Shown in pieces: positions 1-64,000 of a stretch of DNA of 64,000 nucleotides. A program made the position numbers and the translations under genes. Position 1 is the first letter of the stretch, and the number at the start of each line of letters is the position of its first letter. The notes under the pieces are model-generated. The model had not been told where the DNA came from, searched no databases, and saw only the letters and a program-made list of their open reading frames with translations. Source of the DNA: an uncultured Candidatus Binatia bacterium (GTDB lineage Bacteria > Desulfobacterota > Binatia > DP-6); assembly GCA_964618895.1 (NCBI GenBank), contig CAZUDO010000100.1:1044-65043 (forward strand), written 5' to 3'.

Positions 1-126
1 AGGCCATATCCGGACTCATGTAGGGAGGTATGCTGTGCGTGGATCGGTCAACCATGCGTGACAAGCACTGACTGCTGTCTAGGCGATAATAACTCTTGCA
101 TCGACGGGATCTGTGTATTCTTTTAG
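1..126 (+). CDS. 3' end of a small cysteine-rich (knottin-like) peptide ORF; the start lies upstream of the window
   Basis: Frame 1 is open from nt 1 to TAG at 124-126. Translation is RPYPDSCREVCCAWIGQPCVTSTDCCLGDNNSCIDGICVFF, with 8 Cys in 41 aa. Spacing C-x6-C-x5-CC-x6-C-x4-C matches the inhibitor-cystine-knot framework. The other two frames are closed. GC here is about 50% versus about 70% for the window. Confidence 0.4.
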   Translation, partial: RPYPDSCREVCCAWIGQPCVTSTDCCLGDNNSCIDGICVFF

Positions 127-127
127 T

Positions 128-151
128 CGGGGCGCACGGGAGCCCCGGGAG
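128..151 (+). other. GC-rich hairpin just after the peptide stop codon (CGGGGC-gcacggga-GCCCCG); no T-tract follows
   Basis: 6-bp inverted repeat seen directly in the sequence. Position is consistent with an mRNA 3' end structure. Confidence 0.3.
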
Positions 152-649
152 GAGTCGGCGGCTCGCCGGCCGCCTGGGGCCCCCACCGCGTGCAAGGGTG
201 GAAGGTCTTCCAGGTGCAGCCAGACCGCGTGTTCCAGAGCGGATTCCTCCCCCGGCGGTGTCCGAATTCTCCCAAATCTTGGACAGAGAACCCGTTTTGC
301 CGCGCGCTAACCCTTGAAAATCACGACGGTCGGAAAACGGATTCGGACTTTTTGTCCGCATCCGCACGATTCGGCCACCGACATCTTCGCGGCTCGCACC
401 GTCGCGCATGTCGCCTTCCGTGCATACCAGCGACAAAAGATGACGCCGAAGGCCAGAATATCCAGCTACTTGGATGGGCCGCGGCGATGGAAGGCGACGT
501 TTTGTCGCGATCCTTGGTCAACTGCGACAGCAGCGCCGGGTCGCGCGCCGGCTTCTGACGCGCTGCGGTAGCGGGTGACGGCCCTGTTCGGGGTGCGCTC
601 CGACCGCCGACCGCCCGCGGGCCGCGAGCCGTACGCGACGAACGCGTGC

Positions 650-2284
650 CTACAACCCGTCGCACACGGCGGGGAATGATTCGCCCAGGCCGACGACGGG
701 CAGCACGGAACACGCGCTCCGATAGACCCCAGCCACCAAGCGGGCTGCCCCGGCGGCATGGCGGCCCAGGACACAGCCGATCACCTCGTCCATGGTTGTC
801 GCCGTGCCCGTACACCCGGTCTGGACATGGGACGGCGCAACACCAGTGCACTTGGTCCCGATCCATGCCTCGGCATGGCGCCAGGCGTTCGACACCCGCG
901 ACGTAGGGTTCGTCCGGTCCAGGTCGTCGGTACACGCGGCCGTCGCTGCGGCAATCGGGTTTCCCGCTGCCACGTCGGTGAGCACGCGGTCGAGGCAGCG
1001 AGTGAGCAGCCGATGCGCCCGGTCCGCAAAGCGAAGCCCGCCGGCCGCGAGCGCGGCGTGGCATCGACGGGCGTCCGCTCGGAGCGTCGGGATACAGCCT
1101 GGAAGCGCCGTGTAGACGCATCCCCGTGCCGGATCGCAGGCGTCCTGGGTGCAGGCATCATGGTCGTCGCAGTCGATCGGCGTGCCCATGCAGACACCTT
1201 CCCGGCAGGTATCGCTGACCGTGCAGGCGCTCTCATCGTCACACGGTCCTGGGAGGCAGGCCGGGCCGATGAAGTTGCCGACGGCCCGCGCCCCGGAACC
1301 TAGCGCAATCGTCGTCCATACCCCGCCCGTCTCGCCGTCGATGACCGTAACGCGGTTCTGGGTCTGGCTGATCGCATACACCTTGGATGTGGAACAACGG
1401 TCCCCGCGCGCAGCGTTCGAGACGTAGCCCAACCCACCGGTTGCGTCGGCAGCAACCGTAGCCATGACACGTCCGGCGGGAATGTCCACGATGGATACCG
1501 GGCCGAGCCCAGTGTCTGGCCCGCTCAGATACGCGCGCGTTCCTGAGGGATTCCCCACCGCAGGCCACCAGAATCCAGGGACGCTCACAAATCGGCTCCA
1601 CGTGCTAGTTGCCACGTCAAGTTCACCCAGCGTCACAGAGAACGCTCCTCCGAAGTTTGATCCCATCGTGACGAAGATACTCCCCGATCGTGAGCCGGTA
1701 AGGAAGCCGATCGGTACGATGCTGATGGTCGCAGGCGACAGTCCCGTCACGAGCGTGTCGGTCGCCGTGTCGATCACGTAGATGCCGCTCCCCGCGGACA
1801 CATAGAGCCGAGTAGCGTCAGCGCTCGCCATCATCTCCCAGGGGGTTTGCCCAGAGACTGGGATGTCGGCGGCAACAGCGTAGGTGCGGGTGTCAATGAC
1901 TTGGACGCTGCCGCCATAGCGATGGACAACACCAACATAGAGCTTCGACGTACCGCGCGGCGCCGATAGAACAAACGGCCCACCCTGAACGGGGATGGTG
2001 GCAACCACGGTGTTACTGGCCGCATCGATCACTGAAACCGAGGCCGAGTTGTAATTCCCGATGTACACCGGCGATCCGTCAGGACTGATCGCTACCCCCA
2101 TCGGAGTGACGCCCACGGGCACGTCAGCAACGATCGTGTCCGTGTTCGTGTCGATGACCGAGACGGAGTTGGTGCTGCCGATCGGGACGTAGGCGAACGG
2201 CGCAGCGGTGGCCAGACGCGCGGCCAAGAGAAGGGATCCACAGGCGAGGACAAAACCAGCGCGCATTGTCCAGGTCGTCCTCAT
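650..2284 (-). CDS. Secreted YVTN-type beta-propeller repeat protein with a C-terminal Myxococcus-type cysteine-rich repeat region
   Basis: Signal peptide MRAGFVLACGSLLLAARLATA. Repeated SxVxVIDTxTxTVVATIPVGxxP-like blades (YVTN family). C-terminus CxDDxxCTxDxCxxGxC repeats. Uniform high GC3. Confidence 0.8.
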   Translation of the reverse strand: MRTTWTMRAGFVLACGSLLLAARLATAAPFAYVPIGSTNSVSVIDTNTDTIVADVPVGVTPMGVAISPDGSPVYIGNYNSASVSVIDAASNTVVATIPVQGGPFVLSAPRGTSKLYVGVVHRYGGSVQVIDTRTYAVAADIPVSGQTPWEMMASADATRLYVSAGSGIYVIDTATDTLVTGLSPATISIVPIGFLTGSRSGSIFVTMGSNFGGAFSVTLGELDVATSTWSRFVSVPGFWWPAVGNPSGTRAYLSGPDTGLGPVSIVDIPAGRVMATVAADATGGLGYVSNAARGDRCSTSKVYAISQTQNRVTVIDGETGGVWTTIALGSGARAVGNFIGPACLPGPCDDESACTVSDTCREGVCMGTPIDCDDHDACTQDACDPARGCVYTALPGCIPTLRADARRCHAALAAGGLRFADRAHRLLTRCLDRVLTDVAAGNPIAAATAACTDDLDRTNPTSRVSNAWRHAEAWIGTKCTGVAPSHVQTGCTGTATTMDEVIGCVLGRHAAGAARLVAGVYRSACSVLPVVGLGESFPAVCDGL

Positions 2285-2307
2285 CAGGAACTCCACACCG
2301 CCGAACA

Positions 2308-3063
2308 TTACGGTACCTCGACGTGGAACGGCGGAACCAGGCCCAACACCGAGAGATCAAACTCGACCCCGACCGCCGTAGACGGGAAGACGGAGCCGAA
2401 GTACGGTGCCGGCTCGCACCTGCTCGGGAACTCGAAGCTCGCCCTCCACGCAAGCGGAGGACGCGAGCTAACAGGCCCCTCAGGTATGTACGCGAACTGA
2501 CGGCAGGGCAGTGGGCCGATGGCGCCGGTACATCCCAATGGTCCCCACGTGACACGGGGACGTTTCACGAGCTGATCCTCCCCCATCGTTGTCACGAAGA
2601 CCGGGCCGGTGCAGTCCGGGGTTTCATACCAGAATCGCGTGTCCCAGGCGGGGTCGTTCGGGGCACGGGGATCAGTTTCCACCACGCCGGCGAAATATCC
2701 TCGTCCGTTAACCGTCATAAGTACGGACGCAGTCCCCAGGCGCCGCAAAATGGTGAATGGCTCAAGATTTCCGCTCAGTCGCACATCAACCACGACGCCA
2801 ACGAAGTATCCGTCGGAGTCCCGTATTATGGCGCCGGGGCCCGTTGCCCCGTCCCGCCCGGGCGGTCCCGCAGACCCCGACTCGCCCTTTGGACCTTGCA
2901 GCCCGAGCGCCACGGGATCGACGGGCGTCTCGTTCGTCTTGCACATTTCGCGCATGCGAATCAGGCCACTGCCGGTTCGGCCGGCACAGAGTACGGCAGA
3001 ACGCGCGGGTACTGCGCTGATCACAAAGACCGCGAACACCATCAACGACAATAGGGCCTTCAT
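2308..3063 (-). CDS. Secreted protein, VLC-ETPVD family paralogue 1, with a short collagen-like stalk
   Basis: Signal peptide ending ARS. Mature N-terminus AVLCAGRTGSGLIRMREMCKTNETPVDPVALGLQGPKGESGSAGPPGRDGATGPG (8 GXY triplets). 6 Cys. C-terminus FDLSVLGLVPPFHVE shared with paralogue 2. Confidence 0.7.
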   Translation of the reverse strand: MKALLSLMVFAVFVISAVPARSAVLCAGRTGSGLIRMREMCKTNETPVDPVALGLQGPKGESGSAGPPGRDGATGPGAIIRDSDGYFVGVVVDVRLSGNLEPFTILRRLGTASVLMTVNGRGYFAGVVETDPRAPNDPAWDTRFWYETPDCTGPVFVTTMGEDQLVKRPRVTWGPLGCTGAIGPLPCRQFAYIPEGPVSSRPPLAWRASFEFPSRCEPAPYFGSVFPSTAVGVEFDLSVLGLVPPFHVEVP

Positions 3064-3091
3064 CTGCTCTCCCTCATTTTCCCTCGCGGGG

Positions 3092-3814
3092 CTACAGCCC
3101 CTCGACGTGGAAGGGCGGCACGCCGAGTGTCGATAGATCGAAGGAGATTGCCGGGGCGGTCATCGGATAGGGTGCGGACTCGGGCGTGCATCTCCTACCG
3201 TCGAGTGACCCGGACGCTCGAAGGGGCCGCGGCGATCCGGGGCCATCGGGAAGCAACGCGAAACGTCGACAGACCACCGGCCCATCGCCGGTGCATCCTC
3301 GGGGGCCCCACTCCACAGCGGGTCGTTGCACGAACCGATCCCCGTCCCCCACAACCAGGTGGGGTAGACCGGTGCAGTCGCTGTCTTCAAACCAGAGGAC
3401 AGCCTCACGCCTGTCGGTCAGATTGGTCTCTGGCTGATCCCACGGGGGTACCCATCCGAAGTAGCCTGTCCGGTCGACCGTCAACAGAACGGGCGTCGGG
3501 CCGAGTGAGCGCAGAATGGTAAATCTGTCGCCGTGCTGAGCCTCCCACGGGTTTACATCGACCACCGCACCGATGACGGCACCTTGGGAATCGCGGACGA
3601 CGACGCCAGGGCCGGGGGCCCCGGGGATTCCCGGATCGCCCTTCGGCCCTTGCAGTCCGAGCGCAACGGGATCGACGGGCGTCTCGTTCGCGCGGCACGT
3701 ATCGCGTACGCGCACCGTCCCCGAGCCCGCTGCCCGCGTGCAAAGCACCGCCGCTTGCACGGGCGCCGCTCCCAACGCGACACCGACAACAACCGCCATG
3801 ATCCGACTGCCCAT
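3092..3814 (-). CDS. Secreted protein, VLC-ETPVD family paralogue 2, with a short collagen-like stalk
   Basis: Signal peptide ending VQA. AVLCTRAAGSGTVRVRDTCRANETPVDPVALGLQGPKGDPGIPGAPGPG. Colinear with paralogue 1 throughout (FTILRxLG, CTG, CRxFA, FDLSTLGVPPFHVE). Confidence 0.7.
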   Translation of the reverse strand: MGSRIMAVVVGVALGAAPVQAAVLCTRAAGSGTVRVRDTCRANETPVDPVALGLQGPKGDPGIPGAPGPGVVVRDSQGAVIGAVVDVNPWEAQHGDRFTILRSLGPTPVLLTVDRTGYFGWVPPWDQPETNLTDRREAVLWFEDSDCTGLPHLVVGDGDRFVQRPAVEWGPRGCTGDGPVVCRRFALLPDGPGSPRPLRASGSLDGRRCTPESAPYPMTAPAISFDLSTLGVPPFHVEGL

Positions 3815-3973
3815 CCCCCTGTGCCCCCCCGGCGCCGTGCGGCAGGTCTTGCGCGCAGCACGGCCCCATTATTGTTCATCGGCGCGGTTCTCGAAGACCT
3901 TGAGGCCACGCGGGAAGTACGCTCGCCAGCGTTCGGGCCGTTGGCCCGGCCCCGGCCTCTTGCGTAGAAACAG

Positions 3974-4837
3974 ATGCGCCCGCCACGGCGGCAACCGGGC
4001 AGGCGCGGAGGATCGAGCATGGCGAAACTACGCCGCGGTAAGCACGGGGCGCAAGCCCGGCGGGGATTCCGCGTCGCCTCCTGGGTGACGGAAGCGCTGA
4101 GCGAACTGGCGAAGACGCTGAACAGCCCATCACCCGCGACGCTCTCAAGCGCGGACGTGGAAGCGATTTGGGTCGGATGGGCGGAGACGCGCTCACGTCT
4201 CAACGCGCTCGCGACCGCAGGCCGGGCGATAGGGCTCGGGAGCCCGCGCCATCGATACGCGATCGATCCCCTGCGCCGCGTTCTGCGCCGGCTTGCCTGG
4301 CGCCCTGACCAGGCGAGATCGGCAACGGGCGCGTTGCCTGGCGTCGGCGTTGTGCTCATGCCGGAGGGAACCATCCGCGTCGGCACAACGGGCCCGAGCG
4401 TGGAGGATTCCGGGCTGTGGGTTGCGGTCGAGATACTCGACTACGCGGTGAAAACGGGTCGTCCGGGAGACGTACTCCGCCGGCTCCATCGTTGCACCAT
4501 GTGCGCCACCTTCTTCTTACGTAACCGCGGCAACGTGCGGCACGAGAAGGCCTTCTGTAGCACGAAGTGCGCCGACGCCTATCACGCTCGGCCGTCCGAG
4601 CGCGACCGGCGGCGGGCGCAGGTACACGACCGAGGCCAACGGCGGACGGCGCGACGTCGGGACGCCGCTCTCGCCTTGGGATTCGACGCGCCGCCGAACC
4701 GCTGCATTGATCCAGCCCTGCGGACCCCCGCCGGACTAAGCGCACGCGTTGCCGCCCTCGTGCGCAAAGGCCTGATCCTCGAGCGGGCCCAATGGATCGC
4801 CTCGCAGGAAGCTGAACGCCTTGAGATACGTCAGTAG
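3974..4837 (+). CDS. Hypothetical protein with a C-terminal four-cysteine zinc-ribbon (CGNR-like) motif
   Basis: 287-aa ORF with motif CTMCATFFLRNRGNVRHEKAFCSTKCADAYHAR. Lies at the probable left border of the integrative element. The coding call is only moderately supported because composition is Arg-rich. Confidence 0.4.
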   Translation: MRPPRRQPGRRGGSSMAKLRRGKHGAQARRGFRVASWVTEALSELAKTLNSPSPATLSSADVEAIWVGWAETRSRLNALATAGRAIGLGSPRHRYAIDPLRRVLRRLAWRPDQARSATGALPGVGVVLMPEGTIRVGTTGPSVEDSGLWVAVEILDYAVKTGRPGDVLRRLHRCTMCATFFLRNRGNVRHEKAFCSTKCADAYHARPSERDRRRAQVHDRGQRRTARRRDAALALGFDAPPNRCIDPALRTPAGLSARVAALVRKGLILERAQWIASQEAERLEIRQ

Positions 4838-4934
4838 ATAGGTACACAACGCACGCGTCGGTGATCGTTCGTTGCGCCACCGACGCGAGCACTTCACCGC
4901 GCGCGTCTCTTCACACCCTGCTACACCGAAGGGC

Positions 4935-5120
4935 ATGACCAGGCTCCTGACGGCAGTCGAGGCGGCTGCGGTGTTGCGCGTGAGCCTTCGGACGGTACGT
5001 CGACTCATCGCGGAACGGGCGGTGCCCGTGGTGCGCGTTGGCCGGCGGACGCTCTTCCGCGGGGACGCGCTCGAGCGTTTCGCTCGGCGGTGCGAGACGG
5101 TTGACCACCATGCACGCTGA
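4935..5120 (+). CDS. AlpA/excisionase-family helix-turn-helix DNA-binding protein
   Basis: MTRLLTAVEAAAVLRVSLRTVRRLIAERAVPVVRVGRRTLFRGDALERFARR matches the short phage AlpA/Xis HTH pattern. Stop overlaps the primase start by 11 nt. Confidence 0.65.
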   Translation: MTRLLTAVEAAAVLRVSLRTVRRLIAERAVPVVRVGRRTLFRGDALERFARRCETVDHHAR

Positions 5121-7884
5121 CGCGCGAGCGGCTCGCTCTGCCGTCCACGCCCCGGGGCAAGGCCGCGCCGCCCGGTGCCCGGCGGACCGCGAGGAGGTTC
5201 GCCGTACGCTGGCTCTGCTCGTCGAGCCGGGAAGCGTCGTCGAGCTGCGCATTCCCAAGACCGCCCGCGCTGGCACCGTCTCAGGGTACTTCGCCGACCT
5301 CGAGAAGCTCACGGCGGCGGCGGCGGAGTGGAGCGGGCGAGCACCGGGGATCTACGTGACCCTGAACCCGGTGAACGCGGACCTCCTCGCCCGTGCCGCA
5401 AACCATGTGCGCGAGCGCGCGGAAGACACCACGAGCGATCAGCACATCGGCGTCCGCCGATGGCTCCCGTTCGACTTGGACGCGGTGCGGGTGGGTGGCA
5501 TCTCCTCGACGGATGACGAGCACGCCGCCGCGCTCGAGCGGTCACGCCAGGTGGTCGCGTGGCTGATCGCCCGCGGCGTCGAGCCGGCCTCCATCGTCCT
5601 CGCCGACAGTGGGAACGGCGGGCACGTGCTCGTGCGGATCGACTTGCCGAACTGCGACCAAGCCCGCCAGCTCGTCGAGCGCTGCCTTGCCGCCGCCGCC
5701 TTCGCGCTCGACGATGAAGGGCTGAAGGTCGATCAGAAGGTCGCCAACGCGGCGCGCATCTGGAAGCTCTACGGCACGCTCGCCGCGAAGGGCGACGACA
5801 TGGCGAACCGCCCCCACCGGCTTGCCCGCCTGCTCGATGTGCCCGAAACGATCGTGCCAACCCGCCGGGAGGTGCTCGAGGCGATCGCCGCGCAGGCGCC
5901 AGCCGAGCCCCCCCGCATGGCCGCGGGCCGCGAGCCGCGTACTGGCACCTTCGACCTCACCGCGTGGGTCGCGGCGCATGCCCTGCCGGTCATGCGCTGC
6001 GGCCCGTGGAAAGACGGGACCCGGTGGATCCTGAACCCCTGTCCGTTCAACTCCGAGCACACGAACGCCGCCGCGTACATCGTGCAAATGGGGCATGGGG
6101 CGATCGCGGCGGGCTGTCACCACAGCTCATGTACATGGGGCTGGGCTGAGCTTCGGGAACACTATGACCCCGAGGACGAAAGCCCCCCCGGTGCGAGCGT
6201 GGATCCGGCGATCCCGACCAGCGACGCGATGCGCGGGGCTGGCGGCGCATCCCATGCCGCCCGCCTCGTCGAGCTGACTGCCGGGGCCGAGTTGTTCCAC
6301 TCCCTTGACATGGAGGCGTTCGCGACGATTGTCGTCGATGATCACGCTGAGACCTGGCCCTTGCGCTCGCGGAACTTTCGGCTCTGGCTGCAGCGAGAAT
6401 TTCACCGGACGACCCGGTCGATTCCGAGCACGCAGGCGACTCAGGATGCGTTGGGCATCCTGACCGGCCGCGCGCTCTTCGAGGGCGAGACACGCGCCGT
6501 GTTCGTGCGCGTCGCTGGCGGCCCGGATGACATCTATCTCGACTTGGGGGACGCCAGTTGGACAGCGGTCCACGTCACGGCCGCAGGATGGGAGCTGGTC
6601 AGGAACCCGCCCGTCAAGTTCCGCCGCGCTCGAGGGATGCTGCCGCTCCCCATGCCCGTGCCGGGCGGTTCGCTCGACGCACTCGCCCGGTACGCGAATG
6701 TCTGGGACGAAACGAGCTGGCGGCTGCTGGTGGCCTGGCTGATCGCCGCCTGCCGCCCTCGGGGACCCTACCCCGTGCTCATGATCCACGGGGACGCGGG
6801 TGCAGCCAAGAGTACGCTCGCGCGGCTGCTCCGCGCGCTGATCGACCCGAGCAGCGTGCCGCTACGTGCTGAGCCGCGCGACGTGCGCGACGTGATGATC
6901 ACCGCCACCAACGCCTGGGTGATTGCGTACGACAACCTGGACCACCTGCGGCCGTGGCTTTCGAATGCGCTCTGCCGGCTCGCGACCGGCGGGGGCTTCA
7001 GCACGCGCGAGCTGTACACCGACGCGGAAGAGGTGCTCTTCGAGGCGACCCGTCCCGTCATCATCAACGGGATCGAGGAGCTGGCCACGCGGAGCGACCT
7101 GCTGGACAGAGGACTACTCCTCGACCTGCGAGAGATACCCGACGAGCGGCGGCAGCCCGAGGAAGGGTTCTGGGCTGCGTTCGAGGATGAACGTCCGCGG
7201 CTCCTTGGTGCGCTGCTGGACGCGGTGAGCACCGCGCTACGCACCCTGCCCTCGGTCCGACTAGCTCGCCTGCCCCGCCTTGCGGACTTCGCCATCTGGA
7301 CCACTGCGGCAGAAGGTGGGCTCGGGTGGGCACCGGGCAGCTTCCTCCGCGTTTACGACGGGAACCGCGGTGCGGCACACGATATCACCCTGGACGCCTC
7401 GCCGGTTGCCGGCGTCGTGCGGGAGCTACTCGAGCAGCACTCGACCTGGTGCGGGACCGCGACCAACCTACTGAGCACGCTCGCCACCTTGGCGGGCGAG
7501 AGCGTGACGAAGCAACGCGACTGGCCGCGCAACGGCAAGGGGCTCGCTGGGGTGCTGCGCCGTCTCGCGTCCACCCTCCGGGCGGTCGGCATCGGCGTTG
7601 ACTTCGAGCGCGAGCCCGGCGGCCAGCGCCGCCGCCTGATTCGCCTCGAGAAGATGATGGGTCCCTACCGTCCCGATCGTCCCGAGACGGACGAATCCGT
7701 AGGCCCGGTGCGGGACGCACGGCGGGACGCAAACGGGACGCACGGGGACGCAGACCGGGACGGAGGCGCGGGCGAGCGGACCGGACATCCCTCCCCAGAA
7801 TCAAGGGGTGGGACGCACCGGGACGGTCGGGACGCAGAGGAACCCCACTCTTCGTCCCCGTACGACGTCGAGGTGTTTGAGTGA
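5110..7884 (+). CDS. Phage/plasmid primase-helicase: N-terminal AEP primase-polymerase domain, zinc-binding CPF..H motif, C-terminal SF3 (D5/P4-type) helicase
   Basis: LPFDLD (DxD) and SGNGGHVLV (sGxGxH) Prim-Pol motifs. NPCPFNSEHTNAAAYIV zinc motif. Walker A GDAGAAKST and Walker B VIAYDNLD. ATG at 5110. Confidence 0.8.
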   Translation: MHADARAARSAVHAPGQGRAARCPADREEVRRTLALLVEPGSVVELRIPKTARAGTVSGYFADLEKLTAAAAEWSGRAPGIYVTLNPVNADLLARAANHVRERAEDTTSDQHIGVRRWLPFDLDAVRVGGISSTDDEHAAALERSRQVVAWLIARGVEPASIVLADSGNGGHVLVRIDLPNCDQARQLVERCLAAAAFALDDEGLKVDQKVANAARIWKLYGTLAAKGDDMANRPHRLARLLDVPETIVPTRREVLEAIAAQAPAEPPRMAAGREPRTGTFDLTAWVAAHALPVMRCGPWKDGTRWILNPCPFNSEHTNAAAYIVQMGHGAIAAGCHHSSCTWGWAELREHYDPEDESPPGASVDPAIPTSDAMRGAGGASHAARLVELTAGAELFHSLDMEAFATIVVDDHAETWPLRSRNFRLWLQREFHRTTRSIPSTQATQDALGILTGRALFEGETRAVFVRVAGGPDDIYLDLGDASWTAVHVTAAGWELVRNPPVKFRRARGMLPLPMPVPGGSLDALARYANVWDETSWRLLVAWLIAACRPRGPYPVLMIHGDAGAAKSTLARLLRALIDPSSVPLRAEPRDVRDVMITATNAWVIAYDNLDHLRPWLSNALCRLATGGGFSTRELYTDAEEVLFEATRPVIINGIEELATRSDLLDRGLLLDLREIPDERRQPEEGFWAAFEDERPRLLGALLDAVSTALRTLPSVRLARLPRLADFAIWTTAAEGGLGWAPGSFLRVYDGNRGAAHDITLDASPVAGVVRELLEQHSTWCGTATNLLSTLATLAGESVTKQRDWPRNGKGLAGVLRRLASTLRAVGIGVDFEREPGGQRRRLIRLEKMMGPYRPDRPETDESVGPVRDARRDANGTHGDADRDGGAGERTGHPSPESRGGTHRDGRDAEEPHSSSPYDVEVFE

Positions 7885-8267
7885 CGCCCATAGCGCTCCT
7901 CACCGATTTGATCACCCGCGGGGCGACCCTCATGGCGGACGGCAATGCCATCCAGGTTCGGGCCCCGCGCGGGGTGCTCACCGACGCCGACCGGGTTGCG
8001 CTGGTCGCCCACAAGGCGGCGCTCCTTGGCCTTCTGGCAGACCTGGGCACCCTCGAGGCCGATCGCACCGCCGAACGCCTCCGTGCCCTCTGGAGCAATC
8101 TCTCCGACACCGAGCGCCAGCGGCTCCACGCCGAGGCGGTCGCAGGCGACACCTTGGCCGGCATCATCCTCGCCGCCATCACCGTCGATTCGCAGGTCGA
8201 TCGTCACGCAACCGGTGCCGTGCCTGAGCCACGCCCCAAGCGTGCCGACGGAACGGAGGAGGCGTGA
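7881..8267 (+). CDS. Hypothetical protein (element cargo), translationally coupled to the primase (GTGA overlap)
   Basis: GTG at 7881 overlaps the primase TGA. 128 aa, MTPIALLTDLITRGATLMADGNAIQVRAPRGVLTDADRVALVAHKAALLGLL... No recognisable domain. Confidence 0.4.
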   Translation: MTPIALLTDLITRGATLMADGNAIQVRAPRGVLTDADRVALVAHKAALLGLLADLGTLEADRTAERLRALWSNLSDTERQRLHAEAVAGDTLAGIILAAITVDSQVDRHATGAVPEPRPKRADGTEEA

Positions 8268-8554
8268 TAGCCCACCCGGAACGCGCAGTCAGCCGACCGC
8301 AGTGCGGAACGCCCACGCGGACCGCAGGGGGCTCAGGCGTGGTTCTGGAACGCGGCCGTGCCTCGTCGTTCAGGCCATGCGGCGCGTTCGGCGAGGCCGG
8401 CCTGCCCAATCAGGGGGTCCACCAGCGCGCCGACATGCCCACCTGCCCCGGGGAAGACGTCCTCAGCCATACACCCGTGCACGCGAGAGGCTACTATGGA
8501 TACCGTGGGCCAGCGCGGCCTCGTCGTCCCCTGGCTCACCATGGCGGCCGACGT

Positions 8555-8799
8555 TGATGAGCCGTCGGAGCACCCCTTTGCCCGGCGGCCTAGAGGAGCG
8601 CCTTCTCGATGTTCATGAGACGGCCGCAATGCTCCGGCTCAAGCCAGCCACGCTGTATCAGTGGGCGTATGAACGCCGCATCGCCGTGGTGAAGCCCTCC
8701 GGACTACGCGGACCCCTCCGCTTCCGCCTGAGCACGCTGCTCAAGCTGATCGAGGAGTGGGAACGGCCCGCGATCCGTCCGATACCTGACCGGACTTGA
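8555..8799 (+). CDS. Excisionase-like helix-turn-helix protein
   Basis: LLDVHETAAMLRLKPATLYQWAYERRIAVVKPSGLRGPLRFRLSTLLKLIEEWE matches the AlpA/Xis-type HTH pattern. Start codon choice (ATG 8555) is uncertain. Confidence 0.55.
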
Positions 8800-8834
8800 C
8801 GAAGAGATAATGGCTGCGTTACTAGCCTGGAACA

Positions 8835-9062
8835 GTGGACAGCCTGAAGCGCATCCGGAAGGCGAAGGGGTTGAGCTTGACCGAGGTTGCGAGCCGCACC
8901 GGACTCTTCCGCGAGGCAATCGCGCGGCTCGAGCGATCGGACACCGACCCGAGGGCCTCGAGCTTGCTGCTCCTCGCCCGAGCCTACCGGGTCCCGGTCT
9001 GCGAATTGTTCGATGAGGGAGGACATGACCACGGACGGCACCGAGCGCGACGACGGTCGTAA
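8835..9062 (+). CDS. XRE-family helix-turn-helix transcriptional regulator
   Basis: MDSLKRIRKAKGLSLTEVASRTGLFREAIARLERSDTDPRASSLLLLARAYRVPVCELF is a classic Cro/CI-type HTH. Sits immediately upstream of the integrase. Confidence 0.6.
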   Translation: MDSLKRIRKAKGLSLTEVASRTGLFREAIARLERSDTDPRASSLLLLARAYRVPVCELFDEGGHDHGRHRARRRS

Positions 9063-10242
9063 GCGCGGCGACCGCGGCATCTTCGAGCGTCCGAAGGGCT
9101 CGGGTGTCTGGTACGCGCGCTACCGTGACGAGCACGGTCGTTTGCACCGGGAGAAGGTCGGTCCGAAAGGGCTCGCGCTAAAGGTCTACCAGAAGCGGCG
9201 GACAGAGATCACCGAGCGCCGATTCTTCCCGGAACGCATCCGCCGGCCGGATATCCTGGTCAGCGTCGCCATCGACGACTACCTGGTCCGACTCAAGGGA
9301 AGGTCGCGCAGCTATCGCAACTGGGATCGCTGCGGCAAGGTCTGGAAGGCGGCTCTTGGCAACAAGACACTCCGCGAAGTGCTGCCCGGCGACATCGAAC
9401 GCTTTCGCGCACGGCGACGAGGTGAGGGCCTCGCACCGGCGAGCGTGAACCGGGAGCTGAGCTTCCTCCGAAGCGTCTTCAACGCCGCCATCGAGGATGA
9501 GAAGATCGAGAAGAATCCGGTCAGGTCGAAGTTCCTCTCCAAGGAGGCGAACCAGCACGTCCGTTATCTGACCCAGGAGGAGGAGGTCAGTCTCAGGGCA
9601 GCTATCGGCGAGGCTGAGTGGCCCAAGGTCGCGGTCGCCCTTCTTACCGGGCTTCGCCAAGGGAATCAGTTCCATCTCGCCTGGGCCGATGTTCACTTCG
9701 ATACCGGCATCATCCGTGCGCGCCAGTCGAAATCAGGCGAGGACTATTTCATCCCCATGAACGAGGAGCTGCGCGCTATCCTCCGCGCCCTGCCCTCGCG
9801 GCTACGTAGCGCCTGGGTCTTCCCGAGCGAAACCGGCGAGACACCCCTCGACGCGAAAAACCACCTGCATCGCGCCTTTCTTCCGGCGCTGCGTCGGGCC
9901 GGTGTACGTGACTTCCGCTGGCATGATCTGCGACACACGTTCGCTTCGAGGCTCGTGATGGCGGGGGTGGACATTCGCACGGTGCAGGAACTGCTAGGCC
10001 ACAAGACGCTCACGATGACAATGCGCTATGCGCACCTGTCGCCGGCTCACAAGCTCGAGGCCGTACAGCGCCTTTCGCTCGCGCCAAGTAGCACCACAGG
10101 TAGCACCGACGACGCATCCGTGAAGATCGCCGTAGAGGGCGGCGCCGAAGTACGCAACCTGCCACCCGAATTGAGTGAGCCGTGCCGGGATCGAACCGGC
10201 GACCCGCTGCTTAAAAGGCAGCTGCTCTACCAACTGAGCTAA
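9025..10242 (+). CDS. Tyrosine-type site-specific integrase; ORF has no stop until inside the tRNA-Lys gene
   Basis: C-terminal catalytic region HDLRHTFASRLVMAGVDIRTVQELLGHKTLTMTMRYAHL (R..HxxR..Y). N-terminal phage-integrase SAM-like region. 3' tail overlaps tRNA-Lys. Confidence 0.85.
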   Translation: MTTDGTERDDGRKRGDRGIFERPKGSGVWYARYRDEHGRLHREKVGPKGLALKVYQKRRTEITERRFFPERIRRPDILVSVAIDDYLVRLKGRSRSYRNWDRCGKVWKAALGNKTLREVLPGDIERFRARRRGEGLAPASVNRELSFLRSVFNAAIEDEKIEKNPVRSKFLSKEANQHVRYLTQEEEVSLRAAIGEAEWPKVAVALLTGLRQGNQFHLAWADVHFDTGIIRARQSKSGEDYFIPMNEELRAILRALPSRLRSAWVFPSETGETPLDAKNHLHRAFLPALRRAGVRDFRWHDLRHTFASRLVMAGVDIRTVQELLGHKTLTMTMRYAHLSPAHKLEAVQRLSLAPSSTTGSTDDASVKIAVEGGAEVRNLPPELSEPCRDRTGDPLLKRQLLYQLS

Positions 10243-10248
10243 CGGCTC
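10176..10248 (-). tRNA. tRNA-Lys (anticodon UUU)
   Basis: Manual fold: acceptor GAGCCGT/ACGGCTC, D arm GCTC-AGTTGGTA-GAGC, anticodon arm GCTGC-CTTTTAA-GCAGC, T arm GCCGG-TTCGATC-CCGGC, discriminator A. 73 nt; no encoded CCA. Confidence 0.9.
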
Positions 10249-10479
10249 GAAGGTGTAAAGACGCGGAGTTACACGTCCGCCGGGTGGGGCGCAAGGACCG
10301 CTGTACAGCGGCTGTGCAGGAACAATGGCAAGGGACTACCGTACTCCGCCCTGCCCCGGCCTATCGTGTCCTTTCGGCAGAGCTGCGTAGACGCGGGCGT
10401 TCAACCAGCGCGGGCGCGAGCCCGGCTACACATTCCTGCTCATGGCGTTGGGCCGGTCCTCGGTGGCGGCTTGACCGTT

Positions 10480-10757
10480 GTGCTCTTGCCGCTTGCCGCT
10501 TCTCGGCGGGCACGTCGTGCTTCCTGACGATGTACACGCTCGGCGGCTCCTTCGGCCCGCTGGTGACCGGGACACTGAGCGACACGCTGGCCCTGCGCGC
10601 GGCGACCGCGGCCGGTTCCTGCCTCGTGACCGAACAGTTCAAGGCCGTCGGGTTACAGCAGGCGATGCTCGTGATCCCGGCGCTGGCCGTCGGACTTGCG
10701 ATCGTGCTCTGGGCCGGCGCGCGAACGTTCCTGAACGACGCCCTCCGCCGCGCCTGA
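10480..10757 (+). pseudogene. C-terminal remnant of an MFS-type transporter (about 77 codons with coding signature; no plausible N-terminus)
   Basis: FLTMYTLGGSFGPLVTGTLSDTLALRAATAAGSCLVTEQFKAVGLQQAMLVIPALAVGLAIVLWAGARTF shows transmembrane composition and high GC3. Upstream in-frame sequence is Arg/Cys-rich noise. Confidence 0.4.
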
Positions 10758-10891
10758 CGAACGCCGAGCATCCCGTCGGCGGCCAGCGGATTGAGTCCGC
10801 AGTCGGGCGGTGGTACCTCTGACCCGCCGGCACACGTGGTGCCGGGTTTCCCGCGCCCGCCGCGAGCTGGTCGGTCGAGTGGAGGTCGAGG

Positions 10892-11524
10892 ATGACGAGG
10901 AAGATGTTCGTGGGAGTCGCGCTCACCAGCGCCACGGTGTGGATGGCGGCGGCGGCCGTCGATGCGACGGTGCTATGCCAGAAGAAGTCGGGCGCCGTGT
11001 TCGCCAGAGACACCGCGTGCAAAAAGAAGGAGACCCCGCTCGACGCGACGTCGCTGCTCGGCACGTTGCCCACGCGATTGACCGCGCTCGAGTCGAGCGT
11101 GATCACGCTTCAGTCGGACGTGAGCTCGCTGGATGACATCCGCGAAGTGCAATCGCTCACCGGCCTGGCCGCGCTGACCTCGTTCACGCATGACGCGGAT
11201 CTTGCCTCGCTGAGCTTCACCAATACCCATAGCGGCCACGCCAGAATCAGCGTGACGATTTCGGCATCCGCAACGTGTGCCGGGGGCTTGCCGTTCGGCG
11301 TGTTCTACCTCACGCTTGACGGCGTCGACATTGCCGACAGCGGCGGCGCGATACCTGACACCGGAACGCTCTATCCGCTTCGACTGGTCGGCACGACGGC
11401 CGCCGTAGTCGATCCAGGTACGCACACGGTGCAGGTTGCCCTCGACTGCCTCTCGGGCGGCAGCGGGTACGCGTACGCACCGTACATCGACGGCGACGTC
11501 ACGATCATCCGCGTCACGTCGTAG
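10892..11524 (+). CDS. Secreted protein, VLC-ETPxD family paralogue 3 (coiled-coil stalk instead of collagen-like stalk)
   Basis: Signal peptide ending VDA. Mature N-terminus TVLCQKKSGAVFARDTACKKKETPLDA shares the motif with the 2308 and 3092 genes. Heptad-like LESSVITLQSDVSSLDD. Beta-rich C-terminal domain. Confidence 0.65.
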   Translation: MTRKMFVGVALTSATVWMAAAAVDATVLCQKKSGAVFARDTACKKKETPLDATSLLGTLPTRLTALESSVITLQSDVSSLDDIREVQSLTGLAALTSFTHDADLASLSFTNTHSGHARISVTISASATCAGGLPFGVFYLTLDGVDIADSGGAIPDTGTLYPLRLVGTTAAVVDPGTHTVQVALDCLSGGSGYAYAPYIDGDVTIIRVTS

Positions 11525-11635
11525 GGTTCCGTCGACCGGGCGTCGAGCGGCACGCGGCAACCTACCCGCCCGGCCGGTGGTCCTCGAACGCGGCGGCTTC
11601 GTCGTGGTCGTTGCAGCACAGGGATGGCGCGAGCG

Positions 11636-12031
11636 CTACGGCGTCATTTCCTCGAGCAAGCTGCTGGAGACCACCTCCCGCGTCCCGCTCGCATCCAGCT
11701 CCTTGACCAGCTTCTGATACTCGGCGTCGCTCCGGACCTTCGTGAACCCCTTCGCGAACGCTTCCATGCTGGGGTACTCGATCCCAACGAAGATCAGGCC
11801 GGAGTCCGCGCCGGCCAGCGTCGCACGCCAGACGCGGATCGTGCCACCGGCTTCGATGCGCTTCGAAATAGCGTTCAGCTGCTTCACCTTCTGCAGGTAG
11901 GCCTCCTGATCGCCCTTCAGCTTCACGGTGAGGACGCTGAGAACGGACCGGGGCTCCGCCGCCGCGGCGGGCGCCGCGGCCCACAGGACGAACCCCATTA
12001 CGATGACGAGCTGCTTCCAGGACGATTTCAT
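11636..12031 (-). CDS. Small secreted protein of unknown function
   Basis: MKSSWKQLVIVMGFVLWAAAPAAAAEP signal peptide. Balanced Lys-rich composition. GGAGG 8 nt upstream of ATG. TTGACA -35-like element upstream. Confidence 0.65.
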   Translation of the reverse strand: MKSSWKQLVIVMGFVLWAAAPAAAAEPRSVLSVLTVKLKGDQEAYLQKVKQLNAISKRIEAGGTIRVWRATLAGADSGLIFVGIEYPSMEAFAKGFTKVRSDAEYQKLVKELDASGTREVVSSSLLEEMTP

Positions 12032-12120
12032 CCGAACAACCTCCCCTGCTGGTCCTGGCACCTGGCTCCATGCCCGTGCCGATGGGAGCTGAGTACGTCG
12101 CAGGCATATCCGCTGTCAAG
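12032..12120 (-). promoter_or_regulatory. Putative sigma-70-type promoter and RBS of the small secreted protein gene
   Basis: On the minus strand: TTGACA (plus 12114-12119) followed about 18 nt later by TACTCA. GGAGG (plus 12040-12044) lies 8 nt before ATG. Confidence 0.35.
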
Positions 12121-12320
12121 AAAGCGCACGACGTTCGGGCCGAACCTCCGCGTCACCACCGCCTCGAGCGAATCCGGGCCCTCCGGCGCGATTGCCCAGA
12201 TCGACGACTACATCACCGCGGTCGCCGACGGCACGGGCTGGCACCTCGCCTGGACCGACAAGCGTCCCGTCGATCTCGGCATCTACTACGGCTTCGTCGC
12301 GAAGTAGAGGGTCACGCCCA

Positions 12321-13472
12321 TCATGGCGGTGGCGGTGTGTCGCGCTCATCGTCGAGACCCGTGCGCCGTTGGCCGCGCGTCCAGAAGTAGTTCCACGCGC
12401 CGTTGGCGTTCAGCGGGATCCCGGGCTCGAACGTCGCCGGCGTCCCGCCCGCATCACGATGCAGGCTCCAGCGCTCGTAGAATTTCGTCGTCGGGCAGTC
12501 CCAGCACGGGAGCCGTCGTGCGTCGGACGACCCCTGGCGGCGACGGAACAGGCCGCGGGCCGTGCGGTAGCGAGGATGGTTCCACGCCTCCTGGAAGCTC
12601 CGCGCGGAGACGACGGGTGCGAAGTCGTCGAATCCCTGAAATACTCCGCGACAGGGCGCCAGCATGCCGTCGACCGTGAGCACCGGCTGCCCCCACAGGA
12701 ACGGGCAGGGGTGAGGCGTGTGCGACAGGAACCACGGGGGCCAGCCATCCTGCCGTTCCCACGCCGGGTCGGGCACGGCACCACGCAACGCGAGCAGCCG
12801 CATGTCGAGCTCCGTCGCCAGCCGCTGCATGGCGTCGCCCTCGTCCGTGTTGCAGGGGAACTGGAGGAACTGCAGGGTCAGCCGCGGCAGGTCGGTCGCG
12901 AGCCGTGCCTTGGCGGCCGCCACGAGGCGGCAGTTCTCGATGACCTTCGCCAGGTCCCCGCCGACGCGGTAGCGCTCGTAGACGGCCTGCGTGGCGCCGT
13001 CGATGGAGACGAAGAGGTCCGTGAGGCCGCTCGCCACCAGCCGTTCGGCGTCATCGCTGGTGAACGGGATACTCAGATGGGTGTTCACGCGGGTGGCGAT
13101 GCCACGCGTGCTGGCGGCCGCGATGATCGCCGGCAGGTCGGGATGGAGCATCGCCTCGCCCCAATTGAAGACCTCGATCAGCAGCAGGTAGTCGCCGATC
13201 TCGTCGAGCAGGGTGAGGTAGGGCTCGAGCGGCATCATCCCCGGCCGCCGGCCGAAGCGTCCCGCCCCGGTGTGGCAATGCGGGCAGCGCAGGTTGCACA
13301 CGTTGGTCGGCTCGATGACGAGGCGCGTAGGCCGAGAGCGGAGGATCGGGCGCAGCCGTCGCAGCTCGTAGCGGTTCAGGTAGAGGTTCGCGAGCCGCCG
13401 CCAGGTGAGGCGGTAGCCGCTGATGTCATCGGGGAGTCGCAGAAAGTCGCGCAGCCCGGCCACCCCCGACAT
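12321..13472 (-). CDS. Radical SAM/SPASM-domain protein (paralogue A)
   Basis: CNLRCPHC (Cx3Cx2C). FNWGEAMLHP (GGE-like). C-terminal Cys-rich SPASM-like region CPFLWGQPVLTVDGMLAPC...CWDCP. Start ATG overlaps the stop of paralogue B (TGATG). Confidence 0.85.
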   Translation of the reverse strand: MSGVAGLRDFLRLPDDISGYRLTWRRLANLYLNRYELRRLRPILRSRPTRLVIEPTNVCNLRCPHCHTGAGRFGRRPGMMPLEPYLTLLDEIGDYLLLIEVFNWGEAMLHPDLPAIIAAASTRGIATRVNTHLSIPFTSDDAERLVASGLTDLFVSIDGATQAVYERYRVGGDLAKVIENCRLVAAAKARLATDLPRLTLQFLQFPCNTDEGDAMQRLATELDMRLLALRGAVPDPAWERQDGWPPWFLSHTPHPCPFLWGQPVLTVDGMLAPCRGVFQGFDDFAPVVSARSFQEAWNHPRYRTARGLFRRRQGSSDARRLPCWDCPTTKFYERWSLHRDAGGTPATFEPGIPLNANGAWNYFWTRGQRRTGLDDERDTPPPP

Positions 13473-14671
13473 CAGCTCGCCGTGCGGGTGCCGGAGGCGG
13501 CCGTCCGGCCGGTGGTCCGGGCCCGGGTCCAGAAGTAGTTCCAGATGCCGTTCAGACTGTAGCCGACGTCAAAGGTCTCTCGCGTGCCGCCGGCCGCGTG
13601 ATGGTGCTTCCACCGTTCCCACATGTGCGTGTTCGGGCAGTCGAAGCACATCTGTGCCCGCTCCTCGGCCGTGCCGTCGCGCCGATGGTAGAAACGGCGG
13701 GCGCTCCGGAAGCGCGGGCCGTTCCAGATGTCGCGGAAGCGCACGCTCGCGAGCTGACCCGGATGGACGGCCAGGCGCCCCATGTCGTCGGCGGCGTCGA
13801 ACCCGCCCCGGCAGGCGAGCACGCCCCCGTCGGTCGACACCACGGCCGTCCCCCACAGGAAGATGCACGGGAGCGGCACGGGAACGGCACAGTAGTCGAA
13901 CCGGCCCGCCGCGTCCCAGTCGGGTCCGGGCACGACCCCCTTGAAGAAACGCAGCTCCGCCCCCAGCTCCCGCGCCATCGCCCGCATGCCGTCGACATCG
14001 TCGACGTTGTGCGGAAAGACGTGAAACTCAAGATAAAGCCGCGGCCCCGTCCGCCCCAGACGGCGTTTCGCGTCGGCGACCAGCCGGCAGTTGTGCTGTA
14101 CCCGTTCCAGGTTCCCGCGGACGCGGTACTGTTCGTAGCTTTTCTGATCCGCCCCGTCGACCGAGACCGTCAGCTGGGTGAGCCCCCCGGTGACCAGTCG
14201 CTCGGCCCGGACACGATCGAACGGGGCCATGAAGCTCGTGTTGATGAAGGTCGCAATGCCCCGCGCACTCGCCGCTTCGATCATCGGATAGACGTGCGGG
14301 TTCAGGAGGGGTTCGCCCCACTGGAACATTTCGATCTCGAACAGATGGTCGCCGAGCTCGTCCAGGAGCCGCGCGTAGAGATCGAGCGTCATCAGGGCCC
14401 GCGGACGGCCGATCTCGCCGGCGCCGGTGAGACAATACGGACACCGCAGGGTGCAGGCATTGGCGGGTTCGATCACGAGCCGGGTGGGATACGACCGCAG
14501 CGTCGTCCGCCCGAGCAGATACTCGAGGTGGTTGAGGTAGAGGTTCAGCCGCCGCTTGCGCGTCACCCGGTACCCTCCGAGTGGGGGCAGCCCGAACAGC
14601 TGCTGCGGCGTGAGGGCGATCGGATGTACGGTGCGCCACCAGCGCGCGAGCCGTCGGCGTAGGCGCGACAT
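13472..14671 (-). CDS. Radical SAM/SPASM-domain protein (paralogue B)
   Basis: CTLRCPYC, FQWGEPLLNP, CIFLWGTAVVSTDGGVLAC...CFDCP. About 55% identical to paralogue A, including the C-terminal WNYFWTR. Start MSRLRRRL chosen at 14671 by alignment with A. Confidence 0.85.
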   Translation of the reverse strand: MSRLRRRLARWWRTVHPIALTPQQLFGLPPLGGYRVTRKRRLNLYLNHLEYLLGRTTLRSYPTRLVIEPANACTLRCPYCLTGAGEIGRPRALMTLDLYARLLDELGDHLFEIEMFQWGEPLLNPHVYPMIEAASARGIATFINTSFMAPFDRVRAERLVTGGLTQLTVSVDGADQKSYEQYRVRGNLERVQHNCRLVADAKRRLGRTGPRLYLEFHVFPHNVDDVDGMRAMARELGAELRFFKGVVPGPDWDAAGRFDYCAVPVPLPCIFLWGTAVVSTDGGVLACRGGFDAADDMGRLAVHPGQLASVRFRDIWNGPRFRSARRFYHRRDGTAEERAQMCFDCPNTHMWERWKHHHAAGGTRETFDVGYSLNGIWNYFWTRARTTGRTAASGTRTAS

Positions 14672-15014
14672 CGACGCTCCCCTCCGTGCCTGCTGGTCTA
14701 CACCCCTGGGTCCGTGCACGGCAAGCGAGCGGGCGTCGATGTGCAGGGGGGGGTTCTCGAGTTGACCCGCGCGGCGCAGGGCGTCACGATGGTCGACATC
14801 GGACACCCCGACGACTCCTTGGCAAACACCCCAAGGAATCGGATAGAGGAACTGGAGCCGGTCCATAGGGGACCGATCCGAACGGTCCCCCGATGTCCGG
14901 GGGAGCCCCGATGCGGGACGGCTTCCCGCGAAGGCGAGTGGTTGAAAATTGCGGATGACGCAGCACACACGCAGCGTCGCACTCCGGCAATTCAAAACCC
15001 AGTAGGAGTAGGCG

Positions 15015-15221
15015 ATGCGTACGACAGGAACGGTCAAGTGGTTCAACGACGAAAAGGGCTTCGGCTTCATCACGCGTGACGACGGCGAGAAGGACGTCTT
15101 CTGCCATCACAGCGCGATCAAGTCCGACGGCCATCGGAGCCTTCGTGAAGGCGCCAAGGTCGAGTTCGACGTGGTCCAGGGCGCGAAGGGCCCGGCCGCG
15201 GAGAACGTCGTGCCCCTCTAG
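15015..15221 (+). CDS. cspA: Cold-shock protein (CspA family)
   Basis: [35 protein letters not shown] with RNP motifs KGFGFI and VFCHH. 68 aa. Confidence 0.9.
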
Positions 15222-15244
15222 GACGAGCCGCAGACGAGACCGCA

Positions 15245-15272
15245 AGAGGGGCGGGCCCCGCCCGCCCCTCTT
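15245..15272. terminator. Bidirectional terminator-like hairpin between convergent csp and NYN genes
   Basis: AAGAGGGGCGGG-cccc-CCCGCCCCTCTT is a perfect 12-bp stem lying 24 nt after the csp stop. Confidence 0.45.
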
Positions 15273-15287
15273 CGCCGACCGGCGCCG

Positions 15288-15683
15288 TCACGGCGCCGCT
15301 GTCGCATCCAGTCGCCGCAGCCACTCGCGGGCACTCACCACCTGTGCCCCCAACCCGCGCACTCTCGCCTGCAGCGCGCGATCCGACGTGACCACGCGCA
15401 CGCCGGCGGGTGCCGGGTCGGACGCCACCAGCTCGACGATGCGGTCGTCGGCCGCGTTGGCCCCCGCGCGCACCGCATACACGACGCGCACGCCATCTTC
15501 CTCGCCGTCGGGGAGGTGAGGCGGCGGCCGGCCGTCGACCACGAGCGTCACCGGCTCGCGGGTGACGGCGACCAAGCGCCGGGTCGCGCCCAGCAGACGG
15601 CGCACGGCGGCGCCGCGATCGCGCCACCATCCGGTCGGACGCGATCCGATGACGTTCATCGCGTCGACGATCCACACCGTCAT
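15288..15683 (-). CDS. NYN-domain (YacP-like) predicted ribonuclease
   Basis: MTVWIVDAMNVIGSRPTGWW...LVVDG...VVYA...ADDRIVELV...VVTSDRAL. Acidic residues sit at the positions expected for a PIN/NYN fold. Confidence 0.7.
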   Translation of the reverse strand: MTVWIVDAMNVIGSRPTGWWRDRGAAVRRLLGATRRLVAVTREPVTLVVDGRPPPHLPDGEEDGVRVVYAVRAGANAADDRIVELVASDPAPAGVRVVTSDRALQARVRGLGAQVVSAREWLRRLDATAAP

Positions 15684-15948
15684 CGGGGACGGCCCAGCGT
15701 CATCCCGCAAGCGCCCGCAAAAGCGCCGCGGCCCGGCGCCGGGTGAGCCGGCATTCGGCACTCCGCATCATGACCCAACGGCTCCCACCCCGGAGAATTC
15801 CTCGTCCGCCGGCAAAACGCCAGCGGCCAGGCCCCACCCGGGGGGCGGGCCTCCCCGATCCGGGGGACGCTACCCAGTATTCTTGACGCCTTCGCGCGAA
15901 CGAGAGTACGACCAGCCCACCTCGCCCGCGACCCACAGGAGGTGCCGC

Positions 15949-18900
15949 TTGCCCCCGACCCTACGCGACATCATCGTCGGCCGATTGTTCCTCGCACTCC
16001 TGCTCCCCGGGACGTTCCTCGCCGCGCCGGCGACGGTCGCCGCATCCGCGACCACCCGGCAGTGCACCACCACCTGCAAGGCGGCGCAGCGCACCTGCCA
16101 GCAGGTCACCAAGAGCCGTTTCGCCACCGTGCGCGCGTCGTGCACGGGCACGGCGGCGCAGCGGCGGGCCTGCAAGAAGGCGGGCAAGCAACGGCTCGCA
16201 CGCGAGCGGACGCAGTGCAAGAGCTTCCGGACGACGTGCACTACCTGCTGCCAGGGGAGCGGCGACGCGTGCGACCTGCAGTGCGGCAACTTCGTCGTCT
16301 CGAGCGACGAGCAGTGCGACGACGGCAACACGACGAACGCCGACGGCTGCGACGCCAACTGTACCCGCACCGCGTGCGGCAACGGCATCGTCGCGGGCAC
16401 CGAGGAGTGCGACGCCGGCGCGACGAACAGCGACACCGCCGCGAACGCCTGTCGCAGGGACTGCCGGCGTGCGCGCTGTGGCGACGGGGCGCTCGACACC
16501 GGCGAGGCGTGCGATCCCCCCGACGGATCGTCGTGCAGCGCGTCGTGCCAGCCCCTGTGCCAACCGACGGCCGAAGTGTGCGACGGGCGCGACAACGACT
16601 GCGACGGCGCGATCGACGAAGACCTGGGGACCACCGCCTGCGGAGTCAGCGATTGCCGGCGGACGGTGGCCACCTGCCAGGACGGCCGGCCGCAGGCGTG
16701 CACGCCGGGCGCACCCCGCCCCGAGCTGTGCGACGGCCGCGACAATGACTGCGACGGCCTGGTGGACGAGGGGCTCGGCGCCTTCTGTTTCGTGCCCGAT
16801 CGGGACGGCGATGGCCTGCCGAACGACTACGAGGAGGCCCGTCCCTGCCTCGACCCCGACGAGTTCGACTCGACCACGGACAACGACAGCGACGGGCTCG
16901 ACAGCCTGGACGAGTACGCGCGCGGCACCGAGCCGTGCGTGCGCGACACCGACGGCGACGGTCTCCCGGACGGCTTCGAGGTCGAGACCGCCGCCAACCC
17001 GCTCGACCCGAACGATCCCTGCGGTGCCCCGGCGCTGCGCATGATCGACTCCGACGGCGACGGACTCCCGGATTGCGAGGAGCCGGCCGCCGGCACCGAT
17101 CCCGGCCTCTTCGACAGCGACGACGACGGCCTCTGCGACGGCGAGGAGACCATCATCTACGGGACCGATCCCCTCGACCCCGACACGGACGACGACACCG
17201 TGTCCGACGGCGGCGAGACCCGCCACGGCACCGACCCGCGCGCCCAGGACACCGACGGCGACGGCCTGAACGACGGCGTCGAGCGCAGCCTGGACTTCGA
17301 CCCCCTCGACCCGAGCGACGGGCAGGCGGACATCGACGGCGACGGGCTCAGCAACGTCGACGAGGTTCGCGCCGCCACCGATCCGTACCGCGCCGACTCC
17401 GACCGCGACGGGCTCACCGACGGCGAAGAGGTCCACACCTACCGTACGCTGCCTACCAACCCGAACACCGACGGTCGCGGGCGAAACGACGGCGCCGAGG
17501 TTCTGCTGGACGGCACCAACCCGACCGACGGTCGCGACGACCTGCCGGTCGCCGTTCTCCCGCGCGCCATTCGCGATGGGGGGGGCTTCACCTGGGACGT
17601 GCTCACCGACGGGCGCATTCTCTCGTCGCTGCCCTCCGGCACGCAGCCGCTTTCGCCGCCGTTCTCGGGGGGTCTCGGCCTCCAGATCGACGGCGAGTCC
17701 TTCCCGTTCGTGACCGACGCGGTCACCGAACGCCTTCCCGGCGGGTCCGCCGACGGCGCCTTCATCCGCATCGGACCGGCGCGCCTGAGCGGGCTCCGCG
17801 TGAGCCGGCAGGTACTCGTGCCGCGCGCCGACGCCTTCGCACGCTACCTCGAGATCCTGGACAACCCCGGCCCCAGCCCCGTGACAGCCCGGGTGACCCT
17901 CGTGAGCGGGTTGAACGGAATCTTCACCAACAACCGCTTCCTCGTCCCTGGCATCGTGACCACCTCCGACGGCGACAGCACCCTGGATCGCACCGACGAC
18001 TTCGTCGTCACCTCGACCTCGCCCGGGGGCGCGTTCCTCCTGCCGGCCGTCGTCCACGCGCACTCGGGCCCGGCGGCCGCGCTCGAACCGAGCGCCGCCG
18101 AGCTCGCCGGGCGTTTCCGCGATCGGTTCTTCGCCGCCGCCTACGTCGTCGCCGAGTTCGAAGTCACGGTTCCGCCCGGCGGCCGCGCCATCGTGCTTCA
18201 TTTCGCCTCCCAACAGGACCCGCGGGCGGACGCCCTGCCCATCGCGCGCCGGCTCGTCGGGCTGACCGGCGCGACGCTCATGGGGCTCACCGCCGAGCAA
18301 CGGGCGCAGGTCGTCAACTTCCTCGCCAACGACGCCGACCACGACGGCCTGAGCGACCAGAGCGAGCTCGCGCGCGGGACAGGTCCCGACGACCCCGACA
18401 GCGACGACGACGGGCTCCCCGACGGCTTCGAAGTCACGCACGGCTTCGATCCGCTGCGTGGCGGCGATGCCGCCAGCGACCCGGACGGCGACGGCCTGGA
18501 CACGTCGCAGGAGCTCGCGCGCGGCACCGATCCGCGTCGTGCGGACACCGACGGCGACGGTCTCGACGACGGTACCGAGGCGCGGGCCGGTTCCAATCCA
18601 CGCAGCCGGGACGGCGACGGGGACGGCATCGACGATCCCGACGAGCTGGCGCGCGGCACCGATCCCACCCGGGCCGACAGCGACGGGGACGGCCTGTCCG
18701 ACGGCGACGAAGACACCACCGGCACCGACCCGCTGCGCCCGGACACGGACGGGGATGGCCTGTCCGACAGCGTCGAGGTCACGGCGCAACTCGATCCGCG
18801 CGACCCGTCGGACGCGACCGCGGACCCCGACCGGGACGGCCTGACCAGCGCCGACGAGATCGCCCGCCGCACCGACCCGTTCCACCCCGACAGCGACCGC

Positions 18901-21900
18901 GACGGGCTGACGGACGGCGAGGAGGTTCGCACCCACCGCACCAATCCCCGCATCGCCGACAGCGACAGCGGCGGTCGACTCGACGGCGAGGAGGTGCTGG
19001 TCGACCGCACCAACCCGACCGATCCCACCACCCCCGATCGGCCGTTCCTCAGCCCCCTGCTCGAATTTTTCGATGCCGACGACCGGGGCTGGTTCGTCGA
19101 CGGCGATGGCAGCGTCGCCTTCACGGAGGGCGGGACACTCGGGGGTGGCGGCGTCCTCGAAGTGAACGGCGAACGCTTCCCCCGCCGTCAGACCGCCATT
19201 GCCGAGCTGAGCGGCACCAGCTCGTTGTCCGGCGCCTTCATCGGCCCCGCCTTCATGAGCGGTGTACGCGTCAGCCGGCATCTCTTCCTGCCGGAAGAGG
19301 ACACGTTCCTGCGCTACCTGGAGGTCCTCGACAACCCCGGCACCGGCGACCGGGTTGTGACACTGACTATCCGCAACGGGGCCACGTTCCGCGGGCCGAT
19401 CACCGTGGTCGCCACCTCCTCGGGCGACGACCACCTCGACGCCGACGACGACTTCGTGGTCGCACACGATCTCTTCAACGGCCCGCAGGCCGTCATCGCG
19501 TACACCTTCTCCGGTCCCTTCGCGCCCGTCGAACCGACGGCCGCAGTGCTCGATCCGGCCGAGCCTGACGTGATCACCTACAGCTTCGACGTGACCGTCC
19601 CTGCCGGCCGGCGGGTGATCGTGCTCCACTTCGCCTCCCAACACCGCACCCGTGCGGCGGCCCTCGCCGGCGCAGCCCGCCTGCGCGCATTGCGCGGCCA
19701 GGCGCTCGCCAACCTCACCGCCCCCGAACGGGCCGACATCGTCAACTTCCTCCCCTTCCCCGACGGCGACGGCGACGGCCTGACCGATGTCGACGAAGCC
19801 GGGCGCGGGACCCGTCCCGACGATCCGGACACCGACGACGACGGCCTCGGCGATGGCTACGAGGTCGCCTACGGCTTCGACCCACGCCGCCCGGGCGACG
19901 GCACCGCCGATGCCGACGGCGATGGCCTCGACAACGCGAGCGAGCAGGCGGCGCGCACGGATCCGCGCCGCGCCGACACCGACCAGGACGGCCTGACCGA
20001 CGGCAACGAGGTACGCGTGCACCGCACCGATCCCCGGCGCGCGGACACCGACGGTGACGGCCTCGACGACGGCGACGAAGTCGGCACGACGGCGACCGAC
20101 CCGCTCCAGGTCGACAGCGACGGCGACGGCCTCGGTGACGGCGACGAGGTCGCACGCGGCTCCATCCCGACCCGTCCCGACAGCGACGACGATGGCATCC
20201 CGGACGGCCCGGACAACTGCAGCCGGGTCGCCAACCCGGACCAGGCGGATGCCGACGCCGATGGCGGCGGCGACGCCTGCCAGCCTGCGATCGCCATCCG
20301 GCACGTCGACCAGGGCAACGGCGCCACCATCGACGTCGACGCCGTCCTGACCGACCCGAACGGCGATGCCCTCCGCGGCACGGCCACGATCCGCAGCAGC
20401 ACCGCCATCACGCTGTCGTCGCTCACCGGGTACCGCGACGTCCTGGAGCCCGGCCGCTTCATCGAACGTCGCGGCGGCCGCGGCCTCCTGCGCAGTTCGG
20501 TCACCGGCGGGGCTGCCGATTTCTCCTTCGCCTGCGGCTCCTGTGACGCGCCGGACGAGGACTTCCAGGACGATTTCCGTCGCATCTGCGGCGGGAGCAA
20601 CTCGCAGCTGGAGGGCCGCGACGTGTGCGTTCGTTCGCGCGCCACCGAGGCGCTGTTCTCGCTCCACTTCCTGGCGTGGGCCTCGGGGGGCGGCGATCCC
20701 GCCGCATCGTACGTCCGGCTGACCCCGACGGCGGGGCCCGTGTCGTTCACCGGCACGATGCTGCCCGCCTCCCTCGACATCAGCGGCCTCGTGTCCGGTG
20801 CCACCCATCGCCTCGACCTCGACGTGACCGACGGGTCGAGTCTGCCCGTGCGCGCACAGGTCCCCTTCCGCCGCACCACCGAAACGGCGCTGCGTTTCGT
20901 CACCTTCCCCGACACCGACGGCGACGGCCTGGTCGATCCGGTCGAGACCGGCACCGGGGTGTTCGTCGATCGCGAGGACACCGGCACGCAACCGACCGTG
21001 CGCGACAGCGATGGTGATGGCCTCGACGACGGCGAGGAGCTGCGCCTGCGCTCCGACCCCACCCGGAGCGACACCGACGGCGACGGCATCGACGACGGGC
21101 GCGAGGCGGAGCTGCTGCGTTGCCTCGCCTTCCTGCGTGCGGGTAACCTGCGCGGTGCCGCGTCGCGCTGCGCGGCAGCCGCCGTCGACGCCGACAACCC
21201 GGAAGCGAACTTGCTTGCCGCCCTCACCGGACTGGCCGTCGGCGCGCTCGAAGCTCCCAACCTCATCCCGCTCCTGGACGCCGTCGGCGTGCGCGCCGTC
21301 GGGTCACTCGCCGCCATCTGCGCCCTCCGGCCGACGCGTCCCGGCGCCCTGCCCGCGGGCATACGCACGGGCCCCGCGCAGGACGCGGTCCGGGCCGACG
21401 TCCTGCCGCTCGTCGACGCCGCGTTGACGCACCTGAACCGCATCCCGCCGGGTGCGGTGATGCACGTGGCGCTCGACGATCTGCCGCCGTGCGTCCGCCT
21501 TGCCGGCATGGCGCCGGTCGAGATCGACGCCGCCGACGTGTCCGCCCTGGGCGCGGCGCTTCAGGCCGCAGCGGCCGCGGCACAGCTCGCCGCGGCATAC
21601 CGCGTCGACGTGGACCTGGCGGATATCGTCAGCCGCCGGCGCACGCCGCGCGAGGTGTTCAGCGGCAACCCGAGCCTGCTGACGCTTCTCCCCGGCGGGA
21701 CCACGGAGCTGAGCCAGGCACGCCTCCGGCTCGCCGCCGCTCTGCGTGCCCTCCTGGCCGCGATCGACGGCATCGCCGCCGAGACCGACGACCAGCAGAA
21801 CGACCTGCTCGTCATCGCAGCCGCCGACCGGTCCGCGGTGGCGACGCTCCGCCTCGCCGCCGACAACCTGCTGCGCGCGCTCAACGGGCAGGGGCTGTTC

Positions 21901-22119
21901 CGTGCCCGCGCCTTCGACCTGCTCGCCGATCAACGCCTGGCGCTGGCCGACCTGTTCGAGGGCCGCGTCGCCAGCCTGCGGCCGTTCGTGCCCGCCTTCG
22001 ACGCGGCCGGCAACATCGACCGGACGCGGTTCCCCGATCCGCACTTCGGCGGGCTCCTGCCCGACATGACCCACGGCGAGCTGTCACGCCTAGTGAGCGG
22101 ACGATGCCGGCTCTTCTAG
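15949..22119 (+). CDS. Giant secreted TSP3 (calcium-binding aspartate repeat) protein with N-terminal Cys-rich repeats and a duplicated internal module
   Basis: TTG start 6 nt after AGGAGG. Signal peptide LRDIIVGRLFLALLLPGTFLAAPATVAASA. More than 30 DxDxDGxxDxxE repeats. Two homologous modules of roughly 400 aa, each ending in a VLHFASQ...IARRLVGL-type segment (see the 17530..20230 repeat feature). Helical C-terminus. Confidence 0.75.
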   Translation: MPPTLRDIIVGRLFLALLLPGTFLAAPATVAASATTRQCTTTCKAAQRTCQQVTKSRFATVRASCTGTAAQRRACKKAGKQRLARERTQCKSFRTTCTTCCQGSGDACDLQCGNFVVSSDEQCDDGNTTNADGCDANCTRTACGNGIVAGTEECDAGATNSDTAANACRRDCRRARCGDGALDTGEACDPPDGSSCSASCQPLCQPTAEVCDGRDNDCDGAIDEDLGTTACGVSDCRRTVATCQDGRPQACTPGAPRPELCDGRDNDCDGLVDEGLGAFCFVPDRDGDGLPNDYEEARPCLDPDEFDSTTDNDSDGLDSLDEYARGTEPCVRDTDGDGLPDGFEVETAANPLDPNDPCGAPALRMIDSDGDGLPDCEEPAAGTDPGLFDSDDDGLCDGEETIIYGTDPLDPDTDDDTVSDGGETRHGTDPRAQDTDGDGLNDGVERSLDFDPLDPSDGQADIDGDGLSNVDEVRAATDPYRADSDRDGLTDGEEVHTYRTLPTNPNTDGRGRNDGAEVLLDGTNPTDGRDDLPVAVLPRAIRDGGGFTWDVLTDGRILSSLPSGTQPLSPPFSGGLGLQIDGESFPFVTDAVTERLPGGSADGAFIRIGPARLSGLRVSRQVLVPRADAFARYLEILDNPGPSPVTARVTLVSGLNGIFTNNRFLVPGIVTTSDGDSTLDRTDDFVVTSTSPGGAFLLPAVVHAHSGPAAALEPSAAELAGRFRDRFFAAAYVVAEFEVTVPPGGRAIVLHFASQQDPRADALPIARRLVGLTGATLMGLTAEQRAQVVNFLANDADHDGLSDQSELARGTGPDDPDSDDDGLPDGFEVTHGFDPLRGGDAASDPDGDGLDTSQELARGTDPRRADTDGDGLDDGTEARAGSNPRSRDGDGDGIDDPDELARGTDPTRADSDGDGLSDGDEDTTGTDPLRPDTDGDGLSDSVEVTAQLDPRDPSDATADPDRDGLTSADEIARRTDPFHPDSDRDGLTDGEEVRTHRTNPRIADSDSGGRLDGEEVLVDRTNPTDPTTPDRPFLSPLLEFFDADDRGWFVDGDGSVAFTEGGTLGGGGVLEVNGERFPRRQTAIAELSGTSSLSGAFIGPAFMSGVRVSRHLFLPEEDTFLRYLEVLDNPGTGDRVVTLTIRNGATFRGPITVVATSSGDDHLDADDDFVVAHDLFNGPQAVIAYTFSGPFAPVEPTAAVLDPAEPDVITYSFDVTVPAGRRVIVLHFASQHRTRAAALAGAARLRALRGQALANLTAPERADIVNFLPFPDGDGDGLTDVDEAGRGTRPDDPDTDDDGLGDGYEVAYGFDPRRPGDGTADADGDGLDNASEQAARTDPRRADTDQDGLTDGNEVRVHRTDPRRADTDGDGLDDGDEVGTTATDPLQVDSDGDGLGDGDEVARGSIPTRPDSDDDGIPDGPDNCSRVANPDQADADADGGGDACQPAIAIRHVDQGNGATIDVDAVLTDPNGDALRGTATIRSSTAITLSSLTGYRDVLEPGRFIERRGGRGLLRSSVTGGAADFSFACGSCDAPDEDFQDDFRRICGGSNSQLEGRDVCVRSRATEALFSLHFLAWASGGGDPAASYVRLTPTAGPVSFTGTMLPASLDISGLVSGATHRLDLDVTDGSSLPVRAQVPFRRTTETALRFVTFPDTDGDGLVDPVETGTGVFVDREDTGTQPTVRDSDGDGLDDGEELRLRSDPTRSDTDGDGIDDGREAELLRCLAFLRAGNLRGAASRCAAAAVDADNPEANLLAALTGLAVGALEAPNLIPLLDAVGVRAVGSLAAICALRPTRPGALPAGIRTGPAQDAVRADVLPLVDAALTHLNRIPPGAVMHVALDDLPPCVRLAGMAPVEIDAADVSALGAALQAAAAAAQLAAAYRVDVDLADIVSRRRTPREVFSGNPSLLTLLPGGTTELSQARLRLAAALRALLAAIDGIAAETDDQQNDLLVIAAADRSAVATLRLAADNLLRALNGQGLFRARAFDLLADQRLALADLFEGRVASLRPFVPAFDAAGNIDRTRFPDPHFGGLLPDMTHGELSRLVSGRCRLF
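17530..20230 (+). repeat. Intragenic tandem duplication (two units of about 1.2-1.5 kb) inside the giant TSP3 protein gene
   Basis: Protein segments GGGFTWDVL...VLHFASQQDPRADALPIARRLVGL...LTAEQRAQVVNFL and DRGWFVDGDG...VLHFASQHRTRAAALAGAARLRAL...LTAPERADIVNFL are colinear. The flanking TSP3 stretches are also colinear. Confidence 0.5.
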
Positions 22120-22808
22120 CAGGCCGCCGTCGCCCGATCGCACGCGGGGCTCTGTTGACCGCGATCGTCGTGCTGCTCGGCGTACTCGTCGTCTTGCCCG
22201 CATGGCGCCGCCCGCACCGCACGGCCGGGCCAGACGTGACCGACCTCCACGAGGGCTGGACGCTGCGCGGGGTCCGTCACACCCGCTGGCAGGGGACGAC
22301 CCCGGGGCTCGCCGTCTCCGCCCGCGAGGTCCACGTCGAGCGCAGCCGGGTCGGGCCGTTCCGCGTCGGGTTCGCCCGCGCCGTGGTGGCAGAGGACGTC
22401 CACATCGACCTGGAGACCACGACCGCACCGCGCCGGCCCTCGTCCGCACCGGGACAGCGCGCCGTGCACGGGTCGCTGCCCGCCGCCGTCACCTCCATGC
22501 GAGTGCACGGCCTGCACCTCCGCCTGCAGGGGCACGGCACCGATCGGCTCGAGCTGCACGCCGGGCGCTGCGAGGCGACGCTGCTCGGGGCCGGACGGAT
22601 CGTCTGCGACCGGACGGTGCGCCTCCGGGGGCCGGGGTTCGCCCACGCCGTCGACGCGCTCGCCTACGACCCGACCGGACGCCGGTTCGCCGCCACCCGC
22701 GGGACGACGGCCGACGACGCCGCGCTGGACGCGGCAAACGCCGTCCTCGCCCGGATGAAGGCGCCCGACCTCGACGCCCTGCGAACGGGCCTCGCGCCGC
22801 TGCTGTGA
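22104..22808 (+). CDS. Hypothetical membrane-anchored protein; start overlaps the giant gene stop by 16 nt
   Basis: MPALLAGRRRPIARGALLTAIVVLLGVLVVLPAW is an N-terminal TM helix. In-frame ATG at 22104. The rest of the protein is moderately Arg-rich. Confidence 0.45.
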   Translation: MPALLAGRRRPIARGALLTAIVVLLGVLVVLPAWRRPHRTAGPDVTDLHEGWTLRGVRHTRWQGTTPGLAVSAREVHVERSRVGPFRVGFARAVVAEDVHIDLETTTAPRRPSSAPGQRAVHGSLPAAVTSMRVHGLHLRLQGHGTDRLELHAGRCEATLLGAGRIVCDRTVRLRGPGFAHAVDALAYDPTGRRFAATRGTTADDAALDAANAVLARMKAPDLDALRTGLAPLL

Positions 22809-22827
22809 CGCCGGGCGGCGCCCGGCG

Positions 22828-23211
22828 TCAGGCCGCTACGCCGATCAGCCGTTCGAGCTTCTGGCGCACCAGGTCGGGGTCCACCACCGGCTTGGCCAGA
22901 TAGTCGTCGCAGCCGATCGCCAGCGCCTTCTGCTCGTCGCCAGCCATGGCCTGGGCGGTAAGGGCGATGATGCGGATACTGTCCCCGCCCTCCATCTGCC
23001 GGATGGCCTTGGTGCACTCCCAGCCGTCCATGACCGGCATCTTCAGGTCCATGAAGATGAGGTCGGGCCGGTCGGCCTTGACGGCCTCGAGCGCCTGCTG
23101 TCCGTTGGCCGCATCGCGGATGTCGAACTGGCCGATCTTCCGCAAGCGGTAGATGAGAATGCGGCGGTTGTCTTCGTTGTCCTCGACCACCAGGATCTTC
23201 TTCATCGGCAT
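22828..23211 (-). CDS. Single-domain response regulator (CheY-like receiver)
   Basis: MKKILVVEDNEDNRRILIYRL...DLIFMDLKMPVMDG...LTAQAMAGDEQKALAIGCDDYLAKP. Confidence 0.85.
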   Translation of the reverse strand: MPMKKILVVEDNEDNRRILIYRLRKIGQFDIRDAANGQQALEAVKADRPDLIFMDLKMPVMDGWECTKAIRQMEGGDSIRIIALTAQAMAGDEQKALAIGCDDYLAKPVVDPDLVRQKLERLIGVAA

Positions 23212-23230
23212 GACATTCCCCCTCTTCCGC

Positions 23231-23596
23231 TCAGGACAGTGGCCCTTCGATCGTGAGCACGTCGCCGGGTGCCGCGGGCGTCTCGGCCAGAGTGCCGGCA
23301 GGCAGCTCGAGCACGCTCGTCGCCCCCCACACGTACGGCGACACGCGATTGCGTTCGAACTCCTCCACGGTGCGCAACACCCGCCCCTCGCCGTCCAGGA
23401 ACACCAGGTCGAGGGCGTAGTGCATGAAGAACGAGTGCACCTGCTTGCACGGCCGGATCAAGAGCCCGTGACGGCGCGGCAGCTCGCGGGTGCCCAGCAG
23501 CCCCCGCAGCCGGGCGCGCACCGAGTCTGCGATCGCGACCCGGTCTCCCAGGACCGTGCCGCGGCTCGCGTTGCGTGCCACGCAGTCGCCCGTCAT
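23231..23596 (-). CDS. DUF192 family protein
   Basis: RHGLLIRPCKQVHSFFMHYALDLVFLDGEGRVL...SVLELPAG matches the DUF192 (COG1430) pattern. Confidence 0.7.
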   Translation of the reverse strand: MTGDCVARNASRGTVLGDRVAIADSVRARLRGLLGTRELPRRHGLLIRPCKQVHSFFMHYALDLVFLDGEGRVLRTVEEFERNRVSPYVWGATSVLELPAGTLAETPAAPGDVLTIEGPLS

Positions 23597-23708
23597 GCTC
23601 GTTCTCGTCGTCAGTATGGAGAGCGGACGCGCGGGTCACAAGCCGCAGCGCATCCGCCAGGGTGTCAAGACGTTGACTTGCGAGGGACCTTCCGCTTTCC
23701 TCCGCCGG

Positions 23709-25130
23709 ATGTCGGTCCGAACGCGCTTTCCGCCGAGCCCGACGGGCTACCTCCACATCGGCGGCGCCCGCACCGCCCTGTTCAACTGGCTCTTCGCCCG
23801 GCACCACGGGGGCACGCTGGTCCTCCGCATCGAAGACACCGACCGCGAGCGCTCCACATCGGAGTCGGTCCAGGCCATCCTGGACAGCCTCACCTGGCTC
23901 GGTCTCGACTGGGACGAGGGACCGCACTTCCAGAGCGCCCGCTACGACCTCTACCGCGCCCGTGCCGAGGCCCTGCTGGCGGCCGGACACCTGTATCGTT
24001 GCTACTGCACGACCGACGAGCTGGACGCCAAGCGCAAGACGGCCCTCGCCGCCGGACGCCGGCCGGCCTACGACCGCACCTGCCGCGACCGGAGCGGCCC
24101 CGCTCCCGACCGGCCCTTCGTGCTGCGCTTCCGCACGCCGCTCGCCGGCGAGACCGTGATCGACGACCAGGTGAAGGGCCCGGTGGTCTTCCAGCATGCC
24201 GATCTCGACGATTTCGTGGTTCTGCGGTCCGATGCCACCCCGGTGTACAACTTCTGCGTCGTGGTCGACGACGTCGACATGACCATCACCCACGTCATCC
24301 GCGGCGACGATCACTTGGCCAACACGCCGCGCCAGGTGCTCCTGTACCGGGCCTTCGGCGCGTCCCTGCCCGTGTTCGCGCACGTCCCGCTCATCCTCGG
24401 GCTGGACAAGACCCGGCTCTCGAAGCGCCACGGCGCCACCTCGGTCATGGCGTACCAGGATCTCGGCTACCTGCCACATGCGCTCGTCAACTACCTCGCC
24501 CGCCTCGGCTGGTCGCACGGCGACCAGGAGCTGTTCACCCGCGACCAGCTGATCACCCATTTCTCCCTCGACAATGTCGGCAAGGCGGCCGGGATCTTCA
24601 ATCCCGAGAAGCTCGAATGGGTGAATTTCCAGTACCTGAAAACCACCCCCGTCGACGAGCTGACGCGCTTGCTGATCCCCTTTCTCGAGCGTGCCGGCCT
24701 GCCCATCCCCGCCGACCGGGCCTGGCTGGCGCGCGCCGTCGGCACGCTACGCGAGCGCGCCAAGACGCTCGTCGAGCTGGCCGAGTTCTGCCGCTTCTAT
24801 CTCGTCGATCCGATCGTCCCGGACGAGCAGGCCGCAGCCAAGCACCTGACGCCGGCCATCGCCCCGGCGCTCACCGACCTGGTGGCGGCGCTCGGTGCCC
24901 TCGACGCCTGGAACCCCGGAGCCATCGAGAGCGCCTTCCAGCAGGTCATCGCGCCACGCGATTTGAAGCTCGGCGCGCTCGCGCAACCGGTGCGCGTCGC
25001 CGTCACCGGGGGCACGGTGAGCCCCGGGATATTCGCGGTGCTCGACGTGCTCGGTCGCGCGCGCACCCTCGCGCGCCTGCACGTCGTGCAGGAACGCCTG
25101 GCGACGGCGTCCACCGCCGCGCAATCTTGA
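23709..25130 (+). CDS. gltX: Glutamyl-tRNA synthetase
   Basis: RFPPSPTGYLHIGGARTALFNWLFARHHGGTLVLRIEDTDRERS (HIGH region), KLSKR (KMSKS-like). 473 aa from ATG at 23709. Confidence 0.9.
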   Translation: MSVRTRFPPSPTGYLHIGGARTALFNWLFARHHGGTLVLRIEDTDRERSTSESVQAILDSLTWLGLDWDEGPHFQSARYDLYRARAEALLAAGHLYRCYCTTDELDAKRKTALAAGRRPAYDRTCRDRSGPAPDRPFVLRFRTPLAGETVIDDQVKGPVVFQHADLDDFVVLRSDATPVYNFCVVVDDVDMTITHVIRGDDHLANTPRQVLLYRAFGASLPVFAHVPLILGLDKTRLSKRHGATSVMAYQDLGYLPHALVNYLARLGWSHGDQELFTRDQLITHFSLDNVGKAAGIFNPEKLEWVNFQYLKTTPVDELTRLLIPFLERAGLPIPADRAWLARAVGTLRERAKTLVELAEFCRFYLVDPIVPDEQAAAKHLTPAIAPALTDLVAALGALDAWNPGAIESAFQQVIAPRDLKLGALAQPVRVAVTGGTVSPGIFAVLDVLGRARTLARLHVVQERLATASTAAQS

Positions 25131-25166
25131 CTCGTTACACCCCTTCGTTTAGCGTCCCGCGTCTCT

Positions 25167-25239
25167 TGAGGAGTCGGCTAATTGGTAAGCCACCTGACTC
25201 TGGATCAGGGCATTGGAGGTTCGAGTCCTCCCTCCTCAG
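25167..25239 (+). tRNA. tRNA-Gln (anticodon CUG)
   Basis: Manual fold: acceptor TGAGGAG/CTCCTCA (U1:A72), D arm GGCT-AATTGGTA-AGCC, anticodon arm CCTGA-CTCTGGA-TCAGG, T arm GGAGG-TTCGAGT-CCTCC, discriminator G. Confidence 0.85.
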
Positions 25240-25249
25240 CCTCGCACAG

Positions 25250-25321
25250 GGTCCCATCGTCTAGCGGCTAGGACGCCGGCCTCTCACGTCGGTAACGGGG
25301 GTTCGATTCCCCCTGGGACCA
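25250..25321 (+). tRNA. tRNA-Glu (anticodon CUC)
   Basis: Manual fold: acceptor GGTCCCA/TGGGACC, anticodon arm CCGGC-CTCTCAC-GTCGG, T arm GGGGG-TTCGATT-CCCCC, discriminator A. Confidence 0.85.
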
Positions 25322-25711
25322 TTCTCCCGTCGCGTTCCACGATCGACGACGCACCGCGCGGCATTCACGAACGCCGACACGCCCTTGGCGGAGCGACAAT
25401 TACTTGACAGGGTGGGGTGCAGCCGATACCCTCGCCTTGTCTGGTGCCTTGGGGTGATCCGGTAACGGTTTGCGTCGTGAGGCCACCGACACGGTGGTTG
25501 GGGGGGGAAGTGGTGCTGCGGACAGGAGCCACACCAGCGCGAGACGGTCGTGTGGGCACCCCGGGCGACGCGGCTGCGCTTCATGTCCCTGTTCCGGTCC
25601 GGCGCATGCTCGGCACGGTGCTTGCGACGACGCAGAGCGTGATGACGCCCCAGGGCCCCTGGATCGCACGTGCCGGCCCACATCACGACTACTAGCGAGA
25701 GGAGCTAGCCC

Positions 25712-27643
25712 ATGGACCGCCCGTCCTTCGAGCAGCTCATCAAAGAAGACCGCGCCACGCAGGAATCGCGCGACTGGCGCGGTTCATTCCTCGAGTACCT
25801 CGACCTCGTCCGCGACGACCCCGCTATCCCGAAGCTGGCCCACGCCCGGCTGTTCGACACCATCATGCGACCCGGGACGCGCGACATCCACGAGTCGGAC
25901 GACGCGCGCGTGAAGCGCCTGTACAAGGACGAGACCCTCAAGGTCTTCACCTTCTTCAGCGACGAGTTCTTCGGCATCGAGCGCACCGTCGCCCAGATCG
26001 TCCGCTACTTCCACTCGGGGTCGCTCAAGGGCGAAGAGAGCCGCCAGGTCCTCTACCTGATGGGCCCGGTCGGCTCGGGGAAGAGCTCTCTGGTCGAGCG
26101 CCTGCAGCGGGGGCTCGAGGGGACCGACCTCTTCTACGCCATCGAAGGCTGCCCGATGTTCGAGGAGCCGCTCCATCTCATCCCGCGGCACTTGCGCAAG
26201 GAGTTCGAGAAGATGCTCGGCGTGCACATGGAGGGCGATCTCTGCCCGGTGTGCCGCTTCCGCCTGAAAGAAGAGTTCGGCGGCCGCTACGAAGAGGTTC
26301 CGGTCGCGGCCCAGTTCTTCTCCAAGCGCAACCGTGTCGGCATCGGCGTCGTCCCGCCGGTCGACCCGAACAACCAGGACACCTCGGTCCTGATCGGTAG
26401 CGAAGACATCTCCAAGCTCGACCTGTTCAGCGAGGGCGACCCGCGCGTCCTCGACCTGAACGGCGCGATCAACGTCGGCAACCGCGGTATGTGCGAGTTC
26501 ATCGAGGTCTTCAAGAACGAAACCGAGTACCTGCACGCGATGATCACCGCCACGCAGGAGAAGGTCATCCCCGCCCCGGGCCGCCACGGCATGGTCTACG
26601 TCGACACCGTTATCGTGGCGCACTCGAACGAAGCCGAGTGGCAGAAGTTCAAGGCCGACCACACCAACGAGGCCATCCTCGACCGCATCGTGGTGGTCAA
26701 GGTGCCGTACAACCTCCGCCTGTCGGAGGAGGTCAAGATCTACCAGAAGATCATCCGCCACTCCGACTTCCGCGCCCACGTCGCCCCGCATACGCTCGAG
26801 ATCGCGTCCATGTTTGCCCTCCTCTCGCGCCTCGAGCCCAACGCCAAGTGCGACCTCATGACCAAGCTCAAGCTCTACAACGGCGAAGAAGTCGTCGAGA
26901 AGGGCAAGACCAAGAAGATCGACGTGCAGGAGCTGCGTGAGGACGCCAAGCGCGAGGGCATGACCGGCATCTCCACGCGCTTCATCATGAAGGCGCTCGA
27001 CAATGCGCTCTCCGACAACGTCGAGGGCAACTGCATCAACCCCATCAACGTGCGCGAGGCCCTCATCAGCATGGTGAAGGAGGCCGATTTCTCCGACGAC
27101 ACCCACAAGCAGCACCTCGAGTTCCTCCAGGACGTGCTCCACAAGGAGTACCTGGAGATGTTGGAGAAGGAGATCACCAAGGCTTTCGTCTACTCCTACC
27201 AGGAGCAGGCCGAGTCGCTGTTCCAGAACTACCTCGATCACGCCGAGGCCTTCGTCAACAAGACCCGCGTGAAGGACCGCAACACCAAGGAAGAGCTGCA
27301 GCCCGACGAGGGCTTCCTCAAGTCCATCGAAGAGCAGATCGCGATCATCGGCTCCGCGGCGGAGGGCTTCCGCCAGGAGGTCATCGCCTACCTGTGGGCG
27401 TCCACCCGCCGCGGCGAGCGTGTATCCTACCGTTCCTACGAGCCGCTAAAAGAGGCGATCGAGAAGAAGCTCATGACGTCGGTGCGGGACATCAGCCGGA
27501 TCATCACCAAGGCGCGCACGCGCGACGAGGAGCAGACCCAGAAGTACAATGTCATGGTGAAGAACCTGCTCGATTCCGGCTACTGCGAGAGCTGCGTCGA
27601 TGTCGTCCTCAAGTACGCCGCCAACAACCTCTGGAAGGACTGA
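25712..27643 (+). CDS. prkA: PrkA family serine protein kinase (AAA+ fold)
   Basis: LYLMGPVGSGKSSLVERL Walker A. Colinear with PrkA over the full 643 aa. Confidence 0.9.
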   Translation: MDRPSFEQLIKEDRATQESRDWRGSFLEYLDLVRDDPAIPKLAHARLFDTIMRPGTRDIHESDDARVKRLYKDETLKVFTFFSDEFFGIERTVAQIVRYFHSGSLKGEESRQVLYLMGPVGSGKSSLVERLQRGLEGTDLFYAIEGCPMFEEPLHLIPRHLRKEFEKMLGVHMEGDLCPVCRFRLKEEFGGRYEEVPVAAQFFSKRNRVGIGVVPPVDPNNQDTSVLIGSEDISKLDLFSEGDPRVLDLNGAINVGNRGMCEFIEVFKNETEYLHAMITATQEKVIPAPGRHGMVYVDTVIVAHSNEAEWQKFKADHTNEAILDRIVVVKVPYNLRLSEEVKIYQKIIRHSDFRAHVAPHTLEIASMFALLSRLEPNAKCDLMTKLKLYNGEEVVEKGKTKKIDVQELREDAKREGMTGISTRFIMKALDNALSDNVEGNCINPINVREALISMVKEADFSDDTHKQHLEFLQDVLHKEYLEMLEKEITKAFVYSYQEQAESLFQNYLDHAEAFVNKTRVKDRNTKEELQPDEGFLKSIEEQIAIIGSAAEGFRQEVIAYLWASTRRGERVSYRSYEPLKEAIEKKLMTSVRDISRIITKARTRDEEQTQKYNVMVKNLLDSGYCESCVDVVLKYAANNLWKD

Positions 27644-27698
27644 CGGGCTGGAGCCGCCCGCCCCTTCCGGCAGGGTTGACCCGATCTTCCGGCCCCCC

Positions 27699-28925
27699 GT
27701 GCCGTCCGGCACGGTCGAGTCGATCTTCCGGCCCTACGTGCCGTCCGACGCCGAGCGCAGCGACCGTTCGGCCGGGGACCGCGCCCGCCACCGCGCCAAA
27801 GTGCGGGAGTCCATCCGCGACAACATCGCCGATATCATCGCGGAGGAATCCATCATCGGGAAGGCCCGCGGCAAGATCATCAAGGTCCCGATCCGCGGCA
27901 TCCGCGAGTACAAGTTCGTCTACGGCGACAATACCCCCGGCGTCGGGCAGGGGAACGGCGACACGCAGACGGGCGAAGTGGTGGGCAAGGCCCGCCAGCA
28001 GGGCCAGGGCACGGATCGCGCCGGCGACCAGCCGGGGAGCGACTACTACGAGACCGACGTCACGCTGGAGGAGCTGATCGAGATCATGTTCCAGGATCTC
28101 GAGCTGCCCGACATGGAACGCAAGGCGATGCGGCAGATCGAGTCCATCCGCACCGCGAAACGGAAGGGCTACCGCCAGGTTGGCATCCGCGTCCGCCTCG
28201 ACAAGCGGCGCACCGTGCGCGAGCGTGCCCGGCGCAAGCTGGCAAGCCGCCGGCACCGGGCGCTCGCCGCCTTCGGCCCGCCGGGGTCGGCGACCCCTGT
28301 CGCGCCGCCCCGCGAACGCTTCCCCTTCCACGAGGACGACCTGGTCTACCGGCACATGATCACCGACGTGAGAAAGGAGTCGAATGCGGTGGTCCTGTGC
28401 GTGATGGACACGTCGGGCTCGATGGACACCATGAAGAAGTACCTCGCCCGGAGCTTCTTCTTCCTGCTCTACCAGTTCATCTGCACCAAGTACCGCAACG
28501 TCGAGATCGTCTTCATCGCGCACCACACCGAAGCGAGCGAGGTGTCCGAAAGCGAGTTCTTCCACAAGGGAGAATCCGGCGGAACCTTCATCTCGTCCGG
28601 CTACCTGCGTGCGCTCGAGATCATCCAGGCGCGCTATCACCCGTCGCTGTGGAACATCTACGCCTTCCACTGCTCGGACGGCGACAACTTCGACTCCGAC
28701 AACCCCGCCGCGCTGCGTGCCGCCAAGGAGCTGGCGGAGGTGTGCAACCTGTTCGGCTACGGCGAGATCAAACCGCTCGGTTCGCGCTACTACGAGAGCT
28801 CGATGCTCAACATCTTCCGCCGCCTCGACGCCGAGAACTTCCAGACCGTCCTCATCGAACGCAAGGAGGACGTCTGGCCCTCCTTCAAGGCGTTCTTGGC
28901 CAAGGACCGCGGCCGGAACGACTGA
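27699..28925 (+). CDS. yeaH: DUF444 (YeaH/YhbH) family protein with a vWA-like domain
   Basis: VVLCVMDTSGSMDTMKKYLARSFFFLLY (vWA MIDAS-like). Conserved prkA-yeaH-spoVR gene order. Start uncertain (GTG 27699 chosen). Confidence 0.8.
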   Translation: MPSGTVESIFRPYVPSDAERSDRSAGDRARHRAKVRESIRDNIADIIAEESIIGKARGKIIKVPIRGIREYKFVYGDNTPGVGQGNGDTQTGEVVGKARQQGQGTDRAGDQPGSDYYETDVTLEELIEIMFQDLELPDMERKAMRQIESIRTAKRKGYRQVGIRVRLDKRRTVRERARRKLASRRHRALAAFGPPGSATPVAPPRERFPFHEDDLVYRHMITDVRKESNAVVLCVMDTSGSMDTMKKYLARSFFFLLYQFICTKYRNVEIVFIAHHTEASEVSESEFFHKGESGGTFISSGYLRALEIIQARYHPSLWNIYAFHCSDGDNFDSDNPAALRAAKELAEVCNLFGYGEIKPLGSRYYESSMLNIFRRLDAENFQTVLIERKEDVWPSFKAFLAKDRGRND

Positions 28926-28929
28926 GCCC

Positions 28930-30357
28930 GTGGCCTCCTACACCGCGAAAGACCTCGAGTACTGGGACGCGCGCATCCGCGAGCAGGTCGCTGCCATGGG
29001 GCTCGACTGCTTCCCGCAGGAGTTCGAGGTCTGCGACCACACCCAGATGCTCGGCTACATGGCCTACTCGGGCATGCCGTCGCACTACCCGCACTGGTCG
29101 TACGGCAAGGCCTACGAGAAGCTGAAGACCCTCTACGACTACGGCGTGTCGGGCATTCCGTACGAGATGGTCATCAACTCGAACCCGTCGCTGGCCTACC
29201 TGATACGCGACAACTCGCTCTGCCTGCAGATCCTCACCATCGCGCACGTGTACGGGCACAACGACTTCTTCAAGAACAATTTCACTTTCCGCACCACGCG
29301 CCCCGAGTTTACGATCGGCACCTTCAAGGCGCATGCCGACCGCGTGCGCCGCTACGTCGACACTCCGAGTATCGGCATCGACAAAGTCGAGGGGTTGCTC
29401 GACGCGGCCCATGCGTTGTCGCTCCAGTGCCGGCGGAACCTGTCCGTGCGCAAGCTGACGGAAGAGGAGGACCGCGACCGCCTGGTGGACGCCGCCACTC
29501 CACCGCCGGACCCCTTCCAGGCCATCCATCGCCGCCAGCAGATGGTCGAGCCCGACTTGCGTCGCATCCCCCCCTCGCCAGAAGAAGACCTGCTGATCTT
29601 CATCCGCGACCATAACCCGTTCCTGGCCGAGTGGGAGAAGGACCTCCTGACCATCGTCCACGAGCAGGCGCAGTACTTCATCCCCCAGATCGAGACCAAG
29701 ATCATGAACGAGGGTTGGGCGAGCTTCGTCCACAAGCGCATCCTCGACGCCCTCGAACTGCCCCAGGAGCTGCACCTCGAGTTTCTGGTCCGCCATAACC
29801 AGGTCGTGCGGCCCATTCCCGGCGGCCTCAACCCCTACCATCTCGGCCTCCGTGCCTGGGAAGACATCGAGCGACGGGGCGACCACCCTACCCCCGAGGA
29901 GCATGAGAACCTGCGGCCGGGGACAACGGGGCGGGCCCTGCTGTTCCAGACGCGCGAGGTCGACCGGGACGCGTCCTTCCTGCGCCGCTGGCTGCACGAG
30001 GACCTCATGCGTGAGCTCGACATCTTCCGCTTCGAGCCCAAGGGCGACGACCTGGTGGTGAGCGACGTGTCCAACCAGGACGGCTGGCGCCAGGTCCGGG
30101 AGACCCTCGTCCGCAGCGTCGGCATGGGCACCATCCCCGTGATCCGGGTCGAGGACGCCGACCACAACCACTCTCGCACCCTCCTCCTGTCGCACGCACA
30201 CGACGGCCGCGACCTGCATCTCGAGTACGCCGAGCGGACGCTGGCCTACGTCCATCGGCTGTGGGGCCGGGATGTCGCCCTCGACACCGTGGTCAACAGC
30301 AAGCGCACGTCGCTCACCTACGGCGAGCGCGGATTCTCCGCCAAGGCGAGCAAATAG
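28930..30357 (+). CDS. spoVR: SpoVR family protein
   Basis: DLEYWDARIREQVAAMGLD...AYSGMPSHYPHWSYGKAYE...AHVYGHNDFFKNN. GTG start at 28930. Confidence 0.85.
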   Translation: MASYTAKDLEYWDARIREQVAAMGLDCFPQEFEVCDHTQMLGYMAYSGMPSHYPHWSYGKAYEKLKTLYDYGVSGIPYEMVINSNPSLAYLIRDNSLCLQILTIAHVYGHNDFFKNNFTFRTTRPEFTIGTFKAHADRVRRYVDTPSIGIDKVEGLLDAAHALSLQCRRNLSVRKLTEEEDRDRLVDAATPPPDPFQAIHRRQQMVEPDLRRIPPSPEEDLLIFIRDHNPFLAEWEKDLLTIVHEQAQYFIPQIETKIMNEGWASFVHKRILDALELPQELHLEFLVRHNQVVRPIPGGLNPYHLGLRAWEDIERRGDHPTPEEHENLRPGTTGRALLFQTREVDRDASFLRRWLHEDLMRELDIFRFEPKGDDLVVSDVSNQDGWRQVRETLVRSVGMGTIPVIRVEDADHNHSRTLLLSHAHDGRDLHLEYAERTLAYVHRLWGRDVALDTVVNSKRTSLTYGERGFSAKASK

Positions 30358-30420
30358 CCTTCGGGGGCCCGCCGCCCCGGCCTTCCCCTGCCGTTCGCAC
30401 GCGCTATAATCGTCCGCGCC

Positions 30421-30777
30421 ATGCCGATCTACGAGTACCGCTGCGAAGACTGCCGCAAGAAGGTGACCGTGCTCACGCTGCGCGCCAGCGCGGCCGTCGA
30501 CGCGACCTGCGAGCACTGCGGCGGACGGAACCTCACGCGACTCATGTCGCGCTTCGCCATGCTGCGCTCCGACGACGCCCGACTCGACGACCTGACCGAT
30601 CCGTCGTCGCTCGGGGGCGTCGACGAGCAGGACCCCAAGAGCATGGCACGCTGGATGCGGAAGATGGGGCGTGAGCTCGGTGACGACGCCGGCGACGACT
30701 TCGACGAGATGGTCGACGAGCTAGAGGACGGGGACGACGACGGCGAGGCGCCGGCGGGTGGCGAGGACGACCTCTAG
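30421..30777 (+). CDS. FmdB-family zinc-ribbon protein with an acidic C-terminal tail
   Basis: MPIYEYRCEDCRKKVTVL...CEHCGG (CxxC...CxxC). Asp/Glu-rich tail. Confidence 0.75.
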   Translation: MPIYEYRCEDCRKKVTVLTLRASAAVDATCEHCGGRNLTRLMSRFAMLRSDDARLDDLTDPSSLGGVDEQDPKSMARWMRKMGRELGDDAGDDFDEMVDELEDGDDDGEAPAGGEDDL

Positions 30778-31870
30778 TGCCCCACGCCCGCCGTGGGCCG
30801 ACGTGCTCGCCAGCATCGAGGACGGCATCATCGTCCTCGACGCGAGCGGGCGGATCGCCGACGTGAATCCGGCCGCGGAGCAGTTGCTGGGCGTCTCCGC
30901 CGCGGTAGCGCTCGGCAGCGACCTCGATACCCTCTGTCCGAACGCCCCCTGGATCGCCAAGATGGCGCACGGCGCGCTTGGCGACTCCGCCACCCAGCAC
31001 CGGGGCGAGGGGGCGTTTCGCGGGCGCGGACGCGACGTGCCCCTGCGCGTAGGCTGCGCGCCGGTGGTCGACGCCGGGGGGGCGGCGCGTGGCGCGGTCG
31101 TCGTCCTGCACGACTTGACGCTCCAGCGCACACTGGACATGACCACGCGACGCGCCGAACGCCTGGACGCGCTCGGCACCGTCGCGCGCGGCCTGGCACA
31201 CGAGATCCGCAACCCGCTCGGTGGCATCAAGGGCGCCGCCCAGCTGATCCGCGGCGCGGTCGACGACCCCGAGCTGCACCACTGCACCGACATCATCGTG
31301 CGCGAAGTCGAACGGCTCGACGGCCTGGTGGAGCAGCTGCGCGAGCTGTCCACCCCGCCGCGCCTCCAGCTCGGGCCGGTCAACATCTACCGCGTGCTGA
31401 ACGACGTGATCGCCCTCGAACGTCAAGGACCGCGTTGGGGCACGGTCCGTCTGCGGACCGTCTTCGATCCGAGCCTGCCCGCGGTCCTGGGCGACCGCGC
31501 GCAGCTGACCCAGGTCTTCCTCAATCTGGTGAAGAACGCCCTCGAGGCCCTGGCCGGAACCGGCGAGCTCGCGCTGTCGACCAGCATCGAAATACGCTAC
31601 CGGGTGCGTCGGGGCGGGGCACGCGGACGGTTCCTCTCCGTCCTGATCGAAGACGACGGCCCGGGCGTCGCCGAGGCAGACCAGTCCCAGCTGTTCTCGC
31701 CCTTCTTCTCCACCAAACCCCGGGGTACCGGCCTGGGTCTCGCCGTCTGCCACCGCATCGTCAGCGAGCATGGCGGCACCATCACCCACGAAGGCCGCGC
31801 CCCGCGGGGCGCGGCCTTCCGTGTCACCCTTCCCGCCACTGAGGACGATGGGGCAGCTGCCACCCGATAA
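30758..31870 (+). CDS. PAS-domain sensor histidine kinase (NtrB-like)
   Basis: PAS segment IIVLDASGRIADVNPAAEQLLG. H-box LAHEIRNPLGGIKGAAQLI. HATPase N/G boxes (LVKNALEAL, GTGLGLAVC). Confidence 0.8.
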   Translation: MARTTSSAPRPPWADVLASIEDGIIVLDASGRIADVNPAAEQLLGVSAAVALGSDLDTLCPNAPWIAKMAHGALGDSATQHRGEGAFRGRGRDVPLRVGCAPVVDAGGAARGAVVVLHDLTLQRTLDMTTRRAERLDALGTVARGLAHEIRNPLGGIKGAAQLIRGAVDDPELHHCTDIIVREVERLDGLVEQLRELSTPPRLQLGPVNIYRVLNDVIALERQGPRWGTVRLRTVFDPSLPAVLGDRAQLTQVFLNLVKNALEALAGTGELALSTSIEIRYRVRRGGARGRFLSVLIEDDGPGVAEADQSQLFSPFFSTKPRGTGLGLAVCHRIVSEHGGTITHEGRAPRGAAFRVTLPATEDDGAAATR

Positions 31871-33311
31871 GCCGGGCGCCACGGCACCCGGGCGGATCCT
31901 GATCGCCGACGACGAGGAGTCCATCCGCTGGGTCCTGGAGCGGGCCTGCGCACAGCACGGGCATACCGTCACCAGCGTCGGCAGCGGCACCGAGGCCCTC
32001 GCCGCCCTGCGCGCAAACCCGTTCGACCTGGCGGTGATCGACATCAAGATGCCCGACCTCTCCGGACTCGACGTGCTCAGCCGCGCCCGCGAGGAGCAGA
32101 TCGACACGCTGATCATCGTAATGACGGCACAGAACACGATGGGGAACGCCATCGAAGCAACCAAACGCGGCGCGTACGATTACCTGACCAAGCCCTTCGA
32201 CCTCGACCAGGTGGCGTTCCTCGTCGGGCGCGCCCTGGAGCTGCGCCGCCTCACCCGCGATCTCGAGCGCCTGCGCGGCGAGCTGCAGCAGCGGTACGAG
32301 CTGGTCATCGGGCGCGCTCCCGCCATGCAGGAGGTCTACAAGCTGATCGGCCGGGTGGCGCCGACGGACGCGACCGTGCTCATCCAGGGCGAGACGGGAA
32401 CCGGCAAGGAGCTGGTCGCCAAGACCATCCACTACCACTCGGCCCGTAACGGGCCGTTCATGGCCCTCAACTGCTCCGCCATCCCGAACGAGCTCCTCGA
32501 GAGCGAGCTCTTCGGCTACGAGCGCGGGGCGTTCACCGGCGCCGGCGTGCGCCGCATCGGCAAGTTCGAGGCCGCGGCCGGCGGGACGCTCTTCCTCGAC
32601 GAGATCGCGGACATGCCGCTCGCGCTGCAGGCGAAGCTCCTGCGCGTTCTCCAGGAGCGCGAGTTCACGCGCGTAGGCGGGCGTGAACCCATCCGCGCCA
32701 ACGTGCGCATCGTGGCCGCCTCGAACCAGGATATCGAGGCCGCGGTCCGGGACGCCCGCTTTCGCGAGGACCTGTTCTTCCGCTTGAACGTGGTGCGCAT
32801 CTGCGTCCCGCCGCTGCGCGATCGCCGGGGCGACATCCCGGAGCTGATCGAGTTCTTCATCGACAAGGTGAACCGCGATCTCGGCACGACCATCGTCGGC
32901 GTGAGCGACGACGCCCGCGCCATACTCATGCGGCACAGCTGGCCGGGCAACGTCCGCGAGCTCGAGAACGCGCTCCTGCGCGCCGCCGTGCTCGCCCGCG
33001 GACGCTCGCTGGTCGCAGAGGACTTTGCGTTGGCCGGCCAGCCGCGCGAGGCGCCGGCCGCCGCCCTCCCCCTAGAGGACGCCGTCCGCGCGCGCCTCTC
33101 GGAGCTGCTGGCGGCCGATGCCGCCACGCCAGTCAGCGACCTCTACGCCACGCTCATCGGGGTGGTCGAGCGCCCCCTCATCGAGGTGGTCCTGGAACGG
33201 ACCGGGGGCAACCAGGTGCGGGCCGCCGACATGCTCGGCATCAACCGCAACACCCTCCGGAAGAAGATCACCGACCTCCGCATCGCGATCCGCCGCGGGC
33301 CGGTATCGTGA
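31848..33311 (+). CDS. Sigma-54-dependent response regulator (NtrC/Fis family)
   Basis: Receiver [11 protein letters not shown]...[17 protein letters not shown]+ [30 protein letters not shown] (GAFTGA). C-terminal Fis [23 protein letters not shown]. Confidence 0.9.
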
Positions 33312-33931
33312 GCCGGCTGGCACTCCCGCCGCTGTACGCCATCGTCGACCCGCTCGAGACCGGCCAGGATCCGGTGACGCTGGCGGCGGCGTTCCTGGCC
33401 GGCGGCGCCCGCCTCATCCAGCTCCGCTGGAAGGGCGCCAGCAGCCGCGAGCTGGTCGCGGCAGCCACCGCCATCCGGGCCTGGGCGACTGCGGCACGCG
33501 CCCTGTTCCTGGTCAACGATCGTCCCGACATCGCCCGCGCCGTCGGCGCCGATGGCGTCCACCTCGGTCAGGACGACCTGCCGCTCGCGGCCGCACGCCG
33601 CATACTCGGCCCGGGGCCCGTGATCGGGATATCCACGCACTCCGTCGACGAGGCGCGGGCGGCCCACGCGAGCGGTGCCGACTACCTTGGCATCGGTCCG
33701 GTCTATGCCACCGCGAGCAAGAGCGATGCTTTGACGCCCCGCGGGCTCGATCTCGTCCGGGCCGTGCGTATTGCCGTGCCCGTGCCGCTGGTCGCCATCG
33801 GCGGGATCACCGCCGCAACCGCCCCGGGCGTGCTGGCGGCGGGTGCCGACGCCGTGGCCATGATCGCCGGCTTGGTGCGAACCGCCGATCCTGCCGCGGC
33901 TGTCGGGACCGTACTCGCCCGTCTGGGGTGA
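33308..33931 (+). CDS. thiE: Thiamine-phosphate synthase
   Basis: LYAIVDP...IQLRWKG...VNDRPDIARAVGADGVHLGQDDLP...DYLGIGPVYAT...GGI. ATGA overlap with the regulator stop. Confidence 0.85.
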   Translation: MSRLALPPLYAIVDPLETGQDPVTLAAAFLAGGARLIQLRWKGASSRELVAAATAIRAWATAARALFLVNDRPDIARAVGADGVHLGQDDLPLAAARRILGPGPVIGISTHSVDEARAAHASGADYLGIGPVYATASKSDALTPRGLDLVRAVRIAVPVPLVAIGGITAATAPGVLAAGADAVAMIAGLVRTADPAAAVGTVLARLG

Positions 33932-33955
33932 GGGGACCGGCCGGTCACCCGGCTC

Positions 33956-36061
33956 TTACTCCTCCTCCTCCTCGATATGCTCCACGTCGAGGAAGGTTCC
34001 CAGAGGGGGGAGGCCGATGTCGTGCCGCCCCTTCTCGCCGACCGCGGGGACCTCGAGCAGGTCGTCGCACGCCTGGATGCCGGTCACGCACTCGAGCACC
34101 GAGTGGTCACCCGCATGCCCGTTCGGAACGAATATCTGCGGGCGGTCGAACGGCGCGCGCTCCTTACGCACGCGCTCGTCGGTCAGGCTGAGCAGGAACT
34201 CGACCAGCGGCTCCTCATCCTCCTCCTCGACCGCGATGCGCGCGATCTGCCGGTCGAGATCCGCGAGGTTCTCGTTGCTGAAGTCCCCCTGGCGGTCGTA
34301 GAATTCTACGATCTGCGTCAGGGTCACCTGCCCGCCGTTATGGAAGTACGGGCCGGTCAGCGCGACGTTGCGGAGGCCGGGCACCTTGAACGCCCCGTCG
34401 ACCGACACGCGGTCGCCAACGGGACACAGTTCCTCGTCGAGCCCCCCGCACCCGGGCAGCTCCGGGGCGAAGTCGAACCCGAGGAGCTGCTGGCGCACGA
34501 ACGACAACGGCTTGCCCGCCTCCATCCCGCCGCGCCCCAGGTCCTCTGCCGTCGGCCGCACGCCGATATTGGAGAACCCGTTGTCGAGGAAGGTGGTCAA
34601 CGGTCCGATCACCAGCGTGCCGGCCATGAGCTCGGGCGTCTCCTCGACTTCGATCAACTCGAGCTCGTCGTCTTCGACCAGGTTGCCGACCGCGGCGTCG
34701 GTCAACTCGGGCCCGCCGTGGCAGCTCACGCAGTTTCCGACACCGACATCCTCGAAGATGGGATCGTCCGACGCGCCGGGCCCTTGATTGATGAAGGCGA
34801 GGAGTCCGCGCAACTGCTCCTGGCTCAGCTGGTCGTTCTGCCCCTCCATGAACTTGTCGAACGGCGTCCGATCGGCCACCAGCGTGCTCTCGTACATCTG
34901 CACCGCGACGCCGAAGAACAGGCTGAAGTTGCTCTCCATCTGCGTATAGCCCTCGTCCAGCTCGGTCGACTCCCAGTACTTCTTCTTGAACGCTGTCCGG
35001 ATCAACGTCCGGTACGAGGTCGTGATCCCCGTACGGCCAACGGCCCGTCCGTTCCGCAGGCTCGCCCGTGACAGGGGTCCGAGAGCGCCGTCCTTGGGGT
35101 GCACCAACTGGAGTCCCAGAGGCCGCAGGCCGAGCAGCTTCCGGCCCACGTCACGGAACGGCCGGTTGAAGAACGACATCTCCAGGTCGCTCCCCGGCGG
35201 CCCGACCGCCTGCGAGGCCAGGCTCGAGTTGTTGAGGCGGATCGCCCGCCGCACCAGCGTGCCGTTGTCGAGCACCAGAACGGTCGCGCCCTCGTCCAGC
35301 GGCCCGAGCGGGCTCACGCCGTTGAACTCGTTGTGCGCTCGCCCGTCCCAGAAGTTCGCGAAGTTGAAGACCGCGTTGATCATCGTGGGCGTGTTGCGTG
35401 GTTCGACCCGGCGCACGTTCATCCCGCCGACGTTGAAGATCCCGTCGGCGAACGGGACGCCGAGGTCACCGGGTTGCCCCGGAAGGACGCCGGAAAAGTT
35501 GGCGTTGAACACGCCCTGCGAGGACACCACGTCGTCGCTGTCATGTAGCACCGTGGAGGTCCGGTCCTCGGGCTCCTCCAGCTGGTGGAACGGAAAGTCC
35601 TCCGGGCTGAGCTCGTAGTTCGGTCCACCGTCGCCGGTCGGGGTCGGGTCGAAGACCTCGCGCATCAGGGGATTGGTGTGCTTGAGCCCCGGGCTCAGCT
35701 GGTTCTTGGCCCGACTGTCGGCACCGGCGTGGAAGTGACACGTTCCGCAGGCCTGCCCGTCACTCCCGACCTGCATGTCCCAGAACAGCGCCTTGCCGAG
35801 CCGAGTCGCGGCCAGCCGGGCCTCGCTCCCGTCCCGCAGGACCTCGTCCAGGTTGTCCGGGGCAGGCACCTCCACGCGGTGCAGCGACCCGAGACCGGCA
35901 GCCACCGCAGCGCGCCTGACCTGGCCCGGCGCGAGCTGCTCCTGGGCCGAGGCCTCGACAGCCCCGAGGACAACGCCAAGCGATAGGCCGGCCACTGGGA
36001 GCAGCCGCTTCGCTTCGTCCATGAACCTGCGTATCCGGAGTCCACTCGATGCATTCGTCAT
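33956..36061 (-). CDS. Large di-haem cytochrome c peroxidase family protein (secreted)
   Basis: Two CxxCH haem motifs (CGTCHF, CVSCHGG). Signal peptide. About 700 aa, roughly twice the size of a typical CCP/MauG. Confidence 0.8.
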   Translation of the reverse strand: MTNASSGLRIRRFMDEAKRLLPVAGLSLGVVLGAVEASAQEQLAPGQVRRAAVAAGLGSLHRVEVPAPDNLDEVLRDGSEARLAATRLGKALFWDMQVGSDGQACGTCHFHAGADSRAKNQLSPGLKHTNPLMREVFDPTPTGDGGPNYELSPEDFPFHQLEEPEDRTSTVLHDSDDVVSSQGVFNANFSGVLPGQPGDLGVPFADGIFNVGGMNVRRVEPRNTPTMINAVFNFANFWDGRAHNEFNGVSPLGPLDEGATVLVLDNGTLVRRAIRLNNSSLASQAVGPPGSDLEMSFFNRPFRDVGRKLLGLRPLGLQLVHPKDGALGPLSRASLRNGRAVGRTGITTSYRTLIRTAFKKKYWESTELDEGYTQMESNFSLFFGVAVQMYESTLVADRTPFDKFMEGQNDQLSQEQLRGLLAFINQGPGASDDPIFEDVGVGNCVSCHGGPELTDAAVGNLVEDDELELIEVEETPELMAGTLVIGPLTTFLDNGFSNIGVRPTAEDLGRGGMEAGKPLSFVRQQLLGFDFAPELPGCGGLDEELCPVGDRVSVDGAFKVPGLRNVALTGPYFHNGGQVTLTQIVEFYDRQGDFSNENLADLDRQIARIAVEEEDEEPLVEFLLSLTDERVRKERAPFDRPQIFVPNGHAGDHSVLECVTGIQACDDLLEVPAVGEKGRHDIGLPPLGTFLDVEHIEEEEE

Positions 36062-36143
36062 GTCGTCCTCACTTTGCGCTTGGCTGTCGTGTAGCCGTTC
36101 CCGCCGCCCTCGCATCACGGGGCACAGCATGATGCAGCATTCT

Positions 36144-36179
36144 TAGATTCTGCTGAGTTCTGGATTAGATTCTGCTGAG
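36144..36179. promoter_or_regulatory. Tandem direct repeat TAGATTCTGCTGAG x2 (22-nt period) in the AT-rich promoter region of the peroxidase gene
   Basis: Exact 14-nt copies at 36144-36157 and 36166-36179. Local AT-rich island between the peroxidase start and the histidine kinase stop. Confidence 0.35.
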
Positions 36180-36219
36180 AAACGCCCGGGGCTTTCCGCC
36201 TGAACCGTGCGGGCTTTCC

Positions 36220-37656
36220 CTAGGCGGAGCCCTCTGCCGGCAGGACGAGGCGAAAGCAGCTACCGTTCCCGGGGGTCGATACGAGGTTCACCGCTCCCCC
36301 ATGGGCGCGCGCGATCGCTTTCACGATGGCGAGACCGAGCCCGACGCCGTCCGAGTCTCCGGCCGTCGTGGCCGTGCTGTAGAACGGCCGGAAGATCTTC
36401 TCCTGCTCGTCGTGGGGGATGCCGGGACCCGAGTCCTCCACGGACACCGTCACGCGGTCGCCTCCGTTCCCCACCACAACCTCGACCCTTCCTCCCACCC
36501 CGGCGAACCGCATCGCATTGTGGAGCAGGTTGAGCAGTGCCTCCACGATCAGCTGCTTGCTGCCCCGCACGCACGCCGGCACCATCGGGCCACACCCGAG
36601 CCGCACGCCCCGCTCCTGCGCCAAAGGTGTCATCTGCTCGACCAACTCACCCACGACCAGCTCGAGATCGACCCTTTCACTGAACACGTGCTGGTCTCGC
36701 GCTTCATGATCGAGCCGCGCCAGGAGAAGCAGGCGGCCGCACATCCGCGTCAACCGCTCCAGCTCCTCCTGAACCCGCTCGAGCGGTCCCCGCAACTCGG
36801 GCGGCACACCGTTGCGGAGGATCATGTCCAGCTCGCCGCGGATGCGGGTGAGCGGTGTACGGAGCTGATGCGCCGCACCCGACGTGAACTGCTCCATCTG
36901 CTGCAACGATTGCTGCAGCCGGTCCAGCATCCCGTTCAGCACCATCGCCAACTGATCCAGCTCGTCATCGGCGCCGGACAGCGGCAAGCGCTCGGACAGG
37001 TTCGTCGCCGTGATCCTCGACGCCCGCCTGGTCATTCGCGCCACGGGCCTCAACGCGCGGCTCGTCACAGACCACAAGAGGACGAACACCACCCCAAGCC
37101 CCCCCGCCGAGTACAGCAGGGCGTACTCGAGGGAACGCTGCATCGCCGCGTTGAGCGGCCCCAGAGAGACTGCGACTTGCACGACCAGCGGGCCCCCGCC
37201 CCACGGGTTCGCAATCTCGCGCACGCGCTCGCTCCGGACCCGGATGCGTTCACCCGGCTTGCGGTCGCCGGGATACGCCGCCTCTTCGATCCGGACACGA
37301 TCCGCCTCTTCGTCACCCGCCAGGGCACTCGGGACGGGTAGCCTCGCCTCGCCGAGGTTCTTGCTCCGCGCCACAGGGCGGCCGTCCTCTGTGGCGACCT
37401 GGTAGAAATACGTGTACGGGGAGAACCGGTAGTTGGTCTCGATGGCGAGCAGCGCCTCGAGCGTGAGCTGCGATCCGCCTCCCGTGAGCACGGACAGCAC
37501 CTCGTCGCACTTGGTTTCCAACGTCTTCTCCAGCTGACCCAGGAGCTGTGCCTGCGTCCGCAGGTGGAAGACGATCATGAGGCCGGACGCGATCGCGACC
37601 GCCAACGCAAACGTCGACAGGGTGAGCTTCCAGCGGATCGACAGCCGCCGCGTCAT
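36220..37656 (-). CDS. Sensor histidine kinase (TM-HAMP-HisKA-HATPase)
   Basis: MTRRLSIRWKLTLSTFALAVAIASGLMIVF (TM1). H-box SGAAHQLRTPLTRIRGELD. C-terminal G-box GVGLGLAIVKAIARAHGG. Confidence 0.8.
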   Translation of the reverse strand: MTRRLSIRWKLTLSTFALAVAIASGLMIVFHLRTQAQLLGQLEKTLETKCDEVLSVLTGGGSQLTLEALLAIETNYRFSPYTYFYQVATEDGRPVARSKNLGEARLPVPSALAGDEEADRVRIEEAAYPGDRKPGERIRVRSERVREIANPWGGGPLVVQVAVSLGPLNAAMQRSLEYALLYSAGGLGVVFVLLWSVTSRALRPVARMTRRASRITATNLSERLPLSGADDELDQLAMVLNGMLDRLQQSLQQMEQFTSGAAHQLRTPLTRIRGELDMILRNGVPPELRGPLERVQEELERLTRMCGRLLLLARLDHEARDQHVFSERVDLELVVGELVEQMTPLAQERGVRLGCGPMVPACVRGSKQLIVEALLNLLHNAMRFAGVGGRVEVVVGNGGDRVTVSVEDSGPGIPHDEQEKIFRPFYSTATTAGDSDGVGLGLAIVKAIARAHGGAVNLVSTPGNGSCFRLVLPAEGSA

Positions 37657-38330
37657 GGCGGCTCCGGCGACAACACATACCCGATGCCGCGCACGGTATG
37701 GATGAGCTTCGCCTCGGAGCCGGAATCGACCTTTGTCCGCACATAGCGAATGTAGACGTCGATCACGTTGCTGAAGTAGTCGAAGTGCTGATCCCACACG
37801 TGCTCGGCGATCATCGTCCTCGTCAGCACGTGCCCCTGACTCCGGAGGAGGTATTCCAGCAGCGCGAATTCTTTGGGGGTGAGATCGATCGGGCGGCCAC
37901 CGCGCGTGACCTTCCGCGTCGCCAGATGCATCTCGAGATCGGCGGCGCGCAGGACTTCCTGATCGAGTTGAAGAGAGCGCCGCAGGAGCGCGCGGACGCG
38001 CGCCACCAGCTCCGCGAAGTTGAACGGCTTGACGAGGTAATCGTCGGCGCCGCTGTTCAGGCCGTGGATGCGATCACCGACGCCGTCCTTCGCCGAGATG
38101 ATGAGCACCGGGACGCGGCAGCCCTGCTTGCGGATCTCGGCCAGGACCTGGAACCCGTCCATGTGCGGGATCAGCAGGTCGAGGATGATGAGGTCGTACG
38201 GCTCGTGCAGGGCCAGATGGAAGGCATCGCGGCCGTCCGCGGACGAGTCCACGCAGAACCCCTCCTGCGTGAGCCCACGCTGCACGAAACTCGCGACCCG
38301 GAGGTCGTCCTCTACCAGCAGGAGACGCAT
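37653..38330 (-). CDS. OmpR-family response regulator
   Basis: MRLLLVEDDLRVASF...LIILDLLIPHMDG...winged-helix LTPKEFALLEYLLRSQGHVLTRTMIAEHVWD. 4-nt overlap with the kinase gene. Confidence 0.9.
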   Translation of the reverse strand: MRLLLVEDDLRVASFVQRGLTQEGFCVDSSADGRDAFHLALHEPYDLIILDLLIPHMDGFQVLAEIRKQGCRVPVLIISAKDGVGDRIHGLNSGADDYLVKPFNFAELVARVRALLRRSLQLDQEVLRAADLEMHLATRKVTRGGRPIDLTPKEFALLEYLLRSQGHVLTRTMIAEHVWDQHFDYFSNVIDVYIRYVRTKVDSGSEAKLIHTVRGIGYVLSPEPP

Positions 38331-38604
38331 GACCCGGCTCTGCCCACGAGCGAGGGACAGTACGCAGCGGTGAGTTCACCCACAATCTTCAGTGCCATGC
38401 CCGACCGCACCGCAGCTACACCTTCCCGAGCTCTAACGCAGTCCGCTGCGACCCGCCGCGTGCTCCGGCCACCGGGCGCCCGGATACCGCGGCACGCTGC
38501 ACAGCACTAGCAGCAGCGCTCGCCCTCGTGACCTGGAGCTTCCGGAAACGGGCATCCGGGGAACACCGCTAGGCGATTCCCCCGGGGGGTGTGAACCGGC
38601 GACG

Positions 38605-39993
38605 CTAGTGCAAGGCCGCCGACCCGGGGCCACCGCTGGCAGCGTCCTCCCGGGAGACTTCGCGATTCTCGAAGCGGGTGAACTCCTTCAGGAAGGTGAG
38701 CTCGACGGTGCCGATCGGCCCATTGCGCTGCTTGGCGACGATGACGTCGGCGATACCCTTCTTGTCGGAGTCCTCGAGGTAGTACTCCTCGCGGTAGAGG
38801 AAACAGATCACGTCGGCGTCCTGCTCGATGGCGCCCGACTCGCGCAGGTCGGCCAGACGCGGGATAGGCGGCTGGCGATTCTCGACCTGGCGGTTCAGCT
38901 GCGACAACGCGACCACCGGAAGCTTCAGCTCCTTGGCCAGGGCTTTCAGCGAGCGGCTGATCTCGGATATCTCCTGCTCGCGGCTGTCCCGCCCTTCCGC
39001 ACTATGCATGAGCTGGATGTAGTCTACGACGATGAGACCGAGCTTGGCCTCCGGGTCACGCTTCAAGCGCCGGGCCTTCGCGCGCAGCTCGAGCACGGAG
39101 AGCGCTGGTGAATCGTCGATGTAGATGGGGGCGTCGGCGAGGCGCCCAGCGGCCATCGCGAGCCGGGGAAACTCGCGCTCCGTCAGGTGCCCCGTGCGCA
39201 CGCGCGCCAAGTCGACGCGGGCCTCGGAGCAGAGCATGCGCATCGCCAGCTGCTCCTTGGCCATCTCGAGCGAGAACACCGCCACCCCGACATCGGCACG
39301 GAGCGCACAGTTCTCCGCGATGTTGAGGCAGAAGGCGGTCTTCCCCATACTGGGACGCCCGGCCACGATGATGAGGTCCGACGGCTGCAGCCCGGACGTG
39401 AGGCGGTCCAAGTCGACGAAGCCCGTCGGCACGCCCGTGACCGACTGCTTCTGCTCGTACAGGCGTTCGATGGTCTTGATCGAATCGACCAGGATGTCCT
39501 GCAGGCGCGAAAAGCTCGCCCGCACCTTACGCTCGGCAATATTGAAGATCGCCTGCTCGGCGCGGTCGAGCAGCTCGTTCACGTTGGTGGTGGCCTCGTA
39601 GCCTTTGGTGGCGATGTCGGTGGCCGCGGTGATGAGATCGCGCTGGACGGCGCGGTCGCGCACGATGCGTGCGTAGTGCATCACGTTGGCCGCCGTCGGT
39701 ACCCGCTCGGCCAGCTCGGCGAGATACGCGGCCCCACCGACGTCGGCAAGCTCGCCGCGCGCCCGCAGCATCTCGGCCAGAGTGATGATGTCGACCGGCT
39801 CGCTCTTTTCCGAGAGCGCGAGCATGGCGCGGAAGAGCTTGCGATGCGCGCCGCGGTAGAAATCGTCCGGCCGTACGAGCTCGACGACGCGATCGATGGC
39901 CGTATTGTCGAGCAGGACCCCTCCCAGGACCGATTCTTCGGCCTCGAGGTTCTGCGGCGGCACGCGCCGCAGGTTCTCTTCGATCGTGCTCAT
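38605..39993 (-). CDS. dnaB: Replicative DNA helicase
   Basis: N-terminal VPPQNLEAEESVLGGVLLD. Walker A GRPSMGKTAF. 462 aa with no intein-sized insertion. Confidence 0.9.
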   Translation of the reverse strand: MSTIEENLRRVPPQNLEAEESVLGGVLLDNTAIDRVVELVRPDDFYRGAHRKLFRAMLALSEKSEPVDIITLAEMLRARGELADVGGAAYLAELAERVPTAANVMHYARIVRDRAVQRDLITAATDIATKGYEATTNVNELLDRAEQAIFNIAERKVRASFSRLQDILVDSIKTIERLYEQKQSVTGVPTGFVDLDRLTSGLQPSDLIIVAGRPSMGKTAFCLNIAENCALRADVGVAVFSLEMAKEQLAMRMLCSEARVDLARVRTGHLTEREFPRLAMAAGRLADAPIYIDDSPALSVLELRAKARRLKRDPEAKLGLIVVDYIQLMHSAEGRDSREQEISEISRSLKALAKELKLPVVALSQLNRQVENRQPPIPRLADLRESGAIEQDADVICFLYREEYYLEDSDKKGIADVIVAKQRNGPIGTVELTFLKEFTRFENREVSREDAASGGPGSAALH

Positions 39994-40178
39994 CCCCGCC
40001 GCACCTGCCCCGTCCCCCAGACGCTACGGGCGGCGCTGTTCCGCGAGGACACGGTCGAGCGCCTGGCGGTCCCCCGACGACAGCGGCTCGTGGACCTGCA
40101 GTGCAGGGTCGAGCATGAGCAGGCGCCACACCATCGCGCTGGTCACCACACCGCCCGCGAGCATGAGCAGGGGCCCGA

Positions 40179-40928
40179 TCAGCGTACGCGGGGGTGCTCC
40201 GCGCCGCTGCTCTCTCCTGTCCGCCATGTTGCTACCCTCCTCCCAGCATCGAGCGGCGCCGCCGCCGTTTCGTCGAGCCGCAGCTGCAGCACGGGCCAGC
40301 CGCGGCGGAGCGCCATCCGGCGGAGCCGCGGGTCGGGGTTGACCGCCCGGGGTTCGCCGACGCGCTCGAGCAACGGCAAGTCCGTGATCGAGTCGGTGTA
40401 GAAGTAACTGCGCGCGAGGTCAACCCCCTGAGCGGCGGCGAACTGCTCCGCCCAATAGATCTTACCTTTGCCGTAGCACACCGGACGCACCGGTTCGCCG
40501 GTGAAGCAGCCGTCCTGGACGACCAGATCGCTGAACAACAGGTGGTCGATGCCGCAATCCGCGGCGACCGGCTCGGCGAGATAGCGCGTCGCGCTGGTGA
40601 TGATGGCGGTGACGTGCCCGGCGCGTCGATGCGCGTCGACCGTGGCGGTCATCGCCGGCAGGAGATAGGGCCGCAGCTCCTGGTGATACCAGCGCACGGC
40701 ATCGGCGCGGATGGTGGACTCGACCTTGCCACGGATGAACGACATGGACCGCGCCAGCGCCCGGTCGACATCGAGCAGACCGAGCTTGTAACGCAACACG
40801 TAGTAGACCGTGATCGCCACGTCGCGGCGCCGCGCCTGACCAGTGCGCCGCAGGTGCTGCATGTAGAGCGACGCCGAGTTGCGCGCGATGAGCGTGCCGT
40901 CGATGTCGAAAAGTGCCCCGACCGCCAC
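40179..40928 (-). CDS. HAD-superfamily hydrolase, subfamily IB
   Basis: ALFDIDGTLI (motif I DxDGT). Capped IB-type architecture. FYTDSITDLPLL (motif IV). Confidence 0.75.
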   Translation of the reverse strand: MAVGALFDIDGTLIARNSASLYMQHLRRTGQARRRDVAITVYYVLRYKLGLLDVDRALARSMSFIRGKVESTIRADAVRWYHQELRPYLLPAMTATVDAHRRAGHVTAIITSATRYLAEPVAADCGIDHLLFSDLVVQDGCFTGEPVRPVCYGKGKIYWAEQFAAAQGVDLARSYFYTDSITDLPLLERVGEPRAVNPDPRLRRMALRRGWPVLQLRLDETAAAPLDAGRRVATWRTGESSGAEHPRVR

Positions 40929-40931
40929 GGG

Positions 40932-42116
40932 CTACGAGCGCTCGACGACCATCGCGATACCCTGCCCACCGCCGATGCAGAGCGACGCCACACCGAGGCG
41001 CGCATCGCGATCGGCCATGGCATGTAACAGGGTGACCAACACGCGGCCGCCGCTCGCGCCGATGGGATGGCCGATCGCGATCGCCCCCCCGTGCACGTTG
41101 ACGCGGTTCTTCGGGATGCGCAGCTCGCGCAGGACACCGAGCGATTGGGCCGCGAACGCCTCGTTCAGCTCCCAGAGATCGACGTCCTCTTTGCGCAGCT
41201 TGGCGCGCTCGAGCGCCCTCTCGCAGGCGGGCCACGGCCCCATGCCCATGATCGACGGGTCGACCCCGGCGGAGGCATAGGCGCGGATGCGGGCGAGCGG
41301 GGTCAGCTTGAGCGCCTTGGCGCGGTCTTCAGACATGACCACCACCGCTGCCGCGCCGTCGTTGATGCCCGACGCGTTGCCCGCGGTGACGGTCCCCGCT
41401 TCCTTCTTGAACGCGGGCCGCAGTCCGGCCAGCCGCTGCGCTGTGGTGTCGCCCCGCGGATGCTCGTCGGTGTCAAAGACGATCGGGTCGCCCTTCTTGG
41501 CCGGAAGCTCGATCGGGACGATCTCGGCCTTGAACTTCCCGCCCTTCTGGGCCGCCGCCGTCTTCTGCTGGCTCTCGGCCGCGAACTCGTCCTGCTCCTC
41601 GCGCGGAATACCGTACTTGGCGGCGATGTTCTCGGCGGTGACCCCCATGTGCACCAGGGTGATCGGACACGTGAGGCCGTCGGCGATCATGGAGTCGAGG
41701 AGCTCGTCGTGTCCCAGCCGCACCCCGAAGCGGGCCTTCTTGAGGATGTAGGGTGCCCCGCTCATGCTCTCCATGCCGCCCGCGACGACGATCTCGGCAT
41801 CGCCGAGCTGGATGGCCTGCGCGGCGAGGACGACGGCCTTCAGGCCCGAGCCACACGCCTTGTTCACCCCGTAGCTGGGCACTTCCTTCGGAAGCCCGGA
41901 CTCGAGGGCCGCCACCCGGGCGGGATTGAGCCCGAGCCCGGCCGGCAGGACGTGCCCCAGGATGGCCTCATCGACCTGCCCCGGTTCGAGCTTGGCGCGG
42001 CGGATGGCCTCTTTGACGGCGATGGCCCCGAGCTTGGTGGCCGGAATCTGGGCGAGGGCCCCGCCGAGGGTCCCGACGGCGGTGCGCGTGGCACTGACGA
42101 TGACCGCGGTGGGCAT
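40932..42116 (-). CDS. Acetyl-CoA C-acetyltransferase (thiolase II)
   Basis: [16 protein letters not shown]...[12 protein letters not shown] (active-site Cys)...C-terminal [13 protein letters not shown]. Confidence 0.9.
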
Positions 42117-42472
42117 GACGAACCTCCGTTGGTATGCACGGCGTGCACGGAAACGCCGTGGGTCGGCGGACCCTAGCACGGCGCGCAGCTCGGACGCCAT
42201 ATACATCCAGGAGAGGCCTGCACCAATCGGAGGGAGACCAACCGCTTACGCCCCCGCGCCCCTTCTGCCCCCCACGCGATTGGTCCGTACACCCACCCCG
42301 CCAGCGCACGCGCGCTCCCCCGGGAAAGCACCCGACTCCTGGCCGGAGATAACCGCAAACTCCGTGACATTTCCCTTGACTACGGCCCCCGAGATGGACG
42401 ACGTTGCGCCTGCGTGCCCGACGCACGCACGGATACGCCACCGAGGCACCGAACCAGGGAGGGCATGCAGAG

Positions 42473-44635
42473 ATGGCTGCGACCGGTTGGATTCACAGAT
42501 CTTGGCTCCTATCTACCCTGTTCGCAGCGGCGCTTTCCGTGCCAGGGGCCCCGGCGCTTGCGGTCAACACCTGCAACGGCCTGCTGACGATCGACTACGT
42601 CGCCGGGCCGGTGTTCTCGATCCCGGGCGACACGATACGCGTTCAGCTGACCCTTGGCACGGGCAGCATCCAGGGCGGCACCAAGCTGAACGTGAATCGC
42701 GTCCGCTTCGATCTCGACTGCAACAGCGGCTTCGCGCTCGGGGTGCCGTGCACCGACGAGGGGGCCAAGATCGAGTACCAGGGCGACGGCACCATCACGA
42801 CCACCTGCGGCGTCGCGTTCACCACCGGGCACGCCGTCAGCAGCGCCCCGAATCAGGTCGTCTTCACGCCCAGCAGCACGATCATGATTCCGCCGAACCA
42901 GGCCATCCCCCCGGGCTTCTGCAATCTCGAGTTCGACGTGAAGATCCTGGCCCCGAGCACGGACGTGACGCCGACGCTCATCGAGCAGGTGGCCGGCTTC
43001 CTGATCCTGCCGAGCGACGCGATGTGCGACAACGGGCTTTCCTCGGGCAGCACGCAGGCCAGCTCCATCCCGCTCTGCCCGGCATGCAACGACAACAATC
43101 CCTGCACCACCGACGCGTGCAACCAGAACACCGGCCAGTGCGTGTTCACGAACCTCGCCGACAGCGCGCCCTGCCCCGACAACGACGGCAACGCCTGCAC
43201 GACGGCGGGCTGCACCGGCACCGGCACCTGCGACCAGAACCATCTGGTGGTCGTGTGCCAACCGGACGGCATCGACTGCACCGAAGACCCGCCGTGCAAC
43301 ACCATCACCGGCACGTGCGACCACCCGGCCCGGTCGGCCAGCACGCCGTGCACCGACACGGACGGCAACGCCTGTACCGCGGCGGGCTGCACCGGGTCGG
43401 TCGGCGGCGCCTTCCTCGGCTGCGATCAGAACCACGTCGTGACCGTCTGCACCCCGGACGCGAACGACTGCACCAACGACCCGCCGTGCAACCCGGCCAC
43501 CGGGCTGTGCGAGCATCCGAATACGCCCGACAGCACGCCGTGCGGCGACACCGACGGCGACGCGTGCACGGACGCAGGCTGCAACGGTAGCGGCACGTGC
43601 GATCAGGTGCACATCGCTACGGTCTGTACGCCGGACGCCAACCCCTGCACCGATGACCCGCCATGTAATCCCGCCAACGGGCTCTGCGAGAAACCGCCCG
43701 TGGCGGACAGCACGCCATGCGCCGACGGCGACGGCAACGCCTGCACGACGGCCGGCTGCGAGGCCGGCACCTGCGTGCAGACCCACCAGCAAACCATCTG
43801 CACCCCCGACAGCAACGACTGCACCGACGACCCGCCGTGCAATCCCGCCAACGGGCTCTGCGAGCACCCATCCGTCCAGAACAGCACGCCGTGCCCCGAC
43901 ACCGACAGCGACGCGTGCACCACCGCCGGCTGCGAGGCCAGCACCTGCGTCCAGAGCCACATCACCTGCACCAACGCCCCGCTGCACCACTACCAGTGCT
44001 ACGAGGTACGGAAGGACGCCTTCACCGGCCCCACCGTGAGCCTGCAGGATCGGTTCGGCACCGAGAGCGTCCTCGTGCAACGTCCCGACCGCCTGTGCGC
44101 CCCGGCCAACAAGCGGAACGAGGATCCTCCGGCCCCCGCCGATCCGATCCACCTGGCGGGGTACCGCATCCGGCCGCCGAAACTCATCCACCCGAACCAG
44201 GTGGTCATGAACCAGTTCGGCACCACGACCGTGGACATCATCAAGCCCGACCGGCTCATGGTGCCCACCACCAAGAGCCTGACCGCCACCCCGCCGGCGG
44301 CCCCGGGGCCGCCCACGATCGACCACTTCAAGTGCTACAAGATCCGGCGTACCGTCGACACGCCGCCGTTCGTGAAGCAGCTCGGTGTGCCGCTCGTCGA
44401 CCAGTTCGGTCCCATCACGGTCGACCTGCTGAAGCCGCTGCGCCTGTGCACGCCGGTCAACAAGAACACCGAGGACCCGACCGCGCCCGCGCACCCGCTG
44501 CACCTCCTGTGCTACCGGGCCAAGGTCAACGTACTCTTCGGCACTCTCAACCCGTTCATCACCAACCAGTTCGGCAGCCAACAGGTCGAACTGATCCGGC
44601 GCCAGGAGTTCTGCGTGCCGTCGACGGTGCAGTAG
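42473..44635 (+). CDS. Secreted protein with about six Myxococcus-type cysteine-rich repeats and three C-terminal repeats of about 85 aa
   Basis: Signal peptide MAATGWIHRSWLLSTLFAAALSVPGAPALA. Repeats CPDxDGNACTxAGCxGxGTCDQxHxxxVCxPDxxDCTxDPPCNPxxGxC. Then three units HYQCYEVRK..., DHFKCYKIRR..., LHLLCYRAK... Confidence 0.75.
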   Translation: MAATGWIHRSWLLSTLFAAALSVPGAPALAVNTCNGLLTIDYVAGPVFSIPGDTIRVQLTLGTGSIQGGTKLNVNRVRFDLDCNSGFALGVPCTDEGAKIEYQGDGTITTTCGVAFTTGHAVSSAPNQVVFTPSSTIMIPPNQAIPPGFCNLEFDVKILAPSTDVTPTLIEQVAGFLILPSDAMCDNGLSSGSTQASSIPLCPACNDNNPCTTDACNQNTGQCVFTNLADSAPCPDNDGNACTTAGCTGTGTCDQNHLVVVCQPDGIDCTEDPPCNTITGTCDHPARSASTPCTDTDGNACTAAGCTGSVGGAFLGCDQNHVVTVCTPDANDCTNDPPCNPATGLCEHPNTPDSTPCGDTDGDACTDAGCNGSGTCDQVHIATVCTPDANPCTDDPPCNPANGLCEKPPVADSTPCADGDGNACTTAGCEAGTCVQTHQQTICTPDSNDCTDDPPCNPANGLCEHPSVQNSTPCPDTDSDACTTAGCEASTCVQSHITCTNAPLHHYQCYEVRKDAFTGPTVSLQDRFGTESVLVQRPDRLCAPANKRNEDPPAPADPIHLAGYRIRPPKLIHPNQVVMNQFGTTTVDIIKPDRLMVPTTKSLTATPPAAPGPPTIDHFKCYKIRRTVDTPPFVKQLGVPLVDQFGPITVDLLKPLRLCTPVNKNTEDPTAPAHPLHLLCYRAKVNVLFGTLNPFITNQFGSQQVELIRRQEFCVPSTVQ
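43075..43975 (+). repeat. Coding tandem repeats (about 144-nt period, roughly 6 units) encoding the cysteine-rich repeats
   Basis: Periodic recurrence of gacggcaacgcctgcac...ggctgcac...ccgccgtgcaa blocks. Responsible for spurious antisense ORFs 43603..43974. Confidence 0.5.
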
Positions 44636-44708
44636 GGGCCGTCCGATCTCTGCACCCCGGCGGCGCGCTCGCGGGCGCGCCGCCGGGGCAGCGCCCCCCT
44701 CCCCTTCC

Positions 44709-46046
44709 GTGCGAACCAGGATCGCGGCCGGCGTCGTCTTGCTGGCAAGTGTGGTGGCCGCACCGTTCGAGCGTGCGTCTGCAACCACGTTCTACGTCCG
44801 GCAGACCATGGGGAAGGACGCCAACGATGGCCGCACCGCGGCCACAGCCTGGGAACATGTCGCACTCTTGTCGACCGTCCTGCGGGCCGGCGATACGGCG
44901 ATCGTCGGTCCCGGGCTCTACCGCGAGCAGGTCACGCTGGCGACCGACGGGACGCCTGACCGGCGCATCACGCTGATCGCCGACGCCACCGGGACCCGCA
45001 CCGGTGACCCGCCCGGCCCAGTCATGCTCGCGGGCGCCGACCCCGTGGACGAGAGCATCTTCACCGCCGGAGACACGCCCGGCGTCTACGTCGCCGCGTT
45101 CGTTCCCTTCGTGGTGTGGGGCGTGATCGAGATGGACGGCCCGCAGCACCGCTACACGCGCGCCACCAACACCCCCGAGCACCTGAACGAGCACCAGGCC
45201 CCCACCGCCGTCGTCGCCAAGCTCCCGGGGAGCTACTACCACGACGAGCAGACGCGCGTGCTCACCATCCACACCCGTGATGCCGCGCCGCCGGCAACCC
45301 ACGAGATCGAGCTGGTCCGCCGCGCCGCCGGGGTCTACCTGGCGGGCCGCCACCACGTGACCATCGTCGGGTTCACGTTCCGCCACATGCAGGACGCCGG
45401 CATCAGCTTCTTCAAGGGCTCGGGCGACGGCCTGGCGCTCGGCAACGTGTCGTACGGCAGCCGGCAGGGCATCCGGGTCTACGCCGCCACCGACATCACG
45501 CTGGCCGGCAATACGCTCTTCCGGAACGAGAACTCCGGGGCCTACTTCGCCGCCGAATCACGTCACAGCGCCGCCATCGACAACGTCGCCTATGAGAACG
45601 TGAAGGGCCTGCGCTGGAGCAGCCAGTCGACACACGCGGTGATCGCCGGCAACACGACCCTCGACAACTCGGAGCGGGGCATCGCGCTCGAGCATGTCGA
45701 CGACGCCGTCCTGCGCCGCAACACCCTCGCCAACAACGCGGTCTCCCAACTCCTGGTCCTGGAGAGCACCTACAGCGCCGACGACGACTGCTACGCCAGC
45801 GGAAGCCCGACACAGCTGGTCGCCGACTTCAGCCCCTTCCCCTTCGGCGATCGCTTCCCGACCCTCGCCGCCTACCAGACCGCCCGCCGGCAGGACCTGC
45901 ACGCTCGCGACGGGGCCTGCGGGCCGATGCCGGCACGGCTCGACGTCCAGGCCCTGCACACCGAGACCACCACTTACGCCGAGCGTGCGCGCGCCATCTT
46001 GCGCGGCGAGCGTCCCGGGTGGCTCGACTGGCTCTTTCGCCGCTAG
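44709..46046 (+). CDS. Secreted right-handed parallel beta-helix repeat protein
   Basis: Signal peptide. Repeated (L/I)xGNxxxxNxxxGI turns (NTLFRNENSGAYF, AGNTTLDNSERGIALE, RRNTLANN). Confidence 0.7.
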   Translation: MRTRIAAGVVLLASVVAAPFERASATTFYVRQTMGKDANDGRTAATAWEHVALLSTVLRAGDTAIVGPGLYREQVTLATDGTPDRRITLIADATGTRTGDPPGPVMLAGADPVDESIFTAGDTPGVYVAAFVPFVVWGVIEMDGPQHRYTRATNTPEHLNEHQAPTAVVAKLPGSYYHDEQTRVLTIHTRDAAPPATHEIELVRRAAGVYLAGRHHVTIVGFTFRHMQDAGISFFKGSGDGLALGNVSYGSRQGIRVYAATDITLAGNTLFRNENSGAYFAAESRHSAAIDNVAYENVKGLRWSSQSTHAVIAGNTTLDNSERGIALEHVDDAVLRRNTLANNAVSQLLVLESTYSADDDCYASGSPTQLVADFSPFPFGDRFPTLAAYQTARRQDLHARDGACGPMPARLDVQALHTETTTYAERARAILRGERPGWLDWLFRR

Positions 46047-46073
46047 CCGCCGCGCACCCCGTGGCGGCGGGGG

Positions 46074-47306
46074 CTACGCCGGGTCCGCCGGGACCCGCGG
46101 GTACCCGTCGGGCCGCACGTACCGCGCCTCGCGCCCGGGTGGCACCGGCACGCGCTCGCGCTGTTTCTTGGTCAGCCGGATGAGCACCTTGAGGGAGTTC
46201 TCGAACTCGTCCATGGAGCGTACCTCGAGCAGCCCGCGCCGCACCATGTCGTCGAACATCGCCTCGCCCTTCGCCGTGCGGAGCACCGTGATGGTCCAGT
46301 CCGTCGACGCCACCCCGCCGCACGAGATGTCCGCCAGCTCGGCCGAGAAGTCGCCGCAGTGGTGGCACTCCGGACGGGCGTACTCCTGCGCCTGGCGGAG
46401 CTTCATCTCCACCACCTCGCCGTCCTTCTTGTAGATGAGCACCTTGCCCTTGACGTTGAACTTCTTCACCTCGGTGAGCGGGATGCCCATGTCGCGCTCG
46501 ATCTTGTCGACCATGAGGCCCTCGTAGGTGAATACCTCGGTACACAGGAGCCCGACGGTGAACGACACCAGGTCCCCGAACCCCTTCAAGAACTTCGTCT
46601 GCCGCTCGATGTGCTTGTCCTTCTTGCGGCCGTTGTCCAGGTACGACGCATCGGCGAGCTGGATCTTGCGCGTGGGCGTGATCTGGCACGGCACGCCGAC
46701 GAAGCACACCTGCTTGAGACCGAGGCGCGCGGCGTCGGCCAGGGCCAGGTTGTTCGGACAATAGGTGTACCACGAGCTGGCACTCGCGATCGCATCGGCG
46801 ACGGTGGTGACCACACGCGGCTTGGGCGCGGCCGGCATGGACGCGTCGGCGGCCGATACGATCGCCCCGTCGAAGGTGCCCTGCCGCAGGCCGTGGCACA
46901 GGATGGCGGTCACGACGCCACCGTCCTGGCAGCGGGACAGGATTTCCGGATCCTTCGTACGTGCGGCGACGATCCGCCGGTAGCGGCCAAAAGCGCCCTC
47001 GTACACCCCCGCCTCGAGGGGCACCACCCGGTCGCGCATGTCGAACTCACGGATGCCGATCCGCGGGCACGCCTGGGCGCACACGTCGCACCCGATGCCC
47101 TCGCTGATGCCGCAGAAGTCGAACGCCGCGGTCGCCTTGGCGACCTGCTTCGGCTTGCCGTCGATGTAGTCGATCACGTTGTGCGGGCAGACGAGCACGC
47201 ACGCGCCGCACTCGCAGCAGCTCCCGAAGTCGACCACCTCGTTCATCATCTGCTTGAACGAGGGGTGGGCGTAGCTCGGATGATCCATCCACGCGGGAGG
47301 CGGCAT
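46074..47306 (-). CDS. FrhB/FdhB-family Fe-S flavoprotein (coenzyme F420 hydrogenase/dehydrogenase beta-subunit-like) with an N-terminal 2x[4Fe-4S] ferredoxin motif
   Basis: CCECGACVLVCP and CDVCAQACP cluster motifs. Central and C-terminal FrhB_FdhB-like region (GVPCQI..., ECHHCGDFSAELADISCGG). Confidence 0.75.
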   Translation of the reverse strand: MPPPAWMDHPSYAHPSFKQMMNEVVDFGSCCECGACVLVCPHNVIDYIDGKPKQVAKATAAFDFCGISEGIGCDVCAQACPRIGIREFDMRDRVVPLEAGVYEGAFGRYRRIVAARTKDPEILSRCQDGGVVTAILCHGLRQGTFDGAIVSAADASMPAAPKPRVVTTVADAIASASSWYTYCPNNLALADAARLGLKQVCFVGVPCQITPTRKIQLADASYLDNGRKKDKHIERQTKFLKGFGDLVSFTVGLLCTEVFTYEGLMVDKIERDMGIPLTEVKKFNVKGKVLIYKKDGEVVEMKLRQAQEYARPECHHCGDFSAELADISCGGVASTDWTITVLRTAKGEAMFDDMVRRGLLEVRSMDEFENSLKVLIRLTKKQRERVPVPPGREARYVRPDGYPRVPADPA

Positions 47307-47578
47307 GTCGGCCGCGACATTAGCCGTGCCCGTTTCGGAGTGTCAAATTGGGTCATGGCCTTCGCCATGCGCATCGCGCGCCGGACGACGGGGAGCGCTC
47401 CGCGGAGCCTTCGCGGTGGCGCTTGTGGATCGCGTGCTCTGCCACGCGCTCACCGGCAAGCCGACCAGCGCCCGCGAGCGCTTCCTGGGGAGCCACATGC
47501 CGCAGGTGTTTCGCCGCCGGCGTCCCCATCCGGCACTGGCGCCGGTGCCGAGCCGGGCCGCCTGACCTCAGGGCGCCT

Positions 47579-48898
47579 TCACCGGGCCTCGGTTCGGTAG
47601 CGGCGCAGCTCGGGCAGGCGCGCCGCCACCACCGCCAGCACCAGTAGGCAGCCGACCCCCCCGCTCACGACCGAGAACGTCGCACTGGTAAGTGCCGCGA
47701 CGAACCCCGACTCGGCCGCCCCGAGCTGGTTCGAAGCACCAATGAAAATCATGTTGACGCCGCTCACCCGCCCCCGCAGCCTGTCGGGCGTGGACAGCTG
47801 GATGGCCGTGCTGCGCATGACGACGCTGATCTGATCCGCCATGCCGACGAGCATGTACGCCATGACGGACAACGGAAAACTGCGCGACAGGCCGAAGACG
47901 ATGGTCGCCATCCCGTAGACGGCCACCCCGACCAGCAACGCCCATCCGGCGCGCCGGATGGGCGGCAGCACCATCAGGGCGAGCGAGGTGAGCAGCGCCC
48001 CCAGATCGAGCGCCGCGGCGAGGAGCCCGTAGCCACGCGGGCCGACGGCGAGGATCTCGGTCGCATACACCGGCAGCAGCGCGGTTGCGCCGCCGAAGAT
48101 GACCGCGAACATGTCGAGCGTCATGCAGCCGAGCACCACCGGCTGCCGGCGCACGAAGCCGAGGCCCTCGCGGATGGCGCGCAGGCTGACGCCGCCAGTG
48201 CCGGGGCCGCGACTGCGTGTCCGGAGCGCGGCGAGCGCGGCCAGGGCGCCGGCGATCAGCCAGGCTTGCACGACGTACACACGCTCCACGCCCCCGACCG
48301 CGATCACCCAGCCACAGACCGCGGGGCCGGTGGCGAACGACAGCGCCTGCACCGTCGAGGCGATCGTCACCGCCCGCGGAAAGCTCTCGCGCGGGACGAG
48401 CGTCGGCAGCAGTGCCGACCGCGACGGGCTGTCGAACGCCCACGCCACTGCCCCGACCACGACGGCGCCGTACAGCAGGGGCAGGCTCACCGCGTCGTGC
48501 CGGGTGGCGAGAAACAGCACCACCGACGTGCCGAGCGGCAGGAGCTGCGCCAGCATCATGATCCGGCGGCGGTCGTGGGTGTCGGCGAGCGCCCCCCCGA
48601 CGAGCATCAGGCACAGCACCGGCACGAACTGAACGAACCCGATCAACCCCAGATGAAACGGGGAGTGCGACAGGGCGTAGACGTGCCAGGCGATGCCGGC
48701 GCGCAGCATCGTCATCGCCGTCGCCGAGCAGAGCCGGCTGACGAGGTAGAGCCAGAAGTCGCGTGAGAACCCCACGACGCGGACCCGATACCTGCCGCAC
48801 CGCCGGGGGGCAAACGATCCGCTCACCGACGACGGCTCCACCGACGACGGCTTGACGGGCGCCGCCCCGCGCGGGTACGTGCCCCCTCGCCTCCCCAT
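47579..48898 (-). CDS. MFS transporter
   Basis: 12-TM-like hydropathy. MFS motif regions (GALADTHDRRR). Start (ATG 48898) inferred from TM1 position. Confidence 0.8.
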   Translation of the reverse strand: MGRRGGTYPRGAAPVKPSSVEPSSVSGSFAPRRCGRYRVRVVGFSRDFWLYLVSRLCSATAMTMLRAGIAWHVYALSHSPFHLGLIGFVQFVPVLCLMLVGGALADTHDRRRIMMLAQLLPLGTSVVLFLATRHDAVSLPLLYGAVVVGAVAWAFDSPSRSALLPTLVPRESFPRAVTIASTVQALSFATGPAVCGWVIAVGGVERVYVVQAWLIAGALAALAALRTRSRGPGTGGVSLRAIREGLGFVRRQPVVLGCMTLDMFAVIFGGATALLPVYATEILAVGPRGYGLLAAALDLGALLTSLALMVLPPIRRAGWALLVGVAVYGMATIVFGLSRSFPLSVMAYMLVGMADQISVVMRSTAIQLSTPDRLRGRVSGVNMIFIGASNQLGAAESGFVAALTSATFSVVSGGVGCLLVLAVVAARLPELRRYRTEAR

Positions 48899-50423
48899 GG
48901 ACCACCCGCCGTCGAGTTCCGTCTGGCGCGACATCATCGCCGGTTCCCTCGTCGCCCTCGCGCTGGTCTCGTTCCACCTCGCGTCGTACGGCGACGGGCT
49001 GCACACGTTCTTCTACTTGGACGACTTCTGGGTCATGGAGATGGCCAGTCGCGTACACATCCGCTGGCCGTGGGACGTGGTGCAGCTGTTCGTCCCCAGC
49101 CACCTGGGCTTCCTGCTCTACCGCCCGCTGTCGACCGTCACGTACTTTTTCGCGCTCCGTGAGACGGTCGGCTACGTACCGACGGGCTACCACGCCGTCC
49201 AGCTCGGCTTTCACGTCGTGAACGCCGTCCTGGTCTACGCCCTGGCGCGGCGCCTCACGCTGCCGCGCGGCGCTGCCGCGGCCACCAGCCTGATCTACGC
49301 CGCCGCGCCGGGACACGCGCTCGCCACCCGCTGGGTGGCGCTGTTCACGGTGACCGGCACCGCGTGTCTCTACTTCCTCACGCTCCGGGTCTGGCTGCAG
49401 CGCGGATGGCGCTGGCGCGTTCCGGTCACCTGGGGGCTGTGCGTGCTGGCGGTCCTGGCGAGCGAGCTGGCGGTGACGCTTCCGGTCGCGCTGCTGCTCA
49501 CCGACGTGCTGCTCGACGGCGAGCGCGACCTATGGGCCCTGGCGCGGCGCCACATACCCATCCTGCTCCCGATCGTCGCCTACGTGGCGGTGAAGGCGTA
49601 CCTGTTTCAGTACCTGCTTCCCGGCTCCCCGCGGCGCGCCGGCTTCGAGGGGTCGCTCCAGGCCGCGTACGGCATCACGCTCGACCCGACGGCCATCGTG
49701 CGCCACCTGGGCCACTACCTCGGCTGGTCCGTGCCGTTCGCCTACGGCGTCAACCTCCCGGCCCTGGTGACCGCGGTCCCCGCGCAACAGGCCTGGGCGC
49801 TCCGGCTGGGGTACCTCGTCCTCGCCCTCACCGCCACGACCACCGGCTGGGCGTGGCTTCGCCCGCGCGCCCACCCCACCCTGCGCCTGGCGGCCTTCGG
49901 CCTCGCCCTGTTCGTACTGACACTGGCGCCGGTGATCGTCCTGCGTGACCACCTGTTCTCGTTCTACGTGAGCGTAGCGGCCTTCGGCCTGGCGCTCGCC
50001 CTGGTCACCGGCGTACGCGCCCTGCCGTGGATCGGCGACGCGGCGCCGCTCCTGCTCGCAGCCGCCGTACTCGTGACGCATGCCCGCTGGACGATGACGG
50101 CCGTCCGGACGGAGCGACTGGCGAGCATGTACCAGGCGTACTCGGAAGAAGCCGTGCAGTGGCTGTGGGCCATCCAGCTGGCGACGGCGGACGCGGCCGT
50201 TGACGAGGTAGTCGTGCCCCGCACCGGCGTAACGGTCAACATGTTCGAGCGCTCCGAGGCGCATCGGCTCTTTCTCTGCGGCCGCTACCGCGTCCGCATC
50301 AGCGACGACCTCGACGGTGAGCCCCGCCCGCCGGGCACCATCGTCCTGCCGCGACCGACACGGGTACCGGACGACACACGCCGGTCGTGGGCGTGGCTCC
50401 GGCAGGCATGCGCCGCCGCATGA
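48897..50423 (+). CDS. Polytopic membrane protein, possible GT-C-fold glycosyltransferase (weak functional inference)
   Basis: More than 10 predicted TM helices. Aromatic-rich N-terminal loop (FFYLDDFWVMEMASR). Adjacent to a methyltransferase/GT2 locus. The ATG at 48897 overlaps the divergent MFS start. Confidence 0.6.
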   Translation: MDHPPSSSVWRDIIAGSLVALALVSFHLASYGDGLHTFFYLDDFWVMEMASRVHIRWPWDVVQLFVPSHLGFLLYRPLSTVTYFFALRETVGYVPTGYHAVQLGFHVVNAVLVYALARRLTLPRGAAAATSLIYAAAPGHALATRWVALFTVTGTACLYFLTLRVWLQRGWRWRVPVTWGLCVLAVLASELAVTLPVALLLTDVLLDGERDLWALARRHIPILLPIVAYVAVKAYLFQYLLPGSPRRAGFEGSLQAAYGITLDPTAIVRHLGHYLGWSVPFAYGVNLPALVTAVPAQQAWALRLGYLVLALTATTTGWAWLRPRAHPTLRLAAFGLALFVLTLAPVIVLRDHLFSFYVSVAAFGLALALVTGVRALPWIGDAAPLLLAAAVLVTHARWTMTAVRTERLASMYQAYSEEAVQWLWAIQLATADAAVDEVVVPRTGVTVNMFERSEAHRLFLCGRYRVRISDDLDGEPRPPGTIVLPRPTRVPDDTRRSWAWLRQACAAA

Positions 50424-52237
50424 CGGCACGCCGTCTCGCCGGCGCGGCCCTCGTGCTGGTGGTCGCCCTGGCCATCGCCCCACTCGGCCGCCGTACCCTC
50501 TTCGATTCCTTCACCGCCTACGACGACGAGGGGATCGTGCTGCTCACGTTGCGCGGCTACGCCCACGGGGCCCGCCTCTACGACGACCTGCACGCTCAGT
50601 ACGGGCCGGCGTACTACCAGCTGCTGCACGCAGCCGGCGACCTGCTCGCCCTGCCCTACACCCACACCGGAAGCCGGTGGGGCACGCTCGTCCTCTGGCT
50701 CGCGACGGCGACCCTGTGTGCGGGCATGATCCTGCACGCGACCGGCTGCCTCACCCTGGCCCTCTGTGTCGAGCTGGTGGTTTTCGGCGGCCTGGCCGGC
50801 TATCCGAACGAGCCGCTTCATCCCGGGCATCTGCTGAGCGTCCTGCTCGCGGTGGTGGCCTGGGTCGGCATCATGCTCCCGATCCGCATGGGCCCGGCCG
50901 GATACGCGATCCTCGGTCTCCTGGCCGGGACGGCGTGCGTGATGAAGATCAACGTCGGCGTGTTTCTCGGCATCGCCCTCGGCTTCGTCGTGCTCGTCCG
51001 GGTGCCCACGGCGCGCACGCATGGCCTCGTACGCGGCGCGCTCGCCACCGCATTCGCCGCCGTGGCCCTGCTGCTCATGGCACGCGCGCTCGGCGCACCG
51101 TGGGTGTGGCGCTATGCCATCCATGTATCCGCCGGCTCCCTGGCGGTGGCGATCGCGATCGCCGCGCAGGAGCCGACGGGGCCGCCGGTCCGGGGCCGCG
51201 ATCTGGGGTGGATCGTGGCCGGCTTCGTCGCCACCATCGCCCTGTCCGCCGCGGTCGCGCTCCGGGACGGCACCACCCCCGGCAGCCTCCTGGACGGCGC
51301 TCTCCTGGCCGCCATCCGGCTCCCGGCGGGCATCATCGGTCCCCTCCTTCTGCCCACCGGGGCGCTCGTGGTCGGACTGCTGTCCCTGCTCGTCGCCGCC
51401 CGGACCGCACTGGCTCCGCCCGGCGATCTGCCCCTCGCCGTGGGCCGCCTCATCGCCGGCGTCGCCATGCTCGCGCTGGGCGTCGGGCGCTCCGCGCTCG
51501 CGTTTGCGCTTCCGCTCGCCTGGGTCGCCGTCGTCCCGGGACGCACGCCCACGCGCCATGCCTCCGCGGGCGTGCTCCTGGCGGCCACGGCCTGCCTGCA
51601 GACCCTACATGCGTATCCCGTGGCCGGCAGTCAGCTCGGCTGGGGGACGTTCCTGCTCCCGTGCCTCGGCGCCCTGTGCGTGCATCGCGGGTGGGAGGAG
51701 CTGGCGCCGTGGCGCACGGCCCGCGGGTGGTCCAGAGCGTTCGGGCACGTCGCCGGCGGCACGCTGGCGGCCACCGCCTTGTGCACGCTGTTACTACAGT
51801 GGCGCGCGCGCGTCGACACGCACGCACGACTCGTCCCGCTCGGCTTCCCCGGCGCGGAACGTGTTCATGCCGCCCGTTCGCTGGCGGGAACCTACCAGTG
51901 GCTCGCCGCCCGCGTGCGCGAGCAGTGCGGCACGTTCATCGCCATCCCGGGACTGAGCAGCCTCTACCTGTTCACCGAGCGCGCCCCGCCGACAGGTGTC
52001 AACGCAGGCGTGTGGACGCTCTTCCTGGAGCCGGAGCGGCAGGCCGCCGTGGTGGAGACGCTGATGCGGACACCGGACCTGTGCGCCATCCGTAACCGCC
52101 TTCTCCTGCTCTCCTGGACCCGCAACCCGATGCCGGACGGCCCGCTATGGCGCTACCTCGACACCCACTTCCATACCGTCGACGTGCGCGCCGGCTATGA
52201 ACTCATGGTGCCGAATGCAGCCGCGCCTGCACCATGA
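50408..52237 (+). CDS. Polytopic membrane protein with a C-terminal soluble domain (function unknown, possibly glycosylation-related)
   Basis: Long hydrophobic N-terminal two-thirds. Soluble tail LFTERAPPTGVNAGVWTLFLEPERQAAVVETLM... Start choice uncertain. Confidence 0.6.
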   Translation: MRRRMTARRLAGAALVLVVALAIAPLGRRTLFDSFTAYDDEGIVLLTLRGYAHGARLYDDLHAQYGPAYYQLLHAAGDLLALPYTHTGSRWGTLVLWLATATLCAGMILHATGCLTLALCVELVVFGGLAGYPNEPLHPGHLLSVLLAVVAWVGIMLPIRMGPAGYAILGLLAGTACVMKINVGVFLGIALGFVVLVRVPTARTHGLVRGALATAFAAVALLLMARALGAPWVWRYAIHVSAGSLAVAIAIAAQEPTGPPVRGRDLGWIVAGFVATIALSAAVALRDGTTPGSLLDGALLAAIRLPAGIIGPLLLPTGALVVGLLSLLVAARTALAPPGDLPLAVGRLIAGVAMLALGVGRSALAFALPLAWVAVVPGRTPTRHASAGVLLAATACLQTLHAYPVAGSQLGWGTFLLPCLGALCVHRGWEELAPWRTARGWSRAFGHVAGGTLAATALCTLLLQWRARVDTHARLVPLGFPGAERVHAARSLAGTYQWLAARVREQCGTFIAIPGLSSLYLFTERAPPTGVNAGVWTLFLEPERQAAVVETLMRTPDLCAIRNRLLLLSWTRNPMPDGPLWRYLDTHFHTVDVRAGYELMVPNAAAPAP

Positions 52238-53219
52238 CCGCCGCCCCTCGGCCCGCCGCGCTCTCGCACCACGCGAGCGGCATGGCCGCCAGCGTGAGCG
52301 CGAGGTAGGCCAGGTCGGCCGCCCAGGCCACCGCGCCCCCCTGCACCTCGCCCCGCACGGCGCGCCCGGGGGGGTAGAGCCCCGGCGCCACGCTGTTGGC
52401 GAGCGCGATCGGATTGTCGCGCAGCGAGAAGTGGCTCTCGCCCACGATCAGGAACCCGTTACGCTCGAGCGTCGCCCGCAGCGTCGTCGCCGAATAGTCG
52501 ACGACGTGCCGCGGCACGTCCAGCCCCCCCCACCGGGGGCCAAAGGCGCGCGCCTGCCAGCTGTCAACGTTCGGCACCTGCACGATCAGATCGCCGTCGG
52601 GCGCGAGCAGTCGCCCGACAGCCGCCAGAAAGGGCGCCGGAGAGGTCACGTGCTCGAGCACGTGGAACAGCGTGATCACGGAGAAGACCCCGTCGGCAAA
52701 GGGCGCCCGCGACACATCCGCGCACAGCACGTCGTGTCCGTCGGCACGGGCGGCGCGGAGCGCATCTGGGGAGGCGTCGAGGCCGATCGCGGGATGGATG
52801 CCACACCCGCCGAGAATCGAGCCATCGCCGCAGCCAATGTCGAGCAGGCGCACGGGCCGCCCGCGCGTACGCTGGGCGTCGACCACACGCGTGACGAAGC
52901 GCACCTGGTCGCGGAGCACGAGCCGGCGATACACCTCGCGCAAACGCATGCGCAGCCCGGCGGCCTCCGTCCGCGCCTGCGCTGCGCCCCAATAGCCGTC
53001 GGGGTAGTCGACGGCGCGGCGGCTCTCGGGCGGCGGCGGCCACAGATAGAGCACGTCGCACGCGCCGCACCGGCGCAGCTGGAACGGGTCCGCCGTGGTG
53101 CGAAACAGGCGGTCGTACACGGTCCAGCAGTGCGCCCCCGTTCCGCCACCGCACGCCGGGCAGCGCACGTCGCCAACCGTCACCTCCGTCGCCGCCACGC
53201 GGGCCCAGCTACCCACCAC
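52203..53219 (-). CDS. Class I SAM-dependent methyltransferase with an N-terminal zinc ribbon
   Basis: CPACGG...CGAC zinc ribbon. Motif I VRLLDIGCGDGSIL. Motif post-I/II FSVITLFHVLEHV. Confidence 0.8.
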   Translation of the reverse strand: MVGSWARVAATEVTVGDVRCPACGGGTGAHCWTVYDRLFRTTADPFQLRRCGACDVLYLWPPPPESRRAVDYPDGYWGAAQARTEAAGLRMRLREVYRRLVLRDQVRFVTRVVDAQRTRGRPVRLLDIGCGDGSILGGCGIHPAIGLDASPDALRAARADGHDVLCADVSRAPFADGVFSVITLFHVLEHVTSPAPFLAAVGRLLAPDGDLIVQVPNVDSWQARAFGPRWGGLDVPRHVVDYSATTLRATLERNGFLIVGESHFSLRDNPIALANSVAPGLYPPGRAVRGEVQGGAVAWAADLAYLALTLAAMPLAWCESAAGRGAAVMVQARLHSAP

Positions 53220-53284
53220 GCCCCGACGCCGTCAATCGCGCACCCTTGCAATGGGCCTCCCCGACTCACTACTAGCGGGAGCCC

Positions 53285-54313
53285 ATGTCGCCGCCGCCGC
53301 TCGTGTCCGCCGTGGTCGTCAATCTGGACGGCGGCCCCATGCTGGGGGAATGCCTCGAGTCCCTCGTCGCCCAGACCTACCCCGCGCTCGAGATCATCGT
53401 GGTCGACAACGGCTCGACCGACGGGGCGCTCGACGCACTCCTCCCGCGCTACGGCGAGCGCGTGCGCATCATCCGCAACCCGCGCAACGAGGGCTTCGCG
53501 CGCGGCAACAACCAGGCGTTCGCCGTGGCACGCGGCGAGTGGCTGTTCCTGCTCAACAACGACGCCGTCGCGGCCCCGGACGCGATCGCGGAGCTGATGG
53601 CGTTCGTCGCCGGGCGGCCCGAGGTCGGCATGCTCGCCTGCCGCGTGCTGCAGTACGATCGGCCCAACGTCTTCGATTCGGTCGGGCTCCTCTTCTATCC
53701 CGACGGCGTCTGCCGCTCCCGCGGCTGGGAGGAGAAGGACCTCGGACAGTACGACCGCGCCGAGGAGGTCATCGCCCCGCACGGCTGCGCCGCCGCGTAC
53801 CGCAAGACGATGCTCGACCTGACCGGCGGCTTCGACGAGCGCTACTTCGCCTACCTGGAGGACCTGGACCTCGGCATGCGTGGCCAGCTGTGCGGCTGGC
53901 GTGCCTGGTACGTACCCACCGCCACCATCCGCCACCGGAAGTCGACCACGTTCGGCAACTACTCCAAGTTCAAGGCCTACCACGTCGAGCGCAACCGCAT
54001 CTGGAATGCGGTCAAGCTGCTGCCGCGTTTCCTGCTGCTCATGAGCCCGTTCTTCACCGTGAACCGCTATCTCCTGCAGGGCTATGCCGCCGCGACCAGG
54101 CGTGGCGCGTCGGGGGATTTCGTGAAGGAGTACTCCTACCCCGCACTGGCGTGGATTCTGACCCGCGCCTACGCGGGCGCCCTTCGCCGGCTGCCGGAGA
54201 TGCTCGCCAAGCGACGAGCACTGGCTCGCAGTCGCACGCTGTCGACGGAGGAGTGGTACCAGCTCATCAGCCGCTTCAAGCTCGACGCCATCGAGCTGGC
54301 CCTCAAGCACTGA
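53285..54313 (+). CDS. Family 2 glycosyltransferase
   Basis: VSAVVVNLDGGPML...EIIVVDNGSTDG...LLNNDAV (DxD region)...YLEDLDLGMR. Confidence 0.85.
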   Translation: MSPPPLVSAVVVNLDGGPMLGECLESLVAQTYPALEIIVVDNGSTDGALDALLPRYGERVRIIRNPRNEGFARGNNQAFAVARGEWLFLLNNDAVAAPDAIAELMAFVAGRPEVGMLACRVLQYDRPNVFDSVGLLFYPDGVCRSRGWEEKDLGQYDRAEEVIAPHGCAAAYRKTMLDLTGGFDERYFAYLEDLDLGMRGQLCGWRAWYVPTATIRHRKSTTFGNYSKFKAYHVERNRIWNAVKLLPRFLLLMSPFFTVNRYLLQGYAAATRRGASGDFVKEYSYPALAWILTRAYAGALRRLPEMLAKRRALARSRTLSTEEWYQLISRFKLDAIELALKH

Positions 54314-54328
54314 GACGCGGTCGGCCCG

Positions 54329-55381
54329 CTACACGTTGAACCGGAAGTGGGCGATGTCGCCGTCCTGGACGACGTAGTCCTTGCCCTCGAGGCGGAGCTT
54401 GCCGGCCTCGCGGGCCTTGGCCTCGCTGCCGAGGCGGATGAAGTCGTCGTACGCGATCACCTCGGCGCGGATGAACCCGCGCTCGATGTCGCTGTGGATC
54501 TTGCCCGCCGCCTTGACGGCGGTCGTGCCGCGGCGGATGGGCCAGGCGCGGCACTCGTCCTCGCCGGCGGTGAGGAAGCTGATCAGGTCGAGGAGCGCGT
54601 AGCTGGCGCGCAGGAAGCGATCGCGGGCGCTCTCGGCCAGACCGAGATCGGCCAGGAAGGCAGCGCGGTCGGCGGCCTCCAGCTGAGCGACTTCCATCTC
54701 CACCTGCGCCGACAGGACGAGCGCCTCGCCGCCGGCGGCGTGCGCCTGGCGCACGATGTCGTCCGGCACCGGGGCGGCGACCTCACCTTCGGGCACGTTG
54801 AGCACGACCAGCAGCGGCCGGAGCGACAGCAGGGCGAACCCGGCCAGCAGCGTGCGCTCGTCGGCGCCGAGCCCGAGGAGGCGGAGCGGCGTGCCCCCTT
54901 CCAGCTCGGGCATGATCTTGTCGAGGAGCGCGCGCTCGCGCTCGTGCCCCTTTTCCTTCTTGAGGCGCTCGACGCGCTTTTCCAGTACGGCCAGATCCGC
55001 CAGCACCAGCTCGGCGCCGAAGGCGTCCAGGTCGGCCGCGGGGGTGGGCGGCTCGCCGGCCAGGTCGGGAAACGCGCGCACCACCAGGACGAGCGCATCC
55101 GCGTCGCGGAGCTGCGCCACCGTCTCGGCATCGAGCACGGCCCGCTGCCGCGCCGCCGTGCGCGGCGGCGGGAAGTCGACGAAGCTCACCTCGGCCAAGG
55201 TGACCTTCTTGGGCTTCCAGATGCCGGCGAGGGCATCGACGCGTGCGTCGGGGACCTTGATGACGCCGAGGTTTGGCTTGCCCTCGCTCGCCCCGGTGCC
55301 GGTGCGGGCGTGCAGGCCGGTGAGGGCGTTGAAGACCGCGGTCTTGCCGCTGCCCGGAAAACCGGTCAGCCCGATCTTCAC
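54329..55381 (-). CDS. ychF: Redox-regulated ATPase YchF (Obg-like) with a C-terminal TGS domain
   Basis: VKIGLTGFPGSGKTAVFNALTG (G1). NLGVIKVPDARVD...C-terminal IHSDIERGFIRAEVIAYDDFIRLGS. GTG start at 55381 overlaps the NUDIX stop (GTGA). Confidence 0.9.
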   Translation of the reverse strand: MKIGLTGFPGSGKTAVFNALTGLHARTGTGASEGKPNLGVIKVPDARVDALAGIWKPKKVTLAEVSFVDFPPPRTAARQRAVLDAETVAQLRDADALVLVVRAFPDLAGEPPTPAADLDAFGAELVLADLAVLEKRVERLKKEKGHERERALLDKIMPELEGGTPLRLLGLGADERTLLAGFALLSLRPLLVVLNVPEGEVAAPVPDDIVRQAHAAGGEALVLSAQVEMEVAQLEAADRAAFLADLGLAESARDRFLRASYALLDLISFLTAGEDECRAWPIRRGTTAVKAAGKIHSDIERGFIRAEVIAYDDFIRLGSEAKAREAGKLRLEGKDYVVQDGDIAHFRFNV

Positions 55382-55902
55382 AGCAGCACCTCGAGCGCCA
55401 CCGCGCCCAGGTGGAGGCCGACAATGGTCTTGCCGTCGACGATCGCGCCGTCGCGGACCATGGCCAGCGCCTCGCGATACGGCACGCGGCGAATGTCGGT
55501 GATGACCTCGTCCGGGTCGTGCGCATGGGCGGTCTCGTGCAGGCCCTGGGCCAGGAAAAGCCAGATGCGCTCGTCGCAGAAGCCCGGGCTGGTGAACATG
55601 CTGCCGAGCTCGCGCAGCCGGTCGGCAGTGACGCCGGCTTCCTCGCGCAGTTCGCGCGCGGCGCACGCGGCCGGCGACTCGGCGGGCGGGTGGAGTCCGC
55701 CCGCCGGCAGCTCCCAGAGATAGCCGCCCGCCGCATACCGGTACTGGCGGAGCAACACCACCCGCCCCTCGTCGTCCACCGCCACCGCCGCCGCGGCGCC
55801 CTTGTGGCGCATCAGCTCGAGGTCGATGGCGGTCCCGTTCGGCAAGGTGACGCGCTCGACGCGCAGGTCGACCACCCGGCCGGTGTAGATCTGCCCCACC
55901 AT
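55378..55902 (-). CDS. NUDIX hydrolase (ADP-ribose pyrophosphatase-like)
   Basis: Nudix box GGLHPPAESPAACAARELREEAGV (GX5EX7REUXEEXGU). Confidence 0.8.
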   Translation of the reverse strand: MVGQIYTGRVVDLRVERVTLPNGTAIDLELMRHKGAAAAVAVDDEGRVVLLRQYRYAAGGYLWELPAGGLHPPAESPAACAARELREEAGVTADRLRELGSMFTSPGFCDERIWLFLAQGLHETAHAHDPDEVITDIRRVPYREALAMVRDGAIVDGKTIVGLHLGAVALEVLL

Positions 55903-55984
55903 CGGACTCGTCTAGCGGCTCGGCGGGGGGAAGGAAAGCGCCGCGCCGGTTGCCGCCCCGCCGAGCGGCGTACTAAAGGACCCC

Positions 55985-56449
55985 ATGCCGTCCCGTCGCC
56001 ACGCCATCGCCCTCAGCGCCGAGGAGCAACGTCGCTACCTCGAGGAATCGCACACCATCATCCTCACCACCCTCGATCGCCACGGGTACCCGCACTCGGT
56101 CGCCATGTGGTACGTCGTCGAGCCCGACGGCGCGGTGGCAATGACCACCTTCACCAAGGCGCAGAAGATTGTGAACCTGCGCCGCGACCCGCGCTGCGCC
56201 CTCCTGGTCGAGAGCGGCCGCACCTATCCCGAGCTGAAGGGCCTCCTCATCCGCGGCCGCGCCACCATCGACGCCGACACGGACCATGTCCTCGAGGTCC
56301 TCGGCCGCATTCACGAGAAGTACAACCAGGGGCAGGCCGCCGAGGTGCACGACGCCCTGCTGGGACAGGCCCGCAAGCGCGTGGTCATCCGCATCCCCGC
56401 CGAGCGGGTGGCGAGCTGGGACCACCACAAGCTGGCCGGCGTGTATTGA
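55985..56449 (+). CDS. Pyridoxamine 5'-phosphate oxidase family (PPOX-class, FMN/F420-binding split-barrel) protein
   Basis: LEESHTIILTTLDRHGYPHSVAMWYVVEPDGAVAMTTFTKAQKIVNLRRDPRCALLVESG fits the split-barrel pattern. Confidence 0.75.
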   Translation: MPSRRHAIALSAEEQRRYLEESHTIILTTLDRHGYPHSVAMWYVVEPDGAVAMTTFTKAQKIVNLRRDPRCALLVESGRTYPELKGLLIRGRATIDADTDHVLEVLGRIHEKYNQGQAAEVHDALLGQARKRVVIRIPAERVASWDHHKLAGVY

Positions 56450-56453
56450 GCCG

Positions 56454-59400
56454 CTACGACACGCCCTGCGCCTTCAGGCACTCCGGCAGCGGCGCCCCGT
56501 CGGGACACTGGCGAAGGAACGCCTTCAGGCGGTTGATGGCGCGATCGAGCCGCTTCTGGCGCTTGCTGCCGCGGTCCGGCTTGGGCGTCTGCACCGCCGC
56601 CACGGCCTGATCGGCCTTGCGCCACTGCTTGGCGATCCTCTTCGCAATCTTCCGATCGGAGCATTCGCGCGAGACCTTGCCTAGGCAGCAGTCCGTCCGG
56701 CCGATGCCGGTGCTGGGCTCGTTCCTGCAGCCCACCCCCGCCTCGCAGCGGTCGATGGTGAGACAGTCACCGTCGTCGCAGGTCTTGTCGGCAACCCCGA
56801 CGCAGACGGCGTGGTCGCACGTACCGTCGCGACAGGGGTCCGCGGGCGTGCACTTGTCGCCCTCCGGTTTGACGACGCAGCCCGTGGCCGGGTCGCACAC
56901 GCCGGTGAGGCAGGAGCCGTCGCAGGCCAGCGACGCCCCGCCCGTGCAGGTGCCGTCGGTCTCGCCGCTGCAGTGATCCGCGGTCGTGCACGCGTTGCCG
57001 TCGTCACACGGCGTGGTTGCCGGTCGGGGCACGCAACCCTGCGCCGGCATGCACGCGCCGGTGAGGCACGGCCCGTCGCACGCGGGCGTGTCGGTCCCCG
57101 TCACGCACGTTCCGTCGGCCTGACACCGATCGCCCACCGTACAGCGGTTACCATCCTCGCAGGCGCTCCCGGCCGGGGCGAACACACACCCGGTCTGCGG
57201 ATCACAGGCGCCGGTCTCGCACGGACCAGCACACAGCACGGCCGTACCCGGCACGCAGGCGTTGCCGGTCCCGCTGCAGCGATCCCCCACGGTGCACTCG
57301 TTGCCATCGTCGCAGGTCGCCTCGGCGGTCTTGGGGAGGCAGCCCAGAAGCGGGTGGCACACGCCGGTCAGGCACGGGCCGTCGCAGGAGCGCGCGGGCC
57401 CCGGGACGCAGACGTTGCCATCGCCGCTGCAGTGATCGCCGATCGTGCACACGCTATTGTCGCCGCACCGCCCGCTCGCCGCCTGCGGCACACACCCCTG
57501 CTGGGGATCGCAGTCGCCGGTCAGACACGCGCCCCGGCACTCGACGCTCCGGCCGCGACAGGTGCCACCGCTGCAGCGATCGTCGACGGTGCACAGGCTG
57601 CCATCGTCGCAGGGCGTGTCCGCGGGCGTGGCCACGCAGCCGCGCTGCGGCTCGCAGACTCCGGTCAGGCAGCCCCCATCGCAGCGCCGGACCTCCGCCC
57701 CCGAGATGCACATACCCCCTTCGCCACACTGGTCGCCCAGCGTGCAGAGGTTGGTGTCTTCGCAGGGCTCGCCGACCGCCTTCGGGAGGCAGCCGGCGAC
57801 CTGGTCGCACACCCCCAGGTCGCACGTCCCGTTGCACCGTCGCGCGGCCCCGGCGATGCACACGTCGGAGGTGCCGCTGCAGTGGTCGTTCACGGTGCAG
57901 GCATTGCCCTCCTCGCACAACGCGCTGCTCGGCCGCGGGACGCAGCCGGTGAAGGTATTGCACGCCCCGGTCAAGCACTGGCCGCTGCAGTCGCGGGCCG
58001 GGCCGGCGAGGCAGACATTCCCCTCGCCGCTGCAGTGGTCGCCGACGGTGCATGCGTTGTTGTCGACGCACGGCTCGGCGGCCGCCTTGGGGACGCAGCC
58101 CCGCTGCGGGTCGCACGCGCCGGTAAGGCACGTGGCGACGCACGAGAGCGTGCCGGTCCCCGCCACACAGGTGTCGGCGGTGCCACTGCAGCGGTCGCCG
58201 ACGGTGCACGCGTCGCCATCGTCGCACGCCGCGGTGCTCGGCTTGGCGATGCAGCCGCGCGTCGGATCGCAGCCGAGGCACTGGCCGCCGCAGTCGAACG
58301 CGTCCCCCGTGCATACGCTGGGCTCGCCGCCGCTGCAGTGGTCGTCCACCGTGCACGGGTTGCCGTCGTCGCAGCGCGTGCTGGCGGGCTGATCGGCGCA
58401 CACCGCCGGGTCGCAGAGCGGAATCTCGCGCGACACCGTGCGCCCGGCGGGATCGGTCTTGGACACGCGCAGCTGGAGCGGCGCAAAGCAGTCGAACGGC
58501 ATCCGGAAGGCGACCATCGTCGGGGTGACGGCGTCGGGACTGAGGGTGGCCAGGACACCGCGGTCGGCGTTCAGCAGCTCGATCCGGTTGGCGCTCGTCC
58601 GCCCCGGGTTCTCGACCGAGCAGGGCGCGACCGGCTCCGTCGCCCCGGCACAGCCGGTGCCCTCGATGGCGTTGAAGTTGTCGCCGAAGACGCGCACCAC
58701 CGCGCCCTTGGCCGGGCGCGAGGGCGTCACCGTCGTGAGCACCAGCGCGCCGGCCCGCGGGCCGCTCGGGCTCCCCAGGTCCACGCCCGCGCCCGGCCCG
58801 AGGACCACGTCCTGCGCCTGCACGTTCGCCGTCAAGCACGAGTTGCCGATCCCGCAGTGCTCCCACTGGTTGCCGTGCGCCGGCAACAGCGCGCCCGCGA
58901 CGCGATGCTTCAGGTTGGCGCCGGTCGACAGACGCGGGTTCCGGTTCCAGGTGAAGGCGTTCCGGCCCGGATCGGTGGCCGTGCCGAAGTCGACCTCGGG
59001 TCCGGGCCGCCCCGTCGCCTGCGCTTGCGAGGCGCCGATGCCCTCCGAGTTGTCGAGCGGGGCACACGTGGGCGGCACCGCGTCACAGGCCGTCCCCGAG
59101 CCGTCGTCGCCCTCGCAACAGTCGGCGGCGGTCTTGCACGGCGTCCCCTCGTCGCCCGGGTCGGGCTCGCACACACCGCTGATGCCGGCGTTGCGGTTGC
59201 ACACGAAGGCCGTGCCCCGGAAGCGGGCGCGCGGAGTCGTCCCGACCGGGCCACGCTCGGTGGTCTCGACCTTGCTCCCCGCGAACTGATTGTCGGCCAC
59301 ATAGTCGTTGCTGAAGCTCGCCTCCGAGTTGTCGGTGACCGAGATGCCGCGCCCGCCGGCGAAGCGGACGATGTTACCACGCGTCTCCATGAAACTCCGG

Positions 59401-60611
59401 TCGGCCGTACGGCCGGTGACCGAGAGACCGTTGCCCGACGGGCCGGGGACGTTCCGCTGGATCAGGTTGTCGCGCGCCACTACGTGGCCGCCCATGGTGC
59501 TCTGCACGCCGCCGTTCCGGTTGTCGTGCACGCAGCTCTGGCGGAGCTCCACCTGGGCGCCGGTGGTCACCTTGAGGCCGCGATCGCGCGCGTTCCGGAC
59601 CTCGCACTGCTCGATCACGTTGCCGGTGGCGTCGGTGTCGGCGCTGGTGGCATCGCCGCACGAGGGTCCCACGACGACGCACCGCTCGACGCGGTTGTTG
59701 CGCGCCCCGGCCCCGCTCATGGCCAGCGTGTCCCACTGTCGCGACACGCCGTCGACCCGGCAGGGCGTGTCGAGCGCGCCGCCGTGCAGCTCGAGCCCGC
59801 GCAGCACGTTGTCACCGCCGACGACGCGCAGCAGGGCGAGGCCTCTCGTCGGAGGGTCAGCATCGTCGTCGGCCCCCGCCAGGAGCACGACGCCGCCTGC
59901 GCGGGCATCGGCGTCGAGCGCGTCGATGACGAAGCGCGACCCGGACAGGCAGAGTGCGACGTTCCGGCAGGCCTCGAGCGGCGTGGCGACCGGCCGGCCG
60001 ATCTCGATCGTGCGGGGTGCTGCCGTTCCCGGAAATGCCGCCCGCGCGAACGTGACTAGCGCCCGGTCGCCGGGATGGGCGGCGGTGTACTGCGCCGCCG
60101 CGTCGAGCTGTGCCCGCAGGTCGACCTCGGTCGCCTCGCTCACAACGAAGGCGCGCGGGTAGATCGTCCAGGTGACCACATTGCCCGCCGGGTCGGCGAG
60201 AAAGACCGCCGCCGTCGCCTGGACCTGCGGCGCAGAGTCGCGCACGGTCACCGTCAGCCGGTTCACCCACGCCCCGGGGCGGAGCCCTTCGAGGCGACCG
60301 CAGGCGCTCAAGCCAGTTCCCAAGCACGTGAGGGTTTGCGTGTAGGTCGTGGCCCCACCCCCGGCACAGGTCGCATCGGGGGCCACCAACGCCCCCTCGA
60401 CCGTGACCAGGAGCTCCACGTCCGCGCTGCTGTTGTCGACCAGCACATCGACGGCCGCGGGCGCCACCGGACACGGCTGCGCGAGTCCGGGCGCGGGACG
60501 GAGTACTGCCCCCAGCACGAGCAAGAGAGCACACCCCCAGCGTCGAATCCCTCGCACGGAATGGTACCGGAGCAAACCCTGTACCCCGGAACAGCTTGAT
60601 CCACGGCGCAT
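56454..60611 (-). CDS. Giant secreted protein: N-terminal domain, parallel beta-helix region, about 11 Myxococcus-type cysteine-rich repeats and a basic helical C-terminus
   Basis: Signal peptide RRWGCALLLVLGAVLRPAPGLAQP (ATG 60611). Beta-helix turns (NVIEQCEVRN, RDNLIQRN, VTDNSEASFSNDYVADN). Repeats CDDGNxCTVxDxCSGxxxxCxxGxxxxCxGxCLTGxCDPxxGCVP. Confidence 0.75.
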   Translation of the reverse strand: MRRGSSCSGVQGLLRYHSVRGIRRWGCALLLVLGAVLRPAPGLAQPCPVAPAAVDVLVDNSSADVELLVTVEGALVAPDATCAGGGATTYTQTLTCLGTGLSACGRLEGLRPGAWVNRLTVTVRDSAPQVQATAAVFLADPAGNVVTWTIYPRAFVVSEATEVDLRAQLDAAAQYTAAHPGDRALVTFARAAFPGTAAPRTIEIGRPVATPLEACRNVALCLSGSRFVIDALDADARAGGVVLLAGADDDADPPTRGLALLRVVGGDNVLRGLELHGGALDTPCRVDGVSRQWDTLAMSGAGARNNRVERCVVVGPSCGDATSADTDATGNVIEQCEVRNARDRGLKVTTGAQVELRQSCVHDNRNGGVQSTMGGHVVARDNLIQRNVPGPSGNGLSVTGRTADRSFMETRGNIVRFAGGRGISVTDNSEASFSNDYVADNQFAGSKVETTERGPVGTTPRARFRGTAFVCNRNAGISGVCEPDPGDEGTPCKTAADCCEGDDGSGTACDAVPPTCAPLDNSEGIGASQAQATGRPGPEVDFGTATDPGRNAFTWNRNPRLSTGANLKHRVAGALLPAHGNQWEHCGIGNSCLTANVQAQDVVLGPGAGVDLGSPSGPRAGALVLTTVTPSRPAKGAVVRVFGDNFNAIEGTGCAGATEPVAPCSVENPGRTSANRIELLNADRGVLATLSPDAVTPTMVAFRMPFDCFAPLQLRVSKTDPAGRTVSREIPLCDPAVCADQPASTRCDDGNPCTVDDHCSGGEPSVCTGDAFDCGGQCLGCDPTRGCIAKPSTAACDDGDACTVGDRCSGTADTCVAGTGTLSCVATCLTGACDPQRGCVPKAAAEPCVDNNACTVGDHCSGEGNVCLAGPARDCSGQCLTGACNTFTGCVPRPSSALCEEGNACTVNDHCSGTSDVCIAGAARRCNGTCDLGVCDQVAGCLPKAVGEPCEDTNLCTLGDQCGEGGMCISGAEVRRCDGGCLTGVCEPQRGCVATPADTPCDDGSLCTVDDRCSGGTCRGRSVECRGACLTGDCDPQQGCVPQAASGRCGDNSVCTIGDHCSGDGNVCVPGPARSCDGPCLTGVCHPLLGCLPKTAEATCDDGNECTVGDRCSGTGNACVPGTAVLCAGPCETGACDPQTGCVFAPAGSACEDGNRCTVGDRCQADGTCVTGTDTPACDGPCLTGACMPAQGCVPRPATTPCDDGNACTTADHCSGETDGTCTGGASLACDGSCLTGVCDPATGCVVKPEGDKCTPADPCRDGTCDHAVCVGVADKTCDDGDCLTIDRCEAGVGCRNEPSTGIGRTDCCLGKVSRECSDRKIAKRIAKQWRKADQAVAAVQTPKPDRGSKRQKRLDRAINRLKAFLRQCPDGAPLPECLKAQGVS
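56700..58400 (-). repeat. Coding tandem repeats (about 144-nt period, roughly 11 units) encoding the cysteine-rich repeats
   Basis: Recurrent gtcgcacacgccggtgaggca / gcagtgatc... blocks on the plus strand. Many antisense shadow ORFs (for example 56811..60059) arise here. Confidence 0.5.
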
Positions 60612-60747
60612 CTGGCCGCGCCAACATTCCGGATCTTGCAACCCTGCAAGTCGAGGGCGAGTTTTTCGGCCGTTGGGGCTCCGCCGGGCGGGACCGGGTT
60701 TTGGGGTGGCGACCCGGCTGCCGGCCGGAGTAGATTCCGGCCATTCC

Positions 60748-61902
60748 ATGCGTCTGGCGCTCTCCCTTCTGCTCGTCGTCGTTGCGGGGCTCGCTCTCGC
60801 ACACCACCGCCAGAGCGACGCCGTGCTGCCGCTCCCGGCCGGCGGTGACGTGGTCTTTCCGCGCGTGCCTCCGCCGGGCAAGAAGACGCTCGCGCTCGTC
60901 CGGCCCGGCCCCGGCGGCACCGAAGTCGTCGGGTTCACCCCGTTTCGCGCCCGGGATGCCGCGTCCGTCGTGTTCGCCACCGGCAACAACGCCAACCCGA
61001 CGGTGTCCTACCGCGGCGTCGTCTTCGCCTGGGACTCCGACGCCGACCCGCTCGGCAGCGGCGCCCCGGGGCGGCAGGTCTTCCTCAAGGCGGGCGGGAC
61101 CCTCATGCAGGCCGCCGTCGATCCCACCGGCACGAGCGAGAACCCGGCACTCGACCCGCGCGACCTCCATCTGGTCTTCGACTCGACCGGGGACCTGGCC
61201 GGCGCCGGCAACGCGGGCGCGCGGCAGGTCTTCGTGCGGCGGCCGGACGGCACGCTCGTCCAGGTGAGCCGCGGCACCGGTACCAGTCGCAACGCCGTCG
61301 TGAACACCCTCGCCGGCCTGATCGCGTTCGCGTCGACGAGCGACGCCCGCACCGGCGCCGACACGGGCGTCACCCAGCTCTGGCTCGCGCCGCTGGCGGG
61401 CGGACCGGCCACACCGCTGACCAGCGGCGCCGGCTCGAGCGACAAGCCCGTCGTGTCGAGCGACGGCCGCGTGCTGGTGTTCGAGAGCGCCGCCGCGCTC
61501 GCCACCGACGCCCACGACACCGGCGTGCCGCAGGTGTTCGCCTACGACCCGCGCACCGCCACCTTCGCCCAGATCACGACCGACGCAGGCGGCTGCACCG
61601 ACCCTGCCGTCAGCCGGATCAAGCGCGACTGGCGCATCACGTTCGTGTGCGAGGGTGCGGCGTTCTTCTACATGCTGCGCGCCGACCAGCGCCATCACGT
61701 CGCCACCGACGGCGGCCATACCAGCGCCATCGTGCCCCAGTTCGGTGTCCACTTCGTGGTGGTGAGCACCACCGCCGACCTGATCGCCGGAGGCGTCACG
61801 CCGACGCACCAGGCCTACGTCGTGAACCTATTCAAGCGCCCCGCGGTGCCGGTGCCCGGCACCGCCGTGTGGTTCCCGTCGCGCGGCATCCCGCCCTTCT
61901 GA
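60748..61902 (+). CDS. Secreted TolB-like (PD40/WD40-like) beta-propeller protein
   Basis: Signal peptide MRLALSLLLVVVAGLALA. Repeated G..QVF......DG..L.F.S......L..DP-type PD40-like blades. Confidence 0.65.
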   Translation: MRLALSLLLVVVAGLALAHHRQSDAVLPLPAGGDVVFPRVPPPGKKTLALVRPGPGGTEVVGFTPFRARDAASVVFATGNNANPTVSYRGVVFAWDSDADPLGSGAPGRQVFLKAGGTLMQAAVDPTGTSENPALDPRDLHLVFDSTGDLAGAGNAGARQVFVRRPDGTLVQVSRGTGTSRNAVVNTLAGLIAFASTSDARTGADTGVTQLWLAPLAGGPATPLTSGAGSSDKPVVSSDGRVLVFESAAALATDAHDTGVPQVFAYDPRTATFAQITTDAGGCTDPAVSRIKRDWRITFVCEGAAFFYMLRADQRHHVATDGGHTSAIVPQFGVHFVVVSTTADLIAGGVTPTHQAYVVNLFKRPAVPVPGTAVWFPSRGIPPF

Positions 61903-62046
61903 TCTCCACGTTTGCGTCGCGTCAACGGAGCGCCGGCAGGACACCGTGTCGAGGGGGGCTTCGCATTGGGATCCGATATGCCCTATTCCTGGCCGTTCGC
62001 GGACGCGGCGCTTGGACGCCGTCGGTCCGGGAAGTACTACCCGCGC

Positions 62047-63792
62047 ATGCCCCAACGCCACCGTTCACCAGAAATCGCCGGGTTTGCCGGCCTCGGCCTG
62101 GATCCGCGACTCCTCGCAGGCCTCACCGCCCTCGGCTACGAGGAGCCGACGCCGATCCAGGTCGCCGCCATCCCCCCCCTCCTCGCCGGCCGCGATCTCC
62201 TGGCCCAGGCCGCCACCGGCACCGGCAAGACGGCCGCCTTCGCCCTCCCCCTGCTGCACCGCCTGACGCCCGAGGCCCCGCCGCGGGACCGGGTCTCGGC
62301 CCTGATCCTGGTGCCAACCCGCGAGCTGGCGATGCAGGTGGCGGAGGCCGTGCATCGGTACGGGAAGGTGCTGGGCGTGCGGGTCCTGCCGATCTACGGC
62401 GGCGCCTCGATGAGCGCGCAGATCCGGTCGCTCCGCCGTGGCGTGGACGTGGTGATCGCGACGCCGGGGCGGGCCCTGGATCACATCCGGCGCGAGACCT
62501 TGCAGCTCAAGTCGGTACGACTCGTCGTGCTGGACGAAGCCGACGAGATGCTCGACATGGGGTTCGCCGAAGACCTGGAGGCCATCCTCTCCGCGACCCC
62601 GGACCAGAAGCAAACGGCCCTCTTTTCCGCTACGCTGCCACCCCGCATCTCGGCGATCGCGCGCGCGCATCTCGAGAACCCCGTCACCATCGAGATCGAC
62701 CAGGCCGTCGTGCGCGCCGGCACCACCGCCAAGGTGCGGCAGGTCGCCTACATCGTGCCGCGGCCCCACAAGATGGCAGCCCTCGGGCGCGTGCTCGACA
62801 TCGAGCATCCCGTCTCCGCGATCGTGTTCTGCCGAACCCGTATCGAGGTGGACGAGTTGGCCGAGACGCTCACCGCTCGCGGCTACCGCGCCGAAGCGCT
62901 CCACGGCGGCCTGTCGCAGGATCAACGCGATCGGGTGATGCAGAAGTTCCGCGGCAAGAAGGCGGATCTCCTGATCGCCACCGACGTGGCCGCGCGCGGA
63001 CTCGACGTCCAGCACGTCTCGCACGTGGTGAACTACGACGTGCCCGTCGCCGCCGATGCGTACGTGCACCGCATCGGACGCACCGGGCGCGCAGGACGGG
63101 CCGGGGTGGCGATCACGCTGGCCGAGCCGCGCGAGCACCGCATGCTGCGCAACATCGAGCGCGTCACGAAGCAACGCATCGAGATCGCACCGCTGCCGAC
63201 GGTGGCGGACCTGCAGGCACGGCGGCAGGAGACGACCCGCGCCAGGTTACGGGAGACGATCCTCGCGGGGGACCTCGACGGCTACCGCGGGATCGTCGAG
63301 TCGCTGGCCGACGAGTTCGACGTGATGGACGTGGCAGCTGCCGCCGTGAAGCAGGCGGACACGCACGCGGGGGGCGGCGAGGAAGAGGAGATTCCGGCAG
63401 TGTCCGAGCGCCCCGAACATCGGGCCCGAGCGGACCGACCGTCGAAGGCGCGCGGTCGCGACCAGGCCTCCACCGACATGGCGCGCCTCTTCATCGGCGG
63501 CGGGCGCGCGCAACGGATCACGCCCGCCGATCTGGTCGGGGCGATCGCCAACGAGGCCGGCGTGAGCGGTCGGGCGATCGGGGCGATCCGGATCGACGAG
63601 CGCCACTCGCTGGTGGAGGTGCCGAGCGCGATCGCCGACCGGGTGGTCGCCGCGCTGCGCGCCACATACATCAAGGGCAAGCGGCTGCCGGTGCGACGGG
63701 ACCAACAGGCCGGGGATCGGGAGCGAGACGGCGAGCAGCCTGTTCAGGACGGTTCTCACCCATCGTTGCGCCGGCGAGTGGATCGGTGGTAG
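62047..63792 (+). CDS. deaD: DEAD-box ATP-dependent RNA helicase (DeaD/CsdA-like) with a C-terminal DbpA-type RNA-binding domain
   Basis: Q-motif region. AQAATGTGKTAAF (motif I). DEADEMLDMGF (motif II). SAT. HRIGRTGRAGRAG (motif VI). C-terminal ARLFIGGGRAQRITPADLVGAI. Confidence 0.9.
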   Translation: MPQRHRSPEIAGFAGLGLDPRLLAGLTALGYEEPTPIQVAAIPPLLAGRDLLAQAATGTGKTAAFALPLLHRLTPEAPPRDRVSALILVPTRELAMQVAEAVHRYGKVLGVRVLPIYGGASMSAQIRSLRRGVDVVIATPGRALDHIRRETLQLKSVRLVVLDEADEMLDMGFAEDLEAILSATPDQKQTALFSATLPPRISAIARAHLENPVTIEIDQAVVRAGTTAKVRQVAYIVPRPHKMAALGRVLDIEHPVSAIVFCRTRIEVDELAETLTARGYRAEALHGGLSQDQRDRVMQKFRGKKADLLIATDVAARGLDVQHVSHVVNYDVPVAADAYVHRIGRTGRAGRAGVAITLAEPREHRMLRNIERVTKQRIEIAPLPTVADLQARRQETTRARLRETILAGDLDGYRGIVESLADEFDVMDVAAAAVKQADTHAGGGEEEEIPAVSERPEHRARADRPSKARGRDQASTDMARLFIGGGRAQRITPADLVGAIANEAGVSGRAIGAIRIDERHSLVEVPSAIADRVVAALRATYIKGKRLPVRRDQQAGDRERDGEQPVQDGSHPSLRRRVDRW

Positions 63793-63910
63793 GTTTATTC
63801 AGTCCTCTTGTTTGAGCGTGTATCCCTGCGTCGGCTTCATTCGCGTTCGGTCTCTCGCCCAAGCAACTGCGATAAAATTCAGTGAGCCCGGACAGGGCGA
63901 GGAGACAGTG

Positions 63911-64000
63911 ATGGGCAAGAAGCTATTCGTAGGGAATCTGTCGTTCGACACGAGCAGCGCGGATCTGGAGACGCTGTTCGCACAGGCAGGCACGTGTGAG
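63911..64000 (+). CDS. RRM-type RNA-binding protein (5' part; continues beyond the window)
   Basis: MGKKLFVGNLSFDTSSADLETLFAQAG carries the RNP2 motif LFVGNL. GGAG lies 8 nt upstream of the ATG. Confidence 0.6.
   Translation, partial: MGKKLFVGNLSFDTSSADLETLFAQAGTCE

What the first reader, a model, noticed from the sequence alone, without database searches (positions are those of the whole stretch)
1..126. Low-GC ORF tail encoding a knottin-like peptide with eight cysteines
The only open frame over nt 1-126 encodes ...SCREVCCAWIGQPCVTSTDCCLGDNNSCIDGICVFF-stop. The last six cysteines have spacing C-x6-C-x5-CC-x6-C-x4-C, which is the inhibitor-cystine-knot (knottin, omega-conotoxin-like) framework. 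Two further cysteines lie upstream. The segment is about 50% GC in a window that is about 70% GC, so it is compositionally foreign. A hairpin follows it immediately. A disulfide-rich secreted peptide, possibly toxin-, inhibitor- or bacteriocin-like, at the head of a cluster of secreted proteins and radical SAM enzymes would be unusual for a bacterium. Only the C-terminus is visible.
Basis: partly seen in the sequence, partly recalled or inferred. Interest (0 to 1): 0.65.

Follow-up and report, generated by a model that had tools for sequence, protein, structure and literature searches.

The report
Cysteine-rich tail of secreted modular protein
The "knottin-like peptide" is the last 41 residues of a 296-residue secreted, 33-cysteine bacterial protein carried on an integrated mobile island; its cysteine spacing would fit a knottin, but no evidence shows that fold and the tail has no relatives anywhere.

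Summary
The sequence observation holds. Window 1-123 reads ...SCREVCCAWIGQPCVTSTDCCLGDNNSCIDGICVFF, followed by a stop codon. It has eight Cys, and the last six are spaced C-x6-C-x5-CC-x6-C-x4-C. At 50% GC it is the lowest-GC 126-nt stretch in the 64 kb window.

It is not a small peptide. A public contig that runs 931 nt past the window start shows an 891-nt gene (P0001, 296 aa). The gene has a Shine-Dalgarno site and encodes:
- a Sec-type signal peptide
- a confidently predicted helical N-domain
- a poly-Thr linker
- three 6-Cys modules of the form PxCxGxCPxGxxC...CxC
- this tail

About ten weak metagenomic homologues share the architecture, but none has the tail. A search of 1.84 billion representative proteins found only the protein itself. 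No Pfam knottin family matches. The best PDB sequence and fold hits are spider knottins, but they are not significant (E = 0.2 and E = 5). The spacing alone arises in 3-11% of shuffles.

The low-GC block covers the last ~120 codons, not only the tail. The gene is cargo on an island bounded by an integrase and tRNA-Lys. The radical SAM gene lies outside that island.

Verdict: a real, orphan, disulfide-rich C-terminal module. A knottin fold is possible but unproven. Interest is modest.

The parts
1..126 (+). Last 41 codons plus TAG stop of an 891-nt gene (P0001, 296 aa). The first 765 nt of the gene lie upstream of the window, at window coordinates -764..0 (L001 10970..10207 minus strand; L002 167..931).
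   Evidence: The window overlaps L001 over 10,205 nt with 0 mismatches. The gene is 100% identical in three Logan assemblies and is also recorded from an NCBI contig of 66,182 nt.
34..114 (+). Six-Cys core of the tail (P0001 C267-C293): C-AWIGQP-C-VTSTD-CC-LGDNNS-C-IDGI-C. The framework is compatible with an inhibitor cystine knot. A beta-hairpin carrying the last two Cys is predicted around the D-G turn.
   Evidence: Spacing. AF2 hairpin at tail residues 31-34/37-40 and at P0001 286-289/292-295, with pLDDT 75-79 in the full-length model. No homologue. No Pfam family.
19..33 (+). Two further Cys (P0001 C262, C266) in a low-confidence linker (PYPDSCREVC). They probably belong to the preceding degenerate third 6-Cys module rather than to the tail unit.
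   Evidence: pLDDT is below 50 for residues 257-266. The module profile aligns only to AGVCPAGTVC of module 3 and not to the tail.
127..190 (+). GC-rich inverted repeats just after the stop codon. A possible stem-loop, statistically unremarkable.
   Evidence: z = -0.89 versus shuffles. (no terminator called on the + strand).
344..358 (-). Terminator-like hairpin with a T-run, downstream of the convergent 552-aa gene.
650..2308 (-). Convergent neighbour: a secreted YVTN beta-propeller protein with a Cys-rich Dicty_CTDC repeat. Island cargo.
2308..3814 (-). Two paralogous secreted proteins (251 and 240 aa), each with a short collagen-like Gly-X-Y run. Island cargo.
8557..10242 (+). Excisionase-like HTH_17 gene (8557-8799) and tyrosine integrase (ORF 8887-10242). 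These are the mobility genes of the island that carries P0001.
   Evidence: phrog_1 integrase, E = 2.7e-72.
10175..10248 (-). tRNA-Lys(UUU), abutting and overlapped by the integrase ORF. Likely the integration site and right-hand boundary of the island.
   Evidence: GC3 is 0.72-0.84 for genes to its left and about 0.9 for most genes to its right.

Best explanation
Window 1-126 is the 3' end of a complete 891-nt gene for a 296-residue exported protein. It is not a small peptide gene.

Shown:
- An ATG preceded by AAGGAG.
- An N-terminal hydrophobic signal-like sequence ending ALA|VGSQ.
- A confidently predicted helical N-domain (residues ~30-109, three long helices).
- A ~35-residue poly-Thr linker.
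- Three small modules with the conserved pattern PxCxGxCPxGxxC(x8-20)CxC.
- A 30-residue, 6-Cys terminal unit.
- The same signal peptide / helical domain / poly-Thr / 6-Cys-module architecture in a handful of unannotated metagenomic proteins, one of them from a 'Deltaproteobacteria bacterium' MAG.
- The terminal unit is unique to this protein.
- The gene sits among other secreted-protein genes on an integrase/excisionase island next to tRNA-Lys.
- Its last ~120 codons (modules 2-3 and the tail) have GC3 of about 0.55, against 0.86 for the first 175 codons.

Inferred:
- The protein is exported by Sec and oxidatively folded outside the cytoplasm.
- The Thr-rich linker acts as an extended spacer.
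- The Cys modules form a rigid disulfide-locked stalk.
- The tail is a compact disulfide-locked end-cap or binding knob that stays attached to the protein. I give roughly 35% that it has true knottin topology.
- The 3' third of the gene was grafted on by recombination with a lower-GC relative, so the gene is a mosaic.

The biochemical target is unknown. A binding, adhesive or inhibitor role outside the cell is the most economical guess.
For: - Gene structure and full protein.
- Identical DNA in three independent assemblies, plus an NCBI record.
- Family architecture and module alignment with six invariant Cys.
- Module 3 core matches the module profile and the tail does not.
- AF2 full-length model: N-domain pLDDT about 90-96, tail 75-79, linker 257-266 below 50.
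- Tail orphan status: (self hit plus three spurious repeat proteins).
- GC3 change point after codon 175, exactly between modules 1 and 2: 0.857 vs 0.545, Fisher p = 5e-9, 0 of 2000 permutations as strong.
- Modules 1 and 2 are still 76% identical over 41 nt at the DNA level.
- Lowest-GC stretch in the window.
- Island context.
- Source lineage: the window's PrkA is at least 90% identical to proteins named 'MAG... [Deltaproteobacteria bacterium]'.
Against: - No function is demonstrated for any family member. Genomic contexts of three homologues share nothing.
- The protein has 33 Cys, an odd number, so at least one is unpaired or forms an intermolecular bond. Module and tail boundaries are therefore uncertain.
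- The signal peptide was judged by eye only.
- The tail model is of low to moderate confidence (pLDDT 61 alone, 75-79 in context). Disulfide connectivity could not be read from the models.
- No sequence variation is available, so purifying selection on the tail could not be tested.
- The donor of the low-GC block was not found.
Confidence: 0.8

Rival explanations
1. The tail is a genuine inhibitor-cystine-knot (knottin) domain with I-IV, II-V, III-VI disulfides. It sits at the C-terminus of a secreted multidomain protein, as was predicted for HoHP-ICKD of Haliangium ochraceum. It would act as a stable binding or inhibitor knob.
For: - Framework C-x6-C-x5-CC-x6-C-x4-C. From my own knowledge of omega-conotoxin MVIIA (not tested here), loops 1 and 3 and the final x4 loop match it.
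- The top PDB sequence hits for the 41-mer are spider ICK peptides (E = 0.2-0.35).
- The top Foldseek hit of the tail model is spider ICK 2ll1 (TM 0.45/0.53).
- A hairpin carrying CysV and CysVI is predicted.
- There is precedent for bacterial C-terminal ICK domains (PMC3694633, PMC5753296).
Against: - None of the hits is significant.
- The spider hits disappear when only the 32-aa core is used as the query.
- There is no Pfam knottin or toxin family match.
- There is no similarity to KrICK, HoICK-D or maurocalcine.
- The classical consensus is not met in loop 4, and the spacing arises by chance in 3-11% of shuffles.
- Connectivity was not determined.
Confidence: 0.35
2. The tail is a strongly diverged or rearranged extra copy of the family's own 6-Cys module, or part of an enlarged third module. 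It would be a generic disulfide-rich cap whose knottin-like spacing is coincidental.
For: - It follows three such modules directly.
- Module 3 lacks the usual terminal CxC and runs into the tail.
- Family members end in varied Cys-rich C-termini.
- The spacing is not rare by chance in such Cys-rich sequence (11%).
Against: - The profile-profile comparison aligns the module only to AGVCPAGTVC of module 3 and not to the tail.
- CC doublets and the PxCxGxCP signature are mutually exclusive here.
- The AF2 full-length model treats residues 267-296 as a separate, better-ordered unit.
Confidence: 0.3
3. The protein is a precursor, and the tail is cleaved off to give a free toxin-, inhibitor- or bacteriocin-like knottin peptide.
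For: - The C-terminal position resembles conotoxin and spider-toxin prepropeptides.
- The product is secreted.
- A flexible, low-confidence segment precedes the tail.
Against: - A 230-residue, 27-Cys, multidomain 'pro-region' conserved as a family in its own right is not a propeptide.
- There is no dibasic or other evident processing site before the tail.
- No adjacent protease, immunity or transporter genes were found among the neighbours examined.
- There are no homologous peptides anywhere.
Confidence: 0.06
4. The tail is an evolutionary accident: a recently recombined or read-through 3' extension of foreign, low-GC DNA that is translated but has no selected fold or function.
For: - It is the lowest-GC stretch in the window.
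- There is an intragenic GC3 break.
- Codons atypical for a 69% GC genome are used: AGG, GTA, CTA, AAT, TTT.
- It is a singleton with no homologue.
Against: - A 121-codon stop-free frame at about 55% GC is unlikely by chance, by my own rough estimate (not run with a tool).
- The low-GC block also contains bona fide family modules.
- 6 to 8 regularly spaced Cys plus a D-G hairpin turn look designed.
- The other two forward frames are closed.
Confidence: 0.1
5. It is a RiPP precursor matured by the radical SAM enzyme(s) in the window.
For: A radical SAM gene exists at 12321-13472.
Against: - The product is a 296-aa Sec-exported multidomain protein.
- The radical SAM gene is 12 kb away, on the other side of the integrase/tRNA-Lys boundary, in DNA of different composition.
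Confidence: 0.01

Closest known systems
HoHP-ICKD, the predicted C-terminal ICK domain of a multidomain secreted protein (YP_003267557) of the myxobacterium Haliangium ochraceum, and KrICK of Ktedonobacter racemifer (Gao et al. 2013, PMC3694633)
   Same: Both are bacterial and belong to a secreted multidomain protein. Both have a low-complexity hinge followed by a ~30-residue 6-Cys unit at the extreme C-terminus. Both share the C-x6-C-x4/5-(D)CC first half. In both cases the knottin fold rests only on prediction.
   Different: The second half of the framework differs: x6, x4 here against x3, x8-10 there. BLASTP finds no significant similarity. The carrier protein differs: a helical domain plus 6-Cys modules here, against peptidase S8 / I9 / PA domains there.
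Animal inhibitor-cystine-knot toxins (omega-conotoxins; spider toxins such as U3-SYTX-Sth1h 5fzw and U1-TRTX-Sp1a 2ll1)
   Same: The six-Cys C-C-CC-C-C framework with a DCC motif. A predicted C-terminal beta-hairpin carries the last two Cys. These toxins are the best, though non-significant, sequence and fold matches.
   Different: Those are free 25-40-residue peptides cut from short prepropeptides. This unit is the end of a 296-aa protein with no evident cleavage site. E-values are 0.2 and 5. No Pfam toxin family matches. The CIV-CV loop is longer than the classical consensus allows.
Unnamed metagenomic family P0002-P0012 (signal peptide, helical N-domain, poly-Thr linker, repeated PxCxGxCPxGxxC...CxC modules; one member annotated 'MAG: hypothetical protein [Deltaproteobacteria bacterium]')
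   Same: The whole architecture up to residue ~255, and the six invariant Cys of the modules.
   Different: None of them carries the CC-containing tail. Similarity is weak (E = 5.6e-6 to 0.7, 27-50% identity over partial lengths). P0001's N-domain has extra Cys.
Thr/Ser/Pro-linker plus small disulfide-rich C-terminal binding module, as in fungal cellulases with CBM1 (analogy recalled from general knowledge, not tested here)
   Same: A long hydroxy-amino-acid linker leads to a ~30-residue disulfide-stabilised terminal module bearing aromatic residues (W, F, F, Y).
   Different: No sequence or profile similarity was found. The Cys number and spacing differ. There is no catalytic domain upstream.

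Membership tests
Inhibitor cystine knot (knottin) fold | Six Cys in a C-C-CC-C-C (or C-C-C-C-C-C) framework with loop lengths in the family range | tested here: inconclusive
   C-x6-C-x5-CC-x6-C-x4-C is present. It fits a loose CC-type pattern but not the classical CX3-7CX3-6CX0-5CX1-4CX4-13C consensus, because loop 4 has 6 residues. The loose pattern arises in 3.4% of tail shuffles and 11% of shuffles of the 121-aa segment.
Inhibitor cystine knot (knottin) fold | Disulfide connectivity I-IV, II-V, III-VI, with the third bridge threading the ring | not testable with these tools
   Model coordinates are not returned by the prediction tool. This needs MS disulfide mapping or NMR/X-ray.
Inhibitor cystine knot (knottin) fold | Significant structural similarity to a solved knottin | tested here: inconclusive
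Inhibitor cystine knot (knottin) fold | Match to a curated knottin or toxin sequence family (Pfam) | tested here: not met
   Zero Pfam families for the 41-mer at E <= 1. Only two irrelevant hits at E of 3 or more for the whole protein. Zero NCBIfam families.
Calcin-like bacterial ICK peptides (KrICK / HoHP-ICKD, PMC3694633) | Sequence similarity to scorpion calcins and the framework C-x5-6-C-x4-5-CC-x3-C-x8-10-C | tested here: not met
   BLASTP of the tail against KrICK, HoICK-D and maurocalcine gives no in-register alignment (best E = 0.095-0.21 on out-of-register fragments, none for MCa). The second-half loops are x6/x4 rather than x3/x8-10.
Free secreted peptide toxin or bacteriocin precursor | Short prepropeptide (signal, short pro-region, single mature peptide), usually with a processing site and dedicated neighbouring genes | tested here: not met
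   It is a 296-aa multidomain protein. No processing motif is seen. The neighbours are other secreted proteins and island mobility genes.
RiPP precursor with radical SAM maturase | Small leader-core precursor encoded next to its maturase | tested here: not met
   The radical SAM gene is at 12321-13472, beyond tRNA-Lys at 10175-10248 and the integrase. The product carries a Sec signal and is 296 aa.
Unnamed signal peptide / helical domain / poly-Thr / 6-Cys-module family (P0002-P0012) | Signal peptide, helical N-domain, poly-Thr linker, and at least one PxCxGxCPxGxxC(x8-20)CxC module with six invariant Cys | tested here: met
   phmmer hits at E = 5.6e-6 to 1.3e-4 for P0002-P0007. Alignments A1 and A2. 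Modules 1 and 2 are canonical, and the module 3 core matches the profile.
Diversity-generating retroelement target (variable C-terminal region followed by a GC-rich element and hairpin) | A template repeat about 80-90% identical to the 3' end of the gene, and a reverse transcriptase gene nearby | tested here: not met
   No second copy of the 3' 570 nt exists anywhere in the window plus the 931 nt upstream. No RT domain was found among the island and window proteins scanned. Sequence further upstream was not available.

The most novel reading that the evidence does not exclude
The tail is a true cystine-knot domain from a sequence family never seen before. It was recently grafted, together with two flanking modules, onto a modular secreted protein by recombination with a lower-GC donor, and it is carried on a tRNA-Lys integrative island. 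That would be a bacterial example of knottin domain shuffling via mobile DNA, with the knob acting as a toxin-like or inhibitor-like binder against prey or competitors.
Probability: 0.1. Interest if true: 0.6.

Novelty: new member of a known kind. Interest (0 to 1): 0.3.

Why it matters
If the tail really is a knottin, it would add an experimentally tractable, sequence-novel example to the few bacterial knottin candidates. The KNOTTIN database paper notes that none of these has an experimental structure (PMC5753296). It would also show such a module being moved between bacterial surface or secreted proteins by recombination on a mobile island.

As it stands, the main value is corrective. The finding is not a free peptide, not a RiPP, and not linked to the radical SAM gene.

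Two by-products may be more useful than the tail itself:
- an unannotated family of secreted proteins built from a helical domain, a poly-Thr linker and a conserved 6-Cys module
- a sharp intragenic codon-composition break that marks a mosaic gene

Tried and rejected
- **Word-index homologue search with the 41-mer:** no candidates.
- **Degenerate DNA pattern for CCAWIGQPC in 185,579 species genomes:** 0 hits.
- **P0001 peptide patterns in genome contigs and metagenome contigs:** 74 and 95 pattern matches, none confirmed by tblastn.
All hits were TGY microsatellites, and none had a knottin-like non-repetitive peptide.
- **phmmer of the tail against 1.84 billion representatives:** only the self hit plus three repetitive artefacts.
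- **PDB sequence searches:** with the whole protein, the 32-aa core and the module profile, nothing was significant.
- **Paralogues in the window:** none for the tail, the module or the N-domain in the six-frame translation. The N-domain does not resemble the helical C-terminus of the neighbouring 552-aa protein.
- **DGR hypothesis:** no template repeat.
- **att repeat of tRNA-Lys at the left end of the island:** not found in the 931 nt available upstream or within window 1-10100.
- **Conserved gene neighbourhood of homologues P0002, P0004, P0006:** none.
- **Rfam:** only the three tRNAs.

Full report
**1. The observation**

Frame 1 of window 1-126 reads RPYPDSCREVCCAWIGQPCVTSTDCCLGDNNSCIDGICVFF followed by TAG.

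GC is 0.50 against 0.693 for the whole window. Of all 63,875 overlapping 126-nt stretches, this one has the lowest GC. Only start positions 1-8 fall at or below 0.52.

Two details are wrong or overstated:
- One antisense frame is also open. It is part of a 151-codon ORF with no codon-position GC signature, so it is not a gene.
- The 'hairpin' after the stop is a GC-rich stem-loop that folds no better than shuffled sequence (z = -0.89). It has no T-tract.

The spacing itself is weak evidence. A CC-type knottin-compatible spacing appears in 3.4% of shuffles of the 41-mer and in 11% of shuffles of the 121-residue Cys-rich C-terminal segment. The classical ICK consensus is not met, because the CIV-CV loop has six residues.

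**2. What lies upstream**

The window starts inside the gene. I looked up the neighbouring 251-aa protein (window 2308-3063, minus strand) in public assemblies. This returned Logan contig SRR9952630_8952 (L001, 11,136 nt). It matches the window over 10,205 nt with no mismatch and runs 931 nt past the window start.

On that contig a called gene of 296 codons ends exactly at window position 126. It has an ATG five bases after AAGGAG. The same gene, 100% identical with its flanks, occurs in two further sequencing runs. It is also on record from an NCBI contig of 66,182 nt, presumably the source of the window.

**3. Anatomy of the protein (P0001)**

| Residues | Feature | Evidence |
|---|---|---|
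| 1-26 | MRTLVTMMSLGVALLVSDITAGTALA, a Sec-type signal peptide | Judged by eye |
| ~30-109 | Three long helices, pLDDT about 90-96, with seven Cys | |
| ~104-139 | Almost pure Thr linker | |
| 142-170, 178-218, 225-~262 | Three modules related to the consensus PCGxxxxPxCxGxCPxGxxC(x8-20)CxC, with six invariant Cys | |
| 257-266 | Low-confidence linker | |
| 267-296 | Six-Cys tail, pLDDT 75-79, with a beta-hairpin (286-289/292-295) around a D-G turn | |

- Modules 1 and 2 are still 76% identical over 41 nt of DNA.
- Module 3 is degenerate. Its AGVCPAGTVC core matches the module profile (hhalign E = 4.7e-5), and nothing in the tail does.
- The protein has 33 Cys, all after the signal peptide. 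The number is odd, so one is unpaired or forms an intermolecular bond.

**4. Relatives**

The full protein finds about ten weak relatives in 5.8 billion clusters (E = 5.6e-6 to 0.7). All are unannotated, have no Pfam domain, and come from metagenomes or a 'Deltaproteobacteria bacterium' MAG. They share the signal peptide, helical domain, poly-Thr linker and 6-Cys modules, but none has the CC-containing tail.

The tail alone gave the following:
- No word-index candidate.
- Only the self hit plus three repetitive artefacts in an exhaustive phmmer search of 1.84 billion representatives.
- No match for CCAWIGQPC in 185,579 species genomes.
- No relatives of P0001 in genome or JGI metagenome contigs.

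The tail is therefore an orphan, and P0001 is a singleton at 90% identity.

**5. Is the tail a knottin?**

Evidence in favour is suggestive only:
- The best PDB sequence hits for the 41-mer are spider ICK peptides (5fzw and 5fzv, E = 0.2-0.35).
- The best Foldseek hit of the stand-alone AF2 model is the spider ICK U1-TRTX-Sp1a (2ll1, TM 0.45/0.53). However, E = 5.1 and the model has pLDDT 61.
- The predicted hairpin places the last two Cys on adjacent strands, as in knottins.

Evidence against:
- No Pfam or NCBIfam family matches.
- The spider hits vanish when only the 32-residue core is used as the query.
- The full-length model has no significant PDB neighbour.
- The spacing is not rare by chance.
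- Disulfide connectivity, the defining feature, could not be read because coordinates are not returned.

I put the probability of a true cystine knot at about one third.

**6. Context**

P0001 converges on a secreted YVTN beta-propeller protein with a Dicty_CTDC repeat (650-2308). That gene is followed by two paralogous secreted proteins with a short collagen-like run (2308-3814). Further along come:
- an HNH-like protein and a primase-like 927-aa protein, both weak assignments
- an HTH_17 excisionase-like gene (8557-8799)
- a tyrosine integrase (8887-10242, phrog_1 E = 2.7e-72)
- tRNA-Lys(UUU) at 10175-10248, which the integrase ORF abuts and overlaps

.

Genes left of the tRNA have GC3 of 0.72-0.84. 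Most genes to its right have about 0.9. P0001 is therefore cargo of an integrated island at least 11 kb long. Its left end was not found.

The right-hand part of the window is ordinary chromosome: Glu/Gln-tRNA synthetase, PrkA, SpoVR, a sigma-54 activator, DnaB and thiolase. PrkA is at least 90% identical to proteins labelled 'MAG... [Deltaproteobacteria bacterium]'.

The only radical SAM gene seen (12321-13472) lies outside the island, so there is no peptide-plus-maturase cluster.

**7. The compositional anomaly**

The low GC is not confined to the tail. A maximum-likelihood change point in third-position GC falls after codon 175, exactly between modules 1 and 2. GC3 is 0.857 before and 0.545 after (Fisher p = 5e-9; 0 of 2000 permutations as strong).

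Module 1 is equally Cys-rich but GC3-rich, so neither amino-acid composition nor 'slow codons for folding' explains the drop. Because the low-GC block includes family-type modules, the simplest reading is recombination with a lower-GC member of the same protein family. A eukaryotic toxin donor is a less economical explanation.

No template repeat exists in the window, so a diversity-generating retroelement is not the cause.

**8. Comparison with what is known**

- The KNOTTIN database paper states that knottin sequences occur in bacteria but have no experimental structure (PMC5753296).
- Gao et al. 2013 predicted two bacterial ICKs. One (HoHP-ICKD) is the C-terminal domain of a multidomain secreted protein of the myxobacterium Haliangium ochraceum, placed behind a Gly-rich hinge (PMC3694633).
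- The present case has the same layout: a secreted multidomain protein, a low-complexity hinge, and a C-terminal 6-Cys unit with a (D)CC motif.
- It shows no significant similarity to those sequences or to maurocalcine, and its second-half loop lengths differ.

**9. Verdict**

The feature is real, but the interpretation needs correcting. It is the terminal, disulfide-rich module of a 296-aa secreted modular protein on a mobile island. It is not a free knottin peptide, bacteriocin or RiPP. A knottin fold is possible but unproven.

The likely mode of action is inferred: an extracellular, disulfide-locked stalk with a terminal binding knob. The target is unknown.

Novelty is modest. At most this is a new, sequence-orphan member of the already proposed class of bacterial C-terminal knottin-like domains. 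Interest is 0.3.

Noticed in passing
window 8887-10248 (integrase ORF 8887-10242 +; tRNA-Lys(UUU) 10175-10248 -): A tyrosine integrase ORF runs into and overlaps a tRNA-Lys gene on the opposite strand. Together with an excisionase-like gene (8557-8799), this marks the right end of an integrated island that extends left past the window start. GC3 steps from 0.72-0.84 inside the island to about 0.9 outside it. No att direct repeat was found in the sequence available.
   Followed up: partly
L002 167-1057 (window -764..126); break after codon 175 (about window -240): There is a sharp intragenic codon-composition break, exactly at the boundary between Cys modules 1 and 2 of P0001. GC3 is 0.857 before and 0.545 after (p = 5e-9). 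This suggests a mosaic gene whose 3' third came from a lower-GC donor. The donor was not found.
   Followed up: partly
P0002-P0012 (metagenomic proteins); P0001 residues 142-218: This is an apparently unannotated protein family: signal peptide, conserved helical N-domain (C..K.KAAGKK...FTKAF...AKVDAF), poly-Thr linker, and 1-6 copies of a ~34-residue module PCGxxxxPxCxGxCPxGxxC(x8-20)CxC with six invariant Cys. It has no Pfam or NCBIfam model, no PDB relative, and no conserved gene neighbourhood.
   Followed up: partly
window 2308-3063 (-) and 3092-3814 (-): Two tandem paralogous secreted proteins (251 and 240 aa) share a conserved N-terminal 'AVLC...G.G..R.R..C..NE.PVDPVALGLQGPKG' region and a short collagen-like Gly-X-Y run. 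They give only weak hits to phage tail-fibre and collagen-like adhesin models. Function unknown.
   Followed up: no
window 650-2308 (-): A secreted 552-aa protein combines YVTN beta-propeller repeats (TIGR02276, E = 4.9e-28), a Dicty_CTDC Cys-rich repeat and a Cys-containing helical C-terminal region. It converges on P0001, and a T-tract terminator-like hairpin lies at 344-358 (-).
   Followed up: no
window 15562-22119 (+): A 2185-aa ORF contains bacterial thrombospondin type-3 repeats (TSP3_bac, E = 4.7e-60). It is a giant, probably calcium-binding, extracellular protein just outside the island.
   Followed up: no
It lies outside the island and its substrate is unknown. Its neighbours were not examined.
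   Followed up: no
window 42404-44635 (+) and 44709-46046 (+), 56454-60995 (-): Further large secreted-type proteins occur in the chromosomal part: one with DUF7450 repeats plus Dicty_CTDC, and two with NosD-like or right-handed beta-helix domains. The genome appears rich in Cys-repeat and beta-helix exoproteins.
   Followed up: no
L005-L124 (metagenome contigs): A DNA scan for seven in-frame TGY codons at the tail's spacing is swamped by TGY/TGC microsatellites that translate as poly-Cys. A Cys-framework-only DNA pattern is not a usable way to look for knottins in metagenomes.
   Followed up: yes

Follow-up and report, generated by a model that had tools for sequence, protein, structure and literature searches.

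Sublocation classes for integration within tRNA genes were reportedly defined by Williams in 2002. Tycheposons and cryptic tRNA-island elements of Prochlorococcus employ a tRNA-targeting tyrosine recombinase that is optionally accompanied by an adjacent primase/helicase replication module, and in Tycheposons this recombinase is lineage-specific and its gene faces inward (bioRxiv 10.1101/2020.12.28.424599). Such islands enlarge through accretion, which leaves behind remnants and partial tRNAs; some variants carry cargo or are PICI-like (bioRxiv 10.1101/2020.12.28.424599). The phage-inducible chromosomal minimalist islands (PICMI) of the Vibrionaceae are ~6 kb long and contain int, an AlpA-type HTH gene, a primase gene and few further ORFs. 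Their primases carry DUF3987/DUF5906, the PICMI model accepts PF12728 as AlpA (PF05930/PF12728), and integration occurs downstream of fis with 17-bp repeats (PMC10803314).

The locus of the present study lies at the left end of the window, the whole 64,000-nucleotide stretch of DNA that was analyzed. It is probably the tRNA-proximal part of a genomic island that arose from an integrative element with its own replication functions and with tRNA-Lys(UUU) as its target. A mobile integrative element at tRNA-Lys had been recognized in an earlier sequence-only reading, and this assignment is borne out by the integrase, the regulatory and replication genes, relatives at tRNA genes and the perfect att repeats of one relative, L254. 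We propose that two modules have been combined mosaically, since each has different partners elsewhere. The integration module would comprise an AlpA-type HTH_17 protein, an XRE regulator that overlaps the integrase and the tyrosine integrase itself. The replication module would comprise a second HTH_17 protein, a replicase with AEP and SF3/D5-like domains, two coupled small ORFs and probably a 272-aa protein, and would replicate the excised circle. The element is of an ordinary kind and should not be read as having inserted cleanly into an old cluster of genes; its far-end repeat is missing.

The tRNA-Lys(UUU) gene (anticodon ttt) occupies 10175-10248 on the minus strand (ARAGORN; Rfam RF00005, 72 bits) and is complete with a perfect acceptor stem. 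On the plus strand, a 405-aa tyrosine integrase (9025-10242; ORF 8887/9025-10242; Phage_integrase E 2e-29; PHROG_1 E 3e-72) abuts and reads into the 3' end of this gene, as had been proposed. Its stop codon falls inside the tRNA, and its last ~22 codons are antisense tRNA. Such an intact phage-type tyrosine integrase beside a tRNA gene is what a tRNA-targeting integrative element is expected to display. Could the gene instead be a pseudogene of a chromosomal xerC/D-type recombinase, as the sequence-only reading had allowed? We reject this alternative because the catalytic R, K, HxxR, H and Y residues are all present in an alignment with XerA (4a8e) and because the integrase scores 84 bits against the XerC/XerD models, far under their cut-off of 335. 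A search for homologues returned 4501 proteins, the best of which share 60-67% identity, and one of which (P0289) is an HTH_3-integrase fusion; a single-protein search of IMG/VR found no close relative. The C-terminal tails of the homologues follow a conserved pattern, '..RTxDPLLKRQxLYxLS'. Among 120 homologues, the tails are encoded by antisense tRNA, and the codons of the anticodon loop mark the exact point at which they diverge.

The closest integrase relative found, in L254, reveals how this clade may integrate. The L254 integrase is 66% identical to ours, and its ORF likewise reads through a tRNA-Lys(ttt) gene. The L254 element is bounded by a perfect 46-bp direct repeat (11160-11205 and 2127-2172, 9.0 kb apart) that spans the tRNA from the anticodon loop to 3 nt beyond the 3' end, and a 965-aa secreted protein adjoins its attR as distal cargo. 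In another relative, L097, whose integrase is 48% identical, the ORF terminates in half a tRNA-Lys gene, which aligns to 10176-10219 of the window; the sequence upstream of this half-tRNA shows no homology to the left end of the window. Because the homologous L254 repeat covers the corresponding stretch, the att core of our element is expected at 10172-10217, a stretch that starts 3 nt outside the 3' end of the tRNA and reaches position 32 in the anticodon loop; this prediction also draws on the L097 half-tRNA and on the point of tail divergence across the integrase clade. In this large clade, attP lies within the 3' end of the integrase gene and mimics the part of the tRNA that extends from the anticodon loop to slightly beyond the tRNA 3' end. 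In the mechanism that we propose, its 44-46-bp core would recombine with the chromosomal tRNA and regenerate an intact tRNA beside the integrase (attL, 10172-10217), and a half-tRNA copy (attR) would be expected at the far end of the island.

No distal attR is present over at least 11 kb of sequence left of the tRNA. Word-7 blastn and Smith-Waterman searches with the tRNA ±60-75 nt against the window and its 931-bp extension by the independent Logan contig L001 detected no second copy of 10172-10217 (a 44-46-nt half-tRNA repeat) from -930 to 10100 or elsewhere in the window. The best score was 16, compared with 12.7±1.5 (maximum 18) for the shuffled null, and nothing rose beyond background. 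The computation thus confirms the earlier failure to find an att repeat by eye, and the left boundary that had been set at 3850 is not demonstrable. The 204-bp gap between the start of the VLC operon and the first element-strand ORF (3815-4018), the candidate left junction, contains no att repeat, tRNA remnant or tRNA half-site, only a 9-bp direct match, GAAGTACGC (3914-3922 and 10147-10155). This match was rejected as an att site, as it is at chance level (~2.6 matches expected over the search space by our own estimate) and lies outside the core defined by L254. A 17-nt near-match at 45925-45941 was also rejected, being inverted, within a coding region and not extending further. Att repeats were likewise not found within the available DNA of the primase-family relatives (L005, L006, L249, L251, L087 and L088), and a search of IMG/VR with the half-tRNA as a DNA pattern returned no close relatives.

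Searches with the flanking radical-SAM gene against genome and metagenome contig collections yielded no empty-site variant, and an excised circle of this copy was not observed either. The relatives recovered, at 69-78% identity, reside on short contigs with different neighbours and without synteny. The sequence-only reading had named a missing att repeat, together with an identical gene order in all relatives and no empty site, as evidence that would speak against insertion; this evidence is seen in part, since the repeat is indeed absent and no empty site was found, the only close relatives available lacking synteny. L001 is unbroken and unbranched across the putative left junction, with no sign of population heterogeneity. 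The end of L001 at 10205 and the start of L252 at 10202 were considered as a hint of an alternative allele and set aside; given the unbranched course of L001 at the left junction, these contig ends more likely arise from tRNA 31-mers that are common to other genomes.

The largest gene of the replication module (5101-7884, plus strand) encodes a 927-aa protein for which no Pfam, PHROG or NCBIfam match was found. Its identity emerges from AlphaFold models. The full-length AF2 model (pLDDT 86) matches poxvirus D5/E5 (MPXV), ASFV PrimPol, NrS-1 CTR and SaPI5 Pri-Rep, and the N-terminal domain model (pLDDT 94) matches the S-2L PrimPol AEP (6zp9), PriS, Prim-PolC and LigD-pol. Residues ~28-358 are thereby predicted to form an AEP primase domain of the Prim-Pol type with a Cys/His zinc motif, and residues ~385-855 constitute an SF3/D5-like helicase with the Walker A motif GDAGAAKST. 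The protein also matches phage helicases in BFVD (E 4e-43). It has 559 homologues; all family-invariant residues are retained, and D125/D127, SGNGGH (170-175), K570 and D611 are invariant or nearly so in the family alignment. With its FDLD motif, sGxGxH-like motif, P-loop and modeled folds, the protein fits an AEP (Prim-Pol) plus SF3 helicase replicase, in agreement with the Prim-Pol and SF3 helicase primase of the sequence-only reading. Homologues adjoin integrases that abut tRNA-Val or tRNA-Met genes (L005/L006, L249, L251 and L088).

The replicase gene is embedded in a series of small genes on the plus strand. Upstream, an HTH_17/excisionase-family DNA-binding protein (4935-5120; PF12728 E 2e-12; TIGR01764 E 4e-11; phrog_66) has a stop that overlaps the primase start, and a 64-aa HTH_17 protein also precedes the primase in L088 and L251. 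Downstream, the primase stop and a 128-aa TubC_N-type docking/dimerisation protein (7881-8267; PF18563 E 5e-10; called as a gene in the Logan contig) share a 4-nt GTGA overlap indicative of translational coupling. The TubC_N-type ORF has no homologue in the related loci and overlaps by 4 nt a 97-aa ORF (8264-8557; also called in the Logan contig) that is coupled to both of its neighbours and has no family match in Pfam, PHROGs, NCBIfam or PADLOC. An 80-aa AlpA-type HTH_17 protein follows (8557-8799; PF12728 E 2e-7). It is 65% identical to the equivalently placed HTH_17 of the att-flanked L254 element and is likely the recombination directionality factor that would partner the integrase. A 75-aa XRE/Cro-type regulator (8835-9062; HTH_3 E 7e-12) overlaps the integrase start by 38 nt and shares 53% identity with the L254 XRE, which overlaps its own integrase in the same manner.

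At the left end of this series, ORF 4019-4837 (plus strand) encodes a 272-aa protein whose C-terminal part contains an FCS/CGNR-like zinc ribbon and whose tail is basic. It has no family match at E<0.01, only weak ones to zf-FCS, VATC and HNH PHROGs. Its C..FF..R..(F/Y)C(S/T) motif recurs in proteins of 267-363 aa that adjoin the primase in L249, L251 and L088, although their pairwise similarity to the 272-aa protein reaches only E 0.008. The 272-aa protein is a putative DNA-binding accessory of the replication module. Its ORF was missing from the earlier gene list. No homologues of the 272-aa, TubC_N-type and 97-aa proteins were detectable in the related elements, and they are therefore assigned to the element on the basis of strand, coupling and position. 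Between 3600 and 10900, scans for promoters, terminators and inverted repeats revealed nothing over background. The gene content given before (XRE, excisionase-like HTH, coupled ORFs and AlpA-like HTH) is present, but its order had been scrambled; the XRE gene, placed at the far end, actually adjoins the integrase.

Does this gene set define a phage satellite? A PICI-, P4- or PICMI-like satellite would depend on a helper phage for induction and on helper capsids for packaging, and its own primase-helicase would carry out replication. The int, AlpA-type HTH and primase core fits the PICMI definition in function, and the helicase half structurally matches SaPI5 Pri-Rep. In addition, the N-terminal primase domain is common in viral contigs, occurring in 476 IMG/VR stretches, and one primase homologue is encoded by a contig of 15.8 kb that also carries a major capsid gene and, at either end, a fragment of an integrase. 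However, no PICI/SaPI packaging or capsid genes were found in Pfam, PHROGs and NCBIfam searches, and no P4 psu, sid, delta or eps in Pfam and PHROGs searches; terS, cpm/ppi and interference genes were not detected either, and PADLOC found no defence system. As with the integrase, a single-protein search of IMG/VR returned no close relative of the primase. Moreover, the helicase half is also found on small plasmids, and a plasmid-like replicative island is equally possible. We therefore regard the satellite explanation as unlikely; the analogy of the core genes to P4- and PICI-like satellites stands, but the capsid, terminase, psu/sid/delta and packaging/interference genes were not detected.

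Where does the element end on its left side? Two explanations are each tenable but tentative. The first envisages a discrete, almost cargo-free element of ~6.3 kb (3.85-10.2 kb) that split an older VLC cluster and has since lost its attR. Eight element-type genes are contiguous on one strand and end at the 204-bp gap, and PICMI-type elements of ~6 kb with only int, alpA and prim exist (PMC10803314). Within the 64 kb, the VLC N-terminal motif is confined to three places, which lie on both sides of the element. Two of these occurrences belong to collagen-like VLC paralogues on the minus strand (2308-3063 and 3092-3814), which are true paralogues (47% identity, E 4e-54). The third gene (10892-11524), which had been counted as a further paralogue, shares only an N-terminal leader motif of ~40 residues with them (E 5e-7), and this motif is fused elsewhere to many unrelated C-terminal domains. 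Furthermore, the radical-SAM/VLC association is not conserved, as no homologue of VLC, p210 or p141 was found near the radical-SAM relatives. The discrete element is also at odds with the absence of a half-tRNA at 3815-4018, with the element-like composition of the left genes and with the tRNA and an MFS remnant, which would still separate the supposed cluster after its removal. The earlier proposal that an insertion split an older functional cluster is consequently weak.

The second explanation, to which we attach comparable weight, is a single island of more than 11 kb with a tRNA-proximal integrase/replication module, with VLC, YVTN and Cys-rich genes as distal cargo and with an attR beyond the visible left end of the contig. 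It does not require the loss of attR, it agrees with mobility genes that all look intact, and it has a counterpart in the distal secreted-protein cargo of L254. The composition also points in this direction. The genes left of the tRNA have a GC3 of 0.72-0.76 (0.84 for the primase), compared with 0.82-0.96 for 27 of the 29 genes called to its right. GC3 is uniformly low from -764 to about 10250, with the break at the tRNA, and the left genes (Cys-rich, YVTN and the two VLC genes), at 0.72-0.75, are element-like. The low-GC3 left block (650-3814) includes a YVTN propeller/Cys-rich protein (650-2308, minus strand) in addition to the VLC genes. Nevertheless, the VLC and YVTN genes lie on the strand opposite to the element, a gene with a VLC-type leader is located outside, across the tRNA, and attR is not seen in the range searched. 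A search for VLC homologues led only to L253, a paralogous cluster of a similar propeller and four VLC genes with the same low GC3, no tRNA and, over its 6 kb, no mobility genes. The left genes could thus owe their low GC3 to the families to which they belong and not to an island. The genes at 650-3814 may belong to a larger island as its distal cargo, or they may represent an older one. Our mechanism accommodates two boundary scenarios. In one, the island would exceed 11 kb, and the low-GC3 VLC, YVTN and Cys-rich genes would be its distal cargo or an older layer of it; in the other, attR would have been deleted and the module locked in place.

The right flank records a further event. About 220 bp past the tRNA, on its 5' side, begins a 5'-truncated MFS_1 transporter gene (10470-10757, plus strand) that retains the last 87-94 codons of ~440 and shares 61% identity with residues 346-432 of its homologue P0333 (MFS_1 E 8e-51). 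No other part of the gene was found in the window or the L001 extension. The remnant is a rearrangement scar on the tRNA 5' side. It demonstrates other rearrangements at the locus, for which a model of simple integration may not suffice. A larger foreign block that included tRNA-Lys may have inserted into the MFS gene or replaced its 5' part, with the integrase module nested inside, and the coincidence of the truncation with the GC3 break would agree with this. Yet a plain deletion 5' of the tRNA accounts for the remnant just as well, the search did not recover the 5' part of the transporter gene, and the integrase/tRNA layout is the canonical attL of L254. We consider such a block improbable.

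The result is mainly one of annotation. The antisense-tRNA tail of the integrase marks the att core, with crossover at the anticodon loop, for an integrase clade with about 4500 members. Pfam, PHROGs and NCBIfam have all missed a well-folded AEP primase domain that occurs commonly in viral contigs and integrative elements. What looks like a small, clean element can be just the visible end of a tRNA island that is larger or has decayed, and neighbouring secreted-protein genes should not be taken for an ancestral cluster when their composition marks them as foreign too. More speculatively, and against our expectation, the locus might stand for a family of replicative islands that has gone unrecognised, minimal and capsid-less and possibly satellites, in uncultured high-GC soil bacteria, here tentatively assigned to Candidatus Binatia; this family would be characterized by the unannotated but widespread AEP domain, which is swapped among at least six helicase types, and by an integrase clade whose coding sequence ends inside its own tRNA-derived attP, with the coupled ORFs (TubC_N-like, 97-aa and 272-aa) mediating helper or host interaction.

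Compared with known systems, the locus shares a two-domain AEP plus SF3 architecture with the D5/E5-type and NrS-1-type viral primase-helicases, but sequence identity is only ~10%, and the N-terminal domain has its own zinc motif, CPxNxEHTN...GCHHxxC, outside Pfam coverage. SaPI/PICI and P4 have in common with our element an integrase, small HTH regulators or excisionase and a primase-helicase replicase (SaPI5 Pri-Rep 7ola, TMt 0.57). In contrast, their packaging/interference modules (terS, ppi and cpm; psu, sid, delta and eps) are absent here, as is the divergent stl/str switch of SaPI/PICI, the genes being all co-directional, and the replicase lacks D5_N and P4 primase C-terminal Pfam domains. 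Relaxase and FtsK-like/T4SS domains, as in IMEs, AICEs and ICEs, were not found in the ORFs of 3815-10250 with Pfam, PHROGs and NCBIfam.

PICMI is likewise ~6 kb in size with few further ORFs, and the PICMI core is matched by an integrase, two HTH_17 proteins and a primase-helicase co-localised within 6.3 kb; in both, a small gene overlaps int and capsid-remodelling genes are absent (PMC10803314). The two differ in the primase, which here combines AEP and SF3 domains without a Pfam match (neither PF13148 nor PF19263 was found in the replicase), in the target, which here is tRNA-Lys with no repeat instead of fis, and in the host lineage. Tycheposons also couple a tRNA-targeting tyrosine recombinase to a replication module, whereas the integrase here faces outward into the tRNA and a partial tRNA is absent. 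Relative to classical tRNA islands and prophages, the integrase ORF here runs through the att/tRNA sequence, and the distal repeat is absent in this copy. Shared with those that cross over in the anticodon loop are an integrase beside an intact tRNA, a core from the anticodon loop to the 3' end and a regenerated tRNA, an arrangement that the L254 element shows directly with its two perfect repeats.

The block at 4019-10248 is a bona fide integration and replication module of a tRNA-Lys-targeting element, and the sequence-only reading's proposal of a mobile module at this tRNA stands for that block. A complete tRNA-Lys(UUU) was called by ARAGORN and Rfam at 10175-10248 on the minus strand, and the open reading frame (ORF) of a phage-type tyrosine integrase (8887-10242, plus strand, likely start at 9025; Phage_integrase E 2e-29, PHROG_1 E 3e-72) runs into it. 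Upstream of the integrase, the plus strand also carries an ORF of 272 aa whose C-terminal part is an FCS/CGNR-like zinc ribbon (4019-4837), an excisionase-family HTH_17 gene (4935-5120), the gene of a 927-aa primase-helicase (5101-7884), a 128-aa ORF that encodes a TubC_N domain (7881-8267), a 97-aa ORF (8264-8557), an AlpA-type HTH_17 gene (8557-8799) and an XRE regulator gene (8835-9062) that overlaps the integrase start. From the primase through the second HTH_17 gene, consecutive genes overlap by 1-4 nt. The earlier inventory had the gene contents right, misordered them and left out the 272-aa ORF.

The integrase scores fall far short of the XerC and XerD cut-offs, and the catalytic R, K, HxxR, H and Y residues are all kept in an alignment to XerA (4a8e). 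Since its stop codon lies within the tRNA, its last ~22 codons are antisense tRNA strand. The best of its 4501 homologues are 60-67% identical. In one relative, located on a 582-kb contig (L254), the integrase, HTH_17 and XRE proteins are 66%, 65% and 53% identical to their window counterparts, the XRE gene likewise overlaps the integrase gene, and the integrase ORF again traverses a tRNA-Lys(ttt) antisense; the remainder of the element differs. The L254 element measures 9.0 kb and is bounded, at 11160-11205 and 2127-2172, by a direct repeat of 46 bp without mismatch, which extends from 3 nt past the tRNA 3' end to anticodon-loop position 32. A 48% identical integrase, encoded on a 2.3-kb metagenome contig (L097, 977-2147), terminates in a half tRNA-Lys, which lacks the 5' half and aligns with 10176-10219 of the window. 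Directly next to it lie a VOC/glyoxalase gene that is truncated and a radical-SAM gene with 45% identity to that of the window. The L097 arrangement may represent an attP-type context, a tandem one or a conserved hotspot.

In the 120 best of the 4501 homologues (P0212-P0331), antisense-tRNA peptides form the C-terminal tails. In this set, 24 of the 31 Lys-type tails continue as "...DPLLK(R/S)Q(L/M)L(Y/C)xLS", which indicates that a full tRNA adjoins the integrase. The other 7 diverge directly after "DPLLK(R/S)", at the anticodon loop, as would be expected if some copies adjoin a partial tRNA or attP. Tails of the 'RTxDL...' type, mostly 'RTxDLGIMRPSL' or 'RTxDLLITNQLLYRLS', occur in 41 other homologues and presumably derive from other tRNAs; in one homologue, P0289, the integrase is fused to an XRE domain. 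Collectively, the L254 repeat, the L097 half tRNA and the clade tails point to a predicted att core at 10172-10217 in the window, a second copy of which would remain at the far end of the element after integration.

Where is the far end? The sequence-only reading drew the element from 3850, found no left boundary by eye and proposed a repeat of the tRNA 3' end as the mark to look for. No second copy of 10172-10217 occurs anywhere in the 64-kb window or in the 931 bp that are added to its left by L001, a Logan contig from an independent assembly (SRR9952630) that is 100% identical to the window, and no decayed att remnant is detectable in either. These results do not allow 3850 to be taken as the left limit. 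L001 runs unbroken across 3815-4018, so in that sample nothing at the proposed left junction points to an empty site or a circle. L001 and L252, a second 100% identical contig of the same assembly, both end inside the tRNA at 10202-10205 with a 4-nt overlap, which at k=31 means that ~10176-10231 is common to another sequence in the sample. Candidates for that sequence are a further tRNA-Lys gene and an att site, and the simplest explanation of the break is that other genomes have the same tRNA k-mers.

The GC content of third codon positions (GC3) is low in all genes that lie beyond the tRNA 3' end, namely 0.73 in a Cys-rich protein gene (-764 to 126, counted into the L001 extension), 0.75 in the YVTN propeller gene (650-2308, minus strand), 0.72-0.73 in the two collagen-like VLC genes (2308-3063 and 3092-3814, minus strand), 0.76 in the 272-aa ORF, 0.84 in the primase gene and 0.76-0.78 in the integrase gene. 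On the other side, GC3 is 0.82-0.96 in 27 of the 29 called genes, the two exceptions being an ORF that holds an MFS remnant (0.76) and another at 0.82; the median of all 36 called genes is 0.88. Two readings fit these data about equally. The element may be a larger island that carries the VLC, YVTN and Cys-rich genes as distal cargo, with attR beyond the visible sequence. Just as well, attR may have been lost from a ~6.3-kb module, or from a composite island, that is now locked in place.

The MFS_1 transporter remnant (10470-10757, plus strand) lies ~220 bp from the tRNA-Lys 5' end. It is 5'-truncated, comprises the last 87-94 codons of a ~440-aa gene and shares 61% identity with residues 346-432 of an MFS protein of 439 aa. 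The rest of the gene is absent from the window and the L001 left extension, and the remnant is a second rearrangement scar.

The module had further been proposed to split an older functional cluster with three VLC-family paralogues. At 47% identity, the two VLC genes on the left are genuine paralogues. The third (10892-11524) has in common with them only a ~40-residue leader motif, consisting of a signal peptide and VLC...C...ETP(V/L)D, which is modular because elsewhere it precedes collagen repeats, FGE-sulfatase, Lcl_C, Collar and other domains. The stretch 11636-15073 holds a pair of neighbouring radical-SAM/SPASM genes (383 and 533 aa), which adjoin the genes of a 141-aa small secreted protein, with a weak DUF6854 match, and of the 210-aa secreted protein encoded at 10892-11524; this locus may serve peptide or protein modification. 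Radical-SAM relatives do not keep these secreted-protein neighbours, and no homologue of the VLC, 210-aa or 141-aa proteins lies near any relative found. The proposed cluster is thus not conserved, and its splitting is not supported. The nearest radical-SAM fragment (74% identity) comes from a Candidatus Binatia contig, a tentative pointer to the host, which is probably a soil bacterium of high GC content that has not been cultured. In the same sample, another contig (L253) carries a propeller gene, a TSP3 protein gene and four tandem VLC genes, and its propeller and VLC cluster has a similarly low GC3 of 0.69-0.73.

The 927-aa protein has 559 homologues and no match in Pfam, PHROG, NCBIfam or PDB sequences. 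Its AlphaFold model (pLDDT 86) matches monkeypox E5/vaccinia D5, ASFV PrimPol, the NrS-1 helicase region, the SaPI5 primase-helicase and phage helicases and primases in BFVD (E 4e-43). Modelled alone (pLDDT 94), the N-terminal domain matches only AEP-superfamily enzymes, namely the S-2L PrimPol AEP domain (E 5.6e-5, TM 0.69), archaeal PriS, Prim-PolC, LigD polymerase, CAPP and human PrimPol. The acidic and P-loop residues invariant in the family are present. These predicted fold matches and kept residues support the earlier assignment as a Prim-Pol plus SF3 helicase. Residues 28-358 form a highly conserved module that retains 50-59% identity even where the C-terminal halves differ, with AAA_25, DUF3987, DUF927, D5_N/P4-primase, zf-CHC2 and DUF3631 among the alternative partners, and 476 IMG/VR stretches carry the N-terminal domain. 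This AEP domain (window 5173-6180) has the zinc motif CPxNxEHTN...GCHHxxC, is covered by no Pfam, PHROG or NCBIfam model and is joined elsewhere to at least six helicase/ATPase types. The helicase half (residues ~380-850) is also encoded by itself, as a hypothetical protein with 35-43% identity, on small Methanothrix and Methylobacterium plasmids of 12-20 kb (NC_016637.1, LR743506.1 and NC_010374.1). A replication origin may lie around 4840-5100 or within the primase-helicase gene.

Full-length replicase homologues (47-53% identity) adjoin tyrosine integrases that border directly on tRNA genes. The tRNA is tRNA-Val in the loci L005/L006, L251 and L088 and tRNA-Met in L249, in which 7 nt separate it from the integrase end. 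These integrases are only 23-30% identical to that of the window, which indicates that replication and integration modules are combined mosaically. In L088 (6082-8574), integrase genes flank one tRNA-Val on both sides; one converges on the tRNA 3' end and stops 7 nt short, and the other overlaps the 5' end with its stop, a 5'-side layout also found in L251. A 15.8-kb contig (the JGI 3300047160 contig with P0007) has an integrase fragment at each end, for which reason it may be circular, and encodes a primase-helicase homologue with 50% identity, a major capsid protein, AlpA, a NikA-like protein and HNH proteins. It is a relative of the replication module and resembles a satellite or mini-phage.

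How does the element compare with known satellites? Its core of an integrase, an AlpA-type HTH and a primase and its ~6-kb size resemble PICMI, whereas neither the PICMI primase families nor the PICMI target site is found in it. Packaging and interference genes of the kind that define PICI and P4 were likewise not detected in the element. The P4-like and PICI-like label of the sequence-only reading is therefore reasonable as a functional analogy, not as an assignment by defining genes, primase families or target site. The element is best placed in the known class of tRNA-integrating, self-replicating islands.
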